DNA of 64,000 nt from positions 1,088-65,087 of the forward strand of contig CACFXU010000008.1 in assembly GCA_902570155.1 (NCBI GenBank), given 5' to 3'. Shown one piece after another: positions 1 through 64,000 of this stretch. The stretch is from an uncultured Alphaproteobacteria bacterium (lineage in GTDB: Bacteria > Pseudomonadota > Alphaproteobacteria > HIMB59 > GCA-002718135). A program made the translations under genes and the position numbers. Below the pieces are notes generated by a model that worked only from the letters and a program-made list of their open reading frames with translations, was not told the origin of the DNA and searched no databases. Within the stretch, counting starts at the first letter, position 1. Each line of letters opens with the position of its first letter.

Positions 1-477
1 TTGATTCCGGAGATTCAATATTCTATAAAATCTATTGCTCACCATATTGAGAAACTTCGATCTAAAGGAAGAAATCATGCATTAATCGTTGTTGCAGAAG
101 CTGTAAAAAAAGAAAACGGTAAAAAAGCTACAGTGAAATATGTTGATGGAGAGGTGCGCCTTGGAGGGATTGGAAATTATCTTGGTGATGAAATCTATAA
201 AATAACAGACTCTGAAACAAGAGTTACAGTTCTAGGACATGTTCAAAGAGGTGCTCAACCAACTCATAGAGATCGTTTAATTGCAAGTGCCTTTGGGGTT
301 TATGCGGTTGATTTAATTGCAAAGAAAAAATTTAATAGAGTAGTTGTATGGAAAGACAGAGGAGTACAAGATTTGATGCTTAGTCAAGTTGCTGGATATT
401 CAAAAACTGTTCAAAAAAATGATCCTCTGATTAAAGTAGCTGAAGGACTTGGAATTTATATTGGTGAAACAAACTAA
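1..477 (+). CDS. pfkA: 6-phosphofructokinase, C-terminal 158 aa (5' end lies outside the window)
   Basis: ORF open at the window edge. The tail carries the PFK-family motif VTVLGHVQRGAQPTHRDRLIASAFG. TAA stop at 475-477. Confidence 0.8.
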   Translation: MIPEIQYSIKSIAHHIEKLRSKGRNHALIVVAEAVKKENGKKATVKYVDGEVRLGGIGNYLGDEIYKITDSETRVTVLGHVQRGAQPTHRDRLIASAFGVYAVDLIAKKKFNRVVVWKDRGVQDLMLSQVAGYSKTVQKNDPLIKVAEGLGIYIGETN

Positions 478-1232
478 AAATTCCCTAATTTTTTCCATAT
501 ATAAAAATATATTTTGTAAGGTAATATCCTTGTAAATTTAAAAAAATATACAATCAAATAGGGAAATATTATTTCAAATTCTTTACCTTTAGTTAATCTA
601 TCAAATATTTTTTTTCCTGCATATTCAGCACTTTTTAAAAAAGGCATTTTGAAGCTATTTTTTTTGGTTGCTTCGGTATCAATAAAACCTGGACATATGA
701 CTCTAACATTAATGTTTAACTTTTTAAAATCAAAATACAAGCTTTCACTCAAGCTTAATTGAGCTGCCTTAGAAATACCATACGCCCCAGCTGTTGGCCA
801 ACCTCTATATCCCAACGGTGAAGAAATAATAGCAATCGTATTATTTCTATTTTTCATAACATCTTTTAATTTGTTAACACAATACAAAGTACCTTTGATA
901 TTTACATCTACTAGCAATTCGTAGTTTGAAATATCAAATATTTGATTTTTGTTTGGACTATAAGCTGATGCATTTAATAATGCTATATCAATTTTACCAA
1001 TATTTTTTTCTATAGAATCAATCGTTTTATCAACATTATTTTTTGAAGAAATATCACATACAATAGCATGAACTAAATTTTTTTTATTATTTAGCTGCAA
1101 TTTTTTTTTTGCAGATTCAAGTTTTATTTTATTACTTGAAGAAATTACAACTTGCCAATTATTATTTATAAATTCTTTTGCTGTAGCAAAGCCAATACCT
1201 GAAGATCCACCAGTAATCCATATAGTTTGCAA
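474..1232 (-). CDS. Short-chain dehydrogenase/reductase (classical SDR)
   Basis: 252-aa ORF with the N-terminal TGGSSGIG dinucleotide-binding motif and a YGISK (YxxxK) active-site motif. Its stop overlaps the pfk stop on the opposite strand (CTAA). Confidence 0.8.
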   Translation of the reverse strand: MQTIWITGGSSGIGFATAKEFINNNWQVVISSSNKIKLESAKKKLQLNNKKNLVHAIVCDISSKNNVDKTIDSIEKNIGKIDIALLNASAYSPNKNQIFDISNYELLVDVNIKGTLYCVNKLKDVMKNRNNTIAIISSPLGYRGWPTAGAYGISKAAQLSLSESLYFDFKKLNINVRVICPGFIDTEATKKNSFKMPFLKSAEYAGKKIFDRLTKGKEFEIIFPYLIVYFFKFTRILPYKIYFYIWKKLGNF

Positions 1233-1916
1233 CTATAGACTCCAATCATTACGAATTATTGTTATAATATTTTTTTTATCATTAGGATTTTTGAATTCCA
1301 TTTTCATGAGCTCTTTTTCAAAATACCAAAGTGTATACTCAGGGAATGGCCCTTTATCTTTTGGATTTTTTGAAGCATTGAAAACATACTTATTTGCTAA
1401 TATTTCAATGTTATTGATTTTTATTTTTTCATCTTCAAGTTGCTTTACTTCTATAGTTCTTACAATACCTTTTTGAGTATCAAATACTTCTTTCTCATTT
1501 AACATTTCAATATTCCAATAATTTAATGGTACTATATTTTTATCTAATTTTAATTCTCCATCCATACCACTAGCAATAAAAAAATTGTCTTCATCATTTC
1601 CAATTATTTTATACTCTCGATCATCTTCGAAGTCTGTAAATCCATCTATTGATACAAATTCACCATTTTTCCAAGTTTCTTTGGTTTCTTGAAAAAATTT
1701 GTATGCTGGAATAAATAAAACTTTAACATTTATCTTTAATACTGAATGTATAATGACACTATCTTCATTATTTTCAAATTTTGATATTAAGCTACCAATA
1801 TTTTTCTTTTTTCTAATAACATCAAAACTTACCTCATTATCTTCTGGTATTGGAAATGGTTGACTAAAAACGCTTAAAGAAAAAACAGATAAACAAATTA
1901 TAAAGATATATTTCAC
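1233..1916 (-). CDS. Hypothetical exported protein
   Basis: 227-aa ORF with 0-nt spacing to the downstream SDR and a 4-nt overlap with the upstream gene. Signal-peptide-like N-terminus MKYIFIICLSVFSLSVFSQ. No family recognised. Confidence 0.55.
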   Translation of the reverse strand: MKYIFIICLSVFSLSVFSQPFPIPEDNEVSFDVIRKKKNIGSLISKFENNEDSVIIHSVLKINVKVLFIPAYKFFQETKETWKNGEFVSIDGFTDFEDDREYKIIGNDEDNFFIASGMDGELKLDKNIVPLNYWNIEMLNEKEVFDTQKGIVRTIEVKQLEDEKIKINNIEILANKYVFNASKNPKDKGPFPEYTLWYFEKELMKMEFKNPNDKKNIITIIRNDWSL

Positions 1917-2630
1917 GACTTAATTCTTAATGATGATCTTCCTCCATCTATATGAAATATTTGTCCAGTTATCCAACTATTTTTATCACTTAATAGAAAA
2001 CTTCCAATATCAGAGAAATCATCACCAGATCCAATTTTAGGTAGAGGATGCATATTTTCAATTGCTTTCTTAATAGTTTCATTACTAATCAACTTTTGTG
2101 TCATTTTTGCGTCAGTTAAACTAGGCGCTATACAATTTACTTTGATTTTTGGAGCAAATTCAGCAGCTAAACTCAAAGTAAGCCCTTCAATGGCACCTTT
2201 TGCGGTAGAAATTATTGTGTGATTAGTAAAGCCTTGTTTTACAGCAATAGTTGAATAAAGAAGAATACTGCCGTTATTTTTAGCAAGGGTTTCTTGATTA
2301 AACTTAATCGCATTTATAGCACTAAGTGTATTTATTTTAAAAGAATCAATAAAATCTTCATCTTTAGTCATTTTAAGAGGTTTTAAATTTATAGAGCCAA
2401 CACAAAAAGCAATACCACTTAATTGATCTTTATATTCTTCTGAAATACTCTTAACTTTATTAGAGTCTAAAACATCACACACTTTGTATTCACATCCAAT
2501 TTCTTCAGATAATTGTTTTAATTCTGTTTCATTTCTTGAAATAATTATTGGATCATAGTTATTGCTTTTCAGTTTTTTTGATAATGATTTCCCAATAGAA
2601 CCCGTGCCCCCAAAGACAAATATATTTTTG

Positions 2631-2638
<8 letters not shown>
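1913..2638 (-). CDS. SDR-fold NAD(P)-binding protein, atypical (catalytic Tyr apparently replaced)
   Basis: 241-aa ORF with a GGTGSIGKS Rossmann motif. The SDR-like core has ...YSTIAV...HTIISTAKGAIEGL where the YxxxK Tyr position aligns to Ile in my by-eye alignment. Confidence 0.7.
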
Positions 2639-4749
<2,111 letters not shown>

Positions 4750-4750
<1 letters not shown>

Positions 4751-5061
4751 TGCCAAAGTTAATAATTACAGATAGATCAGGTAAAAAATCTGAAATTGAA
4801 TATGATAGTAATTTTACATTAATGGAAACCCTTAGAGACAATGGCTACGATATTGAGGCTTCCTGTGGAGGATGTTGTGCTTGCGCTACCTGTCATGTTT
4901 ATATTGATGAAAAATGGACAAACAAGCTAAAAAATATGGATGATGATGAAGAATCTATGCTAGATCAAGCTTTTGACGTTAAAAATAATTCCAGATTATC
5001 TTGTCAAATTGAGCTTTCCGAAGATCTTGATGGCCTAGAGATAGAAATTGCACCAGAATAG
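4750..5061 (+). CDS. fdx: [2Fe-2S] ferredoxin, adrenodoxin/putidaredoxin type
   Basis: 103 aa. Cys ligand pattern C-x5-C-x2-C (CGGCCACATCH) plus a distal Cys (LSCQI). The ATG overlaps the upstream stop (TAATG). Confidence 0.85.
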
Positions 5062-5063
5062 TA

Positions 5064-5107
5064 TTGACACAAATTATTAATTTGTATACAAACAGTTTGT
5101 ATAAAAA
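5064..5107 (+). promoter_or_regulatory. Candidate marR promoter with overlapping palindromic operator
   Basis: Perfect TTGACA at 5064-5069, a 17-nt spacer, then TACAAA at 5087-5092. A perfect 12-bp palindrome TTTGTATACAAA (5081-5092) overlaps the -10, and a half-site repeat TTTGTATA follows at 5096-5103. The marR ATG is at 5110. Confidence 0.4.
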
Positions 5108-5109
5108 CT

Positions 5110-5571
5110 ATGGCAGACACTTCTCTTAATGAGAATAGATTAGCATTATTAATTTGGCAAACATCAAACTTATGGCAATCTAAAGTAAGACATAAATTAA
5201 AAGAGAGTCAAATCACATTAAATGAATATCTTATTCTAGAGACAATTTATTTATTACAGCAAGAAAACATAAATATTACTCAACAGGATATATGTAAAAA
5301 TGCATCTATTGATAGATCAGTTGTTAGCTTACGTGTTTCTAAGCTAGAAGAAAAGAATTTAATATCAAAACAACAACCACAAGATAAAAGATCTGATAGT
5401 TTAATTTTAACTGCAGCAGGGAATGATTTAATTAATAATATTATTGATAATATTGTAGATTTAGAAAATGAATTATTTAATAAATTAGGATCTGAAATTT
5501 TTAATTTCACAAATTCATTAAAGTTGTTATTGGGTAAAAAAATTAGAATTAGAGCAAAATTAAATGATTGA
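5110..5571 (+). CDS. MarR-family transcriptional regulator
   Basis: 153 aa with a winged-helix MarR-like core (LNEYLILETIY...QQDICKNASIDRSVVSLRVSKLEEKNLISK...DKRSDSLILTAAG). Confidence 0.8.
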   Translation: MADTSLNENRLALLIWQTSNLWQSKVRHKLKESQITLNEYLILETIYLLQQENINITQQDICKNASIDRSVVSLRVSKLEEKNLISKQQPQDKRSDSLILTAAGNDLINNIIDNIVDLENELFNKLGSEIFNFTNSLKLLLGKKIRIRAKLND

Positions 5572-7147
5572 TCAAGAATTAGCACAATCCTTAAAAGCTT
5601 GGCCTTTTAAAGAAGCATTACAAATCATTAAAAAAAATGGTGGTATAAGAAACTTTAAAATTCCATCTAAGGGATATGTATTACTAGAAACTGGTTATGG
5701 CCCTTCAGGTTTGCCTCATATTGGAACTTTTGGTGAAGTTGTAAGAACATCAATGGTAAAAAATGCATTTAGCTCTATAATTGATTGTCCAACAAAACTG
5801 ATCACATTTTCTGATGATATGGATGGATTAAGAAAAGTTCCTGAAAATATTCCAAATAAAGAAATGTTAGAAAAATTTATAGGTAAGCCACTTACTTCTA
5901 TACCAGATCCATTTGGTAAATTTGAAAGTTTTGGTCATCATAATAATGCAAAACTTAGAAGTTTTTTAGATGAATTTAATTTTGACTACGAGTTTGTTAG
6001 CTCAACAGAGAAATATCAAAGTGGAGATTTTAATGAAACAATATTAAGTATATTTGAAAACTATACAAAAATATTAGATATTATTTTACCTACCCTAAGG
6101 GCAGAGAGAAAAGAAACTTATAGCCCCTTTTTGCCTATAAGTGAAAATTCAGGAGAAGTACTTCAAGTAAAAATTGAAGAATATAAAATGGATTCAAAAA
6201 CAATTATTTACAAGGATCCATCTTTAGACAAGTTAGTTGAAACAGAAGTAATTGATGGAAAATGTAAGTTACAGTGGAAAGTTGATTGGGCAATGAGATG
6301 GATGTCATTTGATGTTGATTATGAAATGTGTGGTAAAGATCTTACAGAAAGTGTTGATTTAGGATCCAAGATTTGTAAAGCATTAAATAAAAAATCACCT
6401 ACAAATCTAATTTATGAAATGTTTTTAGATGAAAAAGGTGAAAAAATTTCTAAGTCAGTCGGCAATGGTATTAGTGTTGATGAGTGGCTACGTTACGCCT
6501 CTCCTGAAAGTCTTGCACTCTACATGTTCCAAAAACCAAAATCAGCAAAAAAACTTCACTTTGATGTTATTCCTAAAACTGTAGACGATTATCTTTCTCA
6601 TTATAATTCATACTCAAGTTTAGATAAAAACAAACAGTATGATAATCCAATTTGGCATATTCATTCAGGAAAACCTAAAGAATTTAAATCAGAAATAAAT
6701 TTCAATACCCTTACTAATCTAGTTAATGTGTCTAACTCTAAAGATAAAAAAGTAATATGGTCTTTTATTAATAAATATGATGATAATATTAATGCTGATA
6801 ACAATCCTGAATTTGATCGCCTCATAGATTTTGCACTTAATTACTATGAAGATTTTATTTTGCCTAAAAAGAAATTTTTAGAGATTGATGGTAGCAATAA
6901 AGAGGTATTTATTGATATTATTAATGTTTTAGAAGATGAGGTGACTGAAAACAGTTCATCTGAAGATATTCAGACATTGTTATACGAAGTAGGAAAAAAG
7001 CACGAATTTGATAACTTAAAAGATTTTTTTAAACTAGTATACCAAGTTATGCTTGGTCAGGATCAAGGCCCTAGACTAGGGTCATTTTTTAAATTATTTG
7101 GTTTAAGAGAAACTATTGATTATCTAAAAAAATTGATAGATAATTAA
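5564..7147 (+). CDS. lysK: Lysine-tRNA ligase, class I
   Basis: 527 aa with a class I HIGH-type motif (GLPHIGTFGE) and a KMSKS-type motif (KISKS). Length and architecture match class-I LysRS. 8-nt overlap with marR. Confidence 0.88.
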   Translation: MIDQELAQSLKAWPFKEALQIIKKNGGIRNFKIPSKGYVLLETGYGPSGLPHIGTFGEVVRTSMVKNAFSSIIDCPTKLITFSDDMDGLRKVPENIPNKEMLEKFIGKPLTSIPDPFGKFESFGHHNNAKLRSFLDEFNFDYEFVSSTEKYQSGDFNETILSIFENYTKILDIILPTLRAERKETYSPFLPISENSGEVLQVKIEEYKMDSKTIIYKDPSLDKLVETEVIDGKCKLQWKVDWAMRWMSFDVDYEMCGKDLTESVDLGSKICKALNKKSPTNLIYEMFLDEKGEKISKSVGNGISVDEWLRYASPESLALYMFQKPKSAKKLHFDVIPKTVDDYLSHYNSYSSLDKNKQYDNPIWHIHSGKPKEFKSEINFNTLTNLVNVSNSKDKKVIWSFINKYDDNINADNNPEFDRLIDFALNYYEDFILPKKKFLEIDGSNKEVFIDIINVLEDEVTENSSSEDIQTLLYEVGKKHEFDNLKDFFKLVYQVMLGQDQGPRLGSFFKLFGLRETIDYLKKLIDN

Positions 7148-7151
7148 ATTA

Positions 7152-8207
7152 TTGTACAATACTTCATTAAAAATATTAAGATTATTACCTCCTGAATTAT
7201 CTCATACTATTACAATTAATTTTTTAAAATATTTCAAAGTAAGACAAAAAAATATTGAAGACTCTATTCTTGCACAACATTTAATGGGGTTAGATTTTCC
7301 AAATCCTATAGGACTCGCTGCGGGTTTTGATAAAAATGCTGAAGTGATGCATTCTATGTTTTCATTTGGTTTTGGATTTCTTGAAGTTGGTACAATTACT
7401 CCACAACCTCAAAGTGGTAATTCTAAACCAAGAGTATTTAGATTGAGTGAAGATAAAGCTATTATTAATAGTTTAGGATTTAATAATAAAGGTATTAAAA
7501 AAGTAAAAAAAAATTTAATCAAACACCATAAATCCTACTTAAATAATAAAATTGTAGGAGTTAATATTGGAAAAAATAAAAATTCAAGTGAAGCTATTGA
7601 TGATTATCTAATTGGTTTAGAAGAGTTAGGTGATTTGGCAAGCTATATTACTATAAATATATCCTCACCAAATACTGAAGGTTTGAGAGATCTTCAATTG
7701 CGAGGAAAGATAGAAAAATTAATTAAAAAAATTATAGATAAAAGAGATGAAATAAAAAATATTAATACTAAACCAATATTAATTAAAATTTCACCAGACT
7801 TAAATGAAGATCAACTTAGAGATTTAGCTTTAATTTCCTTGGCTAATAACATAGATGGCTTAATACTTACAAATAGCACTATTAAAAGAGACAGTAATTT
7901 AATTTCTTTAAACAAAGAAAAAAAAGGTGGTTTAAGTGGTAAGCCTCTCTATGAAAATTCAAATATAATTTTGAAAAAAATATATGAATTAACAAATGGT
8001 CAAATACCATTAATAGGAGTGGGCGGTATATCCAGTGGGAGGGACTGTTATGATAAAATCAAATCCGGTGCTTCTCTAGTGCAGTTATATACCGCTTTGG
8101 TTTATTCTGGTCCAAATTTAATTAATTCTATGAAAAGTGAATTGATTGATCTTATTAAAACTGATGGATATAAAAATGTATCTGACGTTATTGGTAAATC
8201 GGTATAG
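7152..8207 (+). CDS. pyrD: Dihydroorotate dehydrogenase (quinone), class 2
   Basis: 351 aa, TTG start. Motifs GLAAGFDKN, LEVGTITPQPQSGNSKPRVFRL, NISSPNT and GVGGISSG. Confidence 0.9.
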   Translation: MYNTSLKILRLLPPELSHTITINFLKYFKVRQKNIEDSILAQHLMGLDFPNPIGLAAGFDKNAEVMHSMFSFGFGFLEVGTITPQPQSGNSKPRVFRLSEDKAIINSLGFNNKGIKKVKKNLIKHHKSYLNNKIVGVNIGKNKNSSEAIDDYLIGLEELGDLASYITINISSPNTEGLRDLQLRGKIEKLIKKIIDKRDEIKNINTKPILIKISPDLNEDQLRDLALISLANNIDGLILTNSTIKRDSNLISLNKEKKGGLSGKPLYENSNIILKKIYELTNGQIPLIGVGGISSGRDCYDKIKSGASLVQLYTALVYSGPNLINSMKSELIDLIKTDGYKNVSDVIGKSV

Positions 8208-8209
8208 TA

Positions 8210-9046
8210 GTGAAAAAAATAAAATCCATTAAAGAAATTATTAATGTTTATGACAATTTTATAATTGATCAATGGGGTGTAATGCATGATGGAATATTTG
8301 GATATGATCATGCTTTTAATTCTATCAATATTCTCAATAGCAATGATAAAAATTTGTTTATAATTTCAAATTCATCTAAAAGATCAAAAACATCCATAGA
8401 TAGACTGCCAAAGCTTGGTTTTAAGAAAAATTCTTTTTTAAATACAGTGACAAGTGGAGAAATGATTTGGCAATTACTTAAAAAAAAATATTTAGATGAT
8501 AAAAATAAAAAAAATTGTTTTCATATTTATGATAAAGAAAAAGAGGATGGTCTAGATTTTAGAGATGGTTTAAATTTTAATTTTGTAGAAAAAGTAGAAG
8601 AAGCGGATCTAATTTTAGCTTGTACCCCTTTTATAAATTTACAGCCAATAGACTACATTCCATTACTAGAAGTAGCTTATAAAAAAGAAATAACAATGTA
8701 TTGTGCAAATCCCGACTTTGAAACAGTTGAAAGTAACTCGAAAAGTAATGTCTTTTGTATGGGTGCAATTGGTGAAATTTACAAAAAAATGGGAGGAAAT
8801 GTTATTATAAAAGGTAAACCTGATGTAAGCATATATACTAAAACGACAGATCAAATTAATTTAGAAAAAAAAAGAACAGTAGCTATTGGAGACTCATTAT
8901 TTCATGACATTCAAGGAGCTAATAATTTTGAAATAGATAGTGTTTTAGTAAAATCTGGTATTCATAAAGATCTAAATCAAATAAATAATTTAATTAAAAA
9001 TCATCAAATAACGCCAACATATATTATAGATAAATTTAGTATTTAG
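8210..9046 (+). CDS. HAD-superfamily hydrolase (subfamily IIA-like)
   Basis: 278 aa, GTG start. HAD motif I variant IIDQWGVMHDG, ISNSSKR, and the C-terminal GDSLFHDIQGA motif. Confidence 0.7.
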   Translation: MKKIKSIKEIINVYDNFIIDQWGVMHDGIFGYDHAFNSINILNSNDKNLFIISNSSKRSKTSIDRLPKLGFKKNSFLNTVTSGEMIWQLLKKKYLDDKNKKNCFHIYDKEKEDGLDFRDGLNFNFVEKVEEADLILACTPFINLQPIDYIPLLEVAYKKEITMYCANPDFETVESNSKSNVFCMGAIGEIYKKMGGNVIIKGKPDVSIYTKTTDQINLEKKRTVAIGDSLFHDIQGANNFEIDSVLVKSGIHKDLNQINNLIKNHQITPTYIIDKFSI

Positions 9047-9089
9047 AATACTTGACAAAGTAATATTTATATTTACATGCATCTTCATT

Positions 9090-9371
9090 ATGTCAATGAG
9101 ATGTGAATTAACTGGAAAATCCTTTCAAACTGGTAACAACGTTAGTCATGCTAAAAATAGAACAAAAAGACGTTTTAAACCAAATCTTCAGAACATTACT
9201 TTTGTTAGCGAATTATTGGGGCAAAAATTTCAACTTAAAGTTGCAGTCAGTACTATACGTACAGTAGAAAAAAAAGGTGGGTTAGATGAATTTCTTATTA
9301 ATACACCAAACTCCAAATTACCTTTAAAAGCTAAAAAATTAAAAAAAACTATTCTATCAAAATCTAATTAA
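9090..9371 (+). CDS. rpmB: 50S ribosomal protein L28
   Basis: 93 aa. The N-terminus MSMRCELTGKSFQTGNNVSHAKNRTKRRFKPNLQ is the L28 signature. Confidence 0.95.
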   Translation: MSMRCELTGKSFQTGNNVSHAKNRTKRRFKPNLQNITFVSELLGQKFQLKVAVSTIRTVEKKGGLDEFLINTPNSKLPLKAKKLKKTILSKSN

Positions 9372-9380
9372 ATTTTTGTA

Positions 9381-10121
9381 ATGGGATTTTTCTTTGAATT
9401 AACAACAATACTTAATTCTCTTAGCACTGAACTAATGTGGTTTATAATGCTACTTTTTAGTTTTATTTCTATTCTTATTTTTTTAAGAATATTTGGATAT
9501 ATAGGAATTTTTATCTATTCTGCACTAGCTGTAATTGCAGGAAATATTCAAGTTTTAAAAACAGTAGACTTTTTTTATTCACCCGAACCGGTAGCATTAG
9601 GAACTATTCTTTTTGCATCAACATTTTTATGTACTGATATTTTATCTGAATATTATGGCAAGGAAAAAGCTAGAATTAACATTTTAATTGGTTTCAGTGC
9701 ATTCTTATTTATGACTTTGTTAATGGTAATTACTATTGGTTTTCAACCATCAGATGCAGATTGGGTACAAGAGAGTTTATCAAATGTATTTACTCCCATG
9801 ACAAGATTTTTCATAGCTAGCATGATAGCATATTTAATAAGCCAATATTTTGATGTTTGGTTCTTTAACTATTTGAAACAAGCTTTATCAGGCAAGTCTC
9901 TCTGGTTAAGAAACAATTTATCTACAATTACCTCCTCTTTGGTTGATAACACTGTCTTTAGTATATTTGCTTGGATTTTATTAAATCCTGAACCAGTAAG
10001 TGTGTATAATGTCATAATGATTTATATTTTAGGCACTTATCTTCTTAGAATATTTATAGCCCTACTTGACACTCCTTTTATTTATATAGCTAAGTTTTTT
10101 GTCCCAAAAACTAATGACTAA
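9381..10121 (+). CDS. yhhQ: Queuosine-precursor transporter (YhhQ/DUF165 family)
   Basis: 246-aa polytopic membrane ORF with YhhQ-like segments FLCTDILSEYYGK and SLVDNTVFS. Lies immediately upstream of tgt. Confidence 0.78.
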   Translation: MGFFFELTTILNSLSTELMWFIMLLFSFISILIFLRIFGYIGIFIYSALAVIAGNIQVLKTVDFFYSPEPVALGTILFASTFLCTDILSEYYGKEKARINILIGFSAFLFMTLLMVITIGFQPSDADWVQESLSNVFTPMTRFFIASMIAYLISQYFDVWFFNYLKQALSGKSLWLRNNLSTITSSLVDNTVFSIFAWILLNPEPVSVYNVIMIYILGTYLLRIFIALLDTPFIYIAKFFVPKTND

Positions 10122-11313
10122 CTTTTCTTGGAAAGTTAAAAAAACAAATAAAAATAATAAAGCAAGAACAGGAAAAATTTCTACACCACACGGAGATATT
10201 GAAACTCCAGCATTTATTTTTTGTGCAACAAAAGCTGCACTAAAATCTTTTACTACTCTTGAAGCAAAAAAAAATAATACACAAATTATACTATCCAATA
10301 CGTACCATTTAATGCTTCAGCCAGGTAGTGAACTAATTGCTCAACATGGAGGTCTTCATAAATTTACTGGTTGGAATGGACCTATGTTAACAGATAGTGG
10401 TGGATTTCAAATTTTTTCTCTTGGACATGGTTCAGTTGCTGACGAAATAAAAGGGCGAAAAACAAATTCAAAAAATAAAAAAACTTTAATCAATCTGAAT
10501 GAAGAGGGTGCATTATTTAAGTCTTATATAGATGGTTCTATTCATATGTTATCTCCTGAAAAATCAATAGAGATTCAAAGAAATCTTGGTGCAGATTTCA
10601 TCTTAGTTTTTGATGAATGCACTCCTTATAATGTAGATAAAACCTACACATCTGATTCTATGTTAAGAAGTCATAGATGGTCTTTAAGATCAATCAACGC
10701 CTTTAACTCTAAACTTAATTACAGTCCTAAAAATGGCTCAGCAGGTAGACAAGAAATTTACGGGATCATTCAAGGTGGGATTTACAAAGATTTAAGAGAA
10801 GAAAGTATTGAATTTAACACAGAAAAGATCAATACTTTTGGAATTGCTATTGGTGGTAGTTTAGGATCAAATAAAGATGAAATGAAAGATATAGTTCATT
10901 TTACTTCTTCTAAATTAGATAATTCTCGTCCAGTACATTTGCTAGGTATTGGCGATCCAAGGGATATATGGGATTTTGTTGCAGATGGAATCGATACATT
11001 TGATTGTGTAAACCCAACTAGAATTGCTAGACATGGATCAGCTTTAGTAAAAGGTAAACAGGGAAAAATAAACTTAAAAAATGTTAAATATAAAAATAAT
11101 TTTAACCCAATTGATAATGAGTGTAATTGCTATACTTGTAAGAACTTTTCACTGGCATATTTATATCATCTTTTTTCTGCACAAGAATTACTAGGATTAC
11201 AACTTCTAACTAATCATAATATATATTTTATGAATAATCTTATGAAAGAAGTTAGAAGCTCAATTGATAATAATAATTTTGAAAATGCAAAAAAGAAATG
11301 GTTAAATTCTTAA
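10114..11313 (+). CDS. tgt: tRNA-guanine transglycosylase (queuine tRNA-ribosyltransferase)
   Basis: Motifs [27 protein letters not shown] and FDECTP, plus a zinc motif CNCYTC followed by His. I prefer the ATG at 10114 (8-nt overlap with yhhQ) over the TTG at 10099 used by the ORF track. Confidence 0.9.
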
Positions 11314-13091
11314 TTATCTAAATGGAAAGTAGAAGATAATTGATTTAGTAATACCTCGCCTAACTGATCGACATCCATTATTGTTACAGCCTTACTATAG
11401 TATCTTGAAACATCATGCCCAATTCCGATAGCGATTAATTCAATTTCATCTTTTTTTTCAATTTCACCAATTATATCTCTTAAATTTTTTTCTAAATAAT
11501 TACCTGGATTTACAGAAAGTGTTGAGTCATCAACTGGAGCACCATCACTTATAACAATAAGAATTTTTCTTTTTTCCTTTCGAAAAGATAATCTATTATA
11601 AGCCCATGATAAAGCTTCTCCATCAACATTTTCCTTCAAAATTCCCTCTTTTAATAATAAGCCCAAATTTTTCTTTGATCTCCTCCATGGTGAGTCTGCA
11701 GATTTGTAGATAATATGTCTTAGATCATTTAACCTGCCCGGATTAGAAGGTTTTCCATTTTTAATCCATTTTTCTCTAGAGTTACCCCCCTTCCAAGCTT
11801 TTGTTGTAAACCCTAATATTTCAGATTTAATTAAGCATCTTTCCAATGTTTTTGCTAAAATATCTGAACAAAGGGCTGCAACTGTAATTGGTCTGCCTCT
11901 CATTGAACCAGAATTATCAATTAGAAGACTCACAATAGTATCTTTAAATTCAACTTCTTTTTCTATTTTGTAGCTTAATTTATTATTTGGATTAGCAATA
12001 ATTTTAGCTAATCTTGATGTATCAAGAAAACCCTCTTCCATATTAAAATCCCAATGACGATTTTGCTGAGCTAAAAGTTTTCTTTGCAGTCTATTAGCAA
12101 TTTTAACAATTAATGGTTGAAAAGAAAATACTTGCTGATCAAGATTTCTTCTAAGTTTCTCTAATTCTTTGATATCACAAAGTTCTTCAGCATTAATAAT
12201 TTCATCAAAATTATAATCATAAACTTTATAATTCTCTAAATTCTCTAAAATTTTTCTATCTGGTAAATAATCTAGTTCAGTATCCCCGTTTTCTTCTCCC
12301 ATTTCATCATTTTCTTCTAATGAAACTGACTGCTCAACGGCTGTTTCACTTGTTTGCATTTCAATATTTGACTCAGTTTGTTCATCATTTTTTTGTTCAT
12401 CATTATTTTCATTTTCATTATCTTGATCTTCATCGTTTTGATTAAAATCTTCGTTTTGAGTATTGTTTACGCTGTTATTAAGTAATCCAAGTTCATCTAG
12501 TTTTTCAACTATTGTAGATGTATATTTTTTCTGATCATGTAAACATTTCTTTAAATCTATAAAAAAGTTTGAATAATCTTTTTTTAATTTTTCTTTTACA
12601 ATATTTTTAAAACTACCATTAATTGCACCTAAATCAACGCCAACAATTTCTTCAAATGCTACGTTTTTAAATGCTTTAATTAATAAGTTTTGATCTTTTT
12701 TAGTATTTCCAATTTTAAGATCTCTAATATACTTATTCTTTAGATTTTTTTGTATTCCCTTGAATTCACTACTACCTATAGCTTCTACTCGTGCTTGTTC
12801 CAAAACATTAATTATTTCGTTTGATAACTCATCTTGATTTAAAAAGTTTTGATGAATGTCTTTTGAATGTAATCTGAACTCTAATGCAAAAGAGTCCGCT
12901 TCAGCTCTTAAATATTCTAGATTATTTTTGAAATTTTCAATTTTTGGTTCAGTTAGATTTATAGTGTTACCAATAATTGAAGGATTTTCTTTAACAAAAT
13001 TAATCTCTATATCTTCATTTTTACCTATAGATTTTATTGTAGCACCTAATGACTTTTTAAAATCTTCAATAATTTCACTATTCTTTGACAT
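11310..13091 (-). CDS. cobT: CobT-like protein (vWA domain, partner of the CobS-like AAA+ ATPase)
   Basis: 593 aa with a CobT-type N-domain and an acidic low-complexity linker at about aa 205-275 (nt 12267-12479). The C-terminal vWA domain has a MIDAS DxSxS motif ([11 protein letters not shown]). Confidence 0.8.
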
Positions 13092-14061
13092 TAGCTACCT
13101 TAGCATCAGTAATATCAATTCCAAATGACCTTTGAAAATATTCCTGTAAGATAGACCTCTCCATTTCATCGCATCTATTTAAAAAAGATAGTTTAAAAGA
13201 ATATTCTATATCATTGAATAGAAGGTAGTTTTCTGCCCAAGTTAATACAGTTCTTGGGCTCATAACAGTTGAAATATCACCGTTAATAAATCCTGATCTC
13301 GAAAGATCTGCAGTAGCTACCATACATTTAACAATGTCTTTGCCATCCTTATTATTAAGTTTATTTATTTTATTTAAAATAATTTTTATCTCTTGATCAT
13401 TACTTAGATAATTCAATGTTGATACTATGTTCCACCTATCCATTTGACCTTGATTTATTTGTTGAGTTCCATGATACAAACCAGATGTATCACCAAGACC
13501 AACGGTGTTTGCTGTAGCAAACAATCTAAAAAATTTGTGGGGTTTAATTACTCTTGATTGATCAAGTAAAGTTAATTTACCTTCTGACTCTAGAATACGC
13601 TGAATAACAAACATTACATCTGGTCTGCCTGCATCATACTCATCAAAGACTAAAGCTACTGGATTTTTGTAAGACCAAGGCAGTATACCATCTTGAAACT
13701 CTGTTACTTGTTTATCATCTTTAAGAATAATAGCATCTTTACCGATTAAATCTATTCTGCTGATATGACTATCTAGATTAATTCTTATGCATGGCCAGTT
13801 AAGTCTGGCAGCTACTTGTTCAATATGAGTAGATTTACCTGTACCATGATATCCTTGTATCAGTACTCTTCTATTAGAAGAAAAACCAGCAAGTATGGAG
13901 ATGGTTGTAGCTGGATCAAAAATATATGTTTGATCTATTTCTGGAACATGTTCAGTTTTTTCTTTAAACTTATAAACCTCAAACTCACAGGAAACCCCAA
14001 ATAATTCTTTAGGATCGATTTTGATACTAGGAGATATTTCTATATTGTTTTTATTAGTCAT
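13078..14061 (-). CDS. cobS: CobS-like MoxR-type AAA+ ATPase
   Basis: 327 aa with Walker [10 protein letters not shown] and Walker B ALVFDEYD. 14-nt overlap with the cobT-like gene. Confidence 0.85.
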
Positions 14062-14701
14062 TTTTAAATTTTTTTAAAAGTATTTTATATGAGTTATTTA
14101 TTTCCTTAAACTTTTCTTCTGCTTTTTTATCGTTACCATTTACATCAGGGTGAAATATTTTCACTAGTTTTTTATAAGTTTTTTTAATTTTATCTAGCGT
14201 TAATGGTAAATCTAGATTAAAACTTGATAAAGCTTTATTTTCATCTTTTGTAAGATTTTCATCAACCAGCTTATTTTTGAAGTAATTATTTTTTTGTTCA
14301 TTTGGATTTAAATCGTTCATTTCTTCGTTAAAAAAATTGTTAATCTGGTCCATAACCTTGTGATAATTCCCTTTCAATGGCCAAGATGGTCTGTTCCAAA
14401 TAATATCTTCTCGCATTGAATTTTCTATTTGATTTACTGACAATCCTTTATAAAAGTCCCATGATTTATTGTATTCTTTTACATGATCTAAACAGAAAAA
14501 ATAATACTGATTTAATAATGTTCGAGATTTTGGAGCTTTAAACTTTCCTTCATTATTACAGTCGTTCTTGTCACATTTCCTAAAATAGGTTTTTTCCCAA
14601 GAAAGACTGTTTTTATTAATATCTATTTTATGCTTACCCACATTTATTATATAGTTTAAAAATAATGAATCGTAAGCAAAGAATTGATAAAATATTATCA
14701 A
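14054..14701 (-). CDS. J-domain protein with N-terminal Cys/His-rich segment
   Basis: C-terminal J domain with HPD (KKTYKKLVKIFHPDVNGND) and an N-terminal CDKNDC...FFCLDH segment. The start is uncertain: the ATG at 14701 overlaps bolA, while an in-frame GTG at 14641 would leave a 23-nt spacer. Confidence 0.72.
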   Translation of the reverse strand: MIIFYQFFAYDSLFLNYIINVGKHKIDINKNSLSWEKTYFRKCDKNDCNNEGKFKAPKSRTLLNQYYFFCLDHVKEYNKSWDFYKGLSVNQIENSMREDIIWNRPSWPLKGNYHKVMDQINNFFNEEMNDLNPNEQKNNYFKNKLVDENLTKDENKALSSFNLDLPLTLDKIKKTYKKLVKIFHPDVNGNDKKAEEKFKEINNSYKILLKKFKND

Positions 14702-14919
14702 AAAAATTTGATAATTTTTTATTAGAAATTATAGATAATTCAAATTTACATAAGGGACATAATTCTTTTACGGGTAATGACGAAACACATATTAAAATTA
14801 TTTTAACAAAAAAAATTAACATACCTTTAGATAGATTAGGCATTCATAGACTTATAAATAATTTGCTTAAAGAGGAATTTAGAACAGGATTACACTCTTT
14901 AGAAATAAAAATTAATTAA
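14665..14919 (+). CDS. bolA: BolA-family protein
   Basis: 84 aa with a BolA-like pattern (NSNLHKGHNSF...THIKIIL...RLGIHRLI...HSLEI). Confidence 0.85.
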   Translation: MNRKQRIDKILSKKFDNFLLEIIDNSNLHKGHNSFTGNDETHIKIILTKKINIPLDRLGIHRLINNLLKEEFRTGLHSLEIKIN

Positions 14920-16159
14920 TTTTTAATATCTCAACTTTTGATATTTGTTTTTTTGAATGAGATAAGATTTTGTATTTAAAAAAATTATCCTGAAAAGACT
15001 CACCATACGAAGGTATTTTTTTTGATATCTCCAAAATGTATCCCGCTATAGTTGATGACTCTACCTCTGGTGGATCTAGATCAAAACTTTTGTATAGATC
15101 TCTAATATTTTTTTCTCCATTAATTATAATTTTTCCATAATTATTTTCTTTAAAATCATTTTCTGGAATGTCAATTTCATCAACAATTTCACCAACTATT
15201 TCTTCAATAATATCTTCTAAGGTTATCAATCCAAGTAATTCTCCATATTCATCAACAACAAATGCCAAGTGCTCTTTTCTTTTTTTAAATTCAACTAATT
15301 GTTCTAACAGGTTTGTAGTTTCAGGAATAAACCATGGATTTGAAATTTTATCAAAAATAATTTCCTTAGATTCATTATGATTTTTTAAATCAATATTTAA
15401 AGTTCTAACATTTAATAAACCAATTATATTTTCAGGATTATCTTTCCAAAATGGAATACGTGTATACCTAGAACTGTTAATTTTATTAATAATCTCATTT
15501 GTATTTAAAGATGAATCAATTGAGTAAATATTTTTTCTATGAGTAAATATTTCTTCAACTGTTATATCATTTAGTTGAAGTATGCTTTGCAACATATCCT
15601 TTTCTTGCTCATAATCTGGATTTGAAGTTTTATAAAGATCAATAACACCTTTCAATTCTTCTTCTGACTGAAGATCTTTATTTACTGCATCATTATCATT
15701 TTTTCTAAAAATTAATCTAACAATTAAATTAATTACAAATACAAAAATAAATAAAATTTTGTTTAAATAATAAATAATAGGAGAAATTAATAATGCAGTT
15801 CTATTTGGTCTATTGATAGCATAAGTTTTAGGCAGAACTTCAGCAAATATTACAATTACAACGGTCATTATTAGAGTTGCATAAAAAATACCTTCTACTC
15901 CAAAAAGATCATAAAAAAATGCTGTAGCTAATGACGATGCAAGTATATTAACTAAATTGTTTGATAGTAGTAATGTAGATATTACATTGTCCTTTTTATC
16001 TAGTAGCTCAAGCACATATCCAGCTCTTTTACTTCCTTTTTTTTTCTTATAAAGAATTCTTGCTTTGGAAGTTGCTGTTATTGCTGTTTCAGATCCTGAT
16101 AAAAACCCTGAAAGGATTACTAGGATTATTAGCAATGTAAGTAGGAATATACTTGTCAT
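14912..16159 (-). CDS. CNNM/TlyC-family transporter-associated protein (DUF21 + CBS pair + CorC_HlyC)
   Basis: 415 aa with an N-terminal 4-TM DUF21 segment (GSETAITA), a central CBS pair, and a C-terminal CorC/HlyC-like domain. Confidence 0.85.
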   Translation of the reverse strand: MTSIFLLTLLIILVILSGFLSGSETAITATSKARILYKKKKGSKRAGYVLELLDKKDNVISTLLLSNNLVNILASSLATAFFYDLFGVEGIFYATLIMTVVIVIFAEVLPKTYAINRPNRTALLISPIIYYLNKILFIFVFVINLIVRLIFRKNDNDAVNKDLQSEEELKGVIDLYKTSNPDYEQEKDMLQSILQLNDITVEEIFTHRKNIYSIDSSLNTNEIINKINSSRYTRIPFWKDNPENIIGLLNVRTLNIDLKNHNESKEIIFDKISNPWFIPETTNLLEQLVEFKKRKEHLAFVVDEYGELLGLITLEDIIEEIVGEIVDEIDIPENDFKENNYGKIIINGEKNIRDLYKSFDLDPPEVESSTIAGYILEISKKIPSYGESFQDNFFKYKILSHSKKQISKVEILKIN

Positions 16160-17227
16160 CTATATGTTTTTTAATATTTTATAAATCTGTTCCTTATCTA
16201 ATTTTTTGTAAAAAATAGAACTACCTATTTTATCAATAAGTGAAAAATTAATATTGTCTTGAAAATTTTTTTTATCTTTAGTTAGTATTTTTATTAATTT
16301 TCTATCCTTTAATATCTTGTCATAAATTTTTAGTTTATATTTTTTAAAATGAATTATTATCTTTTGTAGTTCTTTAAATGATAATAAACCAAGATGATTA
16401 GATATCTTTGCTTCAGTTATCATCCCTATAGAAATTGCTTCTCCATGATTAAATTTTTGATAATCATAGTACTTTTCTAATGCATGTCCAATAGTGTGTC
16501 CAAAATTTAACATTGCTCTAGAATTATTATTTGATAAAAATTCTCTTTCATCTTTTATTACATAAAATAGTTTTATCATTATCGATTTATAAATTGCTTG
16601 TTCTAGAATAGATTTATTTAAATTTAATAATTTATTTGCATTCTCTTCTAACCAGCAAAAGAATTTATAATCTTTTATTAAAGCGTGCTTTAATATTTCT
16701 GCATATCCAGATCTAATTTCTTTTTTTGGTAAACTATTTAAAATAGAAATATCAATTAAAACCTCTTTTGGTTGATAGAAGGTTCCTAGTAAATTTTTTC
16801 CAAATATCAAATTAATTCCATTCTTTCCTCCGATTGAGCTATCTACTTGAGATAAAAGAGTTGTAGGTATAAGGAAAAAATCTAAACCTCTTAATAGAGT
16901 ACTAGCAACAAACCCTGTTAAATCTCCTAATGTACCTCCTCCTATTGCAATAATTGCAGATTTTCTATTAATATCTTTTAAAATAAGTTTTTCAGCTAAA
17001 CTTTTATATCCATCAAGACTTTTTACCTTTTCTCCACACTTCAAAGAAATAATTATTATATTTTTTTGTTTAGTAAGATTTAAATTAATCCTAATTTTTG
17101 AATCAATAATACAAAACACCTTTTCATTTTTTTTTGCAATATTTTTAACAAAATTTGAAATAAAATTTTTTTTTATTAAAATTGAGGTTTTTAATTTTTT
17201 ATTTTTTATGTATATTTTCTTTTGCAT
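16160..17227 (-). CDS. aroB: 3-dehydroquinate synthase
   Basis: 355 aa with GGGTLGDLTGFVAS, SSIGGKNGIN and NFGHTIGHALE. Overlaps aroK by 29 nt. Confidence 0.9.
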   Translation of the reverse strand: MQKKIYIKNKKLKTSILIKKNFISNFVKNIAKKNEKVFCIIDSKIRINLNLTKQKNIIIISLKCGEKVKSLDGYKSLAEKLILKDINRKSAIIAIGGGTLGDLTGFVASTLLRGLDFFLIPTTLLSQVDSSIGGKNGINLIFGKNLLGTFYQPKEVLIDISILNSLPKKEIRSGYAEILKHALIKDYKFFCWLEENANKLLNLNKSILEQAIYKSIMIKLFYVIKDEREFLSNNNSRAMLNFGHTIGHALEKYYDYQKFNHGEAISIGMITEAKISNHLGLLSFKELQKIIIHFKKYKLKIYDKILKDRKLIKILTKDKKNFQDNINFSLIDKIGSSIFYKKLDKEQIYKILKNI

Positions 17228-17753
17228 ACGAATTTAGTTTCAACATAATTTTTTCTAATACTTGGATTTTATCATTATCATTATTTACAATAAAATCAGC
17301 TTTTTCATAAAATTTTCGTCTCTGATTATAGAGATTTTCCAAAGTTTCTTTTTTGGCAAAATTTTTATTTAATAAAGGTCTTTTTTTTGATGATTTTAAT
17401 CTATTTTCTAAATTGTTTAATTTAACTTGTAAATAAATAGAATAGGAATTTATATTTATTGCCTTTCTAATTTTTTTATTAACTATACTACCTCCTCCTA
17501 GAGATATTATGCAATTATTTTTTGTTAATAATTCAAGACAGATCTTTTCTTCAATTTTTCTAAAATATGCTTCTCCATATTCTTCGAAAATTTCATTTAT
17601 ACTTTTTTTAGTTTTTAATTCAATTTCCTTATCAGTATCATAAAATTTTAAATTACTATATTTGCTCAAATCTTTTCCAATTATAGATTTTCCTGATCCC
17701 ATTAGGCCCATAATACAAACATTTTTCTTTTTAATTTCAATTAGATTAAACAT
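17199..17753 (-). CDS. aroK: Shikimate kinase
   Basis: 184 aa with Walker A GLMGSGKS, DTD, and LGGGSI. Confidence 0.9.
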   Translation of the reverse strand: MFNLIEIKKKNVCIMGLMGSGKSIIGKDLSKYSNLKFYDTDKEIELKTKKSINEIFEEYGEAYFRKIEEKICLELLTKNNCIISLGGGSIVNKKIRKAININSYSIYLQVKLNNLENRLKSSKKRPLLNKNFAKKETLENLYNQRRKFYEKADFIVNNDNDKIQVLEKIMLKLNSYAKENIHKK

Positions 17754-17813
17754 ATTTTAATTATTTCTTATTATTGACAAATTTTTATTGAAATTAAAAA
17801 AAACTTAAAAAAA

Positions 17814-17822
17814 TGGTAAAAT
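17814..17822 (+). promoter_or_regulatory. Candidate extended -10 promoter element (TGGTAAAAT)
   Basis: TGn-TAAAAT lies 31 nt upstream of the small-ORF ATG at 17853, in the only non-coding gap (17754-17852) preceding the 17853-20687 plus-strand gene string. Confidence 0.3.
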
Positions 17823-17852
17823 CCTATATTAGTCATTTTTTTAATATTATAT

Positions 17853-17981
17853 ATGAAAAAGAGATACATTATATATTTTTTTGCAGTACTAACAATAATC
17901 GTGTTTACGGTACTTTATGTTATTGAAATTCCTTCTCCATCTGTATTTATTAAAGAAAAATACACTCTAAATCTCAAATGA
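17853..17981 (+). CDS. Small (42 aa) single-pass membrane protein, hypothetical; not in the supplied ORF track
   Basis: Hand translation gives MKKRYIIYFFAVLTIIVFTVLYVIEIPSPSVFIKEKYTLNLK*. It has a basic N-terminus followed by an approximately 20-residue hydrophobic helix. The TGA stop overlaps the ATG of the next gene (ATGA at 17978-17981). Confidence 0.45.
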   Translation: MKKRYIIYFFAVLTIIVFTVLYVIEIPSPSVFIKEKYTLNLK

Positions 17982-19747
17982 AACTTTTTTTTATTATTAT
18001 CTTTCTTTTTTTTTCTAATTTAATTTCCGCTAATGAGTCAGAAAATAGCGAAGTAGAGGTAATTAATTTACATGAAAGTAAGAGCTTAGATCAAATGGTT
18101 TTAGATAATTTAAACAATGAAAATAATATCGAAGAAATTGTTGAAAATCCAACTACAGATAAAGTAGATGAAGAAGTTATCACTAATGAAGTAGAAGTGG
18201 GACAAATTGAAATTATTAAAGATAATTTTATTTTTAAAAATCAAATAAAGGATTTAAACAATTATTTTGATAATCTTCAAAATATTAGCTCTAAAACTTT
18301 GCAAAAACAAATTATTGAAGTTTTAGAAAATCAACAATTAGATTTAGAAATTGAAAAAGATAGAGAAATACTCTTCTTAATAGTTAACTATTTTAAATCT
18401 ATTGGTCAAATTAATAAGTCCTTTGAATTAATTCAAAAATATGATTTGAGTAATGACAAGAATCTTAATTTTTATACTAATCTTAGATTTAATTATCTTT
18501 TGTCAACTTTTCAGCTTAACGAAGCATGTAGTTTTAGAGAAGAACTAAATTCAAATATTGTCTTAGACCACTTCTTTTTGGAAAAACTTGACATATTCTG
18601 TTTAATATTAAATGATAATAAATCTGAAGCTAGATTGTTAAACTCTATTTTAGTAGAATCTGAAAACAATTTAGACAATTATTACCAAAAGTTATTTTCA
18701 TTTATATCTAATTCAACAGATCAATTAATAGTTGATTATGAAATTCAAAATTCTGAGATCAATAAAGAATTGATTTTTTTATATAGTGCTATGACAAGGA
18801 TTGCTGAACTGCCATTTTCGCACGCATTTTATGAGCTCGATAAAAAAAATCTATCTATTCCAATAATATTAAATCAAGCTTCACCTATTGATTTAAGAAT
18901 TAAAGCAGCAAATGAAAGTTTTTTAGAAAATTTAATTACTGTAGATAGTTTAGCAGCGTTATATATGTCTGCTGATTTTAATTCTGATCAATTTAATAAT
19001 ACCGATAATACAATAGATTCTTTTTCAAATAATAAAGAGTTGAGCATGGCTTTTTTATTTCAATTAGTAAATATTCAAATTTTTCCAAATGATCGATTAA
19101 ACGCTTTAGTTCAATTTTGGGACTTTGCAAAACAAAACAATCTAGAAGAAATAGCTTATAAACTATCAAATAATATGCTGGGTTCTATTGAAGCTACTTC
19201 AGAAAATATAATTTTTGGTCCAAAAATAGCTTCTGCTTATATATTTAACAATAATTTTGAAAAAGCACTTAAGTGGATAGAATTATATGAAAATGCAAAT
19301 GAAGTAGATGCAAAAAGTATTTATACAAGAGTGTTATTAGATTTATATTCTACTAATAACTTAGACTCATTTATAAAATCTCTTAATCTAACTTTAGAAA
19401 ATTATATTGATGATAAAAATAATGAAAACGATGAACTATTTTTTGTTTTAAAAGATGTAATGAATTTAGATATAAAGGTTAATACTAATATTAATTTAGA
19501 TAAAATTTTTGATGAAAGATTAATGCCTTCAATATTGCTGTATAATGAAATTAAAAATAGTATTGTTAACAATAATGATGATCAATTCCTAATTTATTCA
19601 TTAATTTCTCTAAACAATAAAAATTGGAATGATATACATCCAGAACATCTTAAACTTATACTTAAGGGATACCTAATTTATAAAGACGGGATACTCTTTA
19701 GAAATTTAATATTAGAAATATTTAAAAATTATAAATTCATAATATAA
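17978..19747 (+). CDS. Hypothetical secreted protein (589 aa)
   Basis: Signal-peptide-like N-terminus MKLFFIIIFLFFSNLISANE followed by an acidic stretch. The remainder is Asn/Ile/Leu-rich and looks helical-repeat-like. No family recognised. Confidence 0.65.
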   Translation: MKLFFIIIFLFFSNLISANESENSEVEVINLHESKSLDQMVLDNLNNENNIEEIVENPTTDKVDEEVITNEVEVGQIEIIKDNFIFKNQIKDLNNYFDNLQNISSKTLQKQIIEVLENQQLDLEIEKDREILFLIVNYFKSIGQINKSFELIQKYDLSNDKNLNFYTNLRFNYLLSTFQLNEACSFREELNSNIVLDHFFLEKLDIFCLILNDNKSEARLLNSILVESENNLDNYYQKLFSFISNSTDQLIVDYEIQNSEINKELIFLYSAMTRIAELPFSHAFYELDKKNLSIPIILNQASPIDLRIKAANESFLENLITVDSLAALYMSADFNSDQFNNTDNTIDSFSNNKELSMAFLFQLVNIQIFPNDRLNALVQFWDFAKQNNLEEIAYKLSNNMLGSIEATSENIIFGPKIASAYIFNNNFEKALKWIELYENANEVDAKSIYTRVLLDLYSTNNLDSFIKSLNLTLENYIDDKNNENDELFFVLKDVMNLDIKVNTNINLDKIFDERLMPSILLYNEIKNSIVNNNDDQFLIYSLISLNNKNWNDIHPEHLKLILKGYLIYKDGILFRNLILEIFKNYKFII

Positions 19748-19748
19748 T

Positions 19749-20687
19749 ATGATTAAATATTTTGAATTTGAAACTGAGATAGAAAAAATTGAATCAATAT
19801 TAAATCAGTTACATAATAACAAAGAATTAAATGAAGATAGAATTAAAAAATTAGTTAAAGAAAAAGATGAGTTATATAAAAAAATTTATTCAAATTTAGA
19901 TCCTTGGCAAAAGGTTCAAATTTCTCGTCATGGAGAACGACCTCATACACTAGACTACACTAAGCAAATTTTTGATGATATGGTTCTTTTACATGGAGAT
20001 AAGAAATATGCTGACGATAATGCAATAGTTGGCGGATTAGCAAAAATCGATGGTAATTCAGTTTTTTTTGTAGGCACTGAAAAAGGGAATACAATGGAAA
20101 CAAGAATTAAACATAACTTTGGTATGGCAAAACCAGAAGGATATAGAAAAGTTCAGAGATTATTGAAATTAGCAGAAAAATTTAAATTACCATTAATATC
20201 ATTTGTAGATACAGCAGGTGCATTTCCAGGAAAGGATGCAGAGGAAAGAGGCCAATCAGAATCTATAGCTTCATCAATACTTAATTTTTTAAAAGTAAAA
20301 ATACCTACAATATCAGTAATAATTGGAGAAGGTGGGTCTGGTGGAGCAATAGGAATAGCAACCTCTGATAGGGTATTAATGCTTGAACATTCAATATATT
20401 CAGTTATTTCTCCTGAAGGCTGCGCTTCTATATTATGGCGAAATACTGAATTTTCTAAGGAAGCAGCAAAAACTCTGAAGCTAACATCTAATGATTGTAA
20501 AAATTTTAAAATTATTGATGATATTATCCCCGAACCGTATGGTGGCGCTCATAGACATCCTATAAAACAAGCTGAAATCTTAAAAGAAAAGATTAAATTT
20601 TTTATTAATGAATTGAAGCAAATCTCAATCGAAGATTTAGTTAAAATAAGAAAAGATAAATATCTAAATATTACCTCAGATATTTAA
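19749..20687 (+). CDS. accA: Acetyl-CoA carboxylase carboxyltransferase subunit alpha
   Basis: 312 aa with [17 protein letters not shown] and [12 protein letters not shown]. Confidence 0.95.
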
Positions 20688-23203
20688 TTACCATGACATT
20701 GTTTATATTTTTTGCCTGAACCACATGGACAAGGTTCATTTCTACCTATTTTTTTAGTTATAATTCTTCTTGGTTCTTTTGTTTTTTTAATATCAGTATC
20801 ATTATTATTATTTTCATTTACTAACTTTATATTAAATAGTGTTTTTAATACTCTCTCATTTTGGTTTGAGAGCATTTCATCAAAATAATCAAAAGATTCT
20901 TTTTTATATTCATAGAATGGATCTTTACCTCCCAAAGCTCTTAAATTAACACTTCCGCGTAGTGAGTCCATTGCTGCTAGATGATCTCTCCAATCTTTAT
21001 CTATTTGAAAAAGCATCACTCTTTTTTCTGCAAACTTGAGTAGTTCATAAGAGTATTGATGTTGTTTTTCTTTATATTTTTGGTTAACTTCATCTAATAA
21101 CCTTTTTTTAATTTCTTCATCATCAACACCTTCTTCATCAATCCATTTTAAGATTGGAACATCTATGCCAAATATTTCTTTAATTTTTTCTTTTAACAAA
21201 TTTCCATCCCATTCATGTGAGTATTTCTTCGGAGGAATTGTGACTTCAATTAAATAATTTACATAATCCAAAATCATATCTTCTATAATTTTAGATTGAT
21301 CACTTGTATTAAGAATTTCTTTTCTATTTTGATAAATTATTTTTCTTTGATCATTCAAAATATCATCAAATCTTAAAATCTGTTTTCTCATATCGAAATT
21401 ATGACTTTCAACTTTTTGTTGAGCACGTTCTAAAGATTTGGTAATCATTGAATGTGTAATCACCTCACCATCTTTTAGACCTAATTTTGATAACACATTT
21501 TCAAGAGTTTTTGATCCAAATATTCTCATGAGATCATCTTCCAATGATAGGAAAAAAATACTTTCTCCAATATCTCCTTGCCTTCCTGATCTACCTCTTA
21601 GTTGATTATCTATTCTTCTACTCTCATGTCTTTCTGTACCAATTACTAGTAATCCACCAGCATCAATTGCTTCTTTTTTGAAATTATCATCGCCATTTCC
21701 TAATTTAATATCAGTTCCTCTTCCAGCCATATTTGTTGAAATGGTAATATTCCCAGGCATTCCTGCCTCTTCAATTATCTTAGCTTCACTCATATGATTT
21801 TTAGCATTTAAAACATTATGCTTAAGATTTTCTTTTTTTAATAAATCAGAAATTTTTATTGAGTTTTCTACAGATGTGGTTCCTATAAGGATTGGTTGAT
21901 TGATATTATTTCGTGACTTAACAAGATTTAATACAGCATTATATTTTTCTCTTTTTGTCATATAAATTTGATCATTTTTATCAATACGATTTACCTTTAT
22001 ATTTGGAGGAATATCAACGACTTCTAAATTATATATACTTTCAAATTCTTTAGCTTCTGTTGTAGCAGTTCCTGTCATTCCACTTAGACGATAATATGTT
22101 CTAAAAAAATTTTGATATGTAACAGAAGCAATAGTTTGATTTTCTTTTTGGATTACTAAATTTTCTTTTGCTTCAATAGCTTGATGCAATCCATCACCAT
22201 ATCTTCTACCTTCCATAGCTCTGCCAGTCAACTCATCAATAATAACAACATTTCTATCTTTTATTATGTAATCTTTATCTTTTATAAATAAATGATGGGC
22301 TCTAAGAGCTTGTATAATATTATGGTTTAAAACCATATTTCCTAAATCCTGAAGTGTGCCCTCTTTGATGATTCCGTTATCTTTTAGTAACTTTTCACAA
22401 AATTCCATTCCCTCAGTAGTAAGTAAAATACTTTTACTTTCTTCATTGATTTCAAAATCATTTTCTCTAAAAATTTTTACAATTTTATCAATTTTAGGAA
22501 ATAAATCAGTATTGGAATTTGATTCCGCAGATATTACAAGAGGTGTTCTGGCCTCATCTATTAAAATGCTATCCACTTCATCAACTATGGCAAATGCATT
22601 TTTTTTAAAACATAAGTTATTGTAATCGTTTTTGAGATTATCTCTTAAATAATCAAATCCTATTTCATTATTTGTTGCGTAAACAATATCTGCATCATAC
22701 TGTTTAGATCTATCTTCATGTGCTGTTTCAGCAGTTACACACCCTACGCTAAGACCAAGAAAATTATATATATTCCCCATCCATTCAGCATCTCTTTTTG
22801 CAAGATAATCATTAACTGTAATGATGTGTACGGATAGGTTTTCTAAAGCATTTGCGTAAGCAGCTAGAGTAGCAACTAAGGTTTTTCCTTCTCCAGTTTT
22901 CATTTCAGTAATCTTGTTTTCATATAAAACCATTCCACCAATTATCTGAACATCATAGTGTCTCATGTTTAATGTTCTTTTGGATACTTCTCTTACTACA
23001 GCAAATATTTCTGGTAATAATTTATTTATTGATCCCGTTTCTTTAAATTCACTTCTAAAATAATTAGTTTTATTTTTTAATTCTTGATCTGAAAGTTGAG
23101 AAATTACTTCTTCTAGTTTGTTTACTTTTTCTACAAAACTTGCATATTTTTTAATTGAATTAGATTTTATAGAACCAAATAATTTATTAACGATATTAAT
23201 CAT
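20684..23203 (-). CDS. secA: Preprotein translocase ATPase SecA
   Basis: 839 aa with [29 protein letters not shown], and the C-terminal zinc motif [14 protein letters not shown]. Confidence 0.97.
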
Positions 23204-23267
23204 GTTATGATAAATGGCAGTTAATATATGAAAAATATTTCTTCTACAAAGGAATTTACGCTAAAAT

Positions 23268-24479
23268 ATGGTCAATAAAATGATTTCAATATTTAAGCCA
23301 AAAAAAATCAAAGATTTTAATCCTAGTGGCCTCAATATCTATACTTTTAATGCTGGATTTAAAAAAAAAGATAAAGATCTTTTATTAATAATTTTTGATC
23401 AAATTGTTAATGTATGTTGTGTCTATTCAAAAACATCAACACCTTCAGCTCCAATAATTTGGGATAAAATAAATAACAAAGGTAAAGCTAAAGCTTTAGT
23501 TGTGAATGCTGGTAATGCGAATGCGCATACTGGTAAAGATGGTCTGAAAATTATAGATAAGTATGTAAAAGCATTAACAAAAAAAATTAAATGTAGATCC
23601 AATGAAGTATTAGTATCATCTACTGGTGTAATCGGTGAAAAATTTAACCCGAATTTAATTATAGATAAATTTAAAAAAATAAATTCCAAAAATAAAAATG
23701 GTTTACTAGAAAGCGCTAAGGCAATTATGACAACAGATACTTTCCCAAAGGTATCAATTAAAAATATTAACTTAGACAATCAATCCTTTAAGATTTACGG
23801 AATAGCAAAAGGATCAGGAATGATACAGCCAAATATGGGAACTATGTTGGTGTATATTTTTATAGAATGCGAAATTTCAAAACAGTTAATAAACAGACTC
23901 CTTAAAAATAATTTAGATAACACATTTAATTCAATAACTGTAGATAGTGATACATCAACAAGTGATACTTTAATGATGTTTTCTGTTGGTAATAAAAATA
24001 TAAATTTAAATAAAAAGAATTTTAAAATACTAAATAATAAAATATTTGAATTAATGCATGAGTTATCTCTTCAAGTAATTAAAGATGGTGAAGGTGTTTC
24101 TAAGCTAATAAGAGTTAATGTTTTGAATGCAAGATCAAAAAATCAAGCAAAAAAAATAGCATTTAGTATTGCTAATTCTCCTTTGGTTAAAACAGCTCTA
24201 GCCGGTGAAGATGCAAATTGGGGTAGAGTAATAATGGCAATTGGTAAAACTGAAGAAAATATAAATCAAAATAAAATTAAAGTTTTGTTTGGAAATAACG
24301 TTGTATGCGAAAATGGTTCTATTAGTAAAAAAATAAATATTAGAAAACTTAAAAATTATATGAAAAATAAAACTATAGAAATCAATGTAAAATTAAACTT
24401 GGGTAAGTATTTTCACACTGTTCATGGGAATGATCTTACCTTTGAATATTTAAAGATTAATGCTGATTACAGATCTTAA
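23268..24479 (+). CDS. argJ: Bifunctional ornithine acetyltransferase / N-acetylglutamate synthase
   Basis: 403 aa ArgJ-family protein with an autoproteolysis-site-like PNMGTMLVYI, TTDTFPK, and DSDTSTSDT. Confidence 0.9.
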   Translation: MVNKMISIFKPKKIKDFNPSGLNIYTFNAGFKKKDKDLLLIIFDQIVNVCCVYSKTSTPSAPIIWDKINNKGKAKALVVNAGNANAHTGKDGLKIIDKYVKALTKKIKCRSNEVLVSSTGVIGEKFNPNLIIDKFKKINSKNKNGLLESAKAIMTTDTFPKVSIKNINLDNQSFKIYGIAKGSGMIQPNMGTMLVYIFIECEISKQLINRLLKNNLDNTFNSITVDSDTSTSDTLMMFSVGNKNINLNKKNFKILNNKIFELMHELSLQVIKDGEGVSKLIRVNVLNARSKNQAKKIAFSIANSPLVKTALAGEDANWGRVIMAIGKTEENINQNKIKVLFGNNVVCENGSISKKINIRKLKNYMKNKTIEINVKLNLGKYFHTVHGNDLTFEYLKINADYRS

Positions 24480-24481
24480 TT

Positions 24482-25282
24482 TTATTTTTTCCAAGCACAA
24501 ATTGTATTAAAATTTATATCAAGATTAAAATTATCTTTATAATATTTTTTTTTGAATTGTTCCTCCAAAAGAATAAAGTATTTTTTATTCTCAAAATTAT
24601 TTTTTTTATCCTTACCTGCATAGGGCAAGTTCAAAAATCTTACATCATCAAGTAGTTTATTAAAAACTGAATATTCAATAGTAAAGTTATTGTTATTTAT
24701 TAAAGGTGCATCAAAGTTATACACTTTAAGCAGTTTAAAAATATCATTTGTATCTAAAATTGGATTAACTCTTTGATACATGCCTCCGTATAAAATATTA
24801 TCTGTTTCATACATTGAATTTATAAGCTGATACTTATTTTCAGCACTTGGAATCGTTGCTATAAAAAATCCATTGGAATTCAGGTTTTGATAGATATTTT
24901 CTATCAATTTCTCAAAGTTCGATGTTAATTGACAAAAAAAGTTACTATAAATTAAATCAAATTTTATATCTTTTATATTTATATCGTCCAAATCAATTTC
25001 TATTAATTGTCGATCTGTCTTATTACTAAAAAATGACAAATCAATATCAGCACTTGTTATAGAACAAGAAGGAAATCTTTCTTTCAGATAATTAAAAATT
25101 AATTTGTCATTAATCCCAAGTTCTAAAATATTATTAAAAGGAACTTTCAAAATATCTAGGGAATCAATTATATTTTTACTTATTTCATTATATATAAAGT
25201 TTTCTCCATATTTTCTATCCTTAGTTCTTAATAGTTTAAGGTATTTTTTGTTTATCATTTTTTTATAAAGTATAGAAAGCAA
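24482..25282 (-). CDS. Class-I methyltransferase-like protein with degenerate SAM motif I
   Basis: 266 aa. The overall pattern resembles a SAM methyltransferase (ILELGINDK...ITSADID...DLIYSNF), but motif I lacks the usual GxGxG. The start may be the internal Met at 25258. Confidence 0.5.
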   Translation of the reverse strand: MLSILYKKMINKKYLKLLRTKDRKYGENFIYNEISKNIIDSLDILKVPFNNILELGINDKLIFNYLKERFPSCSITSADIDLSFFSNKTDRQLIEIDLDDINIKDIKFDLIYSNFFCQLTSNFEKLIENIYQNLNSNGFFIATIPSAENKYQLINSMYETDNILYGGMYQRVNPILDTNDIFKLLKVYNFDAPLINNNNFTIEYSVFNKLLDDVRFLNLPYAGKDKKNNFENKKYFILLEEQFKKKYYKDNFNLDINFNTICAWKK

Positions 25283-25284
25283 TT

Positions 25285-25767
25285 ATGGATATTATTCTTA
25301 AAGAGATAGTTGCAATTATTAAAGAAGAAACTGAAAATATTAATAAAAAAATTTATGGAACTACATTTTTAGAAATATTAAAAGAAAAAATTTTAAACAG
25401 AAAAGATCAAATTTCTTTAAAAAATCTAGTATTACAAAATTCTAATATTGATTTAGAAGAAAATATAAATGTTCTTGAAAAAAATCTTTTTTTTAAATTA
25501 TCCTTTTACCAAACTCCTAAATCATTATTAAAATTCGAATTGAAAAAAAATTTTTTACTTATTATTTTTAAAGAGCTTGTAAAAATTGATATTTTAAATC
25601 AAAATACTCAAAAATATATCAATGTTAGCTTAAAACCTTTTATGGGTGTAACATTGTCAAAAGGAACAGTATGTAATTTAAATTTTCCAAAAAATTCACT
25701 AATTATGCAATTAGAATCTGATGATTTGGATTTTGATATTGAAAAAAAAATAGATGAAACAATATAA
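25285..25767 (+). CDS. Hypothetical protein (160 aa)
   Basis: ORF fills the gap exactly and its ATG is 2 nt from the divergent ORF start at 25282. No family recognised. Confidence 0.5.
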   Translation: MDIILKEIVAIIKEETENINKKIYGTTFLEILKEKILNRKDQISLKNLVLQNSNIDLEENINVLEKNLFFKLSFYQTPKSLLKFELKKNFLLIIFKELVKIDILNQNTQKYINVSLKPFMGVTLSKGTVCNLNFPKNSLIMQLESDDLDFDIEKKIDETI

Positions 25768-25772
25768 CAGAT

Positions 25773-26186
25773 ATGATCGTATTTAATCTTAATTGCTCTG
25801 ATTGTGCCTTCTCCTTTGAAGGATGGTTCGAAAATACGAATGACTACAATAAGCAAATTAAAAAAGGTTTACTCACTTGCCCTTCCTGTAATAGTACTCA
25901 AATTAAAAAAGGTTTAATGGCTCCAAATGTATCAAAAAAATCAAATTCAAAAATTTCTAAAAGGAATAAATCAATTGCTTCAAATGTTAAGAAGCTAAAA
26001 AAGATTATAGAAAAAGAATTTGATTATGTTGGTGATAAATTTACCGATGAAGCAAAGAAAATTAAATATGGTGAAGCTAAAGATCGTGCAATATATGGCG
26101 AAGCTTCTGTTGAACAAACTAAAGAATTAATAGATGAAGATATCGATGTACTACCATTGCCTTTTTCAACAAAAAAAACTAATTAA
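25773..26186 (+). CDS. DUF1178-family zinc-ribbon protein
   Basis: 137 aa. N-terminus MIVFNLNCSDCAFSFEGWF...LTCPSCNS (CxxC...CxxC followed by EGWF) is typical of DUF1178. Confidence 0.75.
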   Translation: MIVFNLNCSDCAFSFEGWFENTNDYNKQIKKGLLTCPSCNSTQIKKGLMAPNVSKKSNSKISKRNKSIASNVKKLKKIIEKEFDYVGDKFTDEAKKIKYGEAKDRAIYGEASVEQTKELIDEDIDVLPLPFSTKKTN

Positions 26187-26886
26187 TAAAACTAGCAGTA
26201 CAAAAATAATTTATCATATAATTTTTTGATAATTTCCATTCCCTGTTTAATGGATTAAAAACAAGACCTTTAATATTATTGAAATTAAATTTTTCTTTTA
26301 ATAAAATTTTTTTTAATTCTTCAGGTTTAATTAATTTATTATAGTCGTGGGTTCCTTTTGGTATCCAATGGAGGATATTTTCTGCTATACTAATTGCAAA
26401 TAGTTTAGAGAGTAAGTTTCTATTAATAGTAGAAATAATTAATAAACCATTCTTATTTAAATTTTTTTTTATATTTTTTATTGTTTTTTTCCAATTATCT
26501 AAATGTTCTAAAACTTCAAACATTAGTATTATATCAAATTTTTCATCTAATTTTGATTTTTCAATATCTTTATTAATATAGTTTATTTTAAGTTTATTTT
26601 TTTTAGAATGTATCTTAGCAGCTAAAATATTATTTGGAGCGAAATCAATTCCTGTAACCTTCGCACCCAGTCTTGCTAGTGGTTCACAAATTATTCCTCC
26701 ACCACAGCCTACATCAAGTATTTTCAAATTTCTAATATTTCTATTATTTATTTGATCCAATATATAAGACATTCTATGGCTTTTAATTTGATGAAGAATT
26801 TTAAATTTACCATTTTCATTCCACCATTCATCTGAAAGTTGATTAAAGAAGGCAAATTCTTCATTTTTTGATTTTATATTCATCAT
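26179..26886 (-). CDS. ubiG: 3-demethylubiquinone-9 3-O-methyltransferase
   Basis: 235 aa with WWNENGKFKILH and the SAM motif ILDVGCGGGIICEPLARLGAKVTGID. Confidence 0.9.
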   Translation of the reverse strand: MMNIKSKNEEFAFFNQLSDEWWNENGKFKILHQIKSHRMSYILDQINNRNIRNLKILDVGCGGGIICEPLARLGAKVTGIDFAPNNILAAKIHSKKNKLKINYINKDIEKSKLDEKFDIILMFEVLEHLDNWKKTIKNIKKNLNKNGLLIISTINRNLLSKLFAISIAENILHWIPKGTHDYNKLIKPEELKKILLKEKFNFNNIKGLVFNPLNREWKLSKNYMINYFCTASFIN

Positions 26887-26949
26887 ATACCTTGTTTGTT
26901 AGAAACAATAATTATAATAGCTGAGATAATTTAAAAAAGATTTAAGTCA

Positions 26950-28164
26950 ATGAAACTTGTAGTTATGAAATTTGGTGGTACTTCAGTTGGCAGTATCGAT
27001 AAAATCAATAATGTTGCTAACATTGTTGAAAAGGAACTAAATGATAAAAAATTGATTGTTGTTTTATCTGCAATGTCAGGTGTGACAAATAAAATGCAAG
27101 AATATATAGATGAAATTGAGTCAAATGAGATCATTGAAAACGATTTAATCTTAACGTCTGGTGAGGCTGTGTCTGTTGGGCTCTTGTCAGCTATTTTAAA
27201 AAAAAGAAATATTAAATCTATCCCTTTACTTGGTTGGCAAATACCAATTATTACAGATAGCAACTATCAAAAAGCTAAAATCTTAAATATTGATAAAAAT
27301 AGAATTGATCAATTTCTAAAAAATTATGATGTAATAGTGGTTGCTGGATTTCAGGGTGTCAATATAGATGGCAACATTACATCATTAGGTAGAGGTGGTT
27401 CTGATACAACTGCTGTTGCTGTTGCTGCAGCTGTTGATGCAGATAGGTGTGATATTTATACTGACGTTGATGGAGTTTATACAACAGATCCCAATTTAGA
27501 ACCTAAGGCTAAAAAAATAAATAAATTAGCTTTTGAAGAAATGTTGGAAATGTCTTCAACTGGAGCAAAAGTACTTCATACTCGTTCTGTTGAATTAGCA
27601 ATGAAAAATAATCTTACCTTGCAAGTGCTTTCTTCAATAACAAAACAAAGTGGAACTTTTGTTGTAGATGAAAATAAACTAATTGAAAAAGAAATTGTAA
27701 GCGGAGTAAGCTATAGTAATAATGAATCAAAACTAACATTATCTGGTATTGCAGATAAACCTGGTATATCTGCAACAATCTTTGGATTGCTAGCTAATAA
27801 TAATATTAATGTCGATATGATTGTTCAAAATACATCACAAGATGGTATAACTGCTAATATCACCTTTACTGTTCCAAACAGCGAAATTCATAATGCTAAA
27901 AAATTAATAGAAGAAAATAAAAAACTGATCGATTTTAAATCTATTGAAACTGATACCAATATTTCTAAAATTTCAGTAATTGGTATGGGGATGATGTCTC
28001 AATCTGGAGTAGCAAAGAAAATGTTTACAACATTAGCAGATAATTCAATTAATATATTAGCTATCTCTACATCAGAAATAAAGATAAGTGTCTTAATTGA
28101 TAAAAAATTTACAAAAATTGCTGTTAAATCTCTTCATGATGCATATAATCTAGGTAGTAAATGA
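26950..28164 (+). CDS. lysC: Aspartate kinase
   Basis: 404 aa with VMKFGGTSVG, GRGGSDTTAVAVAAA, and C-terminal tandem ACT-like regions. Confidence 0.92.
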   Translation: MKLVVMKFGGTSVGSIDKINNVANIVEKELNDKKLIVVLSAMSGVTNKMQEYIDEIESNEIIENDLILTSGEAVSVGLLSAILKKRNIKSIPLLGWQIPIITDSNYQKAKILNIDKNRIDQFLKNYDVIVVAGFQGVNIDGNITSLGRGGSDTTAVAVAAAVDADRCDIYTDVDGVYTTDPNLEPKAKKINKLAFEEMLEMSSTGAKVLHTRSVELAMKNNLTLQVLSSITKQSGTFVVDENKLIEKEIVSGVSYSNNESKLTLSGIADKPGISATIFGLLANNNINVDMIVQNTSQDGITANITFTVPNSEIHNAKKLIEENKKLIDFKSIETDTNISKISVIGMGMMSQSGVAKKMFTTLADNSINILAISTSEIKISVLIDKKFTKIAVKSLHDAYNLGSK

Positions 28165-28946
28165 AAACAGTAGGTCAAATTTTATCAATTGAAAGAAACT
28201 CTAAAAACCTTTCAATTAATGATATAGCAATTGAGTTAAAAATCTCAAAAAGTATCATTATTGATCTTGAAAATGATAATATAAAAAACAATTCAGATAT
28301 TATTTTTAATATTGGACATCTAAGATCTTATTCAAATTTTCTTGAACTTGATACTGACACAATTATCAAAAAATTTAAAGATCAAGTATCATTTAATGTT
28401 AAGGAAGAGAAAAAGAATATTACCCCAATAGTAGAAAACAATTTTTTTAAAATAGAAAAATTTTTTGCTGCTTCTATCATCCTGATTATATTTACCTCAT
28501 TTTACTTTTTATTCATTGATGAAAATAATAATGAAATTAACTTTGCTTTAGTTCCAGATATACCTGAAAGTTTAGAACCTATAGTTGAAAAAGCTAATAC
28601 TTTTGATAATAAATCTAAAGCTATTGATATTAAAAAAAATGATTTGCTAAATAATTCCAGTGCTATAGCATCAATAGAATTTGAAGAAGATGTAACTACA
28701 GTTGCTACATTAAAAATGTTAAATCCAACATGGCTTCAATTAAGAGATCAAGAGAATAATATTGTTTTAAGCAAGCTAATGGATAAAGATGAAGAGTTTT
28801 CATATGAATTAGAATTGAATTACAATATTACTGCAGGAAATGCAGGGAATATTTTAGTACTTATAGATGATGAAGTAAGAGGCAAGATAGGTAAATACGG
28901 TGATATTTTAGATTCTTTTGTTCTATATAAAGATTTTACAAACTAA
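28161..28946 (+). CDS. rodZ: RodZ-like cytoskeleton protein (HTH + TM + RodZ_C/DUF4115)
   Basis: 261 aa with an N-terminal HTH (LSINDIAIELKISKSIIIDLEND), one TM segment and a C-terminal beta-rich domain. Shows the conserved rodZ-ispG-hisS order. ATGA overlap with lysC. Confidence 0.7.
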   Translation: MKTVGQILSIERNSKNLSINDIAIELKISKSIIIDLENDNIKNNSDIIFNIGHLRSYSNFLELDTDTIIKKFKDQVSFNVKEEKKNITPIVENNFFKIEKFFAASIILIIFTSFYFLFIDENNNEINFALVPDIPESLEPIVEKANTFDNKSKAIDIKKNDLLNNSSAIASIEFEEDVTTVATLKMLNPTWLQLRDQENNIVLSKLMDKDEEFSYELELNYNITAGNAGNILVLIDDEVRGKIGKYGDILDSFVLYKDFTN

Positions 28947-28950
28947 ATAG

Positions 28951-30048
28951 ATGCTAAGACCGTATCAACAAATTAACAGAAGAAAGTCGCGCGTAATTAA
29001 AGTTGGAAATGTTAGCATTGGAGGCAACAATCAAATTGCAGTTCAAACAATGACAAATACTCTTACTTCTAATGCCAAAGATACTATTGCTCAAATAGAA
29101 AGATCTGCAAAACTTGGAGTTGATTTAGTTCGCGTTTCTGTTCCAGATAAAGAATCTTCACATTCTTTAAAAGAAATTGTGAAACATAGCCCTGTACCTA
29201 TAATTGCTGATATACATTTTCATTACAAAAGAGGTATTGAAGCAGCGAAAAATGGTGCTTCTTGTATTAGAATTAATCCTGGTAACATTGGGAGTATTGA
29301 AAGAATAAAAGAAGTTATCAAAGCTGCAAAAGATAATAATTGCTCAATTAGAGTAGGTGTTAATGCAGGAAGTTTAGAAAAACAAATTTTAGAAAAATTT
29401 TCTGAACCTAATCCGGAGGCCTTAGTTGAAAGTGCTAAATTAAATATAAAGATACTTGAAGATAATGATTTTACCAATTTCAAAATCAGTGTGAAATCTT
29501 CAGATATATTTATGTCTATAAAAGCATATGAGCAATTAGCTGAATTATGTGATTATCCATTGCATTTAGGTATTACAGAGGCAGGAGGAAAAAGAACAGG
29601 TTCAATTAAATCTTCAATTGGTGTTGGGAATTTACTTTTGAGAGGAATAGGAGATACAATTAGAATATCTTTGTCAGATGAGCCAGAGGAAGAGGTAAGA
29701 GTTGGTTTCGAAATCTTAAAAAGCTTAGGGTTAAGGAATAGAGGAGTAAAAATTATATCATGCCCTTCATGTGCTAGACAACAATTTGAAGTAATAAAAA
29801 CTGTAAAAAACTTAGAAAAAAAATTAGATGATATTTCCACACCTATAACAGTGTCAATAATTGGATGTGTTGTTAATGGTCCAGGTGAAGCAACTATGAC
29901 AAATATTGGAATAACTGGTGGCGGCAATGATACACATATGATTTATCTTGATGGTAAAAAAAATAATGTTGTAAAAAATGTTGATTTAGAAAATTATCTT
30001 GAAGATCTAATTAGAAAAAAAACTAAAGAAATAGAGCTTAGTAATTAA
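28951..30048 (+). CDS. ispG: 4-hydroxy-3-methylbut-2-en-1-yl diphosphate synthase
   Basis: 365 aa GcpE-family protein with [15 protein letters not shown], and GCVVNGPGE. Confidence 0.95.
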
Positions 30049-30049
30049 T

Positions 30050-31294
30050 ATGAAATTAAGATCAGTAAGAGGTACACATGATATATTTGGGAAAGAAATA
30101 GATAAATTTAACTTTATTTCTAATATTGTTTCTAAAAACGCTAGTTTAAAAGAATATAAAGAAATCCAGACGCCAATTTTTGAATTTAGTGATTTATTTG
30201 CAAAACCTCTTGGCGAACATTCTGATGTTGTGTTGAAAGAAATGTATTCATTTGAAGACAGAAACAATGAATATTTAACACTACGCCCTGAGTACACAAC
30301 GCCTATGATTAGAGCGGCTATTACTAATAATCTCTTAAATGATCTTCCATTGAAAATATATGGAATTGGGCCAATGTTTAGAAGGGAAAGGCCACAAAAA
30401 GGTAGATATAGACAATTTAATCAAATTAATTTTGAAATACTTGGTACTAGAGATTTTCTTGCTGATGTTGAGTTAATTTCTCTATCAAATAATATTTTAA
30501 ACGAACTGTTACCTAAATCTAATATAAAGCTTCATATTAATTCTTTAGGAGATAAAAAAACGTTAATTGATTTTAAAAAAAGTCTTACAAAGTATTTTAA
30601 TATCCATAAAAAAAAACTATCAGAAGAAAGTATTAAAAAAATTGAAACTAACCCATTAAGAATATTAGATTCAAAAAACAAGGAAGATGTTGAAATTTCA
30701 CTATCTTCACCTAAAATATATGAATTCTTAACTGACGAAGCTAAAAAGCACTACGAAGATCTTAAAAGATCATTAAATATACTAGAAATTGATTTTGAAG
30801 AAAACGCTAATCTTGTTAGAGGTCTTGATTATTATTGTAATACAGTTTTCGAATACAAATCAGATAATTTAGGAAGCCAAGATACATTACTAGGTGGTGG
30901 AAGATATGACGGTTTAATAAAAGTATTAGGCGGGCCTGATATACCCGGTGTTGGATGGGCTGCAGGCATTGAAAGAATTGCATTATTAATGGATTCCGAA
31001 AAACAAATAAGCTCAACTATTCATATTGCAGTAACAAATGAAAAATTTACAGACTATCTTCTTTATCTACAAAAATATTTATATGAAAATAGAATTTCAT
31101 ATTACTGGAATTATAAATATAATTTAAAAAAATCATTTACAAAAGCAAATACATCATCAGCACCGTATATTATTATTATTGGAGAAAATGAGTTTAATGG
31201 TGATTTTTTTACTATTAAAAATTTAATGAATGGCGAACAAAAAGAATTAAAGCTTAATCAAATATTTAATCATTTGAATGATAAATCTAGATAA
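30050..31294 (+). CDS. hisS: Histidine-tRNA ligase
   Basis: 414 aa with class II motifs [29 protein letters not shown] and GGGRYDGL. Confidence 0.93.
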
Positions 31295-32354
31295 ACAATT
31301 TTCAATAATTTTAGAAAAATTTAAATTAATTGAAAATTCATTAAACAATATGAATGATATAGACTCAAATGAATTAATTAAATTAAACAGAGAATATTCA
31401 GAGCTCCGACCAATTGTAGAAAAGATTCAAGAATACAACAATTTACAAAAAGATTTATTAAATCTTAATGAGTTAGTACAAGATAATGATTTAGAAATAA
31501 GCAAAATAGCTGAATTAGAACTTATTGAAAAAAAAAATCAAATCAAAGATCTTGAACAGGAATTATTGAAGTTACTAATACCAAAAGATGAAAATGACTC
31601 TAAAAATTCAATTTTAGAAATCAGAGCTGGTACTGGAGGTGATGAAGCATCTCTTTTTGCTTCTGATTTATTAAATATGTATCAGAGATATGCCGATTTA
31701 AATTCATGGAAATTTGATATTTTATCAATATCAGAAACAGGTTTAAAGGGAGTAAAAGAGGCTATTTGTAATATTTCAGGATTAAATGTTTTTTCAAAAC
31801 TAAAATTCGAATCTGGTGTTCATAGAGTGCAAAGGGTTCCAACGACTGAAAGTAGTGGAAGAGTTCATACATCAGCTGCTACTGTGGCAGTTCTACCTGA
31901 AGCTGAAGAGGTTGATATTGAAGTTCTTGATAAAGATCTAAGAATTGATGTTTTTAGATCAAGTGGACCAGGAGGGCAATCTGTCAACACTACTGATAGT
32001 GCCGTAAGAATAACACACATTCCAACTGGTATAGTAGTTTCTCAACAAGATGAAAAATCTCAACATAAAAATAAAGCAAAAGCTTTAAAGATTTTACGAT
32101 CAAGATTATTAGACAATCAAATACAAGAAAAAAACAAAGAAAGATCTGAGCAAAGAAAAAATCAAGTAGGTTCTGGAGATAGATCTGAAAGAATAAGAAC
32201 CTATAATTTTCCTCAAGGAAGGGTTTCTGATCATAGAATAAATCTTACATTGTATAATCTTTCAGAAATACTTGAAGGTAAAATAGATGAGTTGATAAAT
32301 CCTTTAATTGCTGAAGAAGAGAGTACAAAGTTAGCAAATATGAAAAATGAATAA
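31278..32354 (+). CDS. prfA: Peptide chain release factor 1
   Basis: 358 aa with [17 protein letters not shown] (PxT region) and the GGQ motif (SGPGGQSVN). 17-nt overlap with hisS. Confidence 0.95.
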
Positions 32355-33177
32355 TTTAATTAAAGAGAGTTTAGCTAAATTAAAACAAAAAAATATAAGT
32401 AATCCAGAACTAGATCTAAGAATTTTACTGAAGTATGCTTCAAAAAAAAATAATGAAATTTTTTTAAGCAATCTTAATATAGATAATATTGATATTGTTA
32501 AATTTAAATCTTATCTTCAAAAAAGAATTAATAGACAACCAATAGCTAAAATTATTAAAAATAAACCTTTTTGGAAAAATAATTTTTATGTAAATAATTC
32601 TGTTTTAGATCCACGTCCCGAAACAGAATTAATAATTGAAGAAGTTTTAAATATTTATAGAGACAAAAATCTTAAATTAAAAATATTAGATATTGGTACT
32701 GGATCAGGTTGCATCGCAATATCACTAGCAAAGGAATTTAAAAATGCATCTATTACAGCAATAGATATATCTAAAAAAGCATTAGAAGTTGCAGAAAAAA
32801 ACTTAAAAATACATAATTGTAGCAATCAAATTCAACTTAAACTTATTGATTTTAAAAATATTAATTCCAAGTTTGATTTGATTGTATCCAATCCACCATA
32901 CTTAACAAATGATCAGTTTAATAATGCAGATCCAGAAGTAAAAAATTTTGAACCTAAATTAGCTTTAATTGGAGGAGATGATGGATTGAAATTTTACAAA
33001 GAATATTCAAATACTTTGCAAAATTTAATGAATAAAAAAGCTTATTTTGTTTGTGAAATTGGTTATAATCAAAGAAAAGATTGTGAAGAAATTTTTAAAA
33101 ATTCAGGATTATATTTAAATAATATAGTTCATGACCTACAAGGAATTGAAAGAATCCTTAGTTTTTCAAAGATATAA
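32347..33177 (+). CDS. prmC: Release-factor glutamine N5-methyltransferase
   Basis: 276 aa with SAM motif [12 protein letters not shown] and catalytic NPPY (VSNPPYL). 8-nt overlap with prfA. Confidence 0.9.
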
Positions 33178-33254
33178 GTTGAAATAAATCAAATGAACTG
33201 TATAGGTAATAAAAAAGATTAATAATTTAATAAAATTTTTAATTTCCAAACAAT

Positions 33255-33668
33255 ATGTATAAAAAAAACGGTAGAACCGCTTATAAGAGTAATAGAAGAA
33301 CCAGTTTTAAGAAACCTGGCGGATACAAAAATTTCAATAATAGAAATAGAGGTAATGTATCCCAGCAATATAATAAGTATTTAAAACTTGCTAAAGAAGC
33401 ATCAAGATCGGGTGATAGAATTCAATCTGAATACTATTATCAATTTACTGATCACTACTACAGAATAATGGTTGAGCTAGGAATTAATATTGAAGAAAAT
33501 ACAAGTTTTGATGATCAAAAACAAAGTACTTTAAGTGAAGAAAGTTCTAACAATCAAACTGAAACAACAGAAATAAATGATAATGATAAAGCAGAAGATG
33601 ATTCAATCGAATCTATTCCATTTATAGCAGAACCATCTAAAGAAAAAAGAACAAGATCAACAAAGTAG
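33255..33668 (+). CDS. DUF4167-domain protein
   Basis: 137 aa with a basic N-terminus and the QQYNKYLKLAKEA...GDRIQSEYYYQFTDHYYR core typical of DUF4167. Shows the conserved position after prmC in Alphaproteobacteria. Confidence 0.75.
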   Translation: MYKKNGRTAYKSNRRTSFKKPGGYKNFNNRNRGNVSQQYNKYLKLAKEASRSGDRIQSEYYYQFTDHYYRIMVELGINIEENTSFDDQKQSTLSEESSNNQTETTEINDNDKAEDDSIESIPFIAEPSKEKRTRSTK

Positions 33669-34961
33669 TTATTCGTATAACATACTTAAATGATCAGCAT
33701 ATATAATTTTATATTCTGCTTTAAATTTTTCTAATTCCTTGCCCTCAAGTATTTTTCCAGAAGGAAGTTTTAGTTTTAACGGATTTATATGTTTATTTTG
33801 ATAAATAATCTCATAATGAAGATGAGGCCCTGTAGAATTTCCTGTACTACCTACATAGCCTATAACTTCACCTTGGTTAACTCTTACACCTTTAGAAATA
33901 CCTTTCTTATAATTTGACAAATGTGCATAGGCCGTTTTATATCCATTATTATGCCTTATACGAATATATTTTCCATATCCTCCATTCCTTCCAACGTATT
34001 CAACAATTCCATTTCCTCCAGCATAAATTGGTGTTCCTGTAGGTGCAGCAAAATCAACACCTTTATGCATTTTATTGAAACCTGAGATAGGATGTTTACG
34101 CATACCAAAATTTGATGAAATTCTTGCACCGTCTAAAGGTGTCTTTAATATTGATTTTTTAACATTTTTACCTTCTCTGTTAAAATAATCAACATAACCA
34201 TCATCTGTAATAAACTTAAAGTATTCTAACTGTTTTCCATCTATTGTTATCGAAGCATATTTAATATCATTATATTCTATTCTACCTGTCTCAACTATTT
34301 CATCAAATTCATAGGATATTGAAACAACTGTATTAACTCTAATATCTCTTTGAAAATCTAGATCAAAACTAAAAAGACTTATAATTTTAACTAAAATATC
34401 TGGTGATACACCATTTTTGATACCGTCTGAAAATAATGATTCTGCAATTGTATATTCTTTTGATTCAATAAACGAGTCCTTAGTTAATTGTCTAATATTT
34501 ATATTTATTTCTTTATCTAAATTAACTGAGATAATTGTCTCACTGTTCTTAAAAAATTCAATTTTTTTAATTTCTCCAAAACTATTTTCAAAAACACTTA
34601 TAATTTCTCCAGTTTTGATTTTCTTTAAATCAAAAAAGTTTTCTATCTCACTTATAATTTCGTAAATATTTTCTTGTTCAAAGTTTAAACTTTCTAAAAT
34701 AGAAACAAAAGTATCACCTTGTAAAATTTTAATTTTATTCTCAACATATTGCACTTTATCAATACTTTTTTTTATTTTAGGTGAAGCCACTTCCTCTTTT
34801 TTTTCTTGAATAATTTCTTTTTTATCTTCTACTTTTTCTTTTTTAACAATCTCTGTCTCTAAAGAATCTTTTTCTGTTAAGTGAAAAAATTCAGAAATAA
34901 ATAAATAATATCCTGATGATATTAAAGAAATTAAAATTAGATATCTTAAAATTCTAAACAC
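33669..34961 (-). CDS. M23-family peptidoglycan metalloendopeptidase
   Basis: 430 aa with an N-terminal TM anchor. The C-terminal M23 domain carries HKGVDFAAPTGTPI and GPHLHYEI. Confidence 0.85.
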   Translation of the reverse strand: MFRILRYLILISLISSGYYLFISEFFHLTEKDSLETEIVKKEKVEDKKEIIQEKKEEVASPKIKKSIDKVQYVENKIKILQGDTFVSILESLNFEQENIYEIISEIENFFDLKKIKTGEIISVFENSFGEIKKIEFFKNSETIISVNLDKEININIRQLTKDSFIESKEYTIAESLFSDGIKNGVSPDILVKIISLFSFDLDFQRDIRVNTVVSISYEFDEIVETGRIEYNDIKYASITIDGKQLEYFKFITDDGYVDYFNREGKNVKKSILKTPLDGARISSNFGMRKHPISGFNKMHKGVDFAAPTGTPIYAGGNGIVEYVGRNGGYGKYIRIRHNNGYKTAYAHLSNYKKGISKGVRVNQGEVIGYVGSTGNSTGPHLHYEIIYQNKHINPLKLKLPSGKILEGKELEKFKAEYKIIYADHLSMLYE

Positions 34962-35426
34962 CTAGAAATATTTTGAATTAAAATATACAAGCGGTTTCAA
35001 TTTATCATTAGATTGTACTTCTAATATCTTACATATAAATATTATGTGATCACCTTTTTTGATTTTATCTATTAGTTTACATTCAAGATTTGCTATACAA
35101 TTTGGTATAATTGCCGTTTTATAATTCCCTTCAATAAATTTTATATTTTCTAATTTAGGTGTAGTTGAGGCAAAATTATCAGATAATTTTTTTTGCTTAC
35201 TAGATAAAATATTTATTGATAAGAAATTTGTTTTTGAAAACTGTTTTATTGAAGATGAGTAATTGCCTAAAGAAAACAAAACCATAGGAGGGTTTAGAGA
35301 TAGAGAGTTAAATGAATTAACAGTTTTCCCATATATCGAATTATTATTTTTAACACATACAACAGTAATACCTGTCGAAAACTTACTAAGTGTTTTTTTA
35401 AAATTAATAGTGTTTACTTTTTTCAT
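34962..35426 (-). CDS. Flavin reductase-like domain protein
   Basis: 154 aa with the flavin-reductase fold pattern (FSTGITVV...NSFNSLSLNPPMVLFSL). Confidence 0.72.
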   Translation of the reverse strand: MKKVNTINFKKTLSKFSTGITVVCVKNNNSIYGKTVNSFNSLSLNPPMVLFSLGNYSSSIKQFSKTNFLSINILSSKQKKLSDNFASTTPKLENIKFIEGNYKTAIIPNCIANLECKLIDKIKKGDHIIFICKILEVQSNDKLKPLVYFNSKYF

Positions 35427-35923
35427 AACCTTTTTTGCATATAAATCGAATCAACCCACTTATTTTTTTTAAAACCAGCTTTCTTTATAGTTCCAATATA
35501 TTGAAATCCATTATTTTTATGTATTTTTATTGAAGCAAAATTATTTTTTCCACCAATCACTGCTATCAAATTTTTAATCTTTGAAATTTTTTTACATATT
35601 TTAACAAGTTCTTTTAGTATTTTATTACCATAACCATTATTAATGAAATTTGGATCAACATAGATTGAATGTTCATATGAAAATCTATATCCACTTTTTT
35701 CTCTAAATTTATTTACAAAGGCTAATCCAATAACTTTATTTTCTTCAATTGCTAAAATAAAAGGTAATTTATTTTTTTTAATTTTTTTTAATAATAAATT
35801 AAATTTTAATTTAGATAATTTTTTTTCTTCAAAATTAGAGAATGAATTTTCAATAAAATAATTATAAATTTTTAGAGCTTTAGAGATTTCATTTTCTGTA
35901 AAATTGTTTTTTTTTACCTTCAT
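35423..35923 (-). CDS. GNAT-family N-acetyltransferase
   Basis: 166 aa with an acetyl-CoA-binding core (VDPNFINNGYGNKILKEL) that looks phosphinothricin-acetyltransferase-like. Confidence 0.8.
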   Translation of the reverse strand: MKVKKNNFTENEISKALKIYNYFIENSFSNFEEKKLSKLKFNLLLKKIKKNKLPFILAIEENKVIGLAFVNKFREKSGYRFSYEHSIYVDPNFINNGYGNKILKELVKICKKISKIKNLIAVIGGKNNFASIKIHKNNGFQYIGTIKKAGFKKNKWVDSIYMQKRL

Positions 35924-36143
35924 TTATCTCCTAATATTAATTTTGAATTGTATGAATAATTCTAAACTCTGAATATTATTTAATAAAAAATTGATCAATA
36001 TGTTTATAATTTATTTACTTAATTAATGATTAAAAAAGGTTAAATTAAGTATAATTTAAAAATTTCATATGATCTTTCAATTATTGCTTTAGCTTTAAAA
36101 GTCATTATATTTCAAAATAATATATTTAAATAATAAACTACTT

Positions 36144-36218
36144 GGGTGTGTAGCTCAGCGGTAGAGCACTGCCTCGACACGGCAGGGGTCACAGGTTCAA
36201 TCCCTGTCACACCCACCA
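36144..36218 (+). tRNA. tRNA-Val (anticodon GAC), CCA encoded
   Basis: Hand-folded cloverleaf: acceptor GGGTGTG/CACACCC, D stem GCTC/GAGC, anticodon stem CTGCC/GGCAG with loop TCGACAC, variable GGGTC, T arm ACAGG-TTCAATC-CCTGT, then A-CCA. Position 33 reads C rather than the usual U. Confidence 0.85.
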
Positions 36219-36254
36219 TAGAAATTTTAATAAATATTCTTGAAATTTAATAAT

Positions 36255-36683
36255 ATGATATATTTATATTATATGTTCAAATGTTTATTAGTAGCCACTC
36301 TAATTGCTTCATTGATTTTCTTAATAATAGATATATTTTGGTTAAGTTTTGCTACAAAGTCTTTTTATAGACCTCTAATAGGTAATTTATTAACTGATAA
36401 GCCTGTAATGTGGGCTGCTGCTCTTTTTTACATATTATATGTATTGGGTATGGCTTTGGTTGTAATTCAACCTTGTGTTGACTCTGGTAACTTAATGAAA
36501 ACATTATACACTGGCTTCATATTCGGTTTGGTTGCATATGGCACATACAACTTAACAAATATGGCAGTACTTAAAGGCTGGTCACCAACCGTTACTTTTG
36601 TAGATATGTTCTGGGGCGGTTCATTAACAGCTGTATCAGCTACATCTGGATTATATTTAGCAAAAAAAATAGTAGATTTTTAA
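36255..36683 (+). CDS. DUF2177-family membrane protein
   Basis: Small 4-TM protein with the DIFWLSF...FYRPLIG...W segment typical of DUF2177. The start is uncertain: TTG at 36240, ATG at 36255 or ATG at 36273. Confidence 0.62.
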   Translation: MIYLYYMFKCLLVATLIASLIFLIIDIFWLSFATKSFYRPLIGNLLTDKPVMWAAALFYILYVLGMALVVIQPCVDSGNLMKTLYTGFIFGLVAYGTYNLTNMAVLKGWSPTVTFVDMFWGGSLTAVSATSGLYLAKKIVDF

Positions 36684-37570
36684 TTTAGTCGACCCATTCC
36701 AAATTCTAGCATTTTTATTAGTATAGGGTTTTGACTTATTCTATTTTTATATTTTTTTATAAAAGTATTAATTTTATTATTACATAAATCAGTAACTTGT
36801 TTTTCACCAATTAATTTTAGTAAAGTACTTTTGCCTTGCTCAACATCTTTACCTGGTGTTTTTCCAATTTTCTTAAAAGTTCCAATTTCATCGATTAAGT
36901 CATCTATAATTTGAAATATTAAACCAAATAACATTCCATAATCTTTTGCAAATTGAATATCTATTTTACTTTTTTCTTTTAATATAAAAGGTGCAGAAAA
37001 AGAGAATTCAAATAACTTGCCAGTTTTTCTAGAATACATATCTAAAATTTTATTTGTAGATAACTTTTTATTTTCATATTCTAAATCCAAAGCTTGACCA
37101 AGAGCTAATCCTTTATGTCCAATACACAAAGAAAGATAATTTATTAAATTTAATCTAGAAATAACATTTTTATTTTTAAAATTTCCTGAGATCAATTCAA
37201 ATGCTAAATCATGTAAAGCATCTCCTGCTAATATTGCAGTAGCTTCATTAAATTTTTTATGAGTACTTAATTTACCTCTTCTGTAATCATCATCATCCAT
37301 TGATGGTAAATCATCGTGAATTAAGGAGTACGAATGTATACATTCAATACATGAGGCTATGATAAAGGCATCATTTGATGAAATTTTAGCTATTTTTGCT
37401 GACTCCATTACTAAAAATGGCCTTATTCTTTTTCCTCCATTCATAGAACCATAAAAGATTGCATTTGATAAACTTGATTTGTCTAGCTTATTTTTTAAAA
37501 GCTTTTTAAATTTAATATCAAACTTTCTTTTATTTGCATTTATTAACGTATTTAAGTTCATAGATAACAA
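36680..37570 (-). CDS. ispA: (E)-polyprenyl (farnesyl/geranylgeranyl) diphosphate synthase
   Basis: 296 aa with the first Asp-rich motif LIHDDLPSMDDDDYRRG and the second, QIIDDLID. Confidence 0.88.
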   Translation of the reverse strand: MLSMNLNTLINANKRKFDIKFKKLLKNKLDKSSLSNAIFYGSMNGGKRIRPFLVMESAKIAKISSNDAFIIASCIECIHSYSLIHDDLPSMDDDDYRRGKLSTHKKFNEATAILAGDALHDLAFELISGNFKNKNVISRLNLINYLSLCIGHKGLALGQALDLEYENKKLSTNKILDMYSRKTGKLFEFSFSAPFILKEKSKIDIQFAKDYGMLFGLIFQIIDDLIDEIGTFKKIGKTPGKDVEQGKSTLLKLIGEKQVTDLCNNKINTFIKKYKNRISQNPILIKMLEFGMGRLN

Positions 37571-37623
37571 TTTATATTTGTTTTAATTTCTAAATTATTT
37601 AATACAAATATGCGAATGTATTT

Positions 37624-38661
37624 ATGAGAATCGAAGAAGAAATTAAACTTGACTACTCAGATGTCCTTTTTAGACCAAAGAGAAGTACTTTAAAAAGTAG
37701 GAAAGATGTTGATTTGAATAGAAAATATACTTTTAAACACTCAAGATTATCATGGAAAGGAATTCCAATAATAGCCTCTAATATGGATGGTGTTGGTGAA
37801 ATAGACGTTGCAAAAAAACTAAGTTCTCACAAACTAATGACCGCTTTAACAAAACAACATGACATTAATCAAATAGGAACTATTTATAAGAAAAATATTT
37901 TCTTTGATTCAATTGCTCTTAGTTGTGGCACAAGTGAAGACAGTTACAATAGGTTAAATTCAATTCTAAAAAAATATCCAAAATTTAAATTTATCTGTAT
38001 TGATGTTGCAAATGGTTATTCAGAAAATTTTAGTAATTTTGTTTCAGAAGTAAGAAAAAAATATCCAAAAAAAACTATTATTGCAGGTAATGTTGTTACT
38101 GCAGATATGACTCAGGAATTAGTATTAAGTGGAGCAGATATTGTTAAAGTTGGTATCGGTCCTGGAAGTGTGTGTACCACTAGAATACAAACAGGAGTAG
38201 GGTATCCACAACTAAGCGCTGTAATGGAATGTGCTGATGCAGCACATGGATTAGGAGCGCATATTATCGCTGATGGAGGCTGTACTTGTCCTGGTGATGT
38301 TGCAAAAGGTTTCGGAGCTGGTGCAGACTTTGTTATGCTTGGCGGAATGTTAGCAGGTCATAAGGAAGGTGGTGGTGATATAATTGATGAAAATGGAACT
38401 AAATTTATCGAGTTTTATGGATCAAGTTCTGAAGAAGCAAATGAGAAACATTATGGTGGTCTTGCAAACTATCGATCATCTGAAGGTAAAAAAGTTAAAA
38501 TACAAATGAAGAATTCGCTAGACAGTACAATTAGAGATATTCTTGGAGGTGTACGAAGTAGTTGTACATACGTAGGCGCTTCATCATTAAAGCAACTTAG
38601 TAAGTGTACTACATTTGTAAGAGTAAATAATCAGTATAATGACACTTTTGGGAAAGTGTAG
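37624..38661 (+). CDS. guaC: GMP reductase
   Basis: 345 aa. N-terminus [29 protein letters not shown]...FKHS...[12 protein letters not shown] closely matches enterobacterial GuaC as I recall it. Catalytic region [11 protein letters not shown]. Confidence 0.9.
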
Positions 38662-38662
38662 G

Positions 38663-40249
38663 TTAGTAACCTATTGCCATACCATCCTTTCGTGGATCTG
38701 AACCTCCTATAAGTACTCCATTTTTTCTATCTATTTTTATACATTGACCACCACCAATAGCATTTTTATTTATTTTAATTTTATGACCAATATTCTTTAA
38801 TTTTTTTACAATTTTATTATCTAATGAATTTTCAACATTTAAGATGCCATTAAGAGCAAATGCTCTAGGTAAATTTAAGCCTTCTTGAACTGACAAATTG
38901 TAGTCAATTATATTTTGCATCAAATGAGTTTGACCAATTGGCTGATATTGTCCTCCCATAACTCCATAAGAATACAGTGTCTCATCATTCTTATTAGTTA
39001 TTAACCCAGGGATTATTGTATGAAGTGGTCTTTTATGACTATCAATTGAGTTGGGGTGACCATCTTCTAATCTGAAATTTACACCTCTATTTTGAAAAAG
39101 AATTCCTGTTTTGTTACTTGTAATTCCACTTCCAAAACCATGACATATTGAATTAATAAATGATACTGAATTCAAATCTCTATCTACAACACTTAAGTAT
39201 ATTGTTTCAGGGTGAGATGTTACATAGCCTTTTTTTGAAGAGTAAATTTTATTTTTATTTATTCTAGAACATAAAGAGCTTATATATTCATTACTTAAAT
39301 AATCTTTTATATTTATATTATTAAAATTAGGATCGCCAAATATTGTTTCTTTAACTTCAAAACATATTTTTGAAATTTCAGCTTGAAGATGATATCTTTC
39401 AAAACTTGAAGGATGGTATTTTTTGATATTTAATTTTTCAGTCATTGCCATCATCATCAAGACTACTAACCCAGGACTATTTAAGGGGCATTGATGTATT
39501 TTTAAATTTCTATATGAATTTGTTATTGTTTTTGAAAATAGCGTTTTTTGATTATAGAAATCTTCTTCTGTATGTAATCCTCCAAGTTTATTTAGTGTCT
39601 TAACCATGTCTTTAGTTATTTCACTTTGATAAAATCCTTTAATTTTTTTTTTTGATATGACTCTTAAAGTATTTGCTAAAGGAATATTCTTAAAAACTTT
39701 ACCATAACTATAACTGAGATTTTGATTTAAAAATAATCTTCTAGAATTAGAGTTTTTTTTAAGTTTATTTTCATTCTCTTTCCATGCAATAGCTTCTACT
39801 TCATGAACAGGAAATCCTCTTCTAGCAAAATTTTCTGCACCAGATAAAACTTCTTTAAAATCAATTCTTCCAAATTTTTCATGCATAGAACACCATGCAT
39901 GAACTGCTCCAGGAATAGTTACTGAATGTGGACTTGTTAAGCCAATACTTTTTATTTTATTATCTTTATAAAACTGTAAATTTGCTTTTTTTGGAGCGAT
40001 TCCTGACCCATTTACAGCAATTGGTTTTTTCCCATTCATCGAAATAATTGCAAAGCAATCTCCACCAATTCCTGTTGCGCTAGGACATACTACAGCTTGA
40101 ACTGCTGAAGCCGCGATAGCAGCATCAACGGCATTTCCACCTTTTTGAAGTACATTAATTGCTACCATTGAACTTAATGGATTTGATGTTGCCACCATGC
40201 CATTTTGAGCTAAAACATTAGATCTTCCAGGATAAGATAACTTTCTCAT
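38663..40249 (-). CDS. ggt: Gamma-glutamyltransferase-family protein
   Basis: 528 aa. GGT-family pattern with the candidate nucleophile Thr in [11 protein letters not shown] and the GVMGGQYQP segment. Confidence 0.82.
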
Positions 40250-40306
40250 ATTAATTCAGACAATATATGTTTGACAAAACAAATCCCAGAATTTAAAGCG
40301 ATTTTT

Positions 40307-40432
40307 ATGAAAGTTAAATGTTCATTAAAAACTGCCAAAACTAGGGACAAGGATTGTAAAGTTGTTCGAAGAAAAGGTAGGATTTATGTAATTAACAAAA
40401 AAAATCCCAGAATGAAAGCAAGACAGGGTTAA
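40307..40432 (+). CDS. rpmJ: 50S ribosomal protein L36; not in the supplied ORF track
   Basis: Hand translation gives [41 protein letters not shown] (41 aa), the alphaproteobacterial-type L36 pattern (MKV..SL...K.R..DC..VRR.GR.YVINK.NPR.KARQG). Confidence 0.9.
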
Positions 40433-41374
40433 TTAACTCTCTGCTATATATTTTTCAGCTTCTAAAGCAGCCATACAGCCCATACCAGCAGCTGTAACTG
40501 CCTGTCTGTAAATTTTATCTTTTACATCTCCAGCAGCAAAAACTCCCTTAATACTTGTCTCAGTACTATCAGGTTTAGTAATTATGTAATTTTCCTCATC
40601 CATTTTTAACTTATCAATAAAAAGTGAAGTAGCAGGATCATGTCCTATAGCTATAAATGCACCATTTACATCTATAGTTGTTTTGCTGTTATCTAATGTG
40701 TTCTCTAAAATGATTTTTTTTAATGTATTTGGATTTTCATCTCCAACAAATTCAGAAACTTTACTGTTCCAAATTACTTCAATTTTTTTATTGTTAAACA
40801 GTCTTTCTTGTAAAATTTTTTCAGCTCGCAAACTATCTCTTCTATGAATTAACAATACCTTTGAAGCAAATTTAGTTAAAAACATTGCCTCCTCTACTGC
40901 GCTATTACCTCCACCTATTACTGCTACTTGCTGATCTTTGAAGAAAAAACCATCGCAAGTTGCACAAGCAGAAATACCAAATCCTTTAAATTTTTTTTCA
41001 CTTTCCAAATTCAACCATCTAGCTTGAGCACCTGTTGCAATAATTATTGATTTGGATACAAATTCTTTTCCTGACTCAGTTTTGGAAATAAATGGATTTT
41101 TTTCAAAATCAACTGACGTTACAATATCATTATGAAAAATAGTTCCTACTTTTACAGCTTGTTCTTTCATTTGTTCCATAAGCCAAGGTCCCTGAATAAC
41201 ATTTTCAAATCCTGGATAGTTTTCTACATCTGTAGTAATAGTTAGCTGACCTCCTGGTTCTAAACCTGAAACTAAATGAGGTTTTAAATTTGCTCTTGCT
41301 GCATAGATTGCAGCTGTGTAGCCTGCTGGTCCAGAACCTATAATTAATACATCATTTTCTATTTTTTCAGTCAT
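40433..41374 (-). CDS. trxB: Thioredoxin-disulfide reductase
   Basis: 313 aa with GSGPAGYTAA, the redox-active CATCDG, and GGGNSAVEEA. Its stop abuts the rpmJ stop with 0 nt between them. Confidence 0.93.
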   Translation of the reverse strand: MTEKIENDVLIIGSGPAGYTAAIYAARANLKPHLVSGLEPGGQLTITTDVENYPGFENVIQGPWLMEQMKEQAVKVGTIFHNDIVTSVDFEKNPFISKTESGKEFVSKSIIIATGAQARWLNLESEKKFKGFGISACATCDGFFFKDQQVAVIGGGNSAVEEAMFLTKFASKVLLIHRRDSLRAEKILQERLFNNKKIEVIWNSKVSEFVGDENPNTLKKIILENTLDNSKTTIDVNGAFIAIGHDPATSLFIDKLKMDEENYIITKPDSTETSIKGVFAAGDVKDKIYRQAVTAAGMGCMAALEAEKYIAES

Positions 41375-41391
41375 ATAATTAAATTAATAAT

Positions 41392-42012
41392 TTAGTCACT
41401 TTTTTCAACTGGCCAATCTGTATTAAAAGTAACATAATTTATTTGAATACATCTTCTCTCTTTTTGAATTTCTTTTAATTCAAGTCCATGCCAAGTATCA
41501 TCCCCTGAAGAAAAAAAATAACCACTGTTATGAATATATTCAATTGTTTTAACTAATTTAAAATTTTTATCATATAGATCGGTACCTAAATTTGAAGCTT
41601 CATTATATGGGTTTGCCCAAACCATCATCGTCATTAATTTTTCCGAGATATCTTTGTGTGGTTTTAACCAAAATCCTTTTTTATCTCCAATGACTTCTAA
41701 TCTCACATATGAATTTGATAAATCTTTATCAATTATTTTCGATATTTTGTTAACCATTTCTATACTTTGTAAAGACTGAATTAATTTTGTTAGATATGGA
41801 AAATTTTGATAATTATTTTTTGTTATAAAAAGTCTTAATTTACCATCAACTCCCTGACCTGTATGATCGGCAGCTCTTGTCCCATCGTACATTCTGTCTC
41901 CTGACGGAATATTACTATATGAAATTTCATCTAATGCGCCCTCTTCTAAGCAATTATTAAATACCCAATGATTAAAGGGAAAATCTGCATGAGCTAAATT
42001 CTCAAGATTCAT
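41392..42012 (-). CDS. Hypothetical protein, 2OG-Fe(II)-oxygenase-like (HxD...H...R pattern)
   Basis: 206 aa with PHKD (HxD), a distal TWHG His and RRCIQINY downstream, spaced as in the cupin/2OG oxygenase facial triad. The call is tentative. Confidence 0.45.
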   Translation of the reverse strand: MNLENLAHADFPFNHWVFNNCLEEGALDEISYSNIPSGDRMYDGTRAADHTGQGVDGKLRLFITKNNYQNFPYLTKLIQSLQSIEMVNKISKIIDKDLSNSYVRLEVIGDKKGFWLKPHKDISEKLMTMMVWANPYNEASNLGTDLYDKNFKLVKTIEYIHNSGYFFSSGDDTWHGLELKEIQKERRCIQINYVTFNTDWPVEKSD

Positions 42013-42961
42013 TTTTCCTTTCTATAATTCTTTTTTTTATAATTCCAGCAATTCTTTTGCTTTCTTCTAGTTTCGTGTATGTCCAATTTTCTAATTTGTC
42101 TAAAGTATTAAAATCTCTTGTTATATTCATTTTTTTAAATTCTTCATGGAATCTTATAAATCTTTTACTTTTTCTCTTCATTGGCAATTGATAAACATAA
42201 ATTGGTTTTCCAGATATACTTGCTTCAGAAATCATAGAGGTTGAATCAGAAGTAATAATAAAATAACTAGAATTATAAAGAGCAAATTCGTATGGATTCT
42301 TTCCTTCTCCAAACCATAATGTAGATATGGAGTTCAATTCTTTGTTTAAAATATATTTAATTTCTTGATTAGTTCTTCTCGAGGTAATAACTAAAATTTC
42401 TTTATTATTATTATAGCTCTTCATTTTTTTTATTCTCTCGCAAAGATCCAAAGTATTTTCTTTTGAGAAATTATAGTGATTATTTTCACCTCCAATAATA
42501 CAAGTAATCAAATTTTTAGTATTAATTTCATAATGATTTTTTAAATTCTTAGTTTTTTTAAAATGATGTATCGCACCTGTTGAATTGATTATATTTTCAC
42601 CATGTAAAGCATCATGATTTGGAGCAATAACAAATGAAAAGTATTTTGAAGAAATTTTTGGGTTTTGAATATGAATATTAATTATATTAGGATATTTTTT
42701 TTTAAGATAGACTGATAAGTAAACACTTTTTCTTCCACAACTAATAACCACATCAGGTATTTCGTTTGTAGGTAACTTATTTTTAAATATCAAACTAAAA
42801 ATAGGAAGTATCCCTGGCTGTAATCTATTCCAAGGAAAAATTATTTCAGTTTTAACTTCTTTTATATTTACACTTAATTCATTTGCCAGACCTTTTGTCT
42901 GACTTATCATTCCTTGTGAACCATCAGTTAATGACCAAATTTTAGGATTGTCTATATTCAA
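42002..42961 (-). CDS. ELM1/DUF1022-family protein (predicted GT-B-like fold)
   Basis: 319 aa. The N-terminus KIWSLTDGSQGMISQTKGLANEL matches the ELM1/DUF1022 family start (IW.L.DG..G...Q..GLA..L). Confidence 0.68.
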   Translation of the reverse strand: MNIDNPKIWSLTDGSQGMISQTKGLANELSVNIKEVKTEIIFPWNRLQPGILPIFSLIFKNKLPTNEIPDVVISCGRKSVYLSVYLKKKYPNIINIHIQNPKISSKYFSFVIAPNHDALHGENIINSTGAIHHFKKTKNLKNHYEINTKNLITCIIGGENNHYNFSKENTLDLCERIKKMKSYNNNKEILVITSRRTNQEIKYILNKELNSISTLWFGEGKNPYEFALYNSSYFIITSDSTSMISEASISGKPIYVYQLPMKRKSKRFIRFHEEFKKMNITRDFNTLDKLENWTYTKLEESKRIAGIIKKRIIERKNES

Positions 42962-43431
42962 ATGTATTTTACTGATAATATTGTATAACTTTTTAAACCT
43001 TTTGGACTATTGATTTCAACATTGTCATCTTCTGTTTTACCAATTAAGCCTCTTGCTAAAGGACTAGTAATTGAAAGTTTTTTATTTTCAATATCTGATT
43101 CATATTCCCCAACAATTTGATATTTTTGTTTTTCTCCGCTTTCATCATCTTCTATTTCAACTGTTGCACCAAACTTAATATCGTCACTTTCAACAGATTT
43201 AACATCTATTACCTCTGCTTTACTAATAGCACTCTCTAAATCTATAATTCTTCCTTCAATTAAACTTTGTTGTTCTTTAGCATATTGATATTCTGCATTT
43301 TCAGATAAATCACCGTGGCTCCTAGCCTCTGCAATTGCTTCAATTATTTTTGGTCTATCCTCAGAAGTTAATTTTTTTAATTCATCTTGTAATTTTGTAT
43401 AACCCTCAGCAGTCATAGGAATTTTATTCAT
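42958..43431 (-). CDS. greA: Transcription elongation factor GreA
   Basis: 157 aa with an N-terminal coiled-coil (SHGDLSENAEYQYAKEQQ) and the C-terminal Gre domain (SPLARGLIGK). Confidence 0.93.
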   Translation of the reverse strand: MNKIPMTAEGYTKLQDELKKLTSEDRPKIIEAIAEARSHGDLSENAEYQYAKEQQSLIEGRIIDLESAISKAEVIDVKSVESDDIKFGATVEIEDDESGEKQKYQIVGEYESDIENKKLSITSPLARGLIGKTEDDNVEINSPKGLKSYTILSVKYI

Positions 43432-43471
43432 AAACTCATGATGATTTATTTATTTTTTATAGTCAATAAAA

Positions 43472-46400
43472 TTAATTTATAGTTTGAAGACTTTTTATTG
43501 TGAATTCTTGTGATTTCATATGTTCAATAGCATCTACAGCAACTTTTGCTCCAGCTATTGTTGTGTAATATGGAATATTATACATTAATGATGTTCTTCT
43601 AATACTATAGCTATCTCTAATAGATGATTGAGTTTTTGTTGTATTAATTACTAGCTGAATTTCATTATTAATTAATGAGTCAACTACATGAGGACTACCT
43701 TCTTTTACTTTATTTACTATTTTTGTCTTTATGTTATTAAAATTTAAGTATTCACCAGTCCCTTTAGTTGCAAGTAGATTAAAATCTAATTCTTTTAACT
43801 TTTGTGCTATCTCGATAATGAACTTTTTGTTATCATTATCTATTGAGATAAATACTGTACCTTTAGATGGAAGAATATTACCACAGGCTATTTGACTCTT
43901 TATATAGGAAGATAAAAAGGTTTCATCTATTCCCATAACTTCTCCTGTAGATTTCATTTCAGGACCTAATATTAGATCAACTCCATCAAATTTATTGAAA
44001 GGAAAAACAGATTCTTTTACGTTAAAGTTTTTTAATTCATTAATTTTATAATTATTCAAAATTGAATTAATATTTTCGCCAACCATTACTTTTGCTGCAA
44101 TTTTTGCGACTGGAATACCCTTTGATTTGGCCACAAATGGTACTGTCCTGCTGGCTCTGGGGTTTACTTCTAAAACATATATTTTTTTATCTTTAATTGC
44201 TAATTGGGTATTCATTAATCCTACAACATTAATTTCATTGGCAATTTTTGATACCCATTCAATTATTTTATTCTGAGTTTCTTTACTAACTGAATAGGGA
44301 GGTAAGGAACAAGCACTATCTCCAGAGTGAATTCCTGCCTCTTCGATGTGTTCCATAATCCCAGCTACAAATATTTCTCCATTTTTATCTCTAATTATAT
44401 CTACATCTATTTCTTTAGCATTCTCAAGATACTCATCAATTAAAATTACATTATTTGAAGAAACTTCAAGAGCTTCATTAGAAAATGATTCTAAATTATC
44501 TTTATCGTATGCGATTTGCATAGCTCTTCCTCCAAGTACATATGAAGGTCTAACTAAGACAGGATATCCAATTTCTTCAGCTTTTTCTAAAGTTTGAGCT
44601 ACAGTATTTGCAAAAGCATTTTTTGGCTGAGCAATTTTTAGTTTCATTAATATTTCACTGAATCTATCTCTATCTTCAGCTAAATCTATTGCTTCAGTTG
44701 AAGTTCCTATAACTTTAATTCCAGCCTCTTCTAATTCTTTTGCAATTTTTAAAGGAGTCTGGCCTCCAAATTGAACTAACGCACCAAGAACATTGCCATT
44801 ACTTTTTTCTTTATTGTAAATTTCAATGACACTTTCAGCTGAAAGTGGTTCAAAATAAAGTCTATCAGCAGTATCATAGTCGGTTGAAACTGTTTCTGGG
44901 TTACAATTTATCATTATTGTTTCAATGCCCTTTTCTTTCAACGCATAGACAGCATGTACACAGCAATAATCAAATTCAATGCCTTGACCAATTCTATTAG
45001 GACCACCTCCAAGAATTATTACTTTGTCTTTTGATGTAGGATTTGCTTCACAGAATTTAGTATTTTCAAAATCCCAATCGTAAGTAGAATAAAGATACGG
45101 AGTTTTAGAACTAAATTCACCTGCACAAGTATCCACTAGTCTGAAGACAGGATTAATATTGTTATTATTTCTATATTTTCTTAATTCTTTTTCTTTAATA
45201 TTTAATATTGATGAGATTTTACTATCCGAGAAGCCTATTTTCTTAGCATATAATATTATATCTTTTTTGAGGCCTTTTTCTTTTAATATTTTTTCAAAAT
45301 CAATTATTGTTTTAATTTGATATAAAAACCATTTATCATATTTTGTACTTTGATTTATTTCATCAACTGTTAATCCAATCCTTAGGGCTTCTCCTACAAC
45401 TAACAAGCGTTGAGAAGATTGTATTTTTAGTTCATTCAAAATTGTATTTTTATCATTTGAGTTAAGTTTTGGTTTATCAAAACCAGTTAGACCGTACTCA
45501 AGAGAATTAAACCCCTTTTGGATTGATTCATTAAAAGATCTACCTATACTCATTGCTTCTCCAACTGATTTCATGGATGTCGTTAAGTCAGAATTAGCAC
45601 CAACAAATTTTTCAAAGGTAAATCTTGGGATTTTAGTTACAACATAATCAATAGTTGGTTCAAAACTTGCTGGTGTTGTCGTAGTAATATCATTTTCAAG
45701 TTCATCCAAAGTATAACCTACGGCTAATTTTGCTGCAATTTTTGCTATTGGAAAACCTGTAGCTTTTGATGCTAACGCAGAAGATCTACTAACCCTTGGA
45801 TTCATTTCAATTACATTAATTTCACCATCTTCAGGATTTATTGCAAATTGAACATTTGACCCACCAGTATCTACACCTATTTTTCTGAGAACCTTAATGC
45901 TTGCATTCCTTAAAATTTGATATTCTTTATCAGTTAATGTTAAGGATGGAGCTACTGTAATACTATCTCCAGTATGAACACCCATTGGATCAACATTTTC
46001 AATTGAGCAAACAATAATACAATTATCTTTATTATCTCTCACAACTTCCATCTCAAATTCTTTCCAACCTGAAACAGATTTTTCAATAAGTATCTGATTT
46101 GTTGGGCTAGCATTTAAACCCCTATTACATAAATCAATAAAACCCTCATCATCATAGGCAACACCACCTCCGGTACCTCCAAGTGTAAAACTTGGTCTAA
46201 TGACAAGAGGTAAATTTAATTCATTTTTTACTCTTTTTGACTCTTCAATAGTGTTAACCACGTAACTTTTAGGACAGCTAAGACCAATTTCTTTCATGGC
46301 ATCTTTAAATTTTTGCCTATCCTCAGCTAATTCTATTGCTGTTGGATTAGCTCCAATCATTTTTACTCCGTGTTTTTCAAGTATACCATTATTAAAAAGT

Positions 46401-46702
46401 TCCATTGATACGTTTAAAGCAGTTTGCCCTCCCATAGTTGGTAGAAGAGCATCTGGTTTTTCAATTCCGATTATTTTTTCCACAAATTCTTTAGTTATAG
46501 GTTCAATATAAGTTTGATCAGCTAATTCTGGATCAGTCATTATTGTTGCAGGATTTGAATTAATTAATACAATTTTGTAACCTTCATCTTTGAGAGACTT
46601 ACATGCTTGAGCACCCGAGTAATCAAATTCACAAGCTTGACCAATAACTATAGGGCCTGCACCTACTATTAATATTTTATTTATATCAGTTCTTTTTGGC
46701 AT
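43472..46702 (-). CDS. carB: Carbamoyl-phosphate synthase large subunit
   Basis: The canonical N-terminus [30 protein letters not shown] begins at the ATG at 46702, with a 17-nt overlap with carA. Duplicated ATP-grasp halves and an MGS-like C-terminal domain. The ORF-track extension to 46786 is rejected. Confidence 0.95.
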
Positions 46703-47873
46703 TTTTCTCAATAAGTTTATAAAATTCTTCAAACAAATAATGACTATCATGTGGACCAGGTGACGCCTCTGGATGATATTGAACACTAAATACTGGTAAA
46801 TGCTTATGTCTCAAACCTTCATTAGTCCCATCAAAAAGTGAAACATGAGTTTCAATTATATCTTTGCCAAAACTATCTCTATCAACTTCAAATCCATGAT
46901 TTTGTGAAGTAATTTCAACAATACCTGTTGTAAGATTTTTGACGGGATGGTTTGAACCTCTGTGACCCTGAAACATTTTTTTAGTACTTGCATTTAATGC
47001 CATTCCTAATATTTGATGCCCTAAACATATTCCAAATATTGGAATATTATCATCAATTAATTTTTTAATCACATCAACTATTTTACTACCTGTGGCATAA
47101 GGATCACCAGGGCCGTTTGATAAAAATATTCCTGAAGGATTAGTTTCTATTATTTCTTCGTAGCTAGAAAATAAGTTTAATACAGTTGGGTTAAGATTAA
47201 ATTCATTTAGATTTCTTAAAATGTTATTTTTGATACCAAAGTCTAAGCAAGTGACATTATATTTAAATTTGCTTTTAATTGATTTATCACTTTTCCATAT
47301 TCCTTTTTTCCAATTATAGTTTTGCTCTGTCGATACTATTCCTGCCAAATCTAAATTTTGAAGACCTTTCCACTCATTTATTTGAGTTTTAAGTTTTTCA
47401 ATTTTATTTTCATCTTCTCCAAAGTGAATAATTGCGGCCTTCTTAGCTCCCTCAATAGATAATTTCTTAGTTAAGTATCTAGTATCAACTCCAAAAATAC
47501 ATGGAATTTTGTTTTTTAAAAAATATGAATTTAAGTCATTTTCTGCTCTCCAATTTGAATATTCTGATAATGGCTGATTTATTACGCAGCCATCAGCGTA
47601 GATTTTTTTTGACTCTTGATCTTCTTGATTTGTGCCTACAATTCCAACATGTGGAAAAGTAAATGTAATGATTTGTTTTGTATATGAGGGATCAGATAAT
47701 GCTTCTTGATAGCCTGTTTGAGAGGTATTAAAACAAAGTTCACCTACGGCAGCCTTTTTTTCTCCTAATCCATAACCCCATAATATTTCACCATTTTCTA
47801 ATACAAGAGCTGCAGTTTTATTGTGTATATGTGGTTCTTTTTTTAAAACTTCCATTATATTTAGACGAAGCAA
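46686..47873 (-). CDS. carA: Carbamoyl-phosphate synthase small (glutaminase) subunit
   Basis: 395 aa with a class-I GATase triad context (GICLGHQ, HPE). The start may be the internal Met (MEVLKK). Confidence 0.92.
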
Positions 47874-47975
47874 AATGATAGTTAGTAGGCATTTATAACA
47901 ATGTAGTCAAGGATTAGTTGAAATTAAAAAGAAGAATTATATTATTAAATTAAATTTATTAGAAAGTGAAAAAAT

Positions 47976-48431
47976 ATGAGCTTAAAGGATAAAATTGAAA
48001 GTGATTATAATAATTCTATCAAAGAAAAAGATAGTAATTCCATCAATACTTTAAGATTAATAAAGAGCGCAATTAAGGATAAGGAGATTTCTCTTAGAGG
48101 TAAGCAAGACGCTTTGACCGATTCTGATATTTTAAGTTTACTTCAAAGTCTAGTAAAACAAAGAAAAGATTCAATAGACGCTTTTGAAAAAGCGAATCGG
48201 AATGATCTTATTGAAAATGAACTAAATGAAATAAAAGTAATAGAAATGTTTTTACCAAAACAAATGGATGAAGATGAGACAAGATTGATCATAAAGAATA
48301 TAATTCAAGAGAATAATTATACATCAATCAAAGAAATGGGTGCCCTTATGAAAATAATTAAGGAACACTATACTGGAAAAATAGATATGGGTTTAGTAGG
48401 AAAAATAGCTAAATCTTTACTGGATAATTAA
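47976..48431 (+). CDS. GatB/YqeY-domain protein
   Basis: 151 aa with a YqeY-like pattern (LRLIKSAIKDKEI...QRKDSIDAFEKANR.DL...E). The stop overlaps the dnaG ATG (TAATG). Confidence 0.8.
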   Translation: MSLKDKIESDYNNSIKEKDSNSINTLRLIKSAIKDKEISLRGKQDALTDSDILSLLQSLVKQRKDSIDAFEKANRNDLIENELNEIKVIEMFLPKQMDEDETRLIIKNIIQENNYTSIKEMGALMKIIKEHYTGKIDMGLVGKIAKSLLDN

Positions 48432-50179
48432 TGTCATTTTCAAAAAATGATCTTGAATTAATAAAATCAAAAATTCTTCTTTCACAAGAAATAGAAAAAA
48501 AAACAAAAGTCATAAAAAAAGGAAAAGATAGTTGGTGTTGTTGTCCATTTCATGATGAAAAAACTCCATCTTGCAAGATAAATGATGATTTAGGTTCTTA
48601 TTACTGTTTTGGATGTGGAGCCAAAGGAGATATATTTACAATATATACAGAGCTTTATAATTTTTCATTCCCTGAAGCAGTAAAAGAATTAGCTCAAAGA
48701 GTTGGTATTAGACTAGTTGATAATTTTGATTCAAATATGAATAAAAAAAATGATAAAATTTATAAAATTTTAGAAATTTCCACAAAATGGTTCCAAGACA
48801 ATCTAGAAGTAAATAAAGATTGTCAAAGATATTTAAATAAAAGAAATTTGTCAGACGAGACTATAAAATTTTTTAAGTTAGGATTTTCTTCTAATTCAAA
48901 ACAAACTCTTTATCAATTTCTAAAAGAACAAGGTTTTGAAGATAAAGAACTTCTTGAAAGTAATTTAATAAAATTAGATAAAAATAATAAGATACGTGAT
49001 TTTTTTTACAATAGACTTATGTTTCCAATTACAAATGAATATGGAAAAATTGTTGGATTTGGTGGTAGAGTATTAGATAATTCAAATCCTAAATATATTA
49101 ATTCACCTGAAAGTGATTTTTTTAAAAAAAGAAATATTTTGTTTAATCTTTTTAACGCTAAACAAACTATAAGGTCAAAAAAAAATATGCTTATTTGTGA
49201 AGGATATATGGATGTAATAAGTTTGTATGATAAAAATATTAAAACAGCTGTGGCTCCACTTGGCACCTCTTTGACTGATAGCCATCTTCAATTATCATGG
49301 AAATATGTAAACAAACCAACATTGATGTTCGATGGAGACTCTTCAGGATTAAAAGCTTCTTTCAAAAGTGCTATAATGTCTTTACCTTACTTAACTCCTT
49401 CTAAATTATTACAATTTGTCATACTTCCAAATGAATATGATCCTGATACTTTTATCAATGAATTTTCTTTAAAAAAATTTGCAACATATTTAACAACTCC
49501 ACTTTCAATAGTAGATTTTATATTTCAGGAATCTTCAAAATCAATTGATCTAAAAAAATCAGATAATAAGATTATTTTTGACAATTATATTGATGAATTA
49601 GTAAGTAATATAAAAGATACCAAAATAAGATATTTTTACAAAAATGAATTTAAGACTTTGTTTTTTAAAAAATTAAAATCATTTTCAAATACAACAAATA
49701 CAATCAATATTATTCCTACAAAAAACTCTTTGAAAGAAAAACAAATCTTTTCTTTTATAGCTGCATACTTAAATCACGTAAAATTAAGAAATAAAATATA
49801 TTCACTCTTATCTAAATCAGAATTATTAAATAAATATCAGTTAGAATTCTTAAATTTTATTCACAAAACAGATCTTGTAGAGACTGGAATAGATAATATT
49901 AAAACAGATAATTTATCAAAAATATTCTCTGAAATTTATAAAAAATCAACGGATAGCTCTATTTTTCAACTATTTCCTTATGCTAGCAATGGTTATAATG
50001 AAGACAATGCCCTAAAAGAAATTAATGAATCTATAAATAATTTAAATACAAGACTTTCAAATTTGAAAAAAATAAATAAAAGCCTAAATGATATTGATAA
50101 TAATCCATCAACAATGACATGGGATGAATTAAAAAATATTAGTTTTAATCTTCAAGATATTGAAGAGGTATTTGAATAG
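48431..50179 (+). CDS. dnaG: DNA primase
   Basis: 582 aa with a zinc-binding [13 protein letters not shown]...CFGCG motif and a TOPRIM domain (ICEGYMDV...FDGDSSG). Confidence 0.92.
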
Positions 50180-52340
50180 AGTTATGGCTAAAAAGAAAAA
50201 AAAAGTTACTAAGAAAAAAACTGCATTATCTAAAAAAAAGTCATCTGTTAAGAAGAATTTAAAAAAGAAAAACACTAAAGCAAGATCTAAAAAAAATCCT
50301 AAATCTAAAATTCTTAAGAAAACAAAAAAAACTGTTGCAAAAAAAGTTTCTAAAAAATTTGAAGCTAAAAATTTAAAAAAAGATAAACCTGCAAAAATAC
50401 CTAAAGCAATTTCAGGGTTTGAGGATAAAATCAAAGATATTTTTACAAAATTAATCAATAAACATAAAGTTGATGGAATATATACAAAAAAAATAATTGA
50501 GAAAGCAATACCAAAAAAACTTAGACTCGAAGAAAATATAGAAAAGTTTGAAAATTTTATTAAATCTAATGACATAAAAATTTACTCTGAAGAAGAAGCT
50601 CAAGAATTAATTTCATTAGCTAAAGAACAAGCAAATAAATCTGAAGAAGCTTCTGAAGATCAAGAAAAAAAACAAACAGGAAAAACTGACGACCCAGTAA
50701 GATTATATCTGAGAGATATGGGCGCAGTAGAGCTTTTAAGTCGCGAAGGAGAGATTGCAATTGCTAAAAGAATAGAAGCTGGAAGAGAGAAGATGATTGG
50801 AGCTATTTGTGAAAGTCCAATGACAATCAGATCAATAATAAATTGGAAAGATGCAATAAAAGATGGGACAATGTTATTAAGAGACATAGTTGATTTAGAA
50901 GCCACATACGACATGTCAGATATTTCTGATTCAAAACTTGATGATACATTTAAGTTAATTGAAAGTGGAGCAGATGAAAAAAATAATGATAAGAAAAAAG
51001 ATCAATCTGAAGATAATAATGACGAAAATAGTGATGGTGATCAGCAACAAGATGATGATGATGATAGTTTAAACGTATCTTTAGCAGCAATGGAAGAAAA
51101 ACTTAAGCCAAAAGTCTTAAACGATTTTAATGATATAACTAAATTATTCAAAAAGCTTCAAAAACATAGTCAAGAGTTAATAAATGCTGATAAAAAAAAT
51201 GAAAAAAACTACAATACCTTGGAAAAAAAATATTTAAAAATTCAAAAAGAAATGGTTGCCGCCATGAAAGCTGTACATTTTAATTCTACAACAATTGAAG
51301 CACTGATGGAGGCGTTATATGAGTTAAATAAAAAACTTCTTTTGCGTGAAGGTAAAATGCTCCGTATGGCAACGAGTGCTGGAGTTAAAAGAGAAGATTT
51401 TATATCTCAATATTTAAATTTCAACTTTGAAAAAAACTGGATTCAAAGTCTTTTAGCAACAAAAGATAAAAATTGGGAAAAGTTTATTAATAGAAATCAT
51501 ATTGAAATTAATAAAAATATTGAAGAAATCCGAGAAATACAATTAGCTTCTGAGTTACCTTTATCTGAATTTAGAAGAATAGTCGGCACTGTACAACAAG
51601 GTGAAAGATCTGCCAATAGAGCAAAAAAAGAAATGATAGAATCTAATTTAAGATTAGTTATTTCAATAGCAAAAAAATATACCAATAGAGGGCTACAATT
51701 TTTAGATTTAATCCAAGAAGGTAATATAGGTTTGATGAAAGCTGTAGATAAATTTGAATATCGCAGGGGTTACAAATTTTCTACTTACGCAACATGGTGG
51801 ATTAGGCAGGCAATTACAAGGTCCATTGCTGATCAAGCAAGAACAATTAGAATACCAGTTCATATGATAGAAACTATCAATAAAATAGTTAGAACTACAA
51901 GACAAATAATGTCAGAGATTGGAAGAGAGCCAACACCTAATGAATTGGCTGAAAGATTACATATGCCTTTAGATAAAGTTAAAAAAGTTTTAAAAATTGC
52001 TAAAGAACCAATAAGTTTAGAAACTCCAGTTGGTGATGAAGAAGATAGTTCTCTTGGCGATTTTATAGAGGATAAAAATGCACTTATACCTATAGAAGCT
52101 GCTGTAAAAAGTTCATTACGTGACACTACTACCAGAATTCTTTCATCTCTTACTCCTAGAGAAGAGAGAGTTCTTAGAATGAGGTTTGGTATTGGAATGA
52201 ATAGTGATCATACTTTAGAGGAAGTTGGGCAACAATTCAGTGTTACAAGAGAAAGAATAAGGCAAATAGAAGCAAAAGCACTAAGAAAATTAAAACATCC
52301 AACAAGAGCTAGAAAGTTAAAAACATTTCTTGACGAATAA
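50160..52340 (+). CDS. rpoD: RNA polymerase primary sigma factor (sigma-70) with Lys-rich N-terminal extension
   Basis: Regions 1.2-4.2 are clear ([50 protein letters not shown]). The first ATG at 50160 overlaps dnaG by 20 nt; an alternative ATG lies at 50184, just after the dnaG stop. Confidence 0.95.
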
Positions 52341-53167
52341 TGAAGCTAACGCTTCTTGGAACTGGGTGCCCTTCAATTGATTATAAACGGTGTGGATCAG
52401 CAAACTTAATTTGTTCAAAAAAAACTAAAATTCTAATTGATTGTGGTTCTGGTGTAACACAAAGATTAAACCAAAGTGGACATTCTTCTGCAGAGATTGA
52501 TGCATTATTACTTACACATTTGCACACTGACCATGTAATAGATTTATACCAATTAGTTATATCATCCTGGCATTCGGATAGAGATTCAATTTGGAAAATA
52601 TATGGTCCTAAAGGAACAAAAAAATTTGTTGATCAAATTTTTCTAGCTTGGAAAAATGAACGAAATTTAAGAATTTCTTATGAAAAAAGAAAATCTATAA
52701 AGGCTCTAAAATATAAAGTTTATGAATTTGATAAAACAGGTTCAATAAATATAAAAGATATAAAGTTTAAATATTTTGAAGTAGATCACAAGCCAGTACC
52801 ATATTCTTATGGTTTTTCATTTTATAATAATAAAAAGAAATTAACTATAAGTGGTGATACAAGACCATGCGAAAGTTTAATGCAAAATGCTCAGAACTCA
52901 GATGTTTTACTTCATGAAGTTTTTATAGAATATGAAATGAATAAAACATCAAAGCTAAGAACTAAAAAAACATTACATAATGTTAAAGAATATCACACTC
53001 CAAGTAATCTTGTTGGTAAAGTAGCTAAACTAACAAACTGTAAAAAACTTGTTTTAACACATTTTGTTCCAACAAGATTTAATGTTTCAAAATTAAAGAA
53101 AATTGTAAAAAAAGATTTTGGCAAAGATCCAATAATTGGAGAAGATTTATTAACAGTAAATATCTAA
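52340..53167 (+). CDS. MBL-fold metallo-hydrolase (RNase Z/ElaC-like)
   Basis: 275 aa with an N-terminal LLGTG...ILIDCGSG segment and the HxHxDH motif (THLHTDHVIDL). The ATG shares a base with the rpoD TAA (TAATG). Confidence 0.68.
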   Translation: MKLTLLGTGCPSIDYKRCGSANLICSKKTKILIDCGSGVTQRLNQSGHSSAEIDALLLTHLHTDHVIDLYQLVISSWHSDRDSIWKIYGPKGTKKFVDQIFLAWKNERNLRISYEKRKSIKALKYKVYEFDKTGSINIKDIKFKYFEVDHKPVPYSYGFSFYNNKKKLTISGDTRPCESLMQNAQNSDVLLHEVFIEYEMNKTSKLRTKKTLHNVKEYHTPSNLVGKVAKLTNCKKLVLTHFVPTRFNVSKLKKIVKKDFGKDPIIGEDLLTVNI

Positions 53168-53991
53168 CCAATCTTATTTAAAAATTTATCAAACTCTTCA
53201 TCTTTTATTTCAACAATATTTGATTTGGTTGGAAATTTTTTATTATTTACATCCTTAATAAAACTTTTAAGTCCTTGTATCGTGTCATCTAATAGCTTCT
53301 CATAGGACTTATTTGTATCCTTAAATACTTTTGCGTGACGAGGTACTCTATCAGTATTAGTACCTATAACATCTTGAATAAATAAAAACTCAACATCACA
53401 TCTAGGACCACTTCCCATAGACAATGTTAATAAATTTACTTTTTTTGTAATAATTTCTGCAACTCTATCTGGCACACATTCTACCTCAAGACCAATTGCA
53501 CCTGCTTGATCATATGCCAAAGCATCTTGATAAACTTTGTAGGCAGATATAGCATCTTTTCCTACTGCTTTGAAACCACCAGTCCATGTACTTTTATAAG
53601 GTATTAAGCCTATATGACTGACGGCTGGCAATCCTTCATTTCGAAGAGCTTCTATATATTTTGGACTATTACCGCAATAAACTGCATCGGCCCCATTTTC
53701 TCTTGCAATAAGAGCAGCATCAATTGCTTTTTCTGTAGAAGATAATTGACCAAGACCATAAATCATAAATGTATTTGGCGCTGCGTCTCGAATATCTTTA
53801 ATATGCGCATCCCTAAACCATCTATTTGTTGGCACACCTGTTCTTAATGTATCTTTTTTAAATGAAACAATTTGAATATCTATACCAGCTTGTTCAGCTG
53901 CATATGCTTCTAAAGCATTTGTTACATATAGTTCTGTTAATTTAACTTTTCCTTTTTTATCAAATAAATCTTTAACTGTAAGTTTTGACAT
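53164..53991 (-). CDS. PanB-like (ketopantoate hydroxymethyltransferase fold, ICL/PEP-mutase superfamily) protein of unknown function
   Basis: 275 aa. Alignable by eye to PanB (SHIGLIPYKSTWTGGFKAVGK; LEVECVP; LSMGSGPRCD), but the PanB metal/active-site motifs GDSLG, ADLPF and KIEGG are not recognisable. Confidence 0.68.
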   Translation of the reverse strand: MSKLTVKDLFDKKGKVKLTELYVTNALEAYAAEQAGIDIQIVSFKKDTLRTGVPTNRWFRDAHIKDIRDAAPNTFMIYGLGQLSSTEKAIDAALIARENGADAVYCGNSPKYIEALRNEGLPAVSHIGLIPYKSTWTGGFKAVGKDAISAYKVYQDALAYDQAGAIGLEVECVPDRVAEIITKKVNLLTLSMGSGPRCDVEFLFIQDVIGTNTDRVPRHAKVFKDTNKSYEKLLDDTIQGLKSFIKDVNNKKFPTKSNIVEIKDEEFDKFLNKIG

Positions 53992-55352
53992 TAATGATAT
54001 TTGGGTAAATATTTCCCGTGTGCTTCAATTAACTTATCAACCATTGCATATATTTCATCGATTGATAAATTTGCTCCAGTAAGGGGATCAAGCATTGCAG
54101 CATGATAGATGTGCTCTTTTTTATTTGTTAATGCAGCTTCAGCAGTCAATATTTGAACATTTATATTAGTTCTCATTAAAGCTGCTAAATGCTCTGGTAA
54201 GCGACCAGTTTTTTGTGGTTGATTACCTTTTGAATTAATTAAACAAGGAACTTCGACACAACAATTTGATGGTAAATTATCAATATATCCATCATTCATC
54301 ACATTACCATTAATTGTCACTCCATTGTTGTTTGCTACAGCATCCATTATGTATGATGCATATTCTTTTCCTCTTTTTAGAGGTTGATTATGTATGGGTG
54401 TCATATCTTTTTCCAAGTCATCCCAAAGCTTGATATTATTTTCACATCTATCAATGTATTCTTCTATGGGAATTTTATATTGATCAATTAAATCTTGTCT
54501 GTTCTGTTTTATAAACCAAGGAACATACTCAGCAAAATGTTCGCTAGACTCTGTAACAAAATAACCAAATCGTCTTAAAATTTCGTATCTTACTTTTTCA
54601 TGAAGTACTTTATCTGATTCACTGTCTTTACCTATACTTCTAGTTGATGTTATTTTATCACTGACAATATCATCAGCTAATTTTTTTAATTTTGGATAAA
54701 GATCCTCTCCACCATTGCCATTCTTTTTTGTAAACTTTTTATAGAAAGCCATGTGGTTAATTCCAGCACAGAGATAATCAATATCCTCAATTTTTTCATT
54801 TAAATCTCTCGCAAGCATTTCTGCAGTTCCTTGTACAGAATGACAAAGTCCTATTGATTTAATTCCAGGGCAAGCATTATTTATTGCTATCATGTTTGAA
54901 CACATTGGGTTCACATATTGTAACCATAAAGAATTTGGACAAAGATCCATTATGTCTTTACCAATATCTACTAAAACGGGAATCGTTCTTAGGCCTCTCA
55001 TAATTCCACCAATACCAAGGGTATCAGCTATTGTCTGTTTTAACCCAAATTGATTTGGAATATCAAAATCGATTACTGTTGATGGTTTATAACCACCTAC
55101 CTGTATAGTTGACTGAACAAAATCAGAACCTGCTAAAGCTTCTTTTCTATTAGTGTATGATTTTATATTTGGGGATGCATTTAACTTTTTTGCAATTACA
55201 TTTAATAATTCATGAGAAATTTTTAATCTTTTTTCATCAATATCTACCAGTGCAATATCCATTTTTTTAAAATCATCAATGAACATTAAATCAGTAAAAA
55301 TATTTTTGGTAAATACTGCGCTACCAGCACCAATGATTGTGAGTTTAGTCAA
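53991..55352 (-). CDS. Glycoside hydrolase family 4 (NAD+/Mn2+-dependent) paralog 1
   Basis: 453 aa with an N-terminal Rossmann segment KLTIIGAGSAVF, YVNPM, the Mn-ligand context IGLCHSVQG, and AGINHMAFY. Confidence 0.85.
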   Translation of the reverse strand: MTKLTIIGAGSAVFTKNIFTDLMFIDDFKKMDIALVDIDEKRLKISHELLNVIAKKLNASPNIKSYTNRKEALAGSDFVQSTIQVGGYKPSTVIDFDIPNQFGLKQTIADTLGIGGIMRGLRTIPVLVDIGKDIMDLCPNSLWLQYVNPMCSNMIAINNACPGIKSIGLCHSVQGTAEMLARDLNEKIEDIDYLCAGINHMAFYKKFTKKNGNGGEDLYPKLKKLADDIVSDKITSTRSIGKDSESDKVLHEKVRYEILRRFGYFVTESSEHFAEYVPWFIKQNRQDLIDQYKIPIEEYIDRCENNIKLWDDLEKDMTPIHNQPLKRGKEYASYIMDAVANNNGVTINGNVMNDGYIDNLPSNCCVEVPCLINSKGNQPQKTGRLPEHLAALMRTNINVQILTAEAALTNKKEHIYHAAMLDPLTGANLSIDEIYAMVDKLIEAHGKYLPKYH

Positions 55353-56085
55353 TTTTATACTCCATAATTGAATTATGATTTGCTACTTTTAACTGGTTAT
55401 AAGAAGCATGTCCAATTTCTTTATAAGGATTATTGGATTTAGTATTAAAGCACACTATTAATGTTCTTCTAGAATTTTGTGATTTATTTGCATCAGAAGA
55501 GTGCAATAGATTTGCATGAAAGAATAATGCATCTCCTGGTTCTGCTTCAATATAAACAGACTCATGTCTTTTTTCTAATTCTCTTATTCTTTCATTATCA
55601 GCTGTTTGTTCAGGTGTGTCTGATCGTTCATGGCTAATTCTTCCAACACGATGAGAACCCTTTAATACTTTAAGGCAACCATTTTCTTTATTTGCTTTAT
55701 CTAACATTATAAAACATGATGCCATATCTGGATAAAGACAAGCATTGTGATACCAATAACCATAATCTTGATGCCAATCAAATCCACCATCGCCTGGATT
55801 TTTCCAAATAATTTTAGAATGATAATGATAAACTTCATCATTTAAGAATATTTCCATTGGTTTGACTATTCTTTCATTAGTAGAAAATTTTCCAAATAAA
55901 TCTTCTGAAGGATGATTCCACATTGTCATTGTTAATTTTCCAGTTGAAGTATTAGTCTCTCTTGCACTTTCTTCTTTATCTTTTCTAATGGCTATATATT
56001 GATTTAATTTATTGATTTCTTCATTAGAAAAGAGTTTTTTCTTTAGGACAAAGCCATTTGAGATGAATTCCTTTATGTCACTCAT
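55345..56085 (-). CDS. PhyH-family Fe(II)/2-oxoglutarate dioxygenase
   Basis: FDWHQDYGYW (HxD), a distal His in FFHANLLHSS, and Arg in SRRTLIV. I prefer the ATG at 56085 (MSDIKEF...) over the TTG at 56127 used in the ORF track. Confidence 0.8.
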   Translation of the reverse strand: MSDIKEFISNGFVLKKKLFSNEEINKLNQYIAIRKDKEESARETNTSTGKLTMTMWNHPSEDLFGKFSTNERIVKPMEIFLNDEVYHYHSKIIWKNPGDGGFDWHQDYGYWYHNACLYPDMASCFIMLDKANKENGCLKVLKGSHRVGRISHERSDTPEQTADNERIRELEKRHESVYIEAEPGDALFFHANLLHSSDANKSQNSRRTLIVCFNTKSNNPYKEIGHASYNQLKVANHNSIMEYKID

Positions 56086-56157
56086 ATAAATAAACTTTAA
56101 TTTCTTTGATAAATTAAATATTGTCAATAAATATTAGGGAGTATAGGATATATAAGT

Positions 56158-57642
56158 ATGAAAGTTAGTTTTATTGGAGCTGGAAGTATAGGATTTACTC
56201 AAACATTAGTAAGAGATCTGCTAAAGGTTCCTGAATTTCATGATACAAATTTTTTTTTTCACGATATTTCTGAAAAAAATTTAGATTTTGTTTCAAAACT
56301 TATCCAAAAAGATATTGATGCTAATAATCTTCCTGCAACTATTGAACAATCAACCGATAGAAAAAAAGCATTAGAGGGAGCAAAATATATAATTAATTGT
56401 ACACGCATTGGAGGACTAGAAGCATTTGAGCATGATATTAATATTCCTCTTCAATATGGTGTAGATCAGTGTGTAGGGGACACCATTTGCGCTGGAGGAA
56501 TTCTATATGGTCAAAGAAATATTCCCCAAACCTTAAATTTTTGTAAAGATATAAAATCTTATTCGGATACAAATGCTTTGTTTTTGAATTATTCAAATCC
56601 AATGGCCATGAACACTTGGGCAGCAATATCAGAAGCAAAAGTAAATACAGTTGGACTATGTCACGGTGTTCAAGGTGGCGCAAAACTAATCTCTAAAGCA
56701 TTGGGATCTGAAAACTCAAAAGATCTTGAATATATGTGTAGCGGAATTAATCATATGACCTGGTACATAGATCTGAAATTCAAAGGAAAAAAAGTATCAA
56801 AAGAAGAACTTATAGATGCATTGGAAAGACATCCAGAAATTTCTAAACAAGAAAAAGTAAGAATTGATATTCTAAAAAGATTTGGTTTATTTTCTACTGA
56901 AAGTAATGGCCATTTAAGTGAGTATCTTCCATGGTATAGAAAAAGAGTTGAGGATATTCCTAAATGGATAGATTTGTCCAATTGGATACATGGCGAAACG
57001 GGAGGATATTTAAGAGTTACATCAGAGAAAAGAAATTGGTTTGAAGAAGACTTTGAAAAATTTTTGAGTGAGTCGGGTATCGATTTAAATAATCATAAAA
57101 GATCTTCTGAGCATGGTAGTTATATAATTGAGTCAATTGAAACAAATAGACCTTATCGTGGTCATTTTAATGTAGTTAATAATGGTACTATAACAAATTT
57201 ACCAGATGACTGTGTTATTGAAAGTACTGGAACAGTTGATAAAGATGGAATTAAAATGATTAAAGGTGTTGAGCTTCCAATGGCCTGTGCATCACTTTGT
57301 AGAACATCGATAGATGTTCAGAGAATGGCAGTCAAAGCTGCAATAGACGGAGATCTAAATTTATTAAAATTAGCAGTTTTGCAAGATCCATTAGTTAGTG
57401 CAGTTTGTGCACCTGATGAAGTTTGGTCTATGGTAGATGAAATGATTGTAGCTCAATCTAAATGGCTTCCTCAATATCAAAACGAAATTGAACCAGCTCT
57501 AGAGAGAATTAAAAATTCTAATGTAAAAAAGAAAAATTTTAAAGGTGCTGCAAGAATGAAAACTAGATCTCCTGAAGAACTAAAAAATGATGAAGCATCT
57601 TCTTTACTTGTGGAAGCACAAGCATTCGAATTTGATGCTTAA
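56158..57642 (+). CDS. Glycoside hydrolase family 4 (NAD+/Mn2+-dependent) paralog 2, with C-terminal extension
   Basis: 494 aa with KVSFIGAGSIGF, NYSNPMAM, VGLCHGVQG and SGINHMTWY. An extra charged tail of about 50 aa follows the GH4 C-domain. AGGA lies 9 nt upstream of the ATG. Confidence 0.85.
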   Translation: MKVSFIGAGSIGFTQTLVRDLLKVPEFHDTNFFFHDISEKNLDFVSKLIQKDIDANNLPATIEQSTDRKKALEGAKYIINCTRIGGLEAFEHDINIPLQYGVDQCVGDTICAGGILYGQRNIPQTLNFCKDIKSYSDTNALFLNYSNPMAMNTWAAISEAKVNTVGLCHGVQGGAKLISKALGSENSKDLEYMCSGINHMTWYIDLKFKGKKVSKEELIDALERHPEISKQEKVRIDILKRFGLFSTESNGHLSEYLPWYRKRVEDIPKWIDLSNWIHGETGGYLRVTSEKRNWFEEDFEKFLSESGIDLNNHKRSSEHGSYIIESIETNRPYRGHFNVVNNGTITNLPDDCVIESTGTVDKDGIKMIKGVELPMACASLCRTSIDVQRMAVKAAIDGDLNLLKLAVLQDPLVSAVCAPDEVWSMVDEMIVAQSKWLPQYQNEIEPALERIKNSNVKKKNFKGAARMKTRSPEELKNDEASSLLVEAQAFEFDA

Positions 57643-57645
57643 GCA

Positions 57646-59175
57646 ATGAAAGAAATAAAAAATGTCGTAATTTTAGGTGGAGGCACTGCAGGATGGCTAG
57701 CTGCATATATATTAAGTGACTTTTTTTATTCTAACAAACTTAATACAAATGTTAAAATAATAGAGTCTTCTAAAATACCAACAATTGGTGTTGGAGAGGG
57801 GACTACCAGCATATTTTATGAATTTTTAAAAAAATATAATTTAGATGAATCTGATTTTTTGAAAGAAACAAAAGCTACATTAAAATTTGGAATAGTACAT
57901 AAAGACTGGAAAGAATTAGGGTATACGTATTATGGACCTATAGATGACCCTCAATTAATTGCTCCAAAAAATAAACCAGAAAATTTCGAGTATTTAAAAG
58001 CATATGCTGTCGCTGCTGGAAGACCGGTTTCTGAAATTCATTTGCATACAATGCTTATGCAAAATAAAAAAGTACCTTATACTTTTAAAAATAATAATTT
58101 AGAACTAATAAGTCCATTTTATTATGCATATCATTTTGATAATTCTCAAGTTGCAAGCTATTTAAATAAAAGATCTAAAAATATTGAGATTATTGATGAT
58201 ATTTATACATCATCAACACAAAATGTAGATGGATCAATTAAATCTCTATGTTTTGAAAGTGGTTTAGAATTGGATGTTGATTTAGTTATTGATTGTAGTG
58301 GTTTTAAAAAATTGATTATTGGAGATGTATTCAAAACCAAATGGATCTCTTATCAAGATAATCTTCCTGTAAATAGAGCGATGCCATTTTTTTTAGACAT
58401 AAAAGAAGAAAACTACATTAATTATACTTTAGCTTGGGCCCAAAAGTATGGATGGATGTGGCAAATTCCTACACAAGAAAGAATTGGTGCTGGTTATGTT
58501 TATTGTGATCAATTTATCTCACCTGATCAAGCACAAGAAGAAATAGAAAAAGTTCTTGGTCACAAAATTGAACCAAGACGAGACATTAAGTTTAACAGTG
58601 GTAGGTTAGAAAAATATTGGGTTAAAAATTGTTTAGCTATCGGTTTATCATCTGGGTTCCTCGAACCCTTAGAAGCTACTTCTATTCATAGTACTTTGAT
58701 TCAAATTATTTTATTTGCAACTGAATATCTTAAGAAAGAAATGGACTTTAATAATGAAGAATTAATATCTAATTTTAACAATCGAATTGGACGACAATTT
58801 GATGATTTTAAAACTTTTTTAAATATGCACTATGTTTCCAAAAGAAGAGATTCAAAATTTTGGCAATACGTTGCAGATGAATGTATAAGCGAAGAAACAA
58901 AAAAATTTATTTCTTTATGGCAAGATGAACTTCCAAGTCTTGATCATTTTGATGATTATCTCTCTGGCCTTCCTCATGTACAATCACAGTTATACTACCC
59001 AGTCGTTGATGGTCTTGGTCTATTAAGTAAGGAATCCGCAAGAGAACAAATGAGCAAATATGACTTACGCTCAACATCAAGAAAATATTACAATGATTTT
59101 TCTGAGAAATTTAACGAAATAATCAAGGATTCTCTTACTCACAGTCAATATATTAATCTTTCAGTGAATTCTTAG
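57646..59175 (+). CDS. Flavin-dependent halogenase homolog (tryptophan-halogenase family)
   Basis: 509 aa with GGGTAGW (GxGxxG), IGVGEGT, TKATLKF (aligns to the PrnA catalytic-Lys segment), WMWQIP (WxWxIP) and FLEPLEATSI (catalytic-Glu segment). Confidence 0.8.
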   Translation: MKEIKNVVILGGGTAGWLAAYILSDFFYSNKLNTNVKIIESSKIPTIGVGEGTTSIFYEFLKKYNLDESDFLKETKATLKFGIVHKDWKELGYTYYGPIDDPQLIAPKNKPENFEYLKAYAVAAGRPVSEIHLHTMLMQNKKVPYTFKNNNLELISPFYYAYHFDNSQVASYLNKRSKNIEIIDDIYTSSTQNVDGSIKSLCFESGLELDVDLVIDCSGFKKLIIGDVFKTKWISYQDNLPVNRAMPFFLDIKEENYINYTLAWAQKYGWMWQIPTQERIGAGYVYCDQFISPDQAQEEIEKVLGHKIEPRRDIKFNSGRLEKYWVKNCLAIGLSSGFLEPLEATSIHSTLIQIILFATEYLKKEMDFNNEELISNFNNRIGRQFDDFKTFLNMHYVSKRRDSKFWQYVADECISEETKKFISLWQDELPSLDHFDDYLSGLPHVQSQLYYPVVDGLGLLSKESAREQMSKYDLRSTSRKYYNDFSEKFNEIIKDSLTHSQYINLSVNS

Positions 59176-59262
59176 ATTAACTGAATAACATTTATAATTG
59201 TTATTGATTTTGAATTAAAAAAACATTTTAATTTAGTTAAAATTATTCAATGGGAGGATAAG

Positions 59263-61290
59263 ATGGGTATTGAAACCAAATTTACTTTCAAGAGTAAGGC
59301 AGCAAGTTTACTTGTAGGTGTCAGCATGGTTGCTATGACTTCTGGTGCTAGTGCTCTTGAAACTCTACCACCTGATAAAAGTATGTCAGGTATAGAAGTT
59401 GAGTTAGTTGGAAGAGATGATTTATACTCTTACAAAAGTTGTGATAGTTATAATGAAGCTCCTTTAACTGCAGCTTATGTTGAAGCTGGAAAGCTACCAC
59501 CAGTAGCTGAGAGACTTCCAAAAACACCAATGATGATGTCAAAAGCTCAAATGGTTGATGGAATTGGTGATTATGGCGGAACATTTCGTCATGTTATTGG
59601 AGGAAGACCTGAAGGTTGGAACTGGATGGCTGGACAACATCAAGGTTGGGGTGGCATTAGCATGCAGTTAATGCAATCATTAACAAGACTAGGTCCACTA
59701 TGGCAAGTTAAACCTGAAGAAGCTTTACCTCTTCCAAACCTAGCAACTGACTGGGAGTTTAATAGCGATCGCACTACTTTAACTATGAATTTAGTTGAAG
59801 GTGTAAAATGGTCTGATGGAGATCCATTTGATACTGAAGATATTGATTTTTGGTGGAACGATAATGTTCAAAATGCAAATGTAAACTCGAGGCTTCCAAA
59901 GGATGCTCTTGGTGCAGGAACGACAGTTGATATTTTAGGACCATATTCGTTTAGGTTTAATTTTGATTCTCCAAAAGGTAATGCTGTTCTATCACAGCTT
60001 GCGCATATGGGAGGTGCTCCAGGGCCTTCTCACATTTTAAAACCACATCACCCAGATTATAATAGTGATGCAACTTACGATACATATACAATGGCTTTAC
60101 CACCTGATGAGGTGCCTATAGCAACACTTGGAGCTTATGTTCCAGTTGCTCATAAAATTGACGAACTGGTGGTGATGAAAAGAAATCCTTATTACTGGAA
60201 AGTTGATGAAGAATGTAATCAACTTCCATATTACCATGAAACGATTTATAAATTAACCACATGGGATGATAGAACTACGCAAGCTCTAGCAGGAACTGGT
60301 GATTATTCTAATATGGAAAATCCTGGTAACTACGTTGAAGCCTTAAAGCAAAATAAAGATCCTAACTCGCCTGTTAGATCAGTCTTTGGTTCTAGATCTT
60401 TGACATGGAAATTATATGTAAATCTTTCCTCTGAATTTGGAGCTCAAGATGATTATGATAGAGAGTTAAGAAAACTTTTCAGAAACTTGGAGTTTAGAAA
60501 AGCACTTTCTCATGCAATGGATAGAGACACTATGGGTCAATCTGTTGCGAGAGGTCCTTTCTTCCATCCTCATGCTGGAGGATTTTCTGCAGGATCTCCT
60601 TTTCATCGCTTTGAGGATTCTATTTATTATGGATACAATGTTGATGGTGCCAATTCAATCTTAGATGGTTTAGGTCTTATTGATAGTGATGGAAACGGTA
60701 TTAGAAATTTTCCTAATGGAGGAGAAGATATAGCGTTGGACATCCTTTTCAGTAATGAAAGATCAACTGATATTAAAATTGGGGATAGTATAGTTCCAAT
60801 GTTTGAAGCGGTAGGATTAAAACCTATATTAAAACCTTCAAACGATACGGCAGCAATTACTGATGCGGGAAATTGGAATTTATATATTAATAGACACAAT
60901 TGGCTTGTTGTAACGAAAAACATGGCTGATGAGTTACCAATAACTCCTGAAAATCCTGTTCAACATAAAAGTAATGAAGGTGATTTACTTCCATTTGAAA
61001 AAACTTTAGCTAATTTAGGTAACGACATTCTTGCTACTAATGATTTGAAAGTTGTTGCAGAAAAAGCTTACGAAATTCAAAAGGTAAGTACTGAAAATGT
61101 ATATTCAATAGGTTTAATACAAACACCTGCTGCACTTTTAATTAACAAAAGGATAAAGAATAATCATCCAGGCACTCCAGTATATATGTACGAATGGGGT
61201 GAAGATGCAATTTTTAGGGAAAGACTTTATACCCCTAAAGCTGATCAAATAGATGAGTTCTTACCTGGTGTTTTGGCTGAATATAAATAA
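59263..61290 (+). CDS. ABC transporter substrate-binding protein, family 5 (peptide/opine/alpha-galactoside type), 675 aa
   Basis: Signal peptide with an ASA-L cleavage-like site (LLVGVSMVAMTSGASALE) and a family-5 core (VKWSDGDPFDTEDIDFWW). Strong SD GGGAGGA at 59252-59258. Confidence 0.85.
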   Translation: MGIETKFTFKSKAASLLVGVSMVAMTSGASALETLPPDKSMSGIEVELVGRDDLYSYKSCDSYNEAPLTAAYVEAGKLPPVAERLPKTPMMMSKAQMVDGIGDYGGTFRHVIGGRPEGWNWMAGQHQGWGGISMQLMQSLTRLGPLWQVKPEEALPLPNLATDWEFNSDRTTLTMNLVEGVKWSDGDPFDTEDIDFWWNDNVQNANVNSRLPKDALGAGTTVDILGPYSFRFNFDSPKGNAVLSQLAHMGGAPGPSHILKPHHPDYNSDATYDTYTMALPPDEVPIATLGAYVPVAHKIDELVVMKRNPYYWKVDEECNQLPYYHETIYKLTTWDDRTTQALAGTGDYSNMENPGNYVEALKQNKDPNSPVRSVFGSRSLTWKLYVNLSSEFGAQDDYDRELRKLFRNLEFRKALSHAMDRDTMGQSVARGPFFHPHAGGFSAGSPFHRFEDSIYYGYNVDGANSILDGLGLIDSDGNGIRNFPNGGEDIALDILFSNERSTDIKIGDSIVPMFEAVGLKPILKPSNDTAAITDAGNWNLYINRHNWLVVTKNMADELPITPENPVQHKSNEGDLLPFEKTLANLGNDILATNDLKVVAEKAYEIQKVSTENVYSIGLIQTPAALLINKRIKNNHPGTPVYMYEWGEDAIFRERLYTPKADQIDEFLPGVLAEYK

Positions 61291-61302
61291 ATAAATCAAT
61301 AC

Positions 61303-61332
61303 AATGGCCCATTTTTCAATGGGCCATTTTTA
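61303..61332 (+). terminator. Intrinsic terminator/attenuator hairpin between the SBP and permease genes
   Basis: AATGGCCCAT (61303-61312) pairs with ATGGGCCATT (61319-61328) around loop TTTTCA, followed by a T-run to 61331. It is the only GC-rich hairpin I found in an intergenic gap. Confidence 0.7.
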
Positions 61333-61338
61333 CAATTT

Positions 61339-62364
61339 ATGGCTTTTTTATTTTTTTTATTAAAACGAATTATTGCAACTATTCCTCTATTAATTGCTAT
61401 AACTCTTGTTGCTTTTCTTCTTGTTCAGGCAATGCCCGGTGATTATGCAACTCAATGGAAAGCTCAAACAATGTCAATGGGAGGTGTCAGTGAAGAGGAT
61501 GCTGAGGCTCAAGCTGAAGCTTTAAGAGTTAGATTAGGTTTAGATAAACCACTTTACATTCAATATTTTAATTGGGTAAAAAATATCACTCTTTATTGGG
61601 ATTTAGGAGAATCATTTATTCAACAGAGATCAGTTAATGAAGCAATAGGAGATAGAGTTCCACGAACATTATTATTAGCTTTTATATGTTACTTTAATGC
61701 CGTAACTATTGGAATATTAGCTGGCGTCTATGCTGCTACACATCAATATCAACTAGGCGATCAACTTGCTACAGTCTTTACATTTTTAGCTTTTTCAATT
61801 CCTAAGTTTATTGTAGCGTTAGTTATATTATACTTCTGGGCTATTAAATTTCATTCACCATATTATGGCTCAATATTTTCACAAGAATATGTTTTACAAG
61901 AGGGATGGTGGAGTCTTGCAAAAACATGGGATTTCTTGCTCCATACCTGGCCAATTATTGCAGTTGGAAGTTTTGTAGGAGCAGGATATCAAATGAGAAT
62001 GATGCGAGGTAATTTATTAGATGTTTTAAAAATGCAATTTATAGAAACCGCAAGGGCTAAAGGGTTAAAGGAAAGTAAGATTATATGGAAACATGGTGTT
62101 CCAAACGCTTTACATCCAATAATCATGAATCAAGGTAGAAGCGTTGGCTATTTAATTGAAGGAGAGATTGAAGTAGCAATTGTATTAGCAATACCAACTA
62201 TTGGACCATTGATTTTATCATCCGTTACCACAATGGATATATATGTTGCATCTTCAATATTTTTGATTTTGTCTCTCGTATTAGTAATTGGTAATTTTAT
62301 TGCAGATATAATATTGGCATTACTTGATCCTCGTATTAGAGATATGTCCGGAGGTGAGGCTTAA
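61339..62364 (+). CDS. ABC transporter permease (DppB/OppB type)
   Basis: 341 aa, about 6 TM, with the EAA-loop region FIETARAKGLKESKIIWKHGVPNALHP. Confidence 0.9.
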   Translation: MAFLFFLLKRIIATIPLLIAITLVAFLLVQAMPGDYATQWKAQTMSMGGVSEEDAEAQAEALRVRLGLDKPLYIQYFNWVKNITLYWDLGESFIQQRSVNEAIGDRVPRTLLLAFICYFNAVTIGILAGVYAATHQYQLGDQLATVFTFLAFSIPKFIVALVILYFWAIKFHSPYYGSIFSQEYVLQEGWWSLAKTWDFLLHTWPIIAVGSFVGAGYQMRMMRGNLLDVLKMQFIETARAKGLKESKIIWKHGVPNALHPIIMNQGRSVGYLIEGEIEVAIVLAIPTIGPLILSSVTTMDIYVASSIFLILSLVLVIGNFIADIILALLDPRIRDMSGGEA

Positions 62365-63491
62365 TGACTTCCAAAAATAAAAATGGATCTCTTAATGCTG
62401 AGGCACAAAAATTTTCAAATATAAATTCCCATTGGCACCTTTCATATTTAAGATTAAGAAAAAATCGTTACGGAATGTTTGGTTTATATGGTGTGTTGTT
62501 TATTTTTTTTATTGCTATTTTTGCAGAATTTTTATCACCTCATAGTTATAAGAAGACTGTTCAGGATGAATTATATAATCCACCACAATTAATTCGATTT
62601 ATAGATTCTGAAGGTAATTTTCATTTAAGACCATTTGTATTTAAACTTATTGAAGAAATGGACATGGAAACTTTTGAATTCTCTTACTCTAATTCAGATG
62701 AAATGATACCTATTTATTTTTTTATTCAGGGTGATGAATATTCTATTTTTGGTTTTAAGACTAAGCTTCGGTTATTTGGCAATAACGAAGGTAATATTCA
62801 CTTATTGGGTACTGATAATATGGGGAGAGATATTCTTTCAAGAATGTTTGTCGGAACACAAATTACTATGCTCTTTGCTTTACTTGCAGTTTCAGCATCA
62901 TTGGTTATTGGATTAATGGTAGGTATAAGCTCAGGATATTTTGGAGGAACGTATGATTTAATAGCGCAAAGAGTGACAGAATTTGCATTATCATTTCCAT
63001 CCTATCCATTATATTTTGCGTTAGTAGCTCTCTTGCCAAAAAGAGCCGATGAGACGACAGTGTTTGTACTATTTGCTGGAATAATTGTTTTATTAAATTG
63101 GGCATCAATTGCTAGAGAGATTAGAGGTAAAACTTTTTTAGTAAGAAACCTAGAATTTGTTAGAGCAGCAAGAGCTTTAGGTGCATCTAGATCAAGAATA
63201 ATGATTCAACATATATTTCCAAATACCTTATCTCACGTAATTGTCTGGACATCATTTTGTATTCCTCTAATTATTTTAGTTGAAACTTTTTTAAGTTTCA
63301 TCGGAGTAGGTGTTCAGCATCCTATGGTTTCATGGGGTGTAATGTTAAATCAGGCTTTAGATATACAGAGCTTTGCATATGCTCCCTGGATGATTTCTCC
63401 AGTTGGAATGATTATATTGACTGTTTTAGCTTTTAATGCTTTTGGAGATGGAATAAGGGACGCGGTAGATCCATATGCAGTCACAAAATAA
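62364..63491 (+). CDS. ABC transporter permease (DppC/OppC type)
   Basis: 375 aa with the EAA-loop region FVRAARALGASRSRIMIQHIFPNTLSH. The ATG overlaps the upstream stop (TAATG). Confidence 0.9.
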   Translation: MTSKNKNGSLNAEAQKFSNINSHWHLSYLRLRKNRYGMFGLYGVLFIFFIAIFAEFLSPHSYKKTVQDELYNPPQLIRFIDSEGNFHLRPFVFKLIEEMDMETFEFSYSNSDEMIPIYFFIQGDEYSIFGFKTKLRLFGNNEGNIHLLGTDNMGRDILSRMFVGTQITMLFALLAVSASLVIGLMVGISSGYFGGTYDLIAQRVTEFALSFPSYPLYFALVALLPKRADETTVFVLFAGIIVLLNWASIAREIRGKTFLVRNLEFVRAARALGASRSRIMIQHIFPNTLSHVIVWTSFCIPLIILVETFLSFIGVGVQHPMVSWGVMLNQALDIQSFAYAPWMISPVGMIILTVLAFNAFGDGIRDAVDPYAVTK

Positions 63492-64000
63492 TCAGAAATT
63501 ATTAGATCTGAAAAATGCTGAAGTAAAATTCAGTGTAGAGGGAGGAATTGTCAATGCAGTAAATGATATATCTTTTGACATAATGAAAGGTGAAACCCTT
63601 GCTGTTGTTGGTGAGTCAGGTTCAGGAAAATCAGTCACAGCTAGAACTATAATGAAAATGCTACCTAAGAATTCATCAATTGGGTCAAATTTCAAGATTG
63701 AGTTTAAAGATATAGATATTACAAATTTAACTCAGGAACAGATGAGACAAATCAGAGGTGATACTATTAGTATGATATTTCAAGAGCCTCTTACAAGTTT
63801 AAATCCTCTCCATAGGATTGGTAGTCAATTGATAGAGGTATTACGAGAACACAATAAAATTGATAAAATTACTGCAAAAGAAAGAGCCCTTGAATTATTA
63901 AAAGAAGTACAAATTCCTCAGCCAGAAGAAAGATTAAATCAATATCCGCATCAGTTATCAGGGGGTCAAAGACAAAGAGTTATGATTGCAATGGCTATTG
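63475..64000 (+). CDS. ABC transporter ATP-binding protein (DppD/OppD type), N-terminal 175 aa (runs off window); not in the supplied ORF track
   Basis: Hand translation from the ATG at 63475 reads MQSQNNQKLLDLKNAEVKFSVEGG... with Walker A GESGSGKS, Q-loop MIFQEP and signature LSGGQRQRV. No stop before the window end. 17-nt overlap with the permease gene. Confidence 0.9.
   Translation, partial: MQSQNNQKLLDLKNAEVKFSVEGGIVNAVNDISFDIMKGETLAVVGESGSGKSVTARTIMKMLPKNSSIGSNFKIEFKDIDITNLTQEQMRQIRGDTISMIFQEPLTSLNPLHRIGSQLIEVLREHNKIDKITAKERALELLKEVQIPQPEERLNQYPHQLSGGQRQRVMIAMAI

Follow-up and report, generated by a model that had tools for sequence, protein, structure and literature searches.

A probable SAR11 mel/agp-type alpha-galactoside locus with an inferred O2-dependent accessory layer at a strain-variable site

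Gene content and organization of the locus

The window analyzed here, a stretch of 64,000 nucleotides from an uncultured Alphaproteobacteria bacterium, ends in two divergent operons (Table 1). An initial annotation, made from the sequence alone, had proposed the ORF coordinates, strands, sizes and junctions, and all of these were borne out when the sequence was re-read; Pfam and NCBIfam agreed with every family assignment in the locus. Direct reading of the leftward operon gave an overlap of 8 nt between the PhyH and GH4 paralog 1 genes and of 1 nt (TAATG) between the GH4 paralog 1 and PanB-like genes. In the rightward operon, 3 nt separate GH4 paralog 2 from the halogenase-family gene. The spacer between the operons is 30-72 bp, depending on whether the PhyH gene starts at TTG or ATG; in public assemblies the start is the ATG at 56085, which is the likely translation start. 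No Rfam family was matched in the divergent spacer. A promoter scan returned 63 sites, vs. 56 ± 7.7 in shuffles.

Table 1. Features of the divergent locus. Coordinates are positions in the window.
Feature	Coordinates	Strand	Remarks
PanB-like protein	53164-53991	minus	275 aa; last gene of leftward operon
GH4 paralog 1	53991-55352	minus	453 aa; middle of leftward operon
PhyH-type Fe(II)/2OG dioxygenase	55345-56127 (TTG start) or to 56085 (ATG, 246 aa)	minus	
Divergent intergenic spacer	56086-56157		72 bp, AT-rich; sequence read directly
GH4 paralog 2	56158-57642	plus	494 aa
Trp_halogenase (flavin-dependent-halogenase family)	57646-59175	plus	509 aa
SBP_bac_5, MelB/AgpA-type	59263-61290	plus	675 aa; N-terminal signal peptide
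Perfect 11-bp inverted repeat, AATGGCCCATT-GAAA-AATGGGCCATT	61303-61328		SBP/permease interval; terminator-type scan
ABC permease, DppB/OppB type	61339-62364	plus	341 aa; Pfam BPD_transp_1 + BPD_transp_1_N
ABC permease, DppC/OppC type	62364-63491	plus	375 aa; Pfam OppC_N + BPD_transp_1
Fused double ABC ATPase, N-terminal part	63475-64000, past window end	plus	NCBIfam OppD/YejF/GsiA-type matches

The inverted repeat probably forms an intercistronic hairpin between the SBP and permease genes; SBP-distal hairpins are present in other ABC operons, and its putative function is assigned on that basis. In contigs L001-L004 the ATPase gene is full-length; its product in L001, the contig that matches the window, is a fused double ATPase of 542 aa. 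The DppC/OppC-type permease protein is identical on 23 public contigs. As had been noted initially, the visible locus carries no regulator gene, and no AraC-type regulator (AgpT) was found next to it in the window or in contigs L001-L010; such regulators are present at the orthologous loci of Devosia, Ensifer, Sulfitobacter and Paracoccaceae.

The binding protein and the GH4 paralogs

The SBP was aligned over residues 24-659 with the periplasmic alpha-galactoside-binding protein MelB of Agrobacterium (PDB 6EPY, E = 1.3e-167), whereas the best E-values to the Opp/Dpp/Nik families were only 1e-17 to 3e-17. Sequence comparison thus identifies it as an ortholog of AgpA/MelB and not of the peptide or nickel binders. 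The match to MelB spans the full length of the protein. Identity to rhizobial AgpA-type genes is 42-44%, and about 42-48% relative to the rhizobial system as a whole, so ligand preference may differ from that of the rhizobial counterparts.

Both GH4 proteins scored above the cut-off (486 bits) of the alpha-galactosidase model NF011657, paralog 1 at 596 and paralog 2 at 552 bits. Paralog 1 has the Pfam Glyco_hydro_4 and 4C domains, and its IGAGS, GLCHS and GINH motifs were aligned to the GH4 structures 3FEF and 5C3M; in paralog 2, the motifs FIGAGS, GLCHG and GINH were read from the sequence. The NAD-binding GxGS, the Mn2+-binding Cys of GLC(H) and the His of G(I/L)NH are accordingly present. 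The paralogs are 34% identical to each other, and in the GH4 tree each SAR11 paralog has its own partner in the Ensifer mel/agp locus, which carries two GH4 genes in the order AraC-GH4-SBP5-perm-perm-ATPase-GH4. Judged by these relationships, paralog 1 is the ortholog of the rhizobial GH4 gene downstream of the agp ATPase gene, and paralog 2 that of the GH4 gene beside the AraC regulator (melA position).

By these comparisons it is well supported that the backbone represents, in Pelagibacteraceae (SAR11), the known alphaproteobacterial mel/agp alpha-galactoside system. The initial annotation had proposed an importer with GH4 hydrolases for a small glycoside, and the MelB match, the scores of both GH4 proteins above the alpha-galactosidase cut-off and the intact motifs agree with it. 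None of the outcomes that it had named as refuting was observed; by sequence, the binding protein is not Opp/Dpp-like, and the GH4 NAD, Cys and His motifs are in place. The Sinorhizobium melA-agpABCD layout that it invoked was correct; the Ensifer locus has the same parts and the same two GH4 clades. Its description of the system as undescribed fails for the backbone, which is orthologous to a characterized rhizobial system.

The halogenase-family gene

The product of this gene matched Pfam Trp_halogenase (E = 7e-106) and the tryptophan halogenases of the PDB (E down to 1e-63), and its AF2 model superposed on Thal, PyrH and PrnA with TM 0.8-0.86. The motifs GGGTAGW (GxGxxG), K80 in ATLKFGI, GWMWQIP (WxWxIP) and EPLEATS align to those of solved halogenases (reference sites PrnA K79 and E346), and GxGxxG, Lys80, WxWxIP and EPLE were unchanged in 22 orthologs. 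No gene for a flavin reductase was found in the locus.

Among genome-scan loci with a halogenase homolog (Hal) of at least 40% identity, a GH4 gene was present in 24 of 26 and an SBP5 gene in 21 of 26, and the two loci without GH4 were contigs of 2.3 and 4.8 kb. At or below 36% identity, neither gene was found in any of 54 loci; homologs at 30-36% identity lie in TBDT-SapC-Cupin_8 loci, also with LacI and GH20 carbohydrate genes. The Hal-GH4 linkage spans Pelagibacterales, Hyphomicrobiales and Rhodobacterales, plus one plasmid, from Sulfitobacter, on which the genes run GH4-Hal-GH4 and overlap by 4 nt; within the GH4/ABC operons of the three orders, identity is ~45%. The halogenase-family gene is a conserved member of GH4 operons in marine and aquatic Alphaproteobacteria, and its membership in GH4/alpha-galactoside operons is a new point.

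The dioxygenase and the PanB-like protein

The dioxygenase belongs to Pfam PF05721 (E = 1e-32), and its closest solved structures are 7DT0/7DZZ, the leucine hydroxylase GriE (5NCH) and EctD. WHQDY and LLHSS align to 7DT0, so that the HxD...H facial triad is present. In Rhodobacterales, members of a PhyH2 family recur inside the module or close to it; the closest solved structure to this family is 4XC9, which we take to be of the sugar-acting HygX type.

The PanB-like protein matched Pfam PF02548 at 132 bits and fell below the equivalog cut-offs of TIGR00222 (107.5 vs. 207.55) and NF001452 (116.6 vs. 272). At the positions of D45, S46, D84, K112 and E114 of E. coli PanB, the protein has F, K, G, Y and G, and the same replacements were found relative to four canonical PanB representatives; the equivalents of H136 and E181 are kept. 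The AF2 model (pLDDT 87) had PanB proteins as all of its top 28 Foldseek matches (TM 0.65-0.72). From alignment and model, the predicted protein is one that keeps the PanB (beta/alpha)8 fold and has lost the Mg2+ and substrate ligands.

Annotation pipelines label genes of this subfamily panB, the rhizobial ones included. In rhizobia the gene lies immediately 3' of mocF, in mocD-mocE-mocF-PanB-like operons; it is a fourth gene, so far unrecognized, of these oxygenase operons. Relatives also adjoin PhyH and MocD-like genes, and in marine operons their companions are Aldedh, sugar ABC genes and, in addition, GH4 or ThuA-Gfo. MocD (FA_desaturase family), MocE (Rieske), MocF (reductase) and aldehyde dehydrogenase genes were not found in the window.

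Strain variation and composition

The locus lies between rpoD-MBL and MFS-fba, at a site that varies from strain to strain. Close SAR11 relatives have at least 4 configurations there, one of them "empty" (L093), with the PhyH gene alone remaining and the PanB-like gene absent; because it is kept in this variant, the dioxygenase may be unrelated to galactosides. The same gene set occurs in three SAR11 arrangements that differ in gene order. In variant type 3 (L094-L096), the leftward GH4/PanB-like sub-operon also holds a second PhyH gene and the gene for a MocD-like di-iron oxygenase (~35% identical), which was found only in this variant. The PhyH and PanB-like genes accompany the GH4/ABC module in SAR11 only and were absent from all non-SAR11 Hal/GH4 loci. 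The nine genes did not behave as a single unit; the halogenase gene travels with the GH4 and ABC genes in three orders.

A compositional shift had been reported in the initial annotation. The shift itself was confirmed, with GC of 0.321 in the locus genes vs. 0.269 in 49 other window ORFs (P = 3e-4) and a K+N+I fraction of 0.216 vs. 0.303 (P = 1e-4), but its size had been overstated, per-gene GC being 0.29-0.37 and not 0.35-0.43. The increase lies mainly at codon positions 1 and 2 and therefore reflects amino-acid composition. As GC3 hardly differs (0.178 vs. 0.154, P = 0.012), the argument from composition for a foreign origin of the locus is weak.

Proposed function and alternative explanations

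The reading we prefer, with a probability of roughly 0.7, is a SAR11 mel/agp alpha-galactoside locus with an inferred O2-dependent accessory layer at a strain-variable site. The MelB/AgpA-type periplasmic binding protein would capture small alpha-galactosides, the two permeases and the fused double ATPase would import them, and the two GH4 enzymes would cleave them in the cytoplasm by NAD+/Mn2+ oxidation-elimination. In the accessory layer, made up of the halogenase-family enzyme and the leftward PhyH-GH4-PanB-like sub-operon, O2-dependent enzymes would then modify the substrate or its aglycone. Since the PanB-like protein has its relatives in fourth place in rhizobial mocDEF operons, the oxygenases may act on the aglycone of the imported glycoside or on a decoration of it, by hydroxylation or O-demethylation, candidate substrates being a methylated galactoside or a galactosyl-cyclitol. 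MocDEF reportedly acts as a demethylase, a role attributed to work of Bahar et al. from 1998. The PanB-like protein, with its hydroxymethyl-transfer fold retained and its keto-acid/Mg2+ site lost, would then handle the released C1 unit or an oxidized product; fold ancestry and gene neighborhood suggest that it possibly captures the C1 unit. According to the initial annotation, no role in glycoside pathways is known for the hydroxylase, the halogenase-like flavoenzyme or the PanB-fold protein, and for glycoside catabolism we concur; their conserved neighborhoods elsewhere provide testable leads for all three enzymes.

The translational coupling of the genes and the recurrence of the set in three SAR11 arrangements would also suit the original proposal that all nine belong to one dedicated pathway, not described before, for one unusual glycoside. 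Such a pathway appears unlikely, given a backbone orthologous to a characterized system, a PhyH gene that persists where all other locus genes are missing, the restriction of the PhyH and PanB-like genes to SAR11 among Hal/GH4 loci, and the occurrence of the PanB-like subfamily with unrelated transporters.

Distinctly unlikely is a mosaic, in which an ordinary alpha-galactoside module lies by chance beside a pantothenate gene and the genes for a hydroxylase of small molecules and a halogenase of secondary metabolism. SAR11 genomes are densely packed and short overlaps are frequent in them, the empty-site variant shows PhyH to be independent of the module, and pipelines do annotate the PanB-like gene as panB. 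Chance is nevertheless hard to reconcile with a halogenase gene held within GH4/ABC operons in three orders, or with a PanB-like protein that lacks the PanB catalytic residues and the scores for NCBIfam assignment and whose gene is missing from the empty-site strain; moreover, neither NRPS or PKS genes nor any others for biosynthesis were found near the locus.

It is more improbable still that the halogenase and the 2OG dioxygenase make a halogenated, hydroxylated amino-acid-derived metabolite, siderophore-like or a signal. An amino-acid-derived halogenated metabolite was predicted for a TonB-receptor/SapC/JmjC/halogenase neighborhood (Iyer et al., 2010; PMC2938197), the distant Hal homologs lie in TBDT-SapC-Cupin_8 loci of that kind, the halogenase motifs of the SAR11 protein are intact, and a halogenase is paired with a dioxygenase here too. 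Yet peptide-synthesis genes are absent from the locus, no TonB-dependent receptor, SapC or Cupin_8/JmjC gene was found in the window or in contigs L001-L032, the Hal orthogroup at 40% identity or above is linked exclusively to GH4 and importer genes, and the TBDT loci with LacI and GH20 fit nutrient uptake better than siderophore synthesis. The idea of a peptide or nickel (Opp/Dpp/Nik) importer unrelated to the GH4 genes, which the Pfam SBP_bac_5, OppC_N and OppD-type families of the components might invite, can practically be dismissed in view of the far stronger SBP match to MelB and the conserved SBP-GH4 linkage.

Comparison with known systems

The halogenase-family protein has the same predicted fold and the same catalytic motifs as the BrvH/Xcc4156-type orphan halogenases (6FRL, 6Y1W) and PrnA, RebH, PyrH and Thal; unlike theirs, the SAR11 gene is part of an operon for sugar catabolism and not of a biosynthetic cluster. 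In the neighborhood of a TonB receptor, SapC, JmjC and tryptophan halogenase described by Iyer et al. (2010; PMC2938197), halogenase-family and Fe/2OG oxygenase genes likewise lie beside an uptake system, and carbohydrate genes occur there. In SAR11, however, uptake is by an ABC importer and not a TonB receptor, SapC is absent, the oxygenase is of PhyH and not JmjC type, and the halogenases share only 30-36% identity.

With PanB (1M3U, 1OY0, 3VAV), the PanB-like protein has in common the fold, the Pfam family and the His136 and Glu181 equivalents. Its subfamily differs in having new conserved motifs (VYC, ExE and PRHAK) and a gene context of oxygenases and sugar transporters and not of pantothenate genes. 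A gene of this subfamily is shared with the rhizopine mocDEF operons of Rhizobium and Sinorhizobium, mocDEF being required for rhizopine catabolism (PMC10107442); in the window, unlike in those operons, a PhyH dioxygenase takes the oxygenase position.

The closest match to the backbone is the rhizobial mel/agp system (S. meliloti agpT-melA-agpABCD with a second GH4; the A. fabrum mel operon, MelB 6EPY), with which the SAR11 locus shares a large family-5 SBP, a pair of permeases, a fused double ATPase and both GH4 clades. It differs from the rhizobial system in lacking the AraC regulator, in the division of its genes between two divergent operons, in the inserted halogenase-family gene, and in the coupling of PhyH and PanB-like genes to one of the GH4 genes.

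Locus layout, composition and extension past the window

The ORF map agreed with the gene layout in the initial annotation, its junctions (the TAATG overlap, 8-nt overlap, 3-nt spacer and 72-bp divergent spacer) were all read off the sequence, and each of its family assignments was borne out by Pfam and NCBIfam. The compositional shift it had described was present at a smaller size than its hand counts: GC was 0.321 in the locus vs. 0.269 elsewhere, and K+N+I 0.216 vs. 0.303 (both P < 1e-3). GC3 was nearly equal (0.178 vs. 0.154), therefore the shift is mainly one of amino-acid composition, and codon positions 1 and 2 carried most of the GC rise. A foreign origin argued from GC was rejected, as a slight GC3 gap and a rise mostly at positions 1 and 2 are poor evidence for recent transfer.

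Promoter and terminator scans and an Rfam search of the divergent spacer returned nothing above chance. For the 64-kb window, the only Rfam match was a tRNA (36144-36215), and neither a riboswitch nor any further family of structured RNA was found. In the 48-bp gap between the binding protein (SBP) and first permease genes, a 4-nt loop is enclosed by the arms of a perfect 11-bp inverted repeat (window 61303-61328), likely an intercistronic hairpin.

The second permease protein (PermC) was identical on 23 public contigs, single-cell genomes among them, and close homologs carried a Pelagibacteraceae label in their source records. Past the window end, the matching public contig (L001) completed the fused ATPase (542 aa) and went on to a 66-aa ORF, a Gfo/Idh/MocA oxidoreductase and an MFS transporter, followed by a class II fructose-bisphosphate aldolase (equivalog-level match), a second PhyH protein ('PhyH2'), and more ABC transporters of sugar type, accompanied by Gfo and aldo-keto-reductase genes.

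Features of the locus and of its continuation on L001. Positions are those of the window unless L001 is named.
Feature	Position	Strand	Source
PanB-like gene	53164-53991	-	ORF map
GH4 paralog 1	53991-55352	-	ORF map
PhyH	55345-56127, or to 56085 from the ATG of public gene calls	-	ORF map
GH4 paralog 2	56158-57642	+	ORF map
Trp_halogenase-family gene	57646-59175	+	ORF map
SBP_bac_5, 675 aa	59263-61290	+	ORF map
Two permeases	61339-62364, 62364-63491	+	ORF map
ATPase	from 63475	+	ORF map
66-aa ORF, overlaps ATPase stop codon	L001 12733-12933		
Gfo/Idh/MocA oxidoreductase, 388 aa; weak IolG and levoglucosan-dehydrogenase similarity	L001 13070-14236		

Predicted alpha-galactoside importer and GH4 pair

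Residues 24-659 of the SBP aligned to PDB 6EPY, the A. fabrum MelB 'periplasmic alpha-galactoside-binding protein', at E = 1.3e-167; the solved structures ranked after it were ∼120 orders of magnitude weaker, and peptide and nickel binder families reached 3e-17 at best. The GH4 pair scored 596 and 552 bits against an NCBIfam alpha-galactosidase subfamily cut-off of 486 bits, and both proteins kept the NAD-binding GxGS, GLCH and GINH motifs. The paralogs shared only 34% identity, and in a neighbour-joining tree each SAR11 GH4 grouped with one of two GH4 genes of an annotated Ensifer canadensis plasmid, where the classical order is AraC-GH4-SBP5-perm-perm-fused ATPase-GH4. The melA-agpABCD layout named in the initial annotation was therefore correct, given the SBP match, the GH4 scores, motifs and tree, and the Ensifer order. 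Homology and conserved context support a pathway in which alpha-galactosides would be caught in the periplasm, imported by the ABC transporter and hydrolysed by GH4.

Halogenase-family gene

To survey the halogenase-family protein (Hal), an ortholog alignment was scanned over one genome per species, and the retrieved loci were searched by tblastn with the window proteins. At ≥40% identity, GH4 was present in 24/26 loci (the other two being contigs of only 2.3 and 4.8 kb) and a MelB-type SBP in 21/26; at ≤36% identity, neither gene was found in any of 54 loci. The ≥40% loci span Pelagibacterales, Hyphomicrobiales (Devosia, Kaistia, Bauldia, Aestuariivirga) and Rhodobacterales (Tabrizicola, Histidinibacterium, Marivivens, Rhodobacter, Cypionkella and others), most commonly in the order SBP-perm-perm-ATPase-GH4-Hal-GH4. 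On a Sulfitobacter mediterraneus plasmid, GH4, Hal and GH4 were joined by 4-nt overlaps, and in Devosia rhodophyticola two GH4 genes enclosed Hal, with AraC regulators on the flanks. The FAD motif, Lys80, WxWxIP and EPLE were unchanged across 22 orthologs, and the predicted structure superposed on Thal, PyrH and PrnA (TM 0.8-0.86). Hal is thus a conserved member of a variant of the mel/agp operon, the rhizobial system for alpha-galactoside uptake and hydrolysis, and its catalytic apparatus is under purifying selection within a catabolic operon.

Literature searches found no publication tying a halogenase to GH4 or agp genes, and gave nothing on an association of SAR11 with alpha-galactosidase, floridoside, GH4 or halogenase, or of tryptophan halogenase with galactosidase. 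We know of no native substrate for the orphan flavin-dependent halogenases, for which the conserved GH4-halogenase-GH4 operon is a concrete, testable context.

Distant Hal homologs, often multicopy, adjoined TonB-dependent receptor, SapC, Cupin_8/JmjC, LacI and GH20 genes; in L067, L074, L036 and similar loci, 2-5 tandem paralogs stood with these and with DUF6445. Iyer et al. (2010; PMC2938197) described this TonB-receptor/SapC/JmjC/halogenase neighbourhood and attributed to it a halogenated metabolite of unknown identity. The loci look like glycan uptake, not like the siderophore synthesis put forward in 2010.

PanB-like protein and dioxygenases

The PanB-like protein scored far under both NCBIfam PanB cut-offs. 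Aligned to solved and canonical PanBs, it carried F, K, G, Y and G at Asp45, Ser46, Asp84, Lys112 and Glu114, the Mg2+ and substrate ligands of PanB (the E. coli reference had a manually entered N-terminal part; four library PanBs gave the same replacements). His136 and Glu181 were kept, new motifs (VYC, ExE, PRHAK) were conserved, and the fold was retained (predicted model pLDDT 87, TM ∼0.7). The protein is not PanB. A full-library search at E ≤1e-30 gave only 63 representatives; for the metagenome scan a narrower alignment (A4) was used, A3 being too divergent for search patterns. One 542-aa library protein (P0361) was a head-to-tail duplicate of the whole domain with nearly identical halves, which could be a tandem fusion or could have arisen in assembly. 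An apparent PanC-PhyH fusion (P0241), a hint of pantothenate metabolism, was discarded as an artefact of an over-long ORF call with a weak Pantoate_ligase match; its contig carried an ordinary GH4 | PhyH-GH4 locus.

In Rhizobiales the order was mocD-mocE-mocF-PanB-like, as on R. phaseoli pRphaR744c (L181 8986-9798), where the copy is annotated '3-methyl-2-oxobutanoate hydroxymethyltransferase', and copies 80-90% identical to the query were found on 186 plasmids. Further rhizobial mocDEF-PanB-like loci were L158, L163-L169 and L180 (10648-11410); the copy on R. leguminosarum RCAM2802 p_4 matched in two different reading frames, which marks it as a pseudogene unless the sequence is in error. A second marine operon, recovered many times on low-GC metagenome contigs (L100-L139; e.g., L120 2952-12000), had the order SBP_bac_1-perm-perm-MocD-like oxygenase-(MocE-like Rieske or flavodoxin)-Aldedh-PanB-like-(LacI)-rhizopine-like sugar SBP-ATPase-permease and ended in either GH4 or ThuA-Gfo/Idh/MocA, which look like two interchangeable 3-keto-glycoside routes. 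On some contigs PhyH adjoined the PanB-like gene.

The ancestral PanB reaction is hydroxymethyl transfer with tetrahydrofolate. From this ancestry, the lost keto-acid site and the constant oxygenase and aldehyde dehydrogenase company, we infer that the protein works after an oxidative demethylation or hydroxylation, possibly in C1 capture. The mocDEF products were reportedly proposed by Bahar et al. in 1998 to be an O-demethylating ferredoxin-oxygenase complex. Rhizopine catabolism needs mocDEF (PMC10107442). The rhizobial 'PanB' is thus misannotated: it is the fourth gene of the mocDEF operon, with a rewired catalytic site. This points to a step so far missing from rhizopine or methyl-cyclitol catabolism, which may link O-demethylation to folate C1 metabolism.

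The window PhyH had an intact HxD...H triad, and its nearest matches were hydroxylases of free amino acids and of ectoine (GriE, EctD). PhyH2 is of a different family, with 4XC9, which we take to be a HygX-type sugar-acting oxygenase, as its nearest structure. A SyrB2-like Fe/2OG halogenase, suggested by an apparent 'HSG' motif in PhyH2, was ruled out by alignment with TlxJ, which gave the triad HHE (HxE); PhyH2 is therefore of hydroxylase type. A 57%-identical homolog lay inside a Rhodobacteraceae operon (L029) and also near L021, and in SAR11 type 3 the leftward operon begins with a 75% paralog.

Strain-variable SAR11 site

Four configurations occurred in close SAR11 relatives between carAB-yqeY-dnaG-rpoD-MBL and MFS-fba-PhyH2-SBP1, with flanks at 94-98% nucleotide identity (carAB) and 100% protein identity (SBP1 and Perm608). 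The 66-aa ORF and 388-aa Gfo were 97-99% identical among type-1 loci. Identity between types 1 and 2 was graded, from ∼90% (PanB-like) and ∼78% (GH4 paralog 1 and PhyH) to ∼65% (GH4 paralog 2 and Hal) and 42-57% (ABC genes). In a neighbour-joining tree, the type-1 SBP and permeases lay closer to Marivivens/Paracoccaceae sequences (51-56%) than to their SAR11 type 2 counterparts, and on this tree alone the type-1 transporter may be a cassette replacement.

Configurations of the SAR11 site.
Type	Members	Arrangement
1	window, L001-L006, L009, L026	window arrangement, then 66-aa ORF and Gfo/Idh/MocA
2	L008, L010, L091, L092	Hal behind ATPase; 66-aa ORF and Gfo1 undetected
3	L094-L096	like type 2; leftward operon PhyH2-like-PhyH-MocD-like-GH4-PanB-like
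Empty	L093	PhyH alone between MBL and MFS

A local divergence pocket was observed in two housekeeping genes: in dnaG-rpoD (window 49000-52500, covering rpoD and the 3' half of dnaG) nucleotide identity fell to 79-85% in genomes that were 94-98% identical in carAB (45-48 kb), two of them 95-99% across the locus. The first ∼90 aa of the rpoD ORF are very rich in Lys, and this ORF overlaps the dnaG end.

Proposed oxidative tailoring and comparison with known systems

The accompanying genes suggest that O2-dependent enzymes may target the aglycones or the decorating groups of imported glycosides, the PanB-like protein acting after an oxygenase. The joint reading, to which a probability of roughly 0.2 was given, is an oxidative tailoring layer for decorated alpha-galactosides (e.g., O-methylated galactosides or galactosyl-cyclitols from phototrophs), in which the PanB-derived subfamily would be a new enzyme class partnering O-demethylating or hydroxylating oxygenases (MocDEF, PhyH), e.g., by capturing released formaldehyde on tetrahydrofolate, and the operon-embedded Hal would serve catabolism, on a substrate akin to the glycoside taken up. 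If true, this would be the first physiological role for a large orphan group of proteobacterial 'tryptophan halogenases' in nutrient-uptake loci. MelB prefers galactinol; a galactosyl-cyclitol or methylated galactoside, a speculative choice of substrate, would unite this preference with the weakly IolG-like Gfo directly downstream and the MocD link. Structure models confirmed folds only and added nothing on substrates.

SAR11, the ocean's most abundant heterotroph, is regarded as a user of few carbohydrates. That a locus predicted for alpha-galactoside import and hydrolysis is widespread and varies between strains suggests that galactosides from phototrophs are a carbon source that defines its niche. 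The accessory proteins and their close relatives formed many metagenome clusters.

The glycoside importer and GH4 core proposed in the initial annotation stood; its description as an undescribed system did not, since the importer and two-GH4 core is a member of the already known mel/agp kind, from which the SAR11 locus differs in having no AraC regulator. New beyond that core are a halogenase gene inserted and conserved in the operon, a PanB subfamily with rewired catalytic residues and a SAR11 site with four states, and the locus offers concrete experimental handles.

Follow-up and report, generated by a model that had tools for sequence, protein, structure and literature searches.

The window (the whole 64,000-nt stretch of DNA analysed here) carries an open reading frame that starts and ends exactly at 57646 and 59175 on the forward strand and encodes a 509-residue homologue of the flavin-dependent halogenases (FDHs). 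Directly upstream, with a gap of only 3 nt between its stop codon and the FDH start, lies the gene for GH4b (56158..57642, forward), a 494-residue family-4 glycoside hydrolase of the alpha-galactosidase subfamily that was recognized by Pfam (PF02056 and PF11975) and by NCBIfam PRK15076 (552 bits versus a cut-off of 486). A second enzyme of the same family and subfamily, GH4a (53991..55352, reverse; 453 residues), was identified by Pfam and by PRK15076 (596 bits versus 486) and is a deep paralogue of GH4b. Downstream, 87 nt after the end of the FDH gene, a strong SD sequence (GGGAGGA) precedes the gene for a 675-residue periplasmic SBP (59263..61290, forward; Pfam SBP_bac_5), predicted to be an alpha-galactoside binder of the MelB/AgpA type from its match to the A. 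fabrum alpha-galactoside-binding protein MelB (PDB 6epy; E = 1.3e-167, 562 bits, residues 24–659). The first-pass annotation of this DNA had placed the FDH between a GH4 and an SBP gene, and these distances bear it out. The SBP gene is separated from the gene for ABC permease 1 (Opp/Dpp type, 61339..62364, forward) by a palindromic hairpin with an 11-bp stem (61303..61328), which may be an mRNA-stabilizing or attenuating element. Permease 1 is followed by ABC permease 2 (OppC type, 62364..63491, forward), both assigned by Pfam, and by the N-terminal part of an ABC ATPase (63475..64000, forward) with the Walker A sequence GESGSGKS and the signature LSGGQRQR. The ATPase gene continues past the end of the window; full-length equivalents are found in loci L091 and L001. 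All genes flanking the cluster were scanned with Pfam, and no AraC-type regulator was found among them.

Two more genes lie on the reverse strand beside GH4a. The product of the first (55345..56127) is a PhyH-family Fe(II)/2-oxoglutarate dioxygenase (Pfam PF05721, 115 bits). As annotated, the gene shares 8 nt with the start of GH4a, and translation probably begins at the ATG at 56082. Among solved structures, GriE and EctD are the nearest, and the presence of an HxD motif (WHQD) makes the protein hydroxylase-type rather than halogenase-type. A SyrB2-type halogenase was ruled out by this motif and by a TIGR01762 score far under the cut-off. The second gene (53164..53991) encodes a PanB-like protein of the ketopantoate hydroxymethyltransferase family that falls under the NCBIfam PanB cut-offs (116 bits versus 272). 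Among the loci of the FDH clade described below, the PanB-like gene is found only in those of SAR11 type, and the same is true of this PhyH gene (77–98% identity). The PhyH genes of the SAR11 and L003 lineages are not orthologous (E = 1.1), and a GH4-PhyH-FDH triad as one conserved unit is therefore unsupported.

All of the halogenase motifs quoted in the first-pass annotation were found in the translation of the FDH gene: GGGTAGW at residues 11–17, IGVGEGT at 47–53, TKATLKF at 75–81, WMWQIP at 270–275 and FLEPLEATSI at 338–347. PF04820 (Trp_halogenase) matched residues 6–433 with 355 bits (cut-off 21; E = 7e-106) and was the only Pfam family detected at E ≤ 0.001. A sequence search of the PDB gave 30 matches, all of them halogenases, with E-values from 1e-64 to 2e-39. 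The AF2 model (pLDDT 91.8) superimposes over its full length on Thal, PyrH, PrnA and Xcc4156 with TM-scores of 0.83–0.90, and the best 50 Foldseek matches listed were all halogenases. Apart from these, NCBIfam gave only weak hits in the N-terminal part, to LodB and CmlS, at scores far under the respective cut-offs. This confirmed that the product is a full-length Trp_halogenase-family protein and not a chance match. At the thresholds used, Pfam, the PDB and Foldseek matched halogenases only, in agreement with its earlier assignment as a halogenase rather than a monooxygenase or dehydrogenase.

Residues were mapped onto PrnA (a reference sequence identical to 2apg_A at 538 of 538 positions) in HMMER and MAFFT alignments that included 28 members of the FDH clade and 58 out-group FDHs. 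The three glycines of the GxGxxG motif (G11, G13 and G16 in G11-G12-G13-T14-A15-G16-W17) are invariant across the clade. The WxWxIP residues of PrnA (W272, W274, I276 and P277) correspond to W270, W272, I274 and P275, the halide-site residue T348 corresponds to T345, and the catalytic residues K79 and E346 correspond to K80 and E343; all are conserved in 28/28 clade members and 58/58 out-group FDHs. The expected conservation of both the catalytic Lys and the catalytic Glu was thus upheld, as was the placement of the Glu within FLEPLEATSI. The proposed register for the Lys, in which TKATLKF would align with FKAAIKF and put K76 on PrnA K79, was not: since both programs placed ATLK80 on GAFK79, the catalytic Lys is K80. 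K76 is variable within the clade, whereas K80 is invariant.

The substrate-binding region is different. In place of the indole-stacking residues H101 and F103 of PrnA, 28/28 clade members have G97 and I99, inside an invariant GPIDDP sequence, while the aromatic pair is present in 56 of the 58 out-group FDHs. The tryptophan-binding segment of PrnA (Y443, Y444, F454 and W455) is deleted in the alignment. Altogether, 27 positions are fixed in the clade and unlike the out-group, including those equivalent to PrnA I52, F84, H101, F103, G104, Y449 and N459. The pocket, which was read from the alignment to the PrnA sequence and not from three-dimensional coordinates, appears to be remodelled at T54, H85, G97, I99, D100, H444 and L449. 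Since the catalytic hallmarks are kept but the tryptophan- and indole-binding residues are lost, the protein, judged by its aligned residues, is not a tryptophan halogenase. Of the earlier view that its residues define an active tryptophan-type halogenase, the catalytic part stands and the tryptophan part does not. The protein is a candidate halogenase by its catalytic residues, and conserved residues alone do not amount to proof of halide chemistry. The GPIDDP, H85 and T54 signature is predicted to mark a substrate class other than that of the indole-type FDHs.

The FDH belongs to a monophyletic, alphaproteobacterial clade (98/100 neighbor-joining bootstrap replicates) with 41–99% identity among its members and 28–36% to FDHs outside. 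A sister FDH from Salinarimonas (L028) adjoins a radical-SAM/SPASM gene, which gave no functional clue. The exact FDH sequence recurs in a 448-member cluster at 90% identity from many ocean samples. Homologues at 65% identity are labelled Pelagibacteraceae and the GC content is 28%, and these two observations are what the premise of a minimal genome in the first-pass annotation would rest on. The bacterium is apparently of SAR11 type. The reading frame is intact in all clade genomes examined, and comparison with relatives at 86–99% identity gave omega values of 0.035–0.057 (about 0.04), the same as for the neighbouring GH4b. Such purifying selection supports the suggestion in the first-pass annotation that the gene has a real but unassigned role.

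Linkage to the surrounding genes was assessed in 27 clade loci collected first, five added later, and 58 out-group FDH loci. A GH4a orthologue, the most consistent FDH neighbour in other genomes, shares the locus in 26 of the first 27, mostly together with GH4b (58–64% identity between orthologues), SBP and permease genes, and a GH4 gene is also present in 5/5 of those added later. None of these genes was found in the out-group loci (0/58). The co-occurrence with GH4 and family-5 SBP genes that had been proposed as a check is strong (26/27 versus 0/58). The usual gene order is SBP-permease-permease-ATPase-GH4a-FDH-GH4b. In Sulfitobacter, the FDH gene lies between two GH4 genes with 4-bp overlaps, and within SAR11 it has stayed in the operon despite occupying two different positions; the linkage has outlasted several rearrangements in at least three orders. 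The clade is a previously undescribed branch that is, judging from gene content, almost confined to operons predicted to import and cleave alpha-galactosides. A full-text literature search found no paper linking Trp-halogenase homologues to GH4, alpha-galactosidase, SAR11 or PULs, and halogenases are absent from the main text of Blanvillain 2007 and of the Alteromonas TBDT paper.

The closest counterparts of the operon are the agp/mel operons of Rhizobiaceae, including A. fabrum MelB with AgaL1/AgaL2 and the operons of R. etli p42e and Sinorhizobium. Common to all are a MelB-type family-5 SBP (the window protein is about 42% identical to those of Rhizobium and Sinorhizobium), a pair of Opp-type permeases, a fused ATPase and two GH4 alpha-galactosidases that are paralogues. 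The mel operon is reported to serve the uptake of raffinose-family oligosaccharides (PMC10100860, citing Meyer et al. 2018). Since the SBP is homologous to crystallized MelB over its full length, we assign the surrounding genes, on homology, to an agp/mel-type alpha-galactoside operon in which the FDH is probably an accessory, optional insert. The rhizobial operons have no FDH, whereas the SAR11 version adds the FDH, the PhyH dioxygenase and the PanB-like gene. Orthologous operons without FDH nest among those that contain it. The gene is present in Sulfitobacter mediterraneus M342, where its product is WP_259956315, and in Devosia rhodophyticola, and is missing from Qingshengfaniella and Rhizobium etli, and the GH4 pair in the window is orthologous to the pairs of R. 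etli and Qingshengfaniella. Among 248 plasmid or chromid records with the SBP, one has a clade FDH. That FDH-less operons are common and nested in this way means that the core pathway does not require the FDH.

The clade FDH can be compared with two groups of known proteins. Like PrnA, RebH, Thal and PyrH, with which it shares the full-length structure (TM-scores of 0.85–0.90), it has the equivalents of K79, E346 and the halide site. Those enzymes are FADH2-dependent, and the clade FDH presumably depends on free FADH2 as well. It is only 24–29% identical to them, its tryptophan-binding residues are replaced or deleted, and, unlike secondary-metabolite FDHs, which usually come with a partner reductase, it is not in a biosynthetic cluster: it is surrounded by GH4, SBP and permease genes, with no reductase adjacent. 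The second group consists of the orphan FDHs BrvH (6frl), Xcc4156 (6y1w), Shewanella 2pyx and their relatives. These share its fold (TM-scores of 0.84–0.89), with GxGxxG, WxWxIP, Lys and Glu all present, similarly lack the PrnA Y443/Y444/W455 segment and an adjacent reductase, and are likewise genomically attached to sugar-import systems. BrvH and Xcc4156 are reported to brominate indole in vitro (PMC5945002, PMC7754283 and PMC7336383), although their native substrates are unknown (PMC7754283 and PMC5945002). The BrvH/Xcc4156-type proteins are only 28–36% identical to the clade FDH, which forms the separate, well-supported clade described above, and their setting differs. The orphans lie downstream of a TonB-dependent receptor (TBDR; within 6 kb in 40/58 out-group loci), often as two to four tandem paralogues, whereas the clade FDH is a single copy beside GH4 genes and an ABC importer, with a TBDR in 0/27 loci. 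The statement in the first-pass annotation that Trp-halogenase homologues recur in carbohydrate loci is consistent with the TBDR and sugar-uptake linkage that we saw on annotated replicons and loci.

The flavin-reductase-like gene noted earlier at 34962..35426 (reverse) indeed encodes a stand-alone flavin reductase of the HpaC/RebF/PrnF family (PF01613 Flavin_Reduct, 113 bits). It lies 22 kb from the FDH gene, and no reductase gene is adjacent to the latter. None was found beside the FDH in any clade locus or in any of the TBDR-linked orphan FDH loci checked; the only locus with an adjacent reductase was L070, a secondary-metabolite-type locus from Streptomyces. Because this arrangement is normal for carbohydrate-locus FDHs, the lack of an adjacent reductase is unremarkable. 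The reductase falls in a 90%-identity cluster of 1231 members, compared with 448 for the FDH. A dedicated partnership between the two is unsupported, since the reductase cluster is larger and the two genes were linked in none of the loci examined. The reductase is probably a housekeeping gene and a candidate for supplying FADH2 in trans.

Most likely, the FDH genuinely uses FADH2, O2 and halide, and its substrate is a polar compound other than tryptophan that is tied to the imported alpha-galactosides. In its full form, as a cytoplasmic two-component halogenase of a distinct alphaproteobacterial subfamily, recruited as an accessory to an agp/mel operon and directed at a non-tryptophan substrate, we give this reading a probability of about 0.45. 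FADH2 would be supplied by a free-standing flavin reductase, such as the PF01613 protein at 34962–35426, and would react with O2 on the FDH to form FAD-C4a-hydroperoxide. Chloride or bromide would be oxidized at the conserved halide site (W270/W272 and T345/S346) to hypohalous acid, which would pass through the tunnel to K80 and E343, where an electron-rich position of the substrate would be halogenated. The substrate would sit in a pocket that has apparently given up the aromatic indole clamp and gained the polar residues T54, H85, D100 and H444. Most likely it enters through the MelB-like ABC importer, being either an alpha-galactoside whose aglycone is reactive or an aglycone that the two GH4 enzymes release. 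Because the basic sugar pathway works without it, the FDH probably broadens or alters the range of substrates that the operon handles. The need for halide, the nature of the substrate, its link to the transporter and the choice of reductase are inferred. The known ligands of MelB/AgpA-type transporters are melibiose, raffinose and galactinol, which offer an FDH no electron-rich carbon of aromatic or enol type; some other substrate must therefore be assumed.

The same chemistry favours a different reading, which we consider a good deal less probable but worth serious attention: the enzyme would be a true halogenase for which the operon provides only an induction cue. Alpha-galactosides would signal algal or plant exudate, and the enzyme would act on an endogenous or ambient small molecule, such as indole or a phenolic, to give a halogenated product used in signalling, defence or detoxification. 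The sugars of MelB-type systems are, by established chemistry, not FDH substrates, and the operon can do without the FDH. FDHs join varied sugar-uptake systems (TBDR-FDH-GH95 and LacI-TBDR-FDH-RICIN, with a TBDR in 40/58 out-group loci), and their attachment to many systems regardless of the sugar suggests a generic role in carbohydrate scavenging. However, the clade pocket has lost the aromatic clamp (H101/F103) that the other orphans keep and that fits indole-like substrates. Translational coupling to GH4 and a rate of divergence matched to that of GH4b also suggest a closer tie than shared induction, and signalling or defence would be hard to square with a free-living, SAR11-like oligotroph.

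It is more doubtful still that the fold has turned to halide-independent flavin chemistry, as a monooxygenase or oxidase acting on a sugar or aglycone, with the halogenase motifs merely inherited. The catabolic context, the strongly remodelled pocket and the presence of a second oxygenase (PhyH) alongside in two marine lineages would fit, and no halogenated metabolite is known from SAR11. But the WxWxIP motif is thought to hold substrates off the flavin, and a monooxygenase would have no need for the motif residues, so that drift would be expected; instead, the 28 clade and 58 out-group FDHs show no variation in WxWxIP, K80, E343 or the halide-site Thr, and Trp_halogenase is the sole Pfam family at the threshold applied. 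A non-functional passenger, decaying or hitchhiking, is scarcely credible. Many orthologous operons lack the FDH, and the Sulfitobacter copy is on an IS-flanked plasmid segment, but the low omega values, intact reading frames and invariant active-site residues, the linkage kept through rearrangements in three or more orders and the 448-member ocean cluster all argue against it, and an omega of about 0.04 effectively rules it out.

A more specific form of the halogenase reading, in which primary catabolism includes a halide-dependent step catalysed by the FDH, for instance cryptic halogenation or hypohalite oxidation that activates an imported glycoside, its aglycone or the released sugar for further breakdown, seems to us unlikely. 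If true, it would give a flavin-dependent halogenase a catabolic role for the first time. Given the apparent SAR11-type host, halogen-handling enzymes would then take part when a common algal alpha-galactoside is turned over in surface seawater, and this role could also explain why FDH homologues lie beside carbohydrate-uptake systems across Proteobacteria. If the clade enzyme truly halogenates, strong purifying selection is preserving halogen chemistry in a SAR11-like oligotroph whose genome is AT-rich (28% GC) and densely packed, which would bear on the cycling of organohalogens and carbon in the sea and, given the polar pocket, on biocatalysis.

To our knowledge, hundreds of Trp-halogenase-family genes occur in proteobacterial carbohydrate loci, none with a known physiological substrate. 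The near-confinement of the clade to predicted alpha-galactoside operons thus offers a concrete route to testing orphan halogenase function. The gene is a clean handle, being single-copy and translationally coupled between two GH4 alpha-galactosidases; the transporter has a crystallized homologue with defined ligands (MelB); and natural pairs of operons with and without the FDH exist in cultivable relatives.

The open reading frame at 57646–59175 (+ strand, 509 aa), placed exactly as in the first-pass annotation and carrying all of the motifs quoted there, encodes a member of the flavin-dependent halogenase (FDH) family. A Pfam profile search matched it to PF04820 (Trp_halogenase; 355 bits, E = 7e-106) and to no second family at E ≤ 0.001, and the only NCBIfam hits, LodB and CmlS, were weak, N-terminal and well under their cut-offs. 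All 30 distinct matches from a PDB sequence search were FDHs (E = 1e-64 to 2e-39). An AlphaFold2 model made from 32 clade sequences (see below) was confident (pLDDT 91.8, pTM 0.90); its entire chain superimposed on Thal, PyrH, AbeH, PrnA, RebH, Xcc4156 and 2pyx with TM scores of 0.83–0.90, at identities of only 24–29%. Residues were mapped through a MAFFT alignment of 87 FDHs, with the tryptophan halogenase PrnA as the ruler (538/538 identical to PDB 2apg_A). K79, E346, W272/W274/I276/P277 and the halide-site T348 of PrnA correspond to K80, E343, W270/W272/I274/P275 and T345. The earlier conclusion that the catalytic lysine is conserved holds, although the register was four residues off (K76 claimed, K80 found). 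Forty-seven positions, including the Lys, Glu, WxWxIP and FAD motifs, were near-universal over all 87 sequences. The protein falls outside both the strict tryptophan halogenases and the group of orphans linked to TonB-dependent receptors (TBDRs).

A locus scan limited to a single genome for each species yielded 80 loci, in which identity to the FDH broke sharply between one set at 40–99% and all others at ≤36%. The former comprised SAR11-type single-cell genomes (SAGs), Kaistia, Devosia, Bauldia, Aestuariivirga, Tabrizicola, Histidinibacterium, Rhodobacter, Pelagimonas, Cypionkella and other Rhodobacterales; the latter came from Caulobacterales, Sphingomonadales, Alteromonadales, Cellvibrionales, Burkholderiales and Streptomyces. 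Linkage was assessed by tblastn of the window's neighbouring genes against all loci. GH4a, one of the two family-4 glycoside hydrolases of the window (53991–55352, − strand), had an orthologue in 26 of the 27 clade loci, mostly as the immediate neighbour of the FDH; the remaining locus was a 4.8-kb contig fragment. The second hydrolase, GH4b (56158–57642, +), the substrate-binding protein (SBP; 59263–61290, +) and both permeases (61339–62364 and 62364–63491, +) were also present in most of the GH4a-bearing loci. No orthologue of GH4a, GH4b, SBP or the permeases was found by tblastn in any of the 58 out-group loci. The co-occurrence with GH4 and family-5 SBP genes envisaged in the first-pass annotation was thus borne out in other genomes. 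Five more clade loci, fetched independently, had the same linkage, and the GH4-linked FDHs were monophyletic in an NJ tree (bootstrap 98/100). The clade is a new, apparently undescribed FDH variant, partnered in an operon with GH4 α-galactosidases.

The usual gene order in Rhodobacterales and Hyphomicrobiales is SBP-permease-permease-ATPase-GH4a-FDH-GH4b. Within SAR11 the FDH follows either GH4b, as in the window, or the ATPase, but always lies inside the operon. In the window, 3 nt separate the GH4b stop from the FDH start, with no terminator-like site between these two genes. On a Sulfitobacter mediterraneus plasmid the operon genes have 4-bp overlaps, with an HTH regulator upstream and IS elements on the flanks. 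There (NZ_CP081110, 136 kb; locus 2177–16568) the whole operon lies between IS6 and IS3 transposases, which suggests that this FDH-containing α-galactoside operon moves as a unit. A third lineage (L003–L005) has GH4a-PhyH-FDH adjoining an MGH1-like hydrolase, GH2 and GH32, and has the look of an island for small-glycoside catabolism. The FDH sister to the clade, from Salinarimonas sp. NSM (L028, 9986–13165), adjoins a radical-SAM/SPASM protein and has no GH4, SBP5 or TBDR match in its locus. It carries a WGPIDDP motif of the type found in the clade pocket (below), so the pocket remodelling may be older than recruitment to the GH4 operon.

The literature searched gave no account of tryptophan-halogenase homologues recurring in carbohydrate loci, and the first-pass claim to that effect was therefore tested directly on the loci. 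Catenovulum has the arrangement LacI-TBDR-FDH-RICIN and Asticcacaulis TBDR-FDH-GH95. A TBDR lay within 6 kb in 40/58 out-group loci (in 28 cases co-oriented and upstream) versus 0/27 clade loci, making the clade the ABC/GH4-linked counterpart of TBDR-linked orphans such as BrvH and Xcc4156. Two to four tandem FDH paralogues were frequent in out-group loci, as is likewise described for BrvH (PMC5945002); several tandem sets (L030, L043, L046, L056, L057, L072 and others) included a very divergent copy of ~20–22% identity. The clade FDH, unlike these orphans, was always single-copy. PMC5945002, PMC7754283 and PMC7336383 report that BrvH and Xcc4156 brominate indole in vitro and give their native substrates as unknown.

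Over its full length the SBP is homologous to MelB, the crystallised "periplasmic α-galactoside-binding protein" of Agrobacterium fabrum (6epy; E = 1.3e-167, 562 bits). Uptake of raffinose-family oligosaccharides is reported for the mel operon (PMC10100860, with reference to Meyer et al. 2018). The two GH4 proteins (596 and 552 bits) both exceed the NCBIfam α-galactosidase subfamily cut-off of 486; the ABC ATPase, starting at 63475, is partial and runs beyond the window end. MelB/AgpA-type SBPs occurred in 248 plasmid or chromid records, chiefly from Rhizobium and Sinorhizobium, only one of which bore a clade FDH. Operons without it include R. etli p42e (AraC / GH4-SBP-perm-perm-ATPase-GH4) and Qingshengfaniella, Paracoccaceae (HTH / SBP-perm-perm-ATPase-GH4-GH4). 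In the GH4 tree the FDH-less copies nest within FDH-containing Hyphomicrobiales and Rhodobacterales groups, for GH4a and GH4b alike. By this comparison the FDH, present in some lineages and missing from close relatives, is an accessory to what is otherwise an ordinary α-galactoside operon of the agp/mel type.

The SBP and permeases of the window (59263–63491) share only 42–50% identity with their counterparts in the other SAR11-type arrangement (L001/L007/L092), versus 76–90% for the flanking GH4a, PhyH and PanB-like genes. Their best matches (51–54%) are in Rhodobacteraceae loci (L023, L026), and GC climbs to 0.32–0.35 across 58–64 kb from ~0.28 elsewhere, together suggesting that the transporter cassette was swapped for a xenologue within SAR11. 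At 61303–61328, between the SBP and the first permease, a palindrome (AATGGCCCATT..AATGGGCCATT; 11-bp stem) could set the expression ratio of the two.

The window has a GC content of ~28%, the locus is ~99% identical to two SAGs labelled "uncultured Alphaproteobacteria" (AG-891-E17 and AG-913-M07), and FDH homologues at 65% identity carry the NCBI label Pelagibacteraceae, from which a SAR11-type host can reasonably be inferred. The FDH differs from the 99%-identical SAGs by 27–32 synonymous and 5 non-synonymous changes (ω ≈ 0.04), and ω is 0.057 against an 86%-identical relative. The values for GH4b are the same, and divergence has kept pace in the two genes, each of which is 65% identical at the amino-acid level in the deepest SAR11 comparison. 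The exact FDH sequence sits in a 448-member cluster (90% identity) with NCBI, JGI, ENA and Tara sources. Judged by selection, the gene is functional.

In the alignment, 27 positions were fixed in the clade yet rare in the out-group, several of which line the tryptophan pocket of PrnA or its RebH/Thal equivalents. PrnA I52, F84, H101, F103, G104, Y449 and N459 are replaced by T54, H85, G97, I99, D100, H444 and L449. The aromatic clamp that holds the indole, H101 and F103, is retained in 56/58 out-group FDHs, and an invariant GPIDDP motif replaces it in 28/28 clade members. The Y443/Y444/W455 segment of PrnA is absent from the clade, likewise from other orphans. With clamp and segment both missing, the sequence indicates a substrate other than tryptophan, and probably other than a stacked indole; judged from the alignment, the clade pocket appears larger and more polar.

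The ORF at 34962–35426 is a PF01613 flavin reductase (113 bits), a family that includes HpaC, RebF and PrnF. Searched against all 94 loci, it had a single match, in a Streptomyces locus (L070, Streptomyces sp. NPDC058955, 10001–12106), where the reductase gene directly follows the FDH. This two-component pair of secondary-metabolite type served as positive control for the search, which found no reductase near the FDH in any clade or TBDR-linked locus. The missing neighbour, correctly noted for the window, is therefore no peculiarity of it, but the rule for such FDHs. The reductase falls in a larger cluster (1231 members) than the FDH, which fits a housekeeping enzyme, cluster size being only a rough guide.

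The original observation holds up, and the cautious first interpretation is supported and sharpened. We tentatively favour, at a probability of about 0.45, a genuine FADH2/O2/halide-dependent halogenase that would work through K80/E343, be supplied with reduced flavin in trans by a reductase, and target a polar non-tryptophan compound connected with the cargo of the MelB-like importer. The main difficulty is chemical: no electron-rich carbon to halogenate is known in melibiose, raffinose or galactinol, the known ligands of such transporters, and many genomes run the operon without an FDH. Halide-dependent "cryptic" chemistry serving catabolism, improbable as a specific proposal, overlaps with the genuine-halogenase reading and is no separate alternative.

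A halogenase merely co-induced with the operon and acting on another small molecule is conceivable, if rather doubtful. Halide-independent flavin chemistry is unlikely given the invariant WxWxIP, Lys, Glu and halide-site Thr, and the selection and synteny data make a non-functional passenger highly improbable. Some probability is reserved for readings beyond these. The GH4 partnership makes the role of orphan FDHs in sugar-uptake loci, a long-standing question, experimentally tractable.

Among the neighbouring genes, one (55345–56127, −), which shares 8 nt with the start of GH4a, encodes a PhyH-family Fe(II)/2OG dioxygenase. It has an HxD motif, and its closest resemblance is to ectoine hydroxylase and the leucine hydroxylase GriE. 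In the L003 lineage a non-orthologous PhyH overlaps the start of the FDH, by which measure an O2-dependent hydroxylase was recruited to the system at least twice. The PanB-like protein (53164–53991, −) falls short of the PanB cut-off in NCBIfam (116 bits, 272 needed), matches PanB structures at ~60 bits, and is unlikely to be a genuine ketopantoate hydroxymethyltransferase; its gene lies beside GH4a in SAR11-type loci only, is 89–97% conserved there and falls in a 1076-member cluster. An RpoD-like sigma factor (50160–52340, +; TTG start as listed) has ~90 extremely lysine-rich N-terminal residues.
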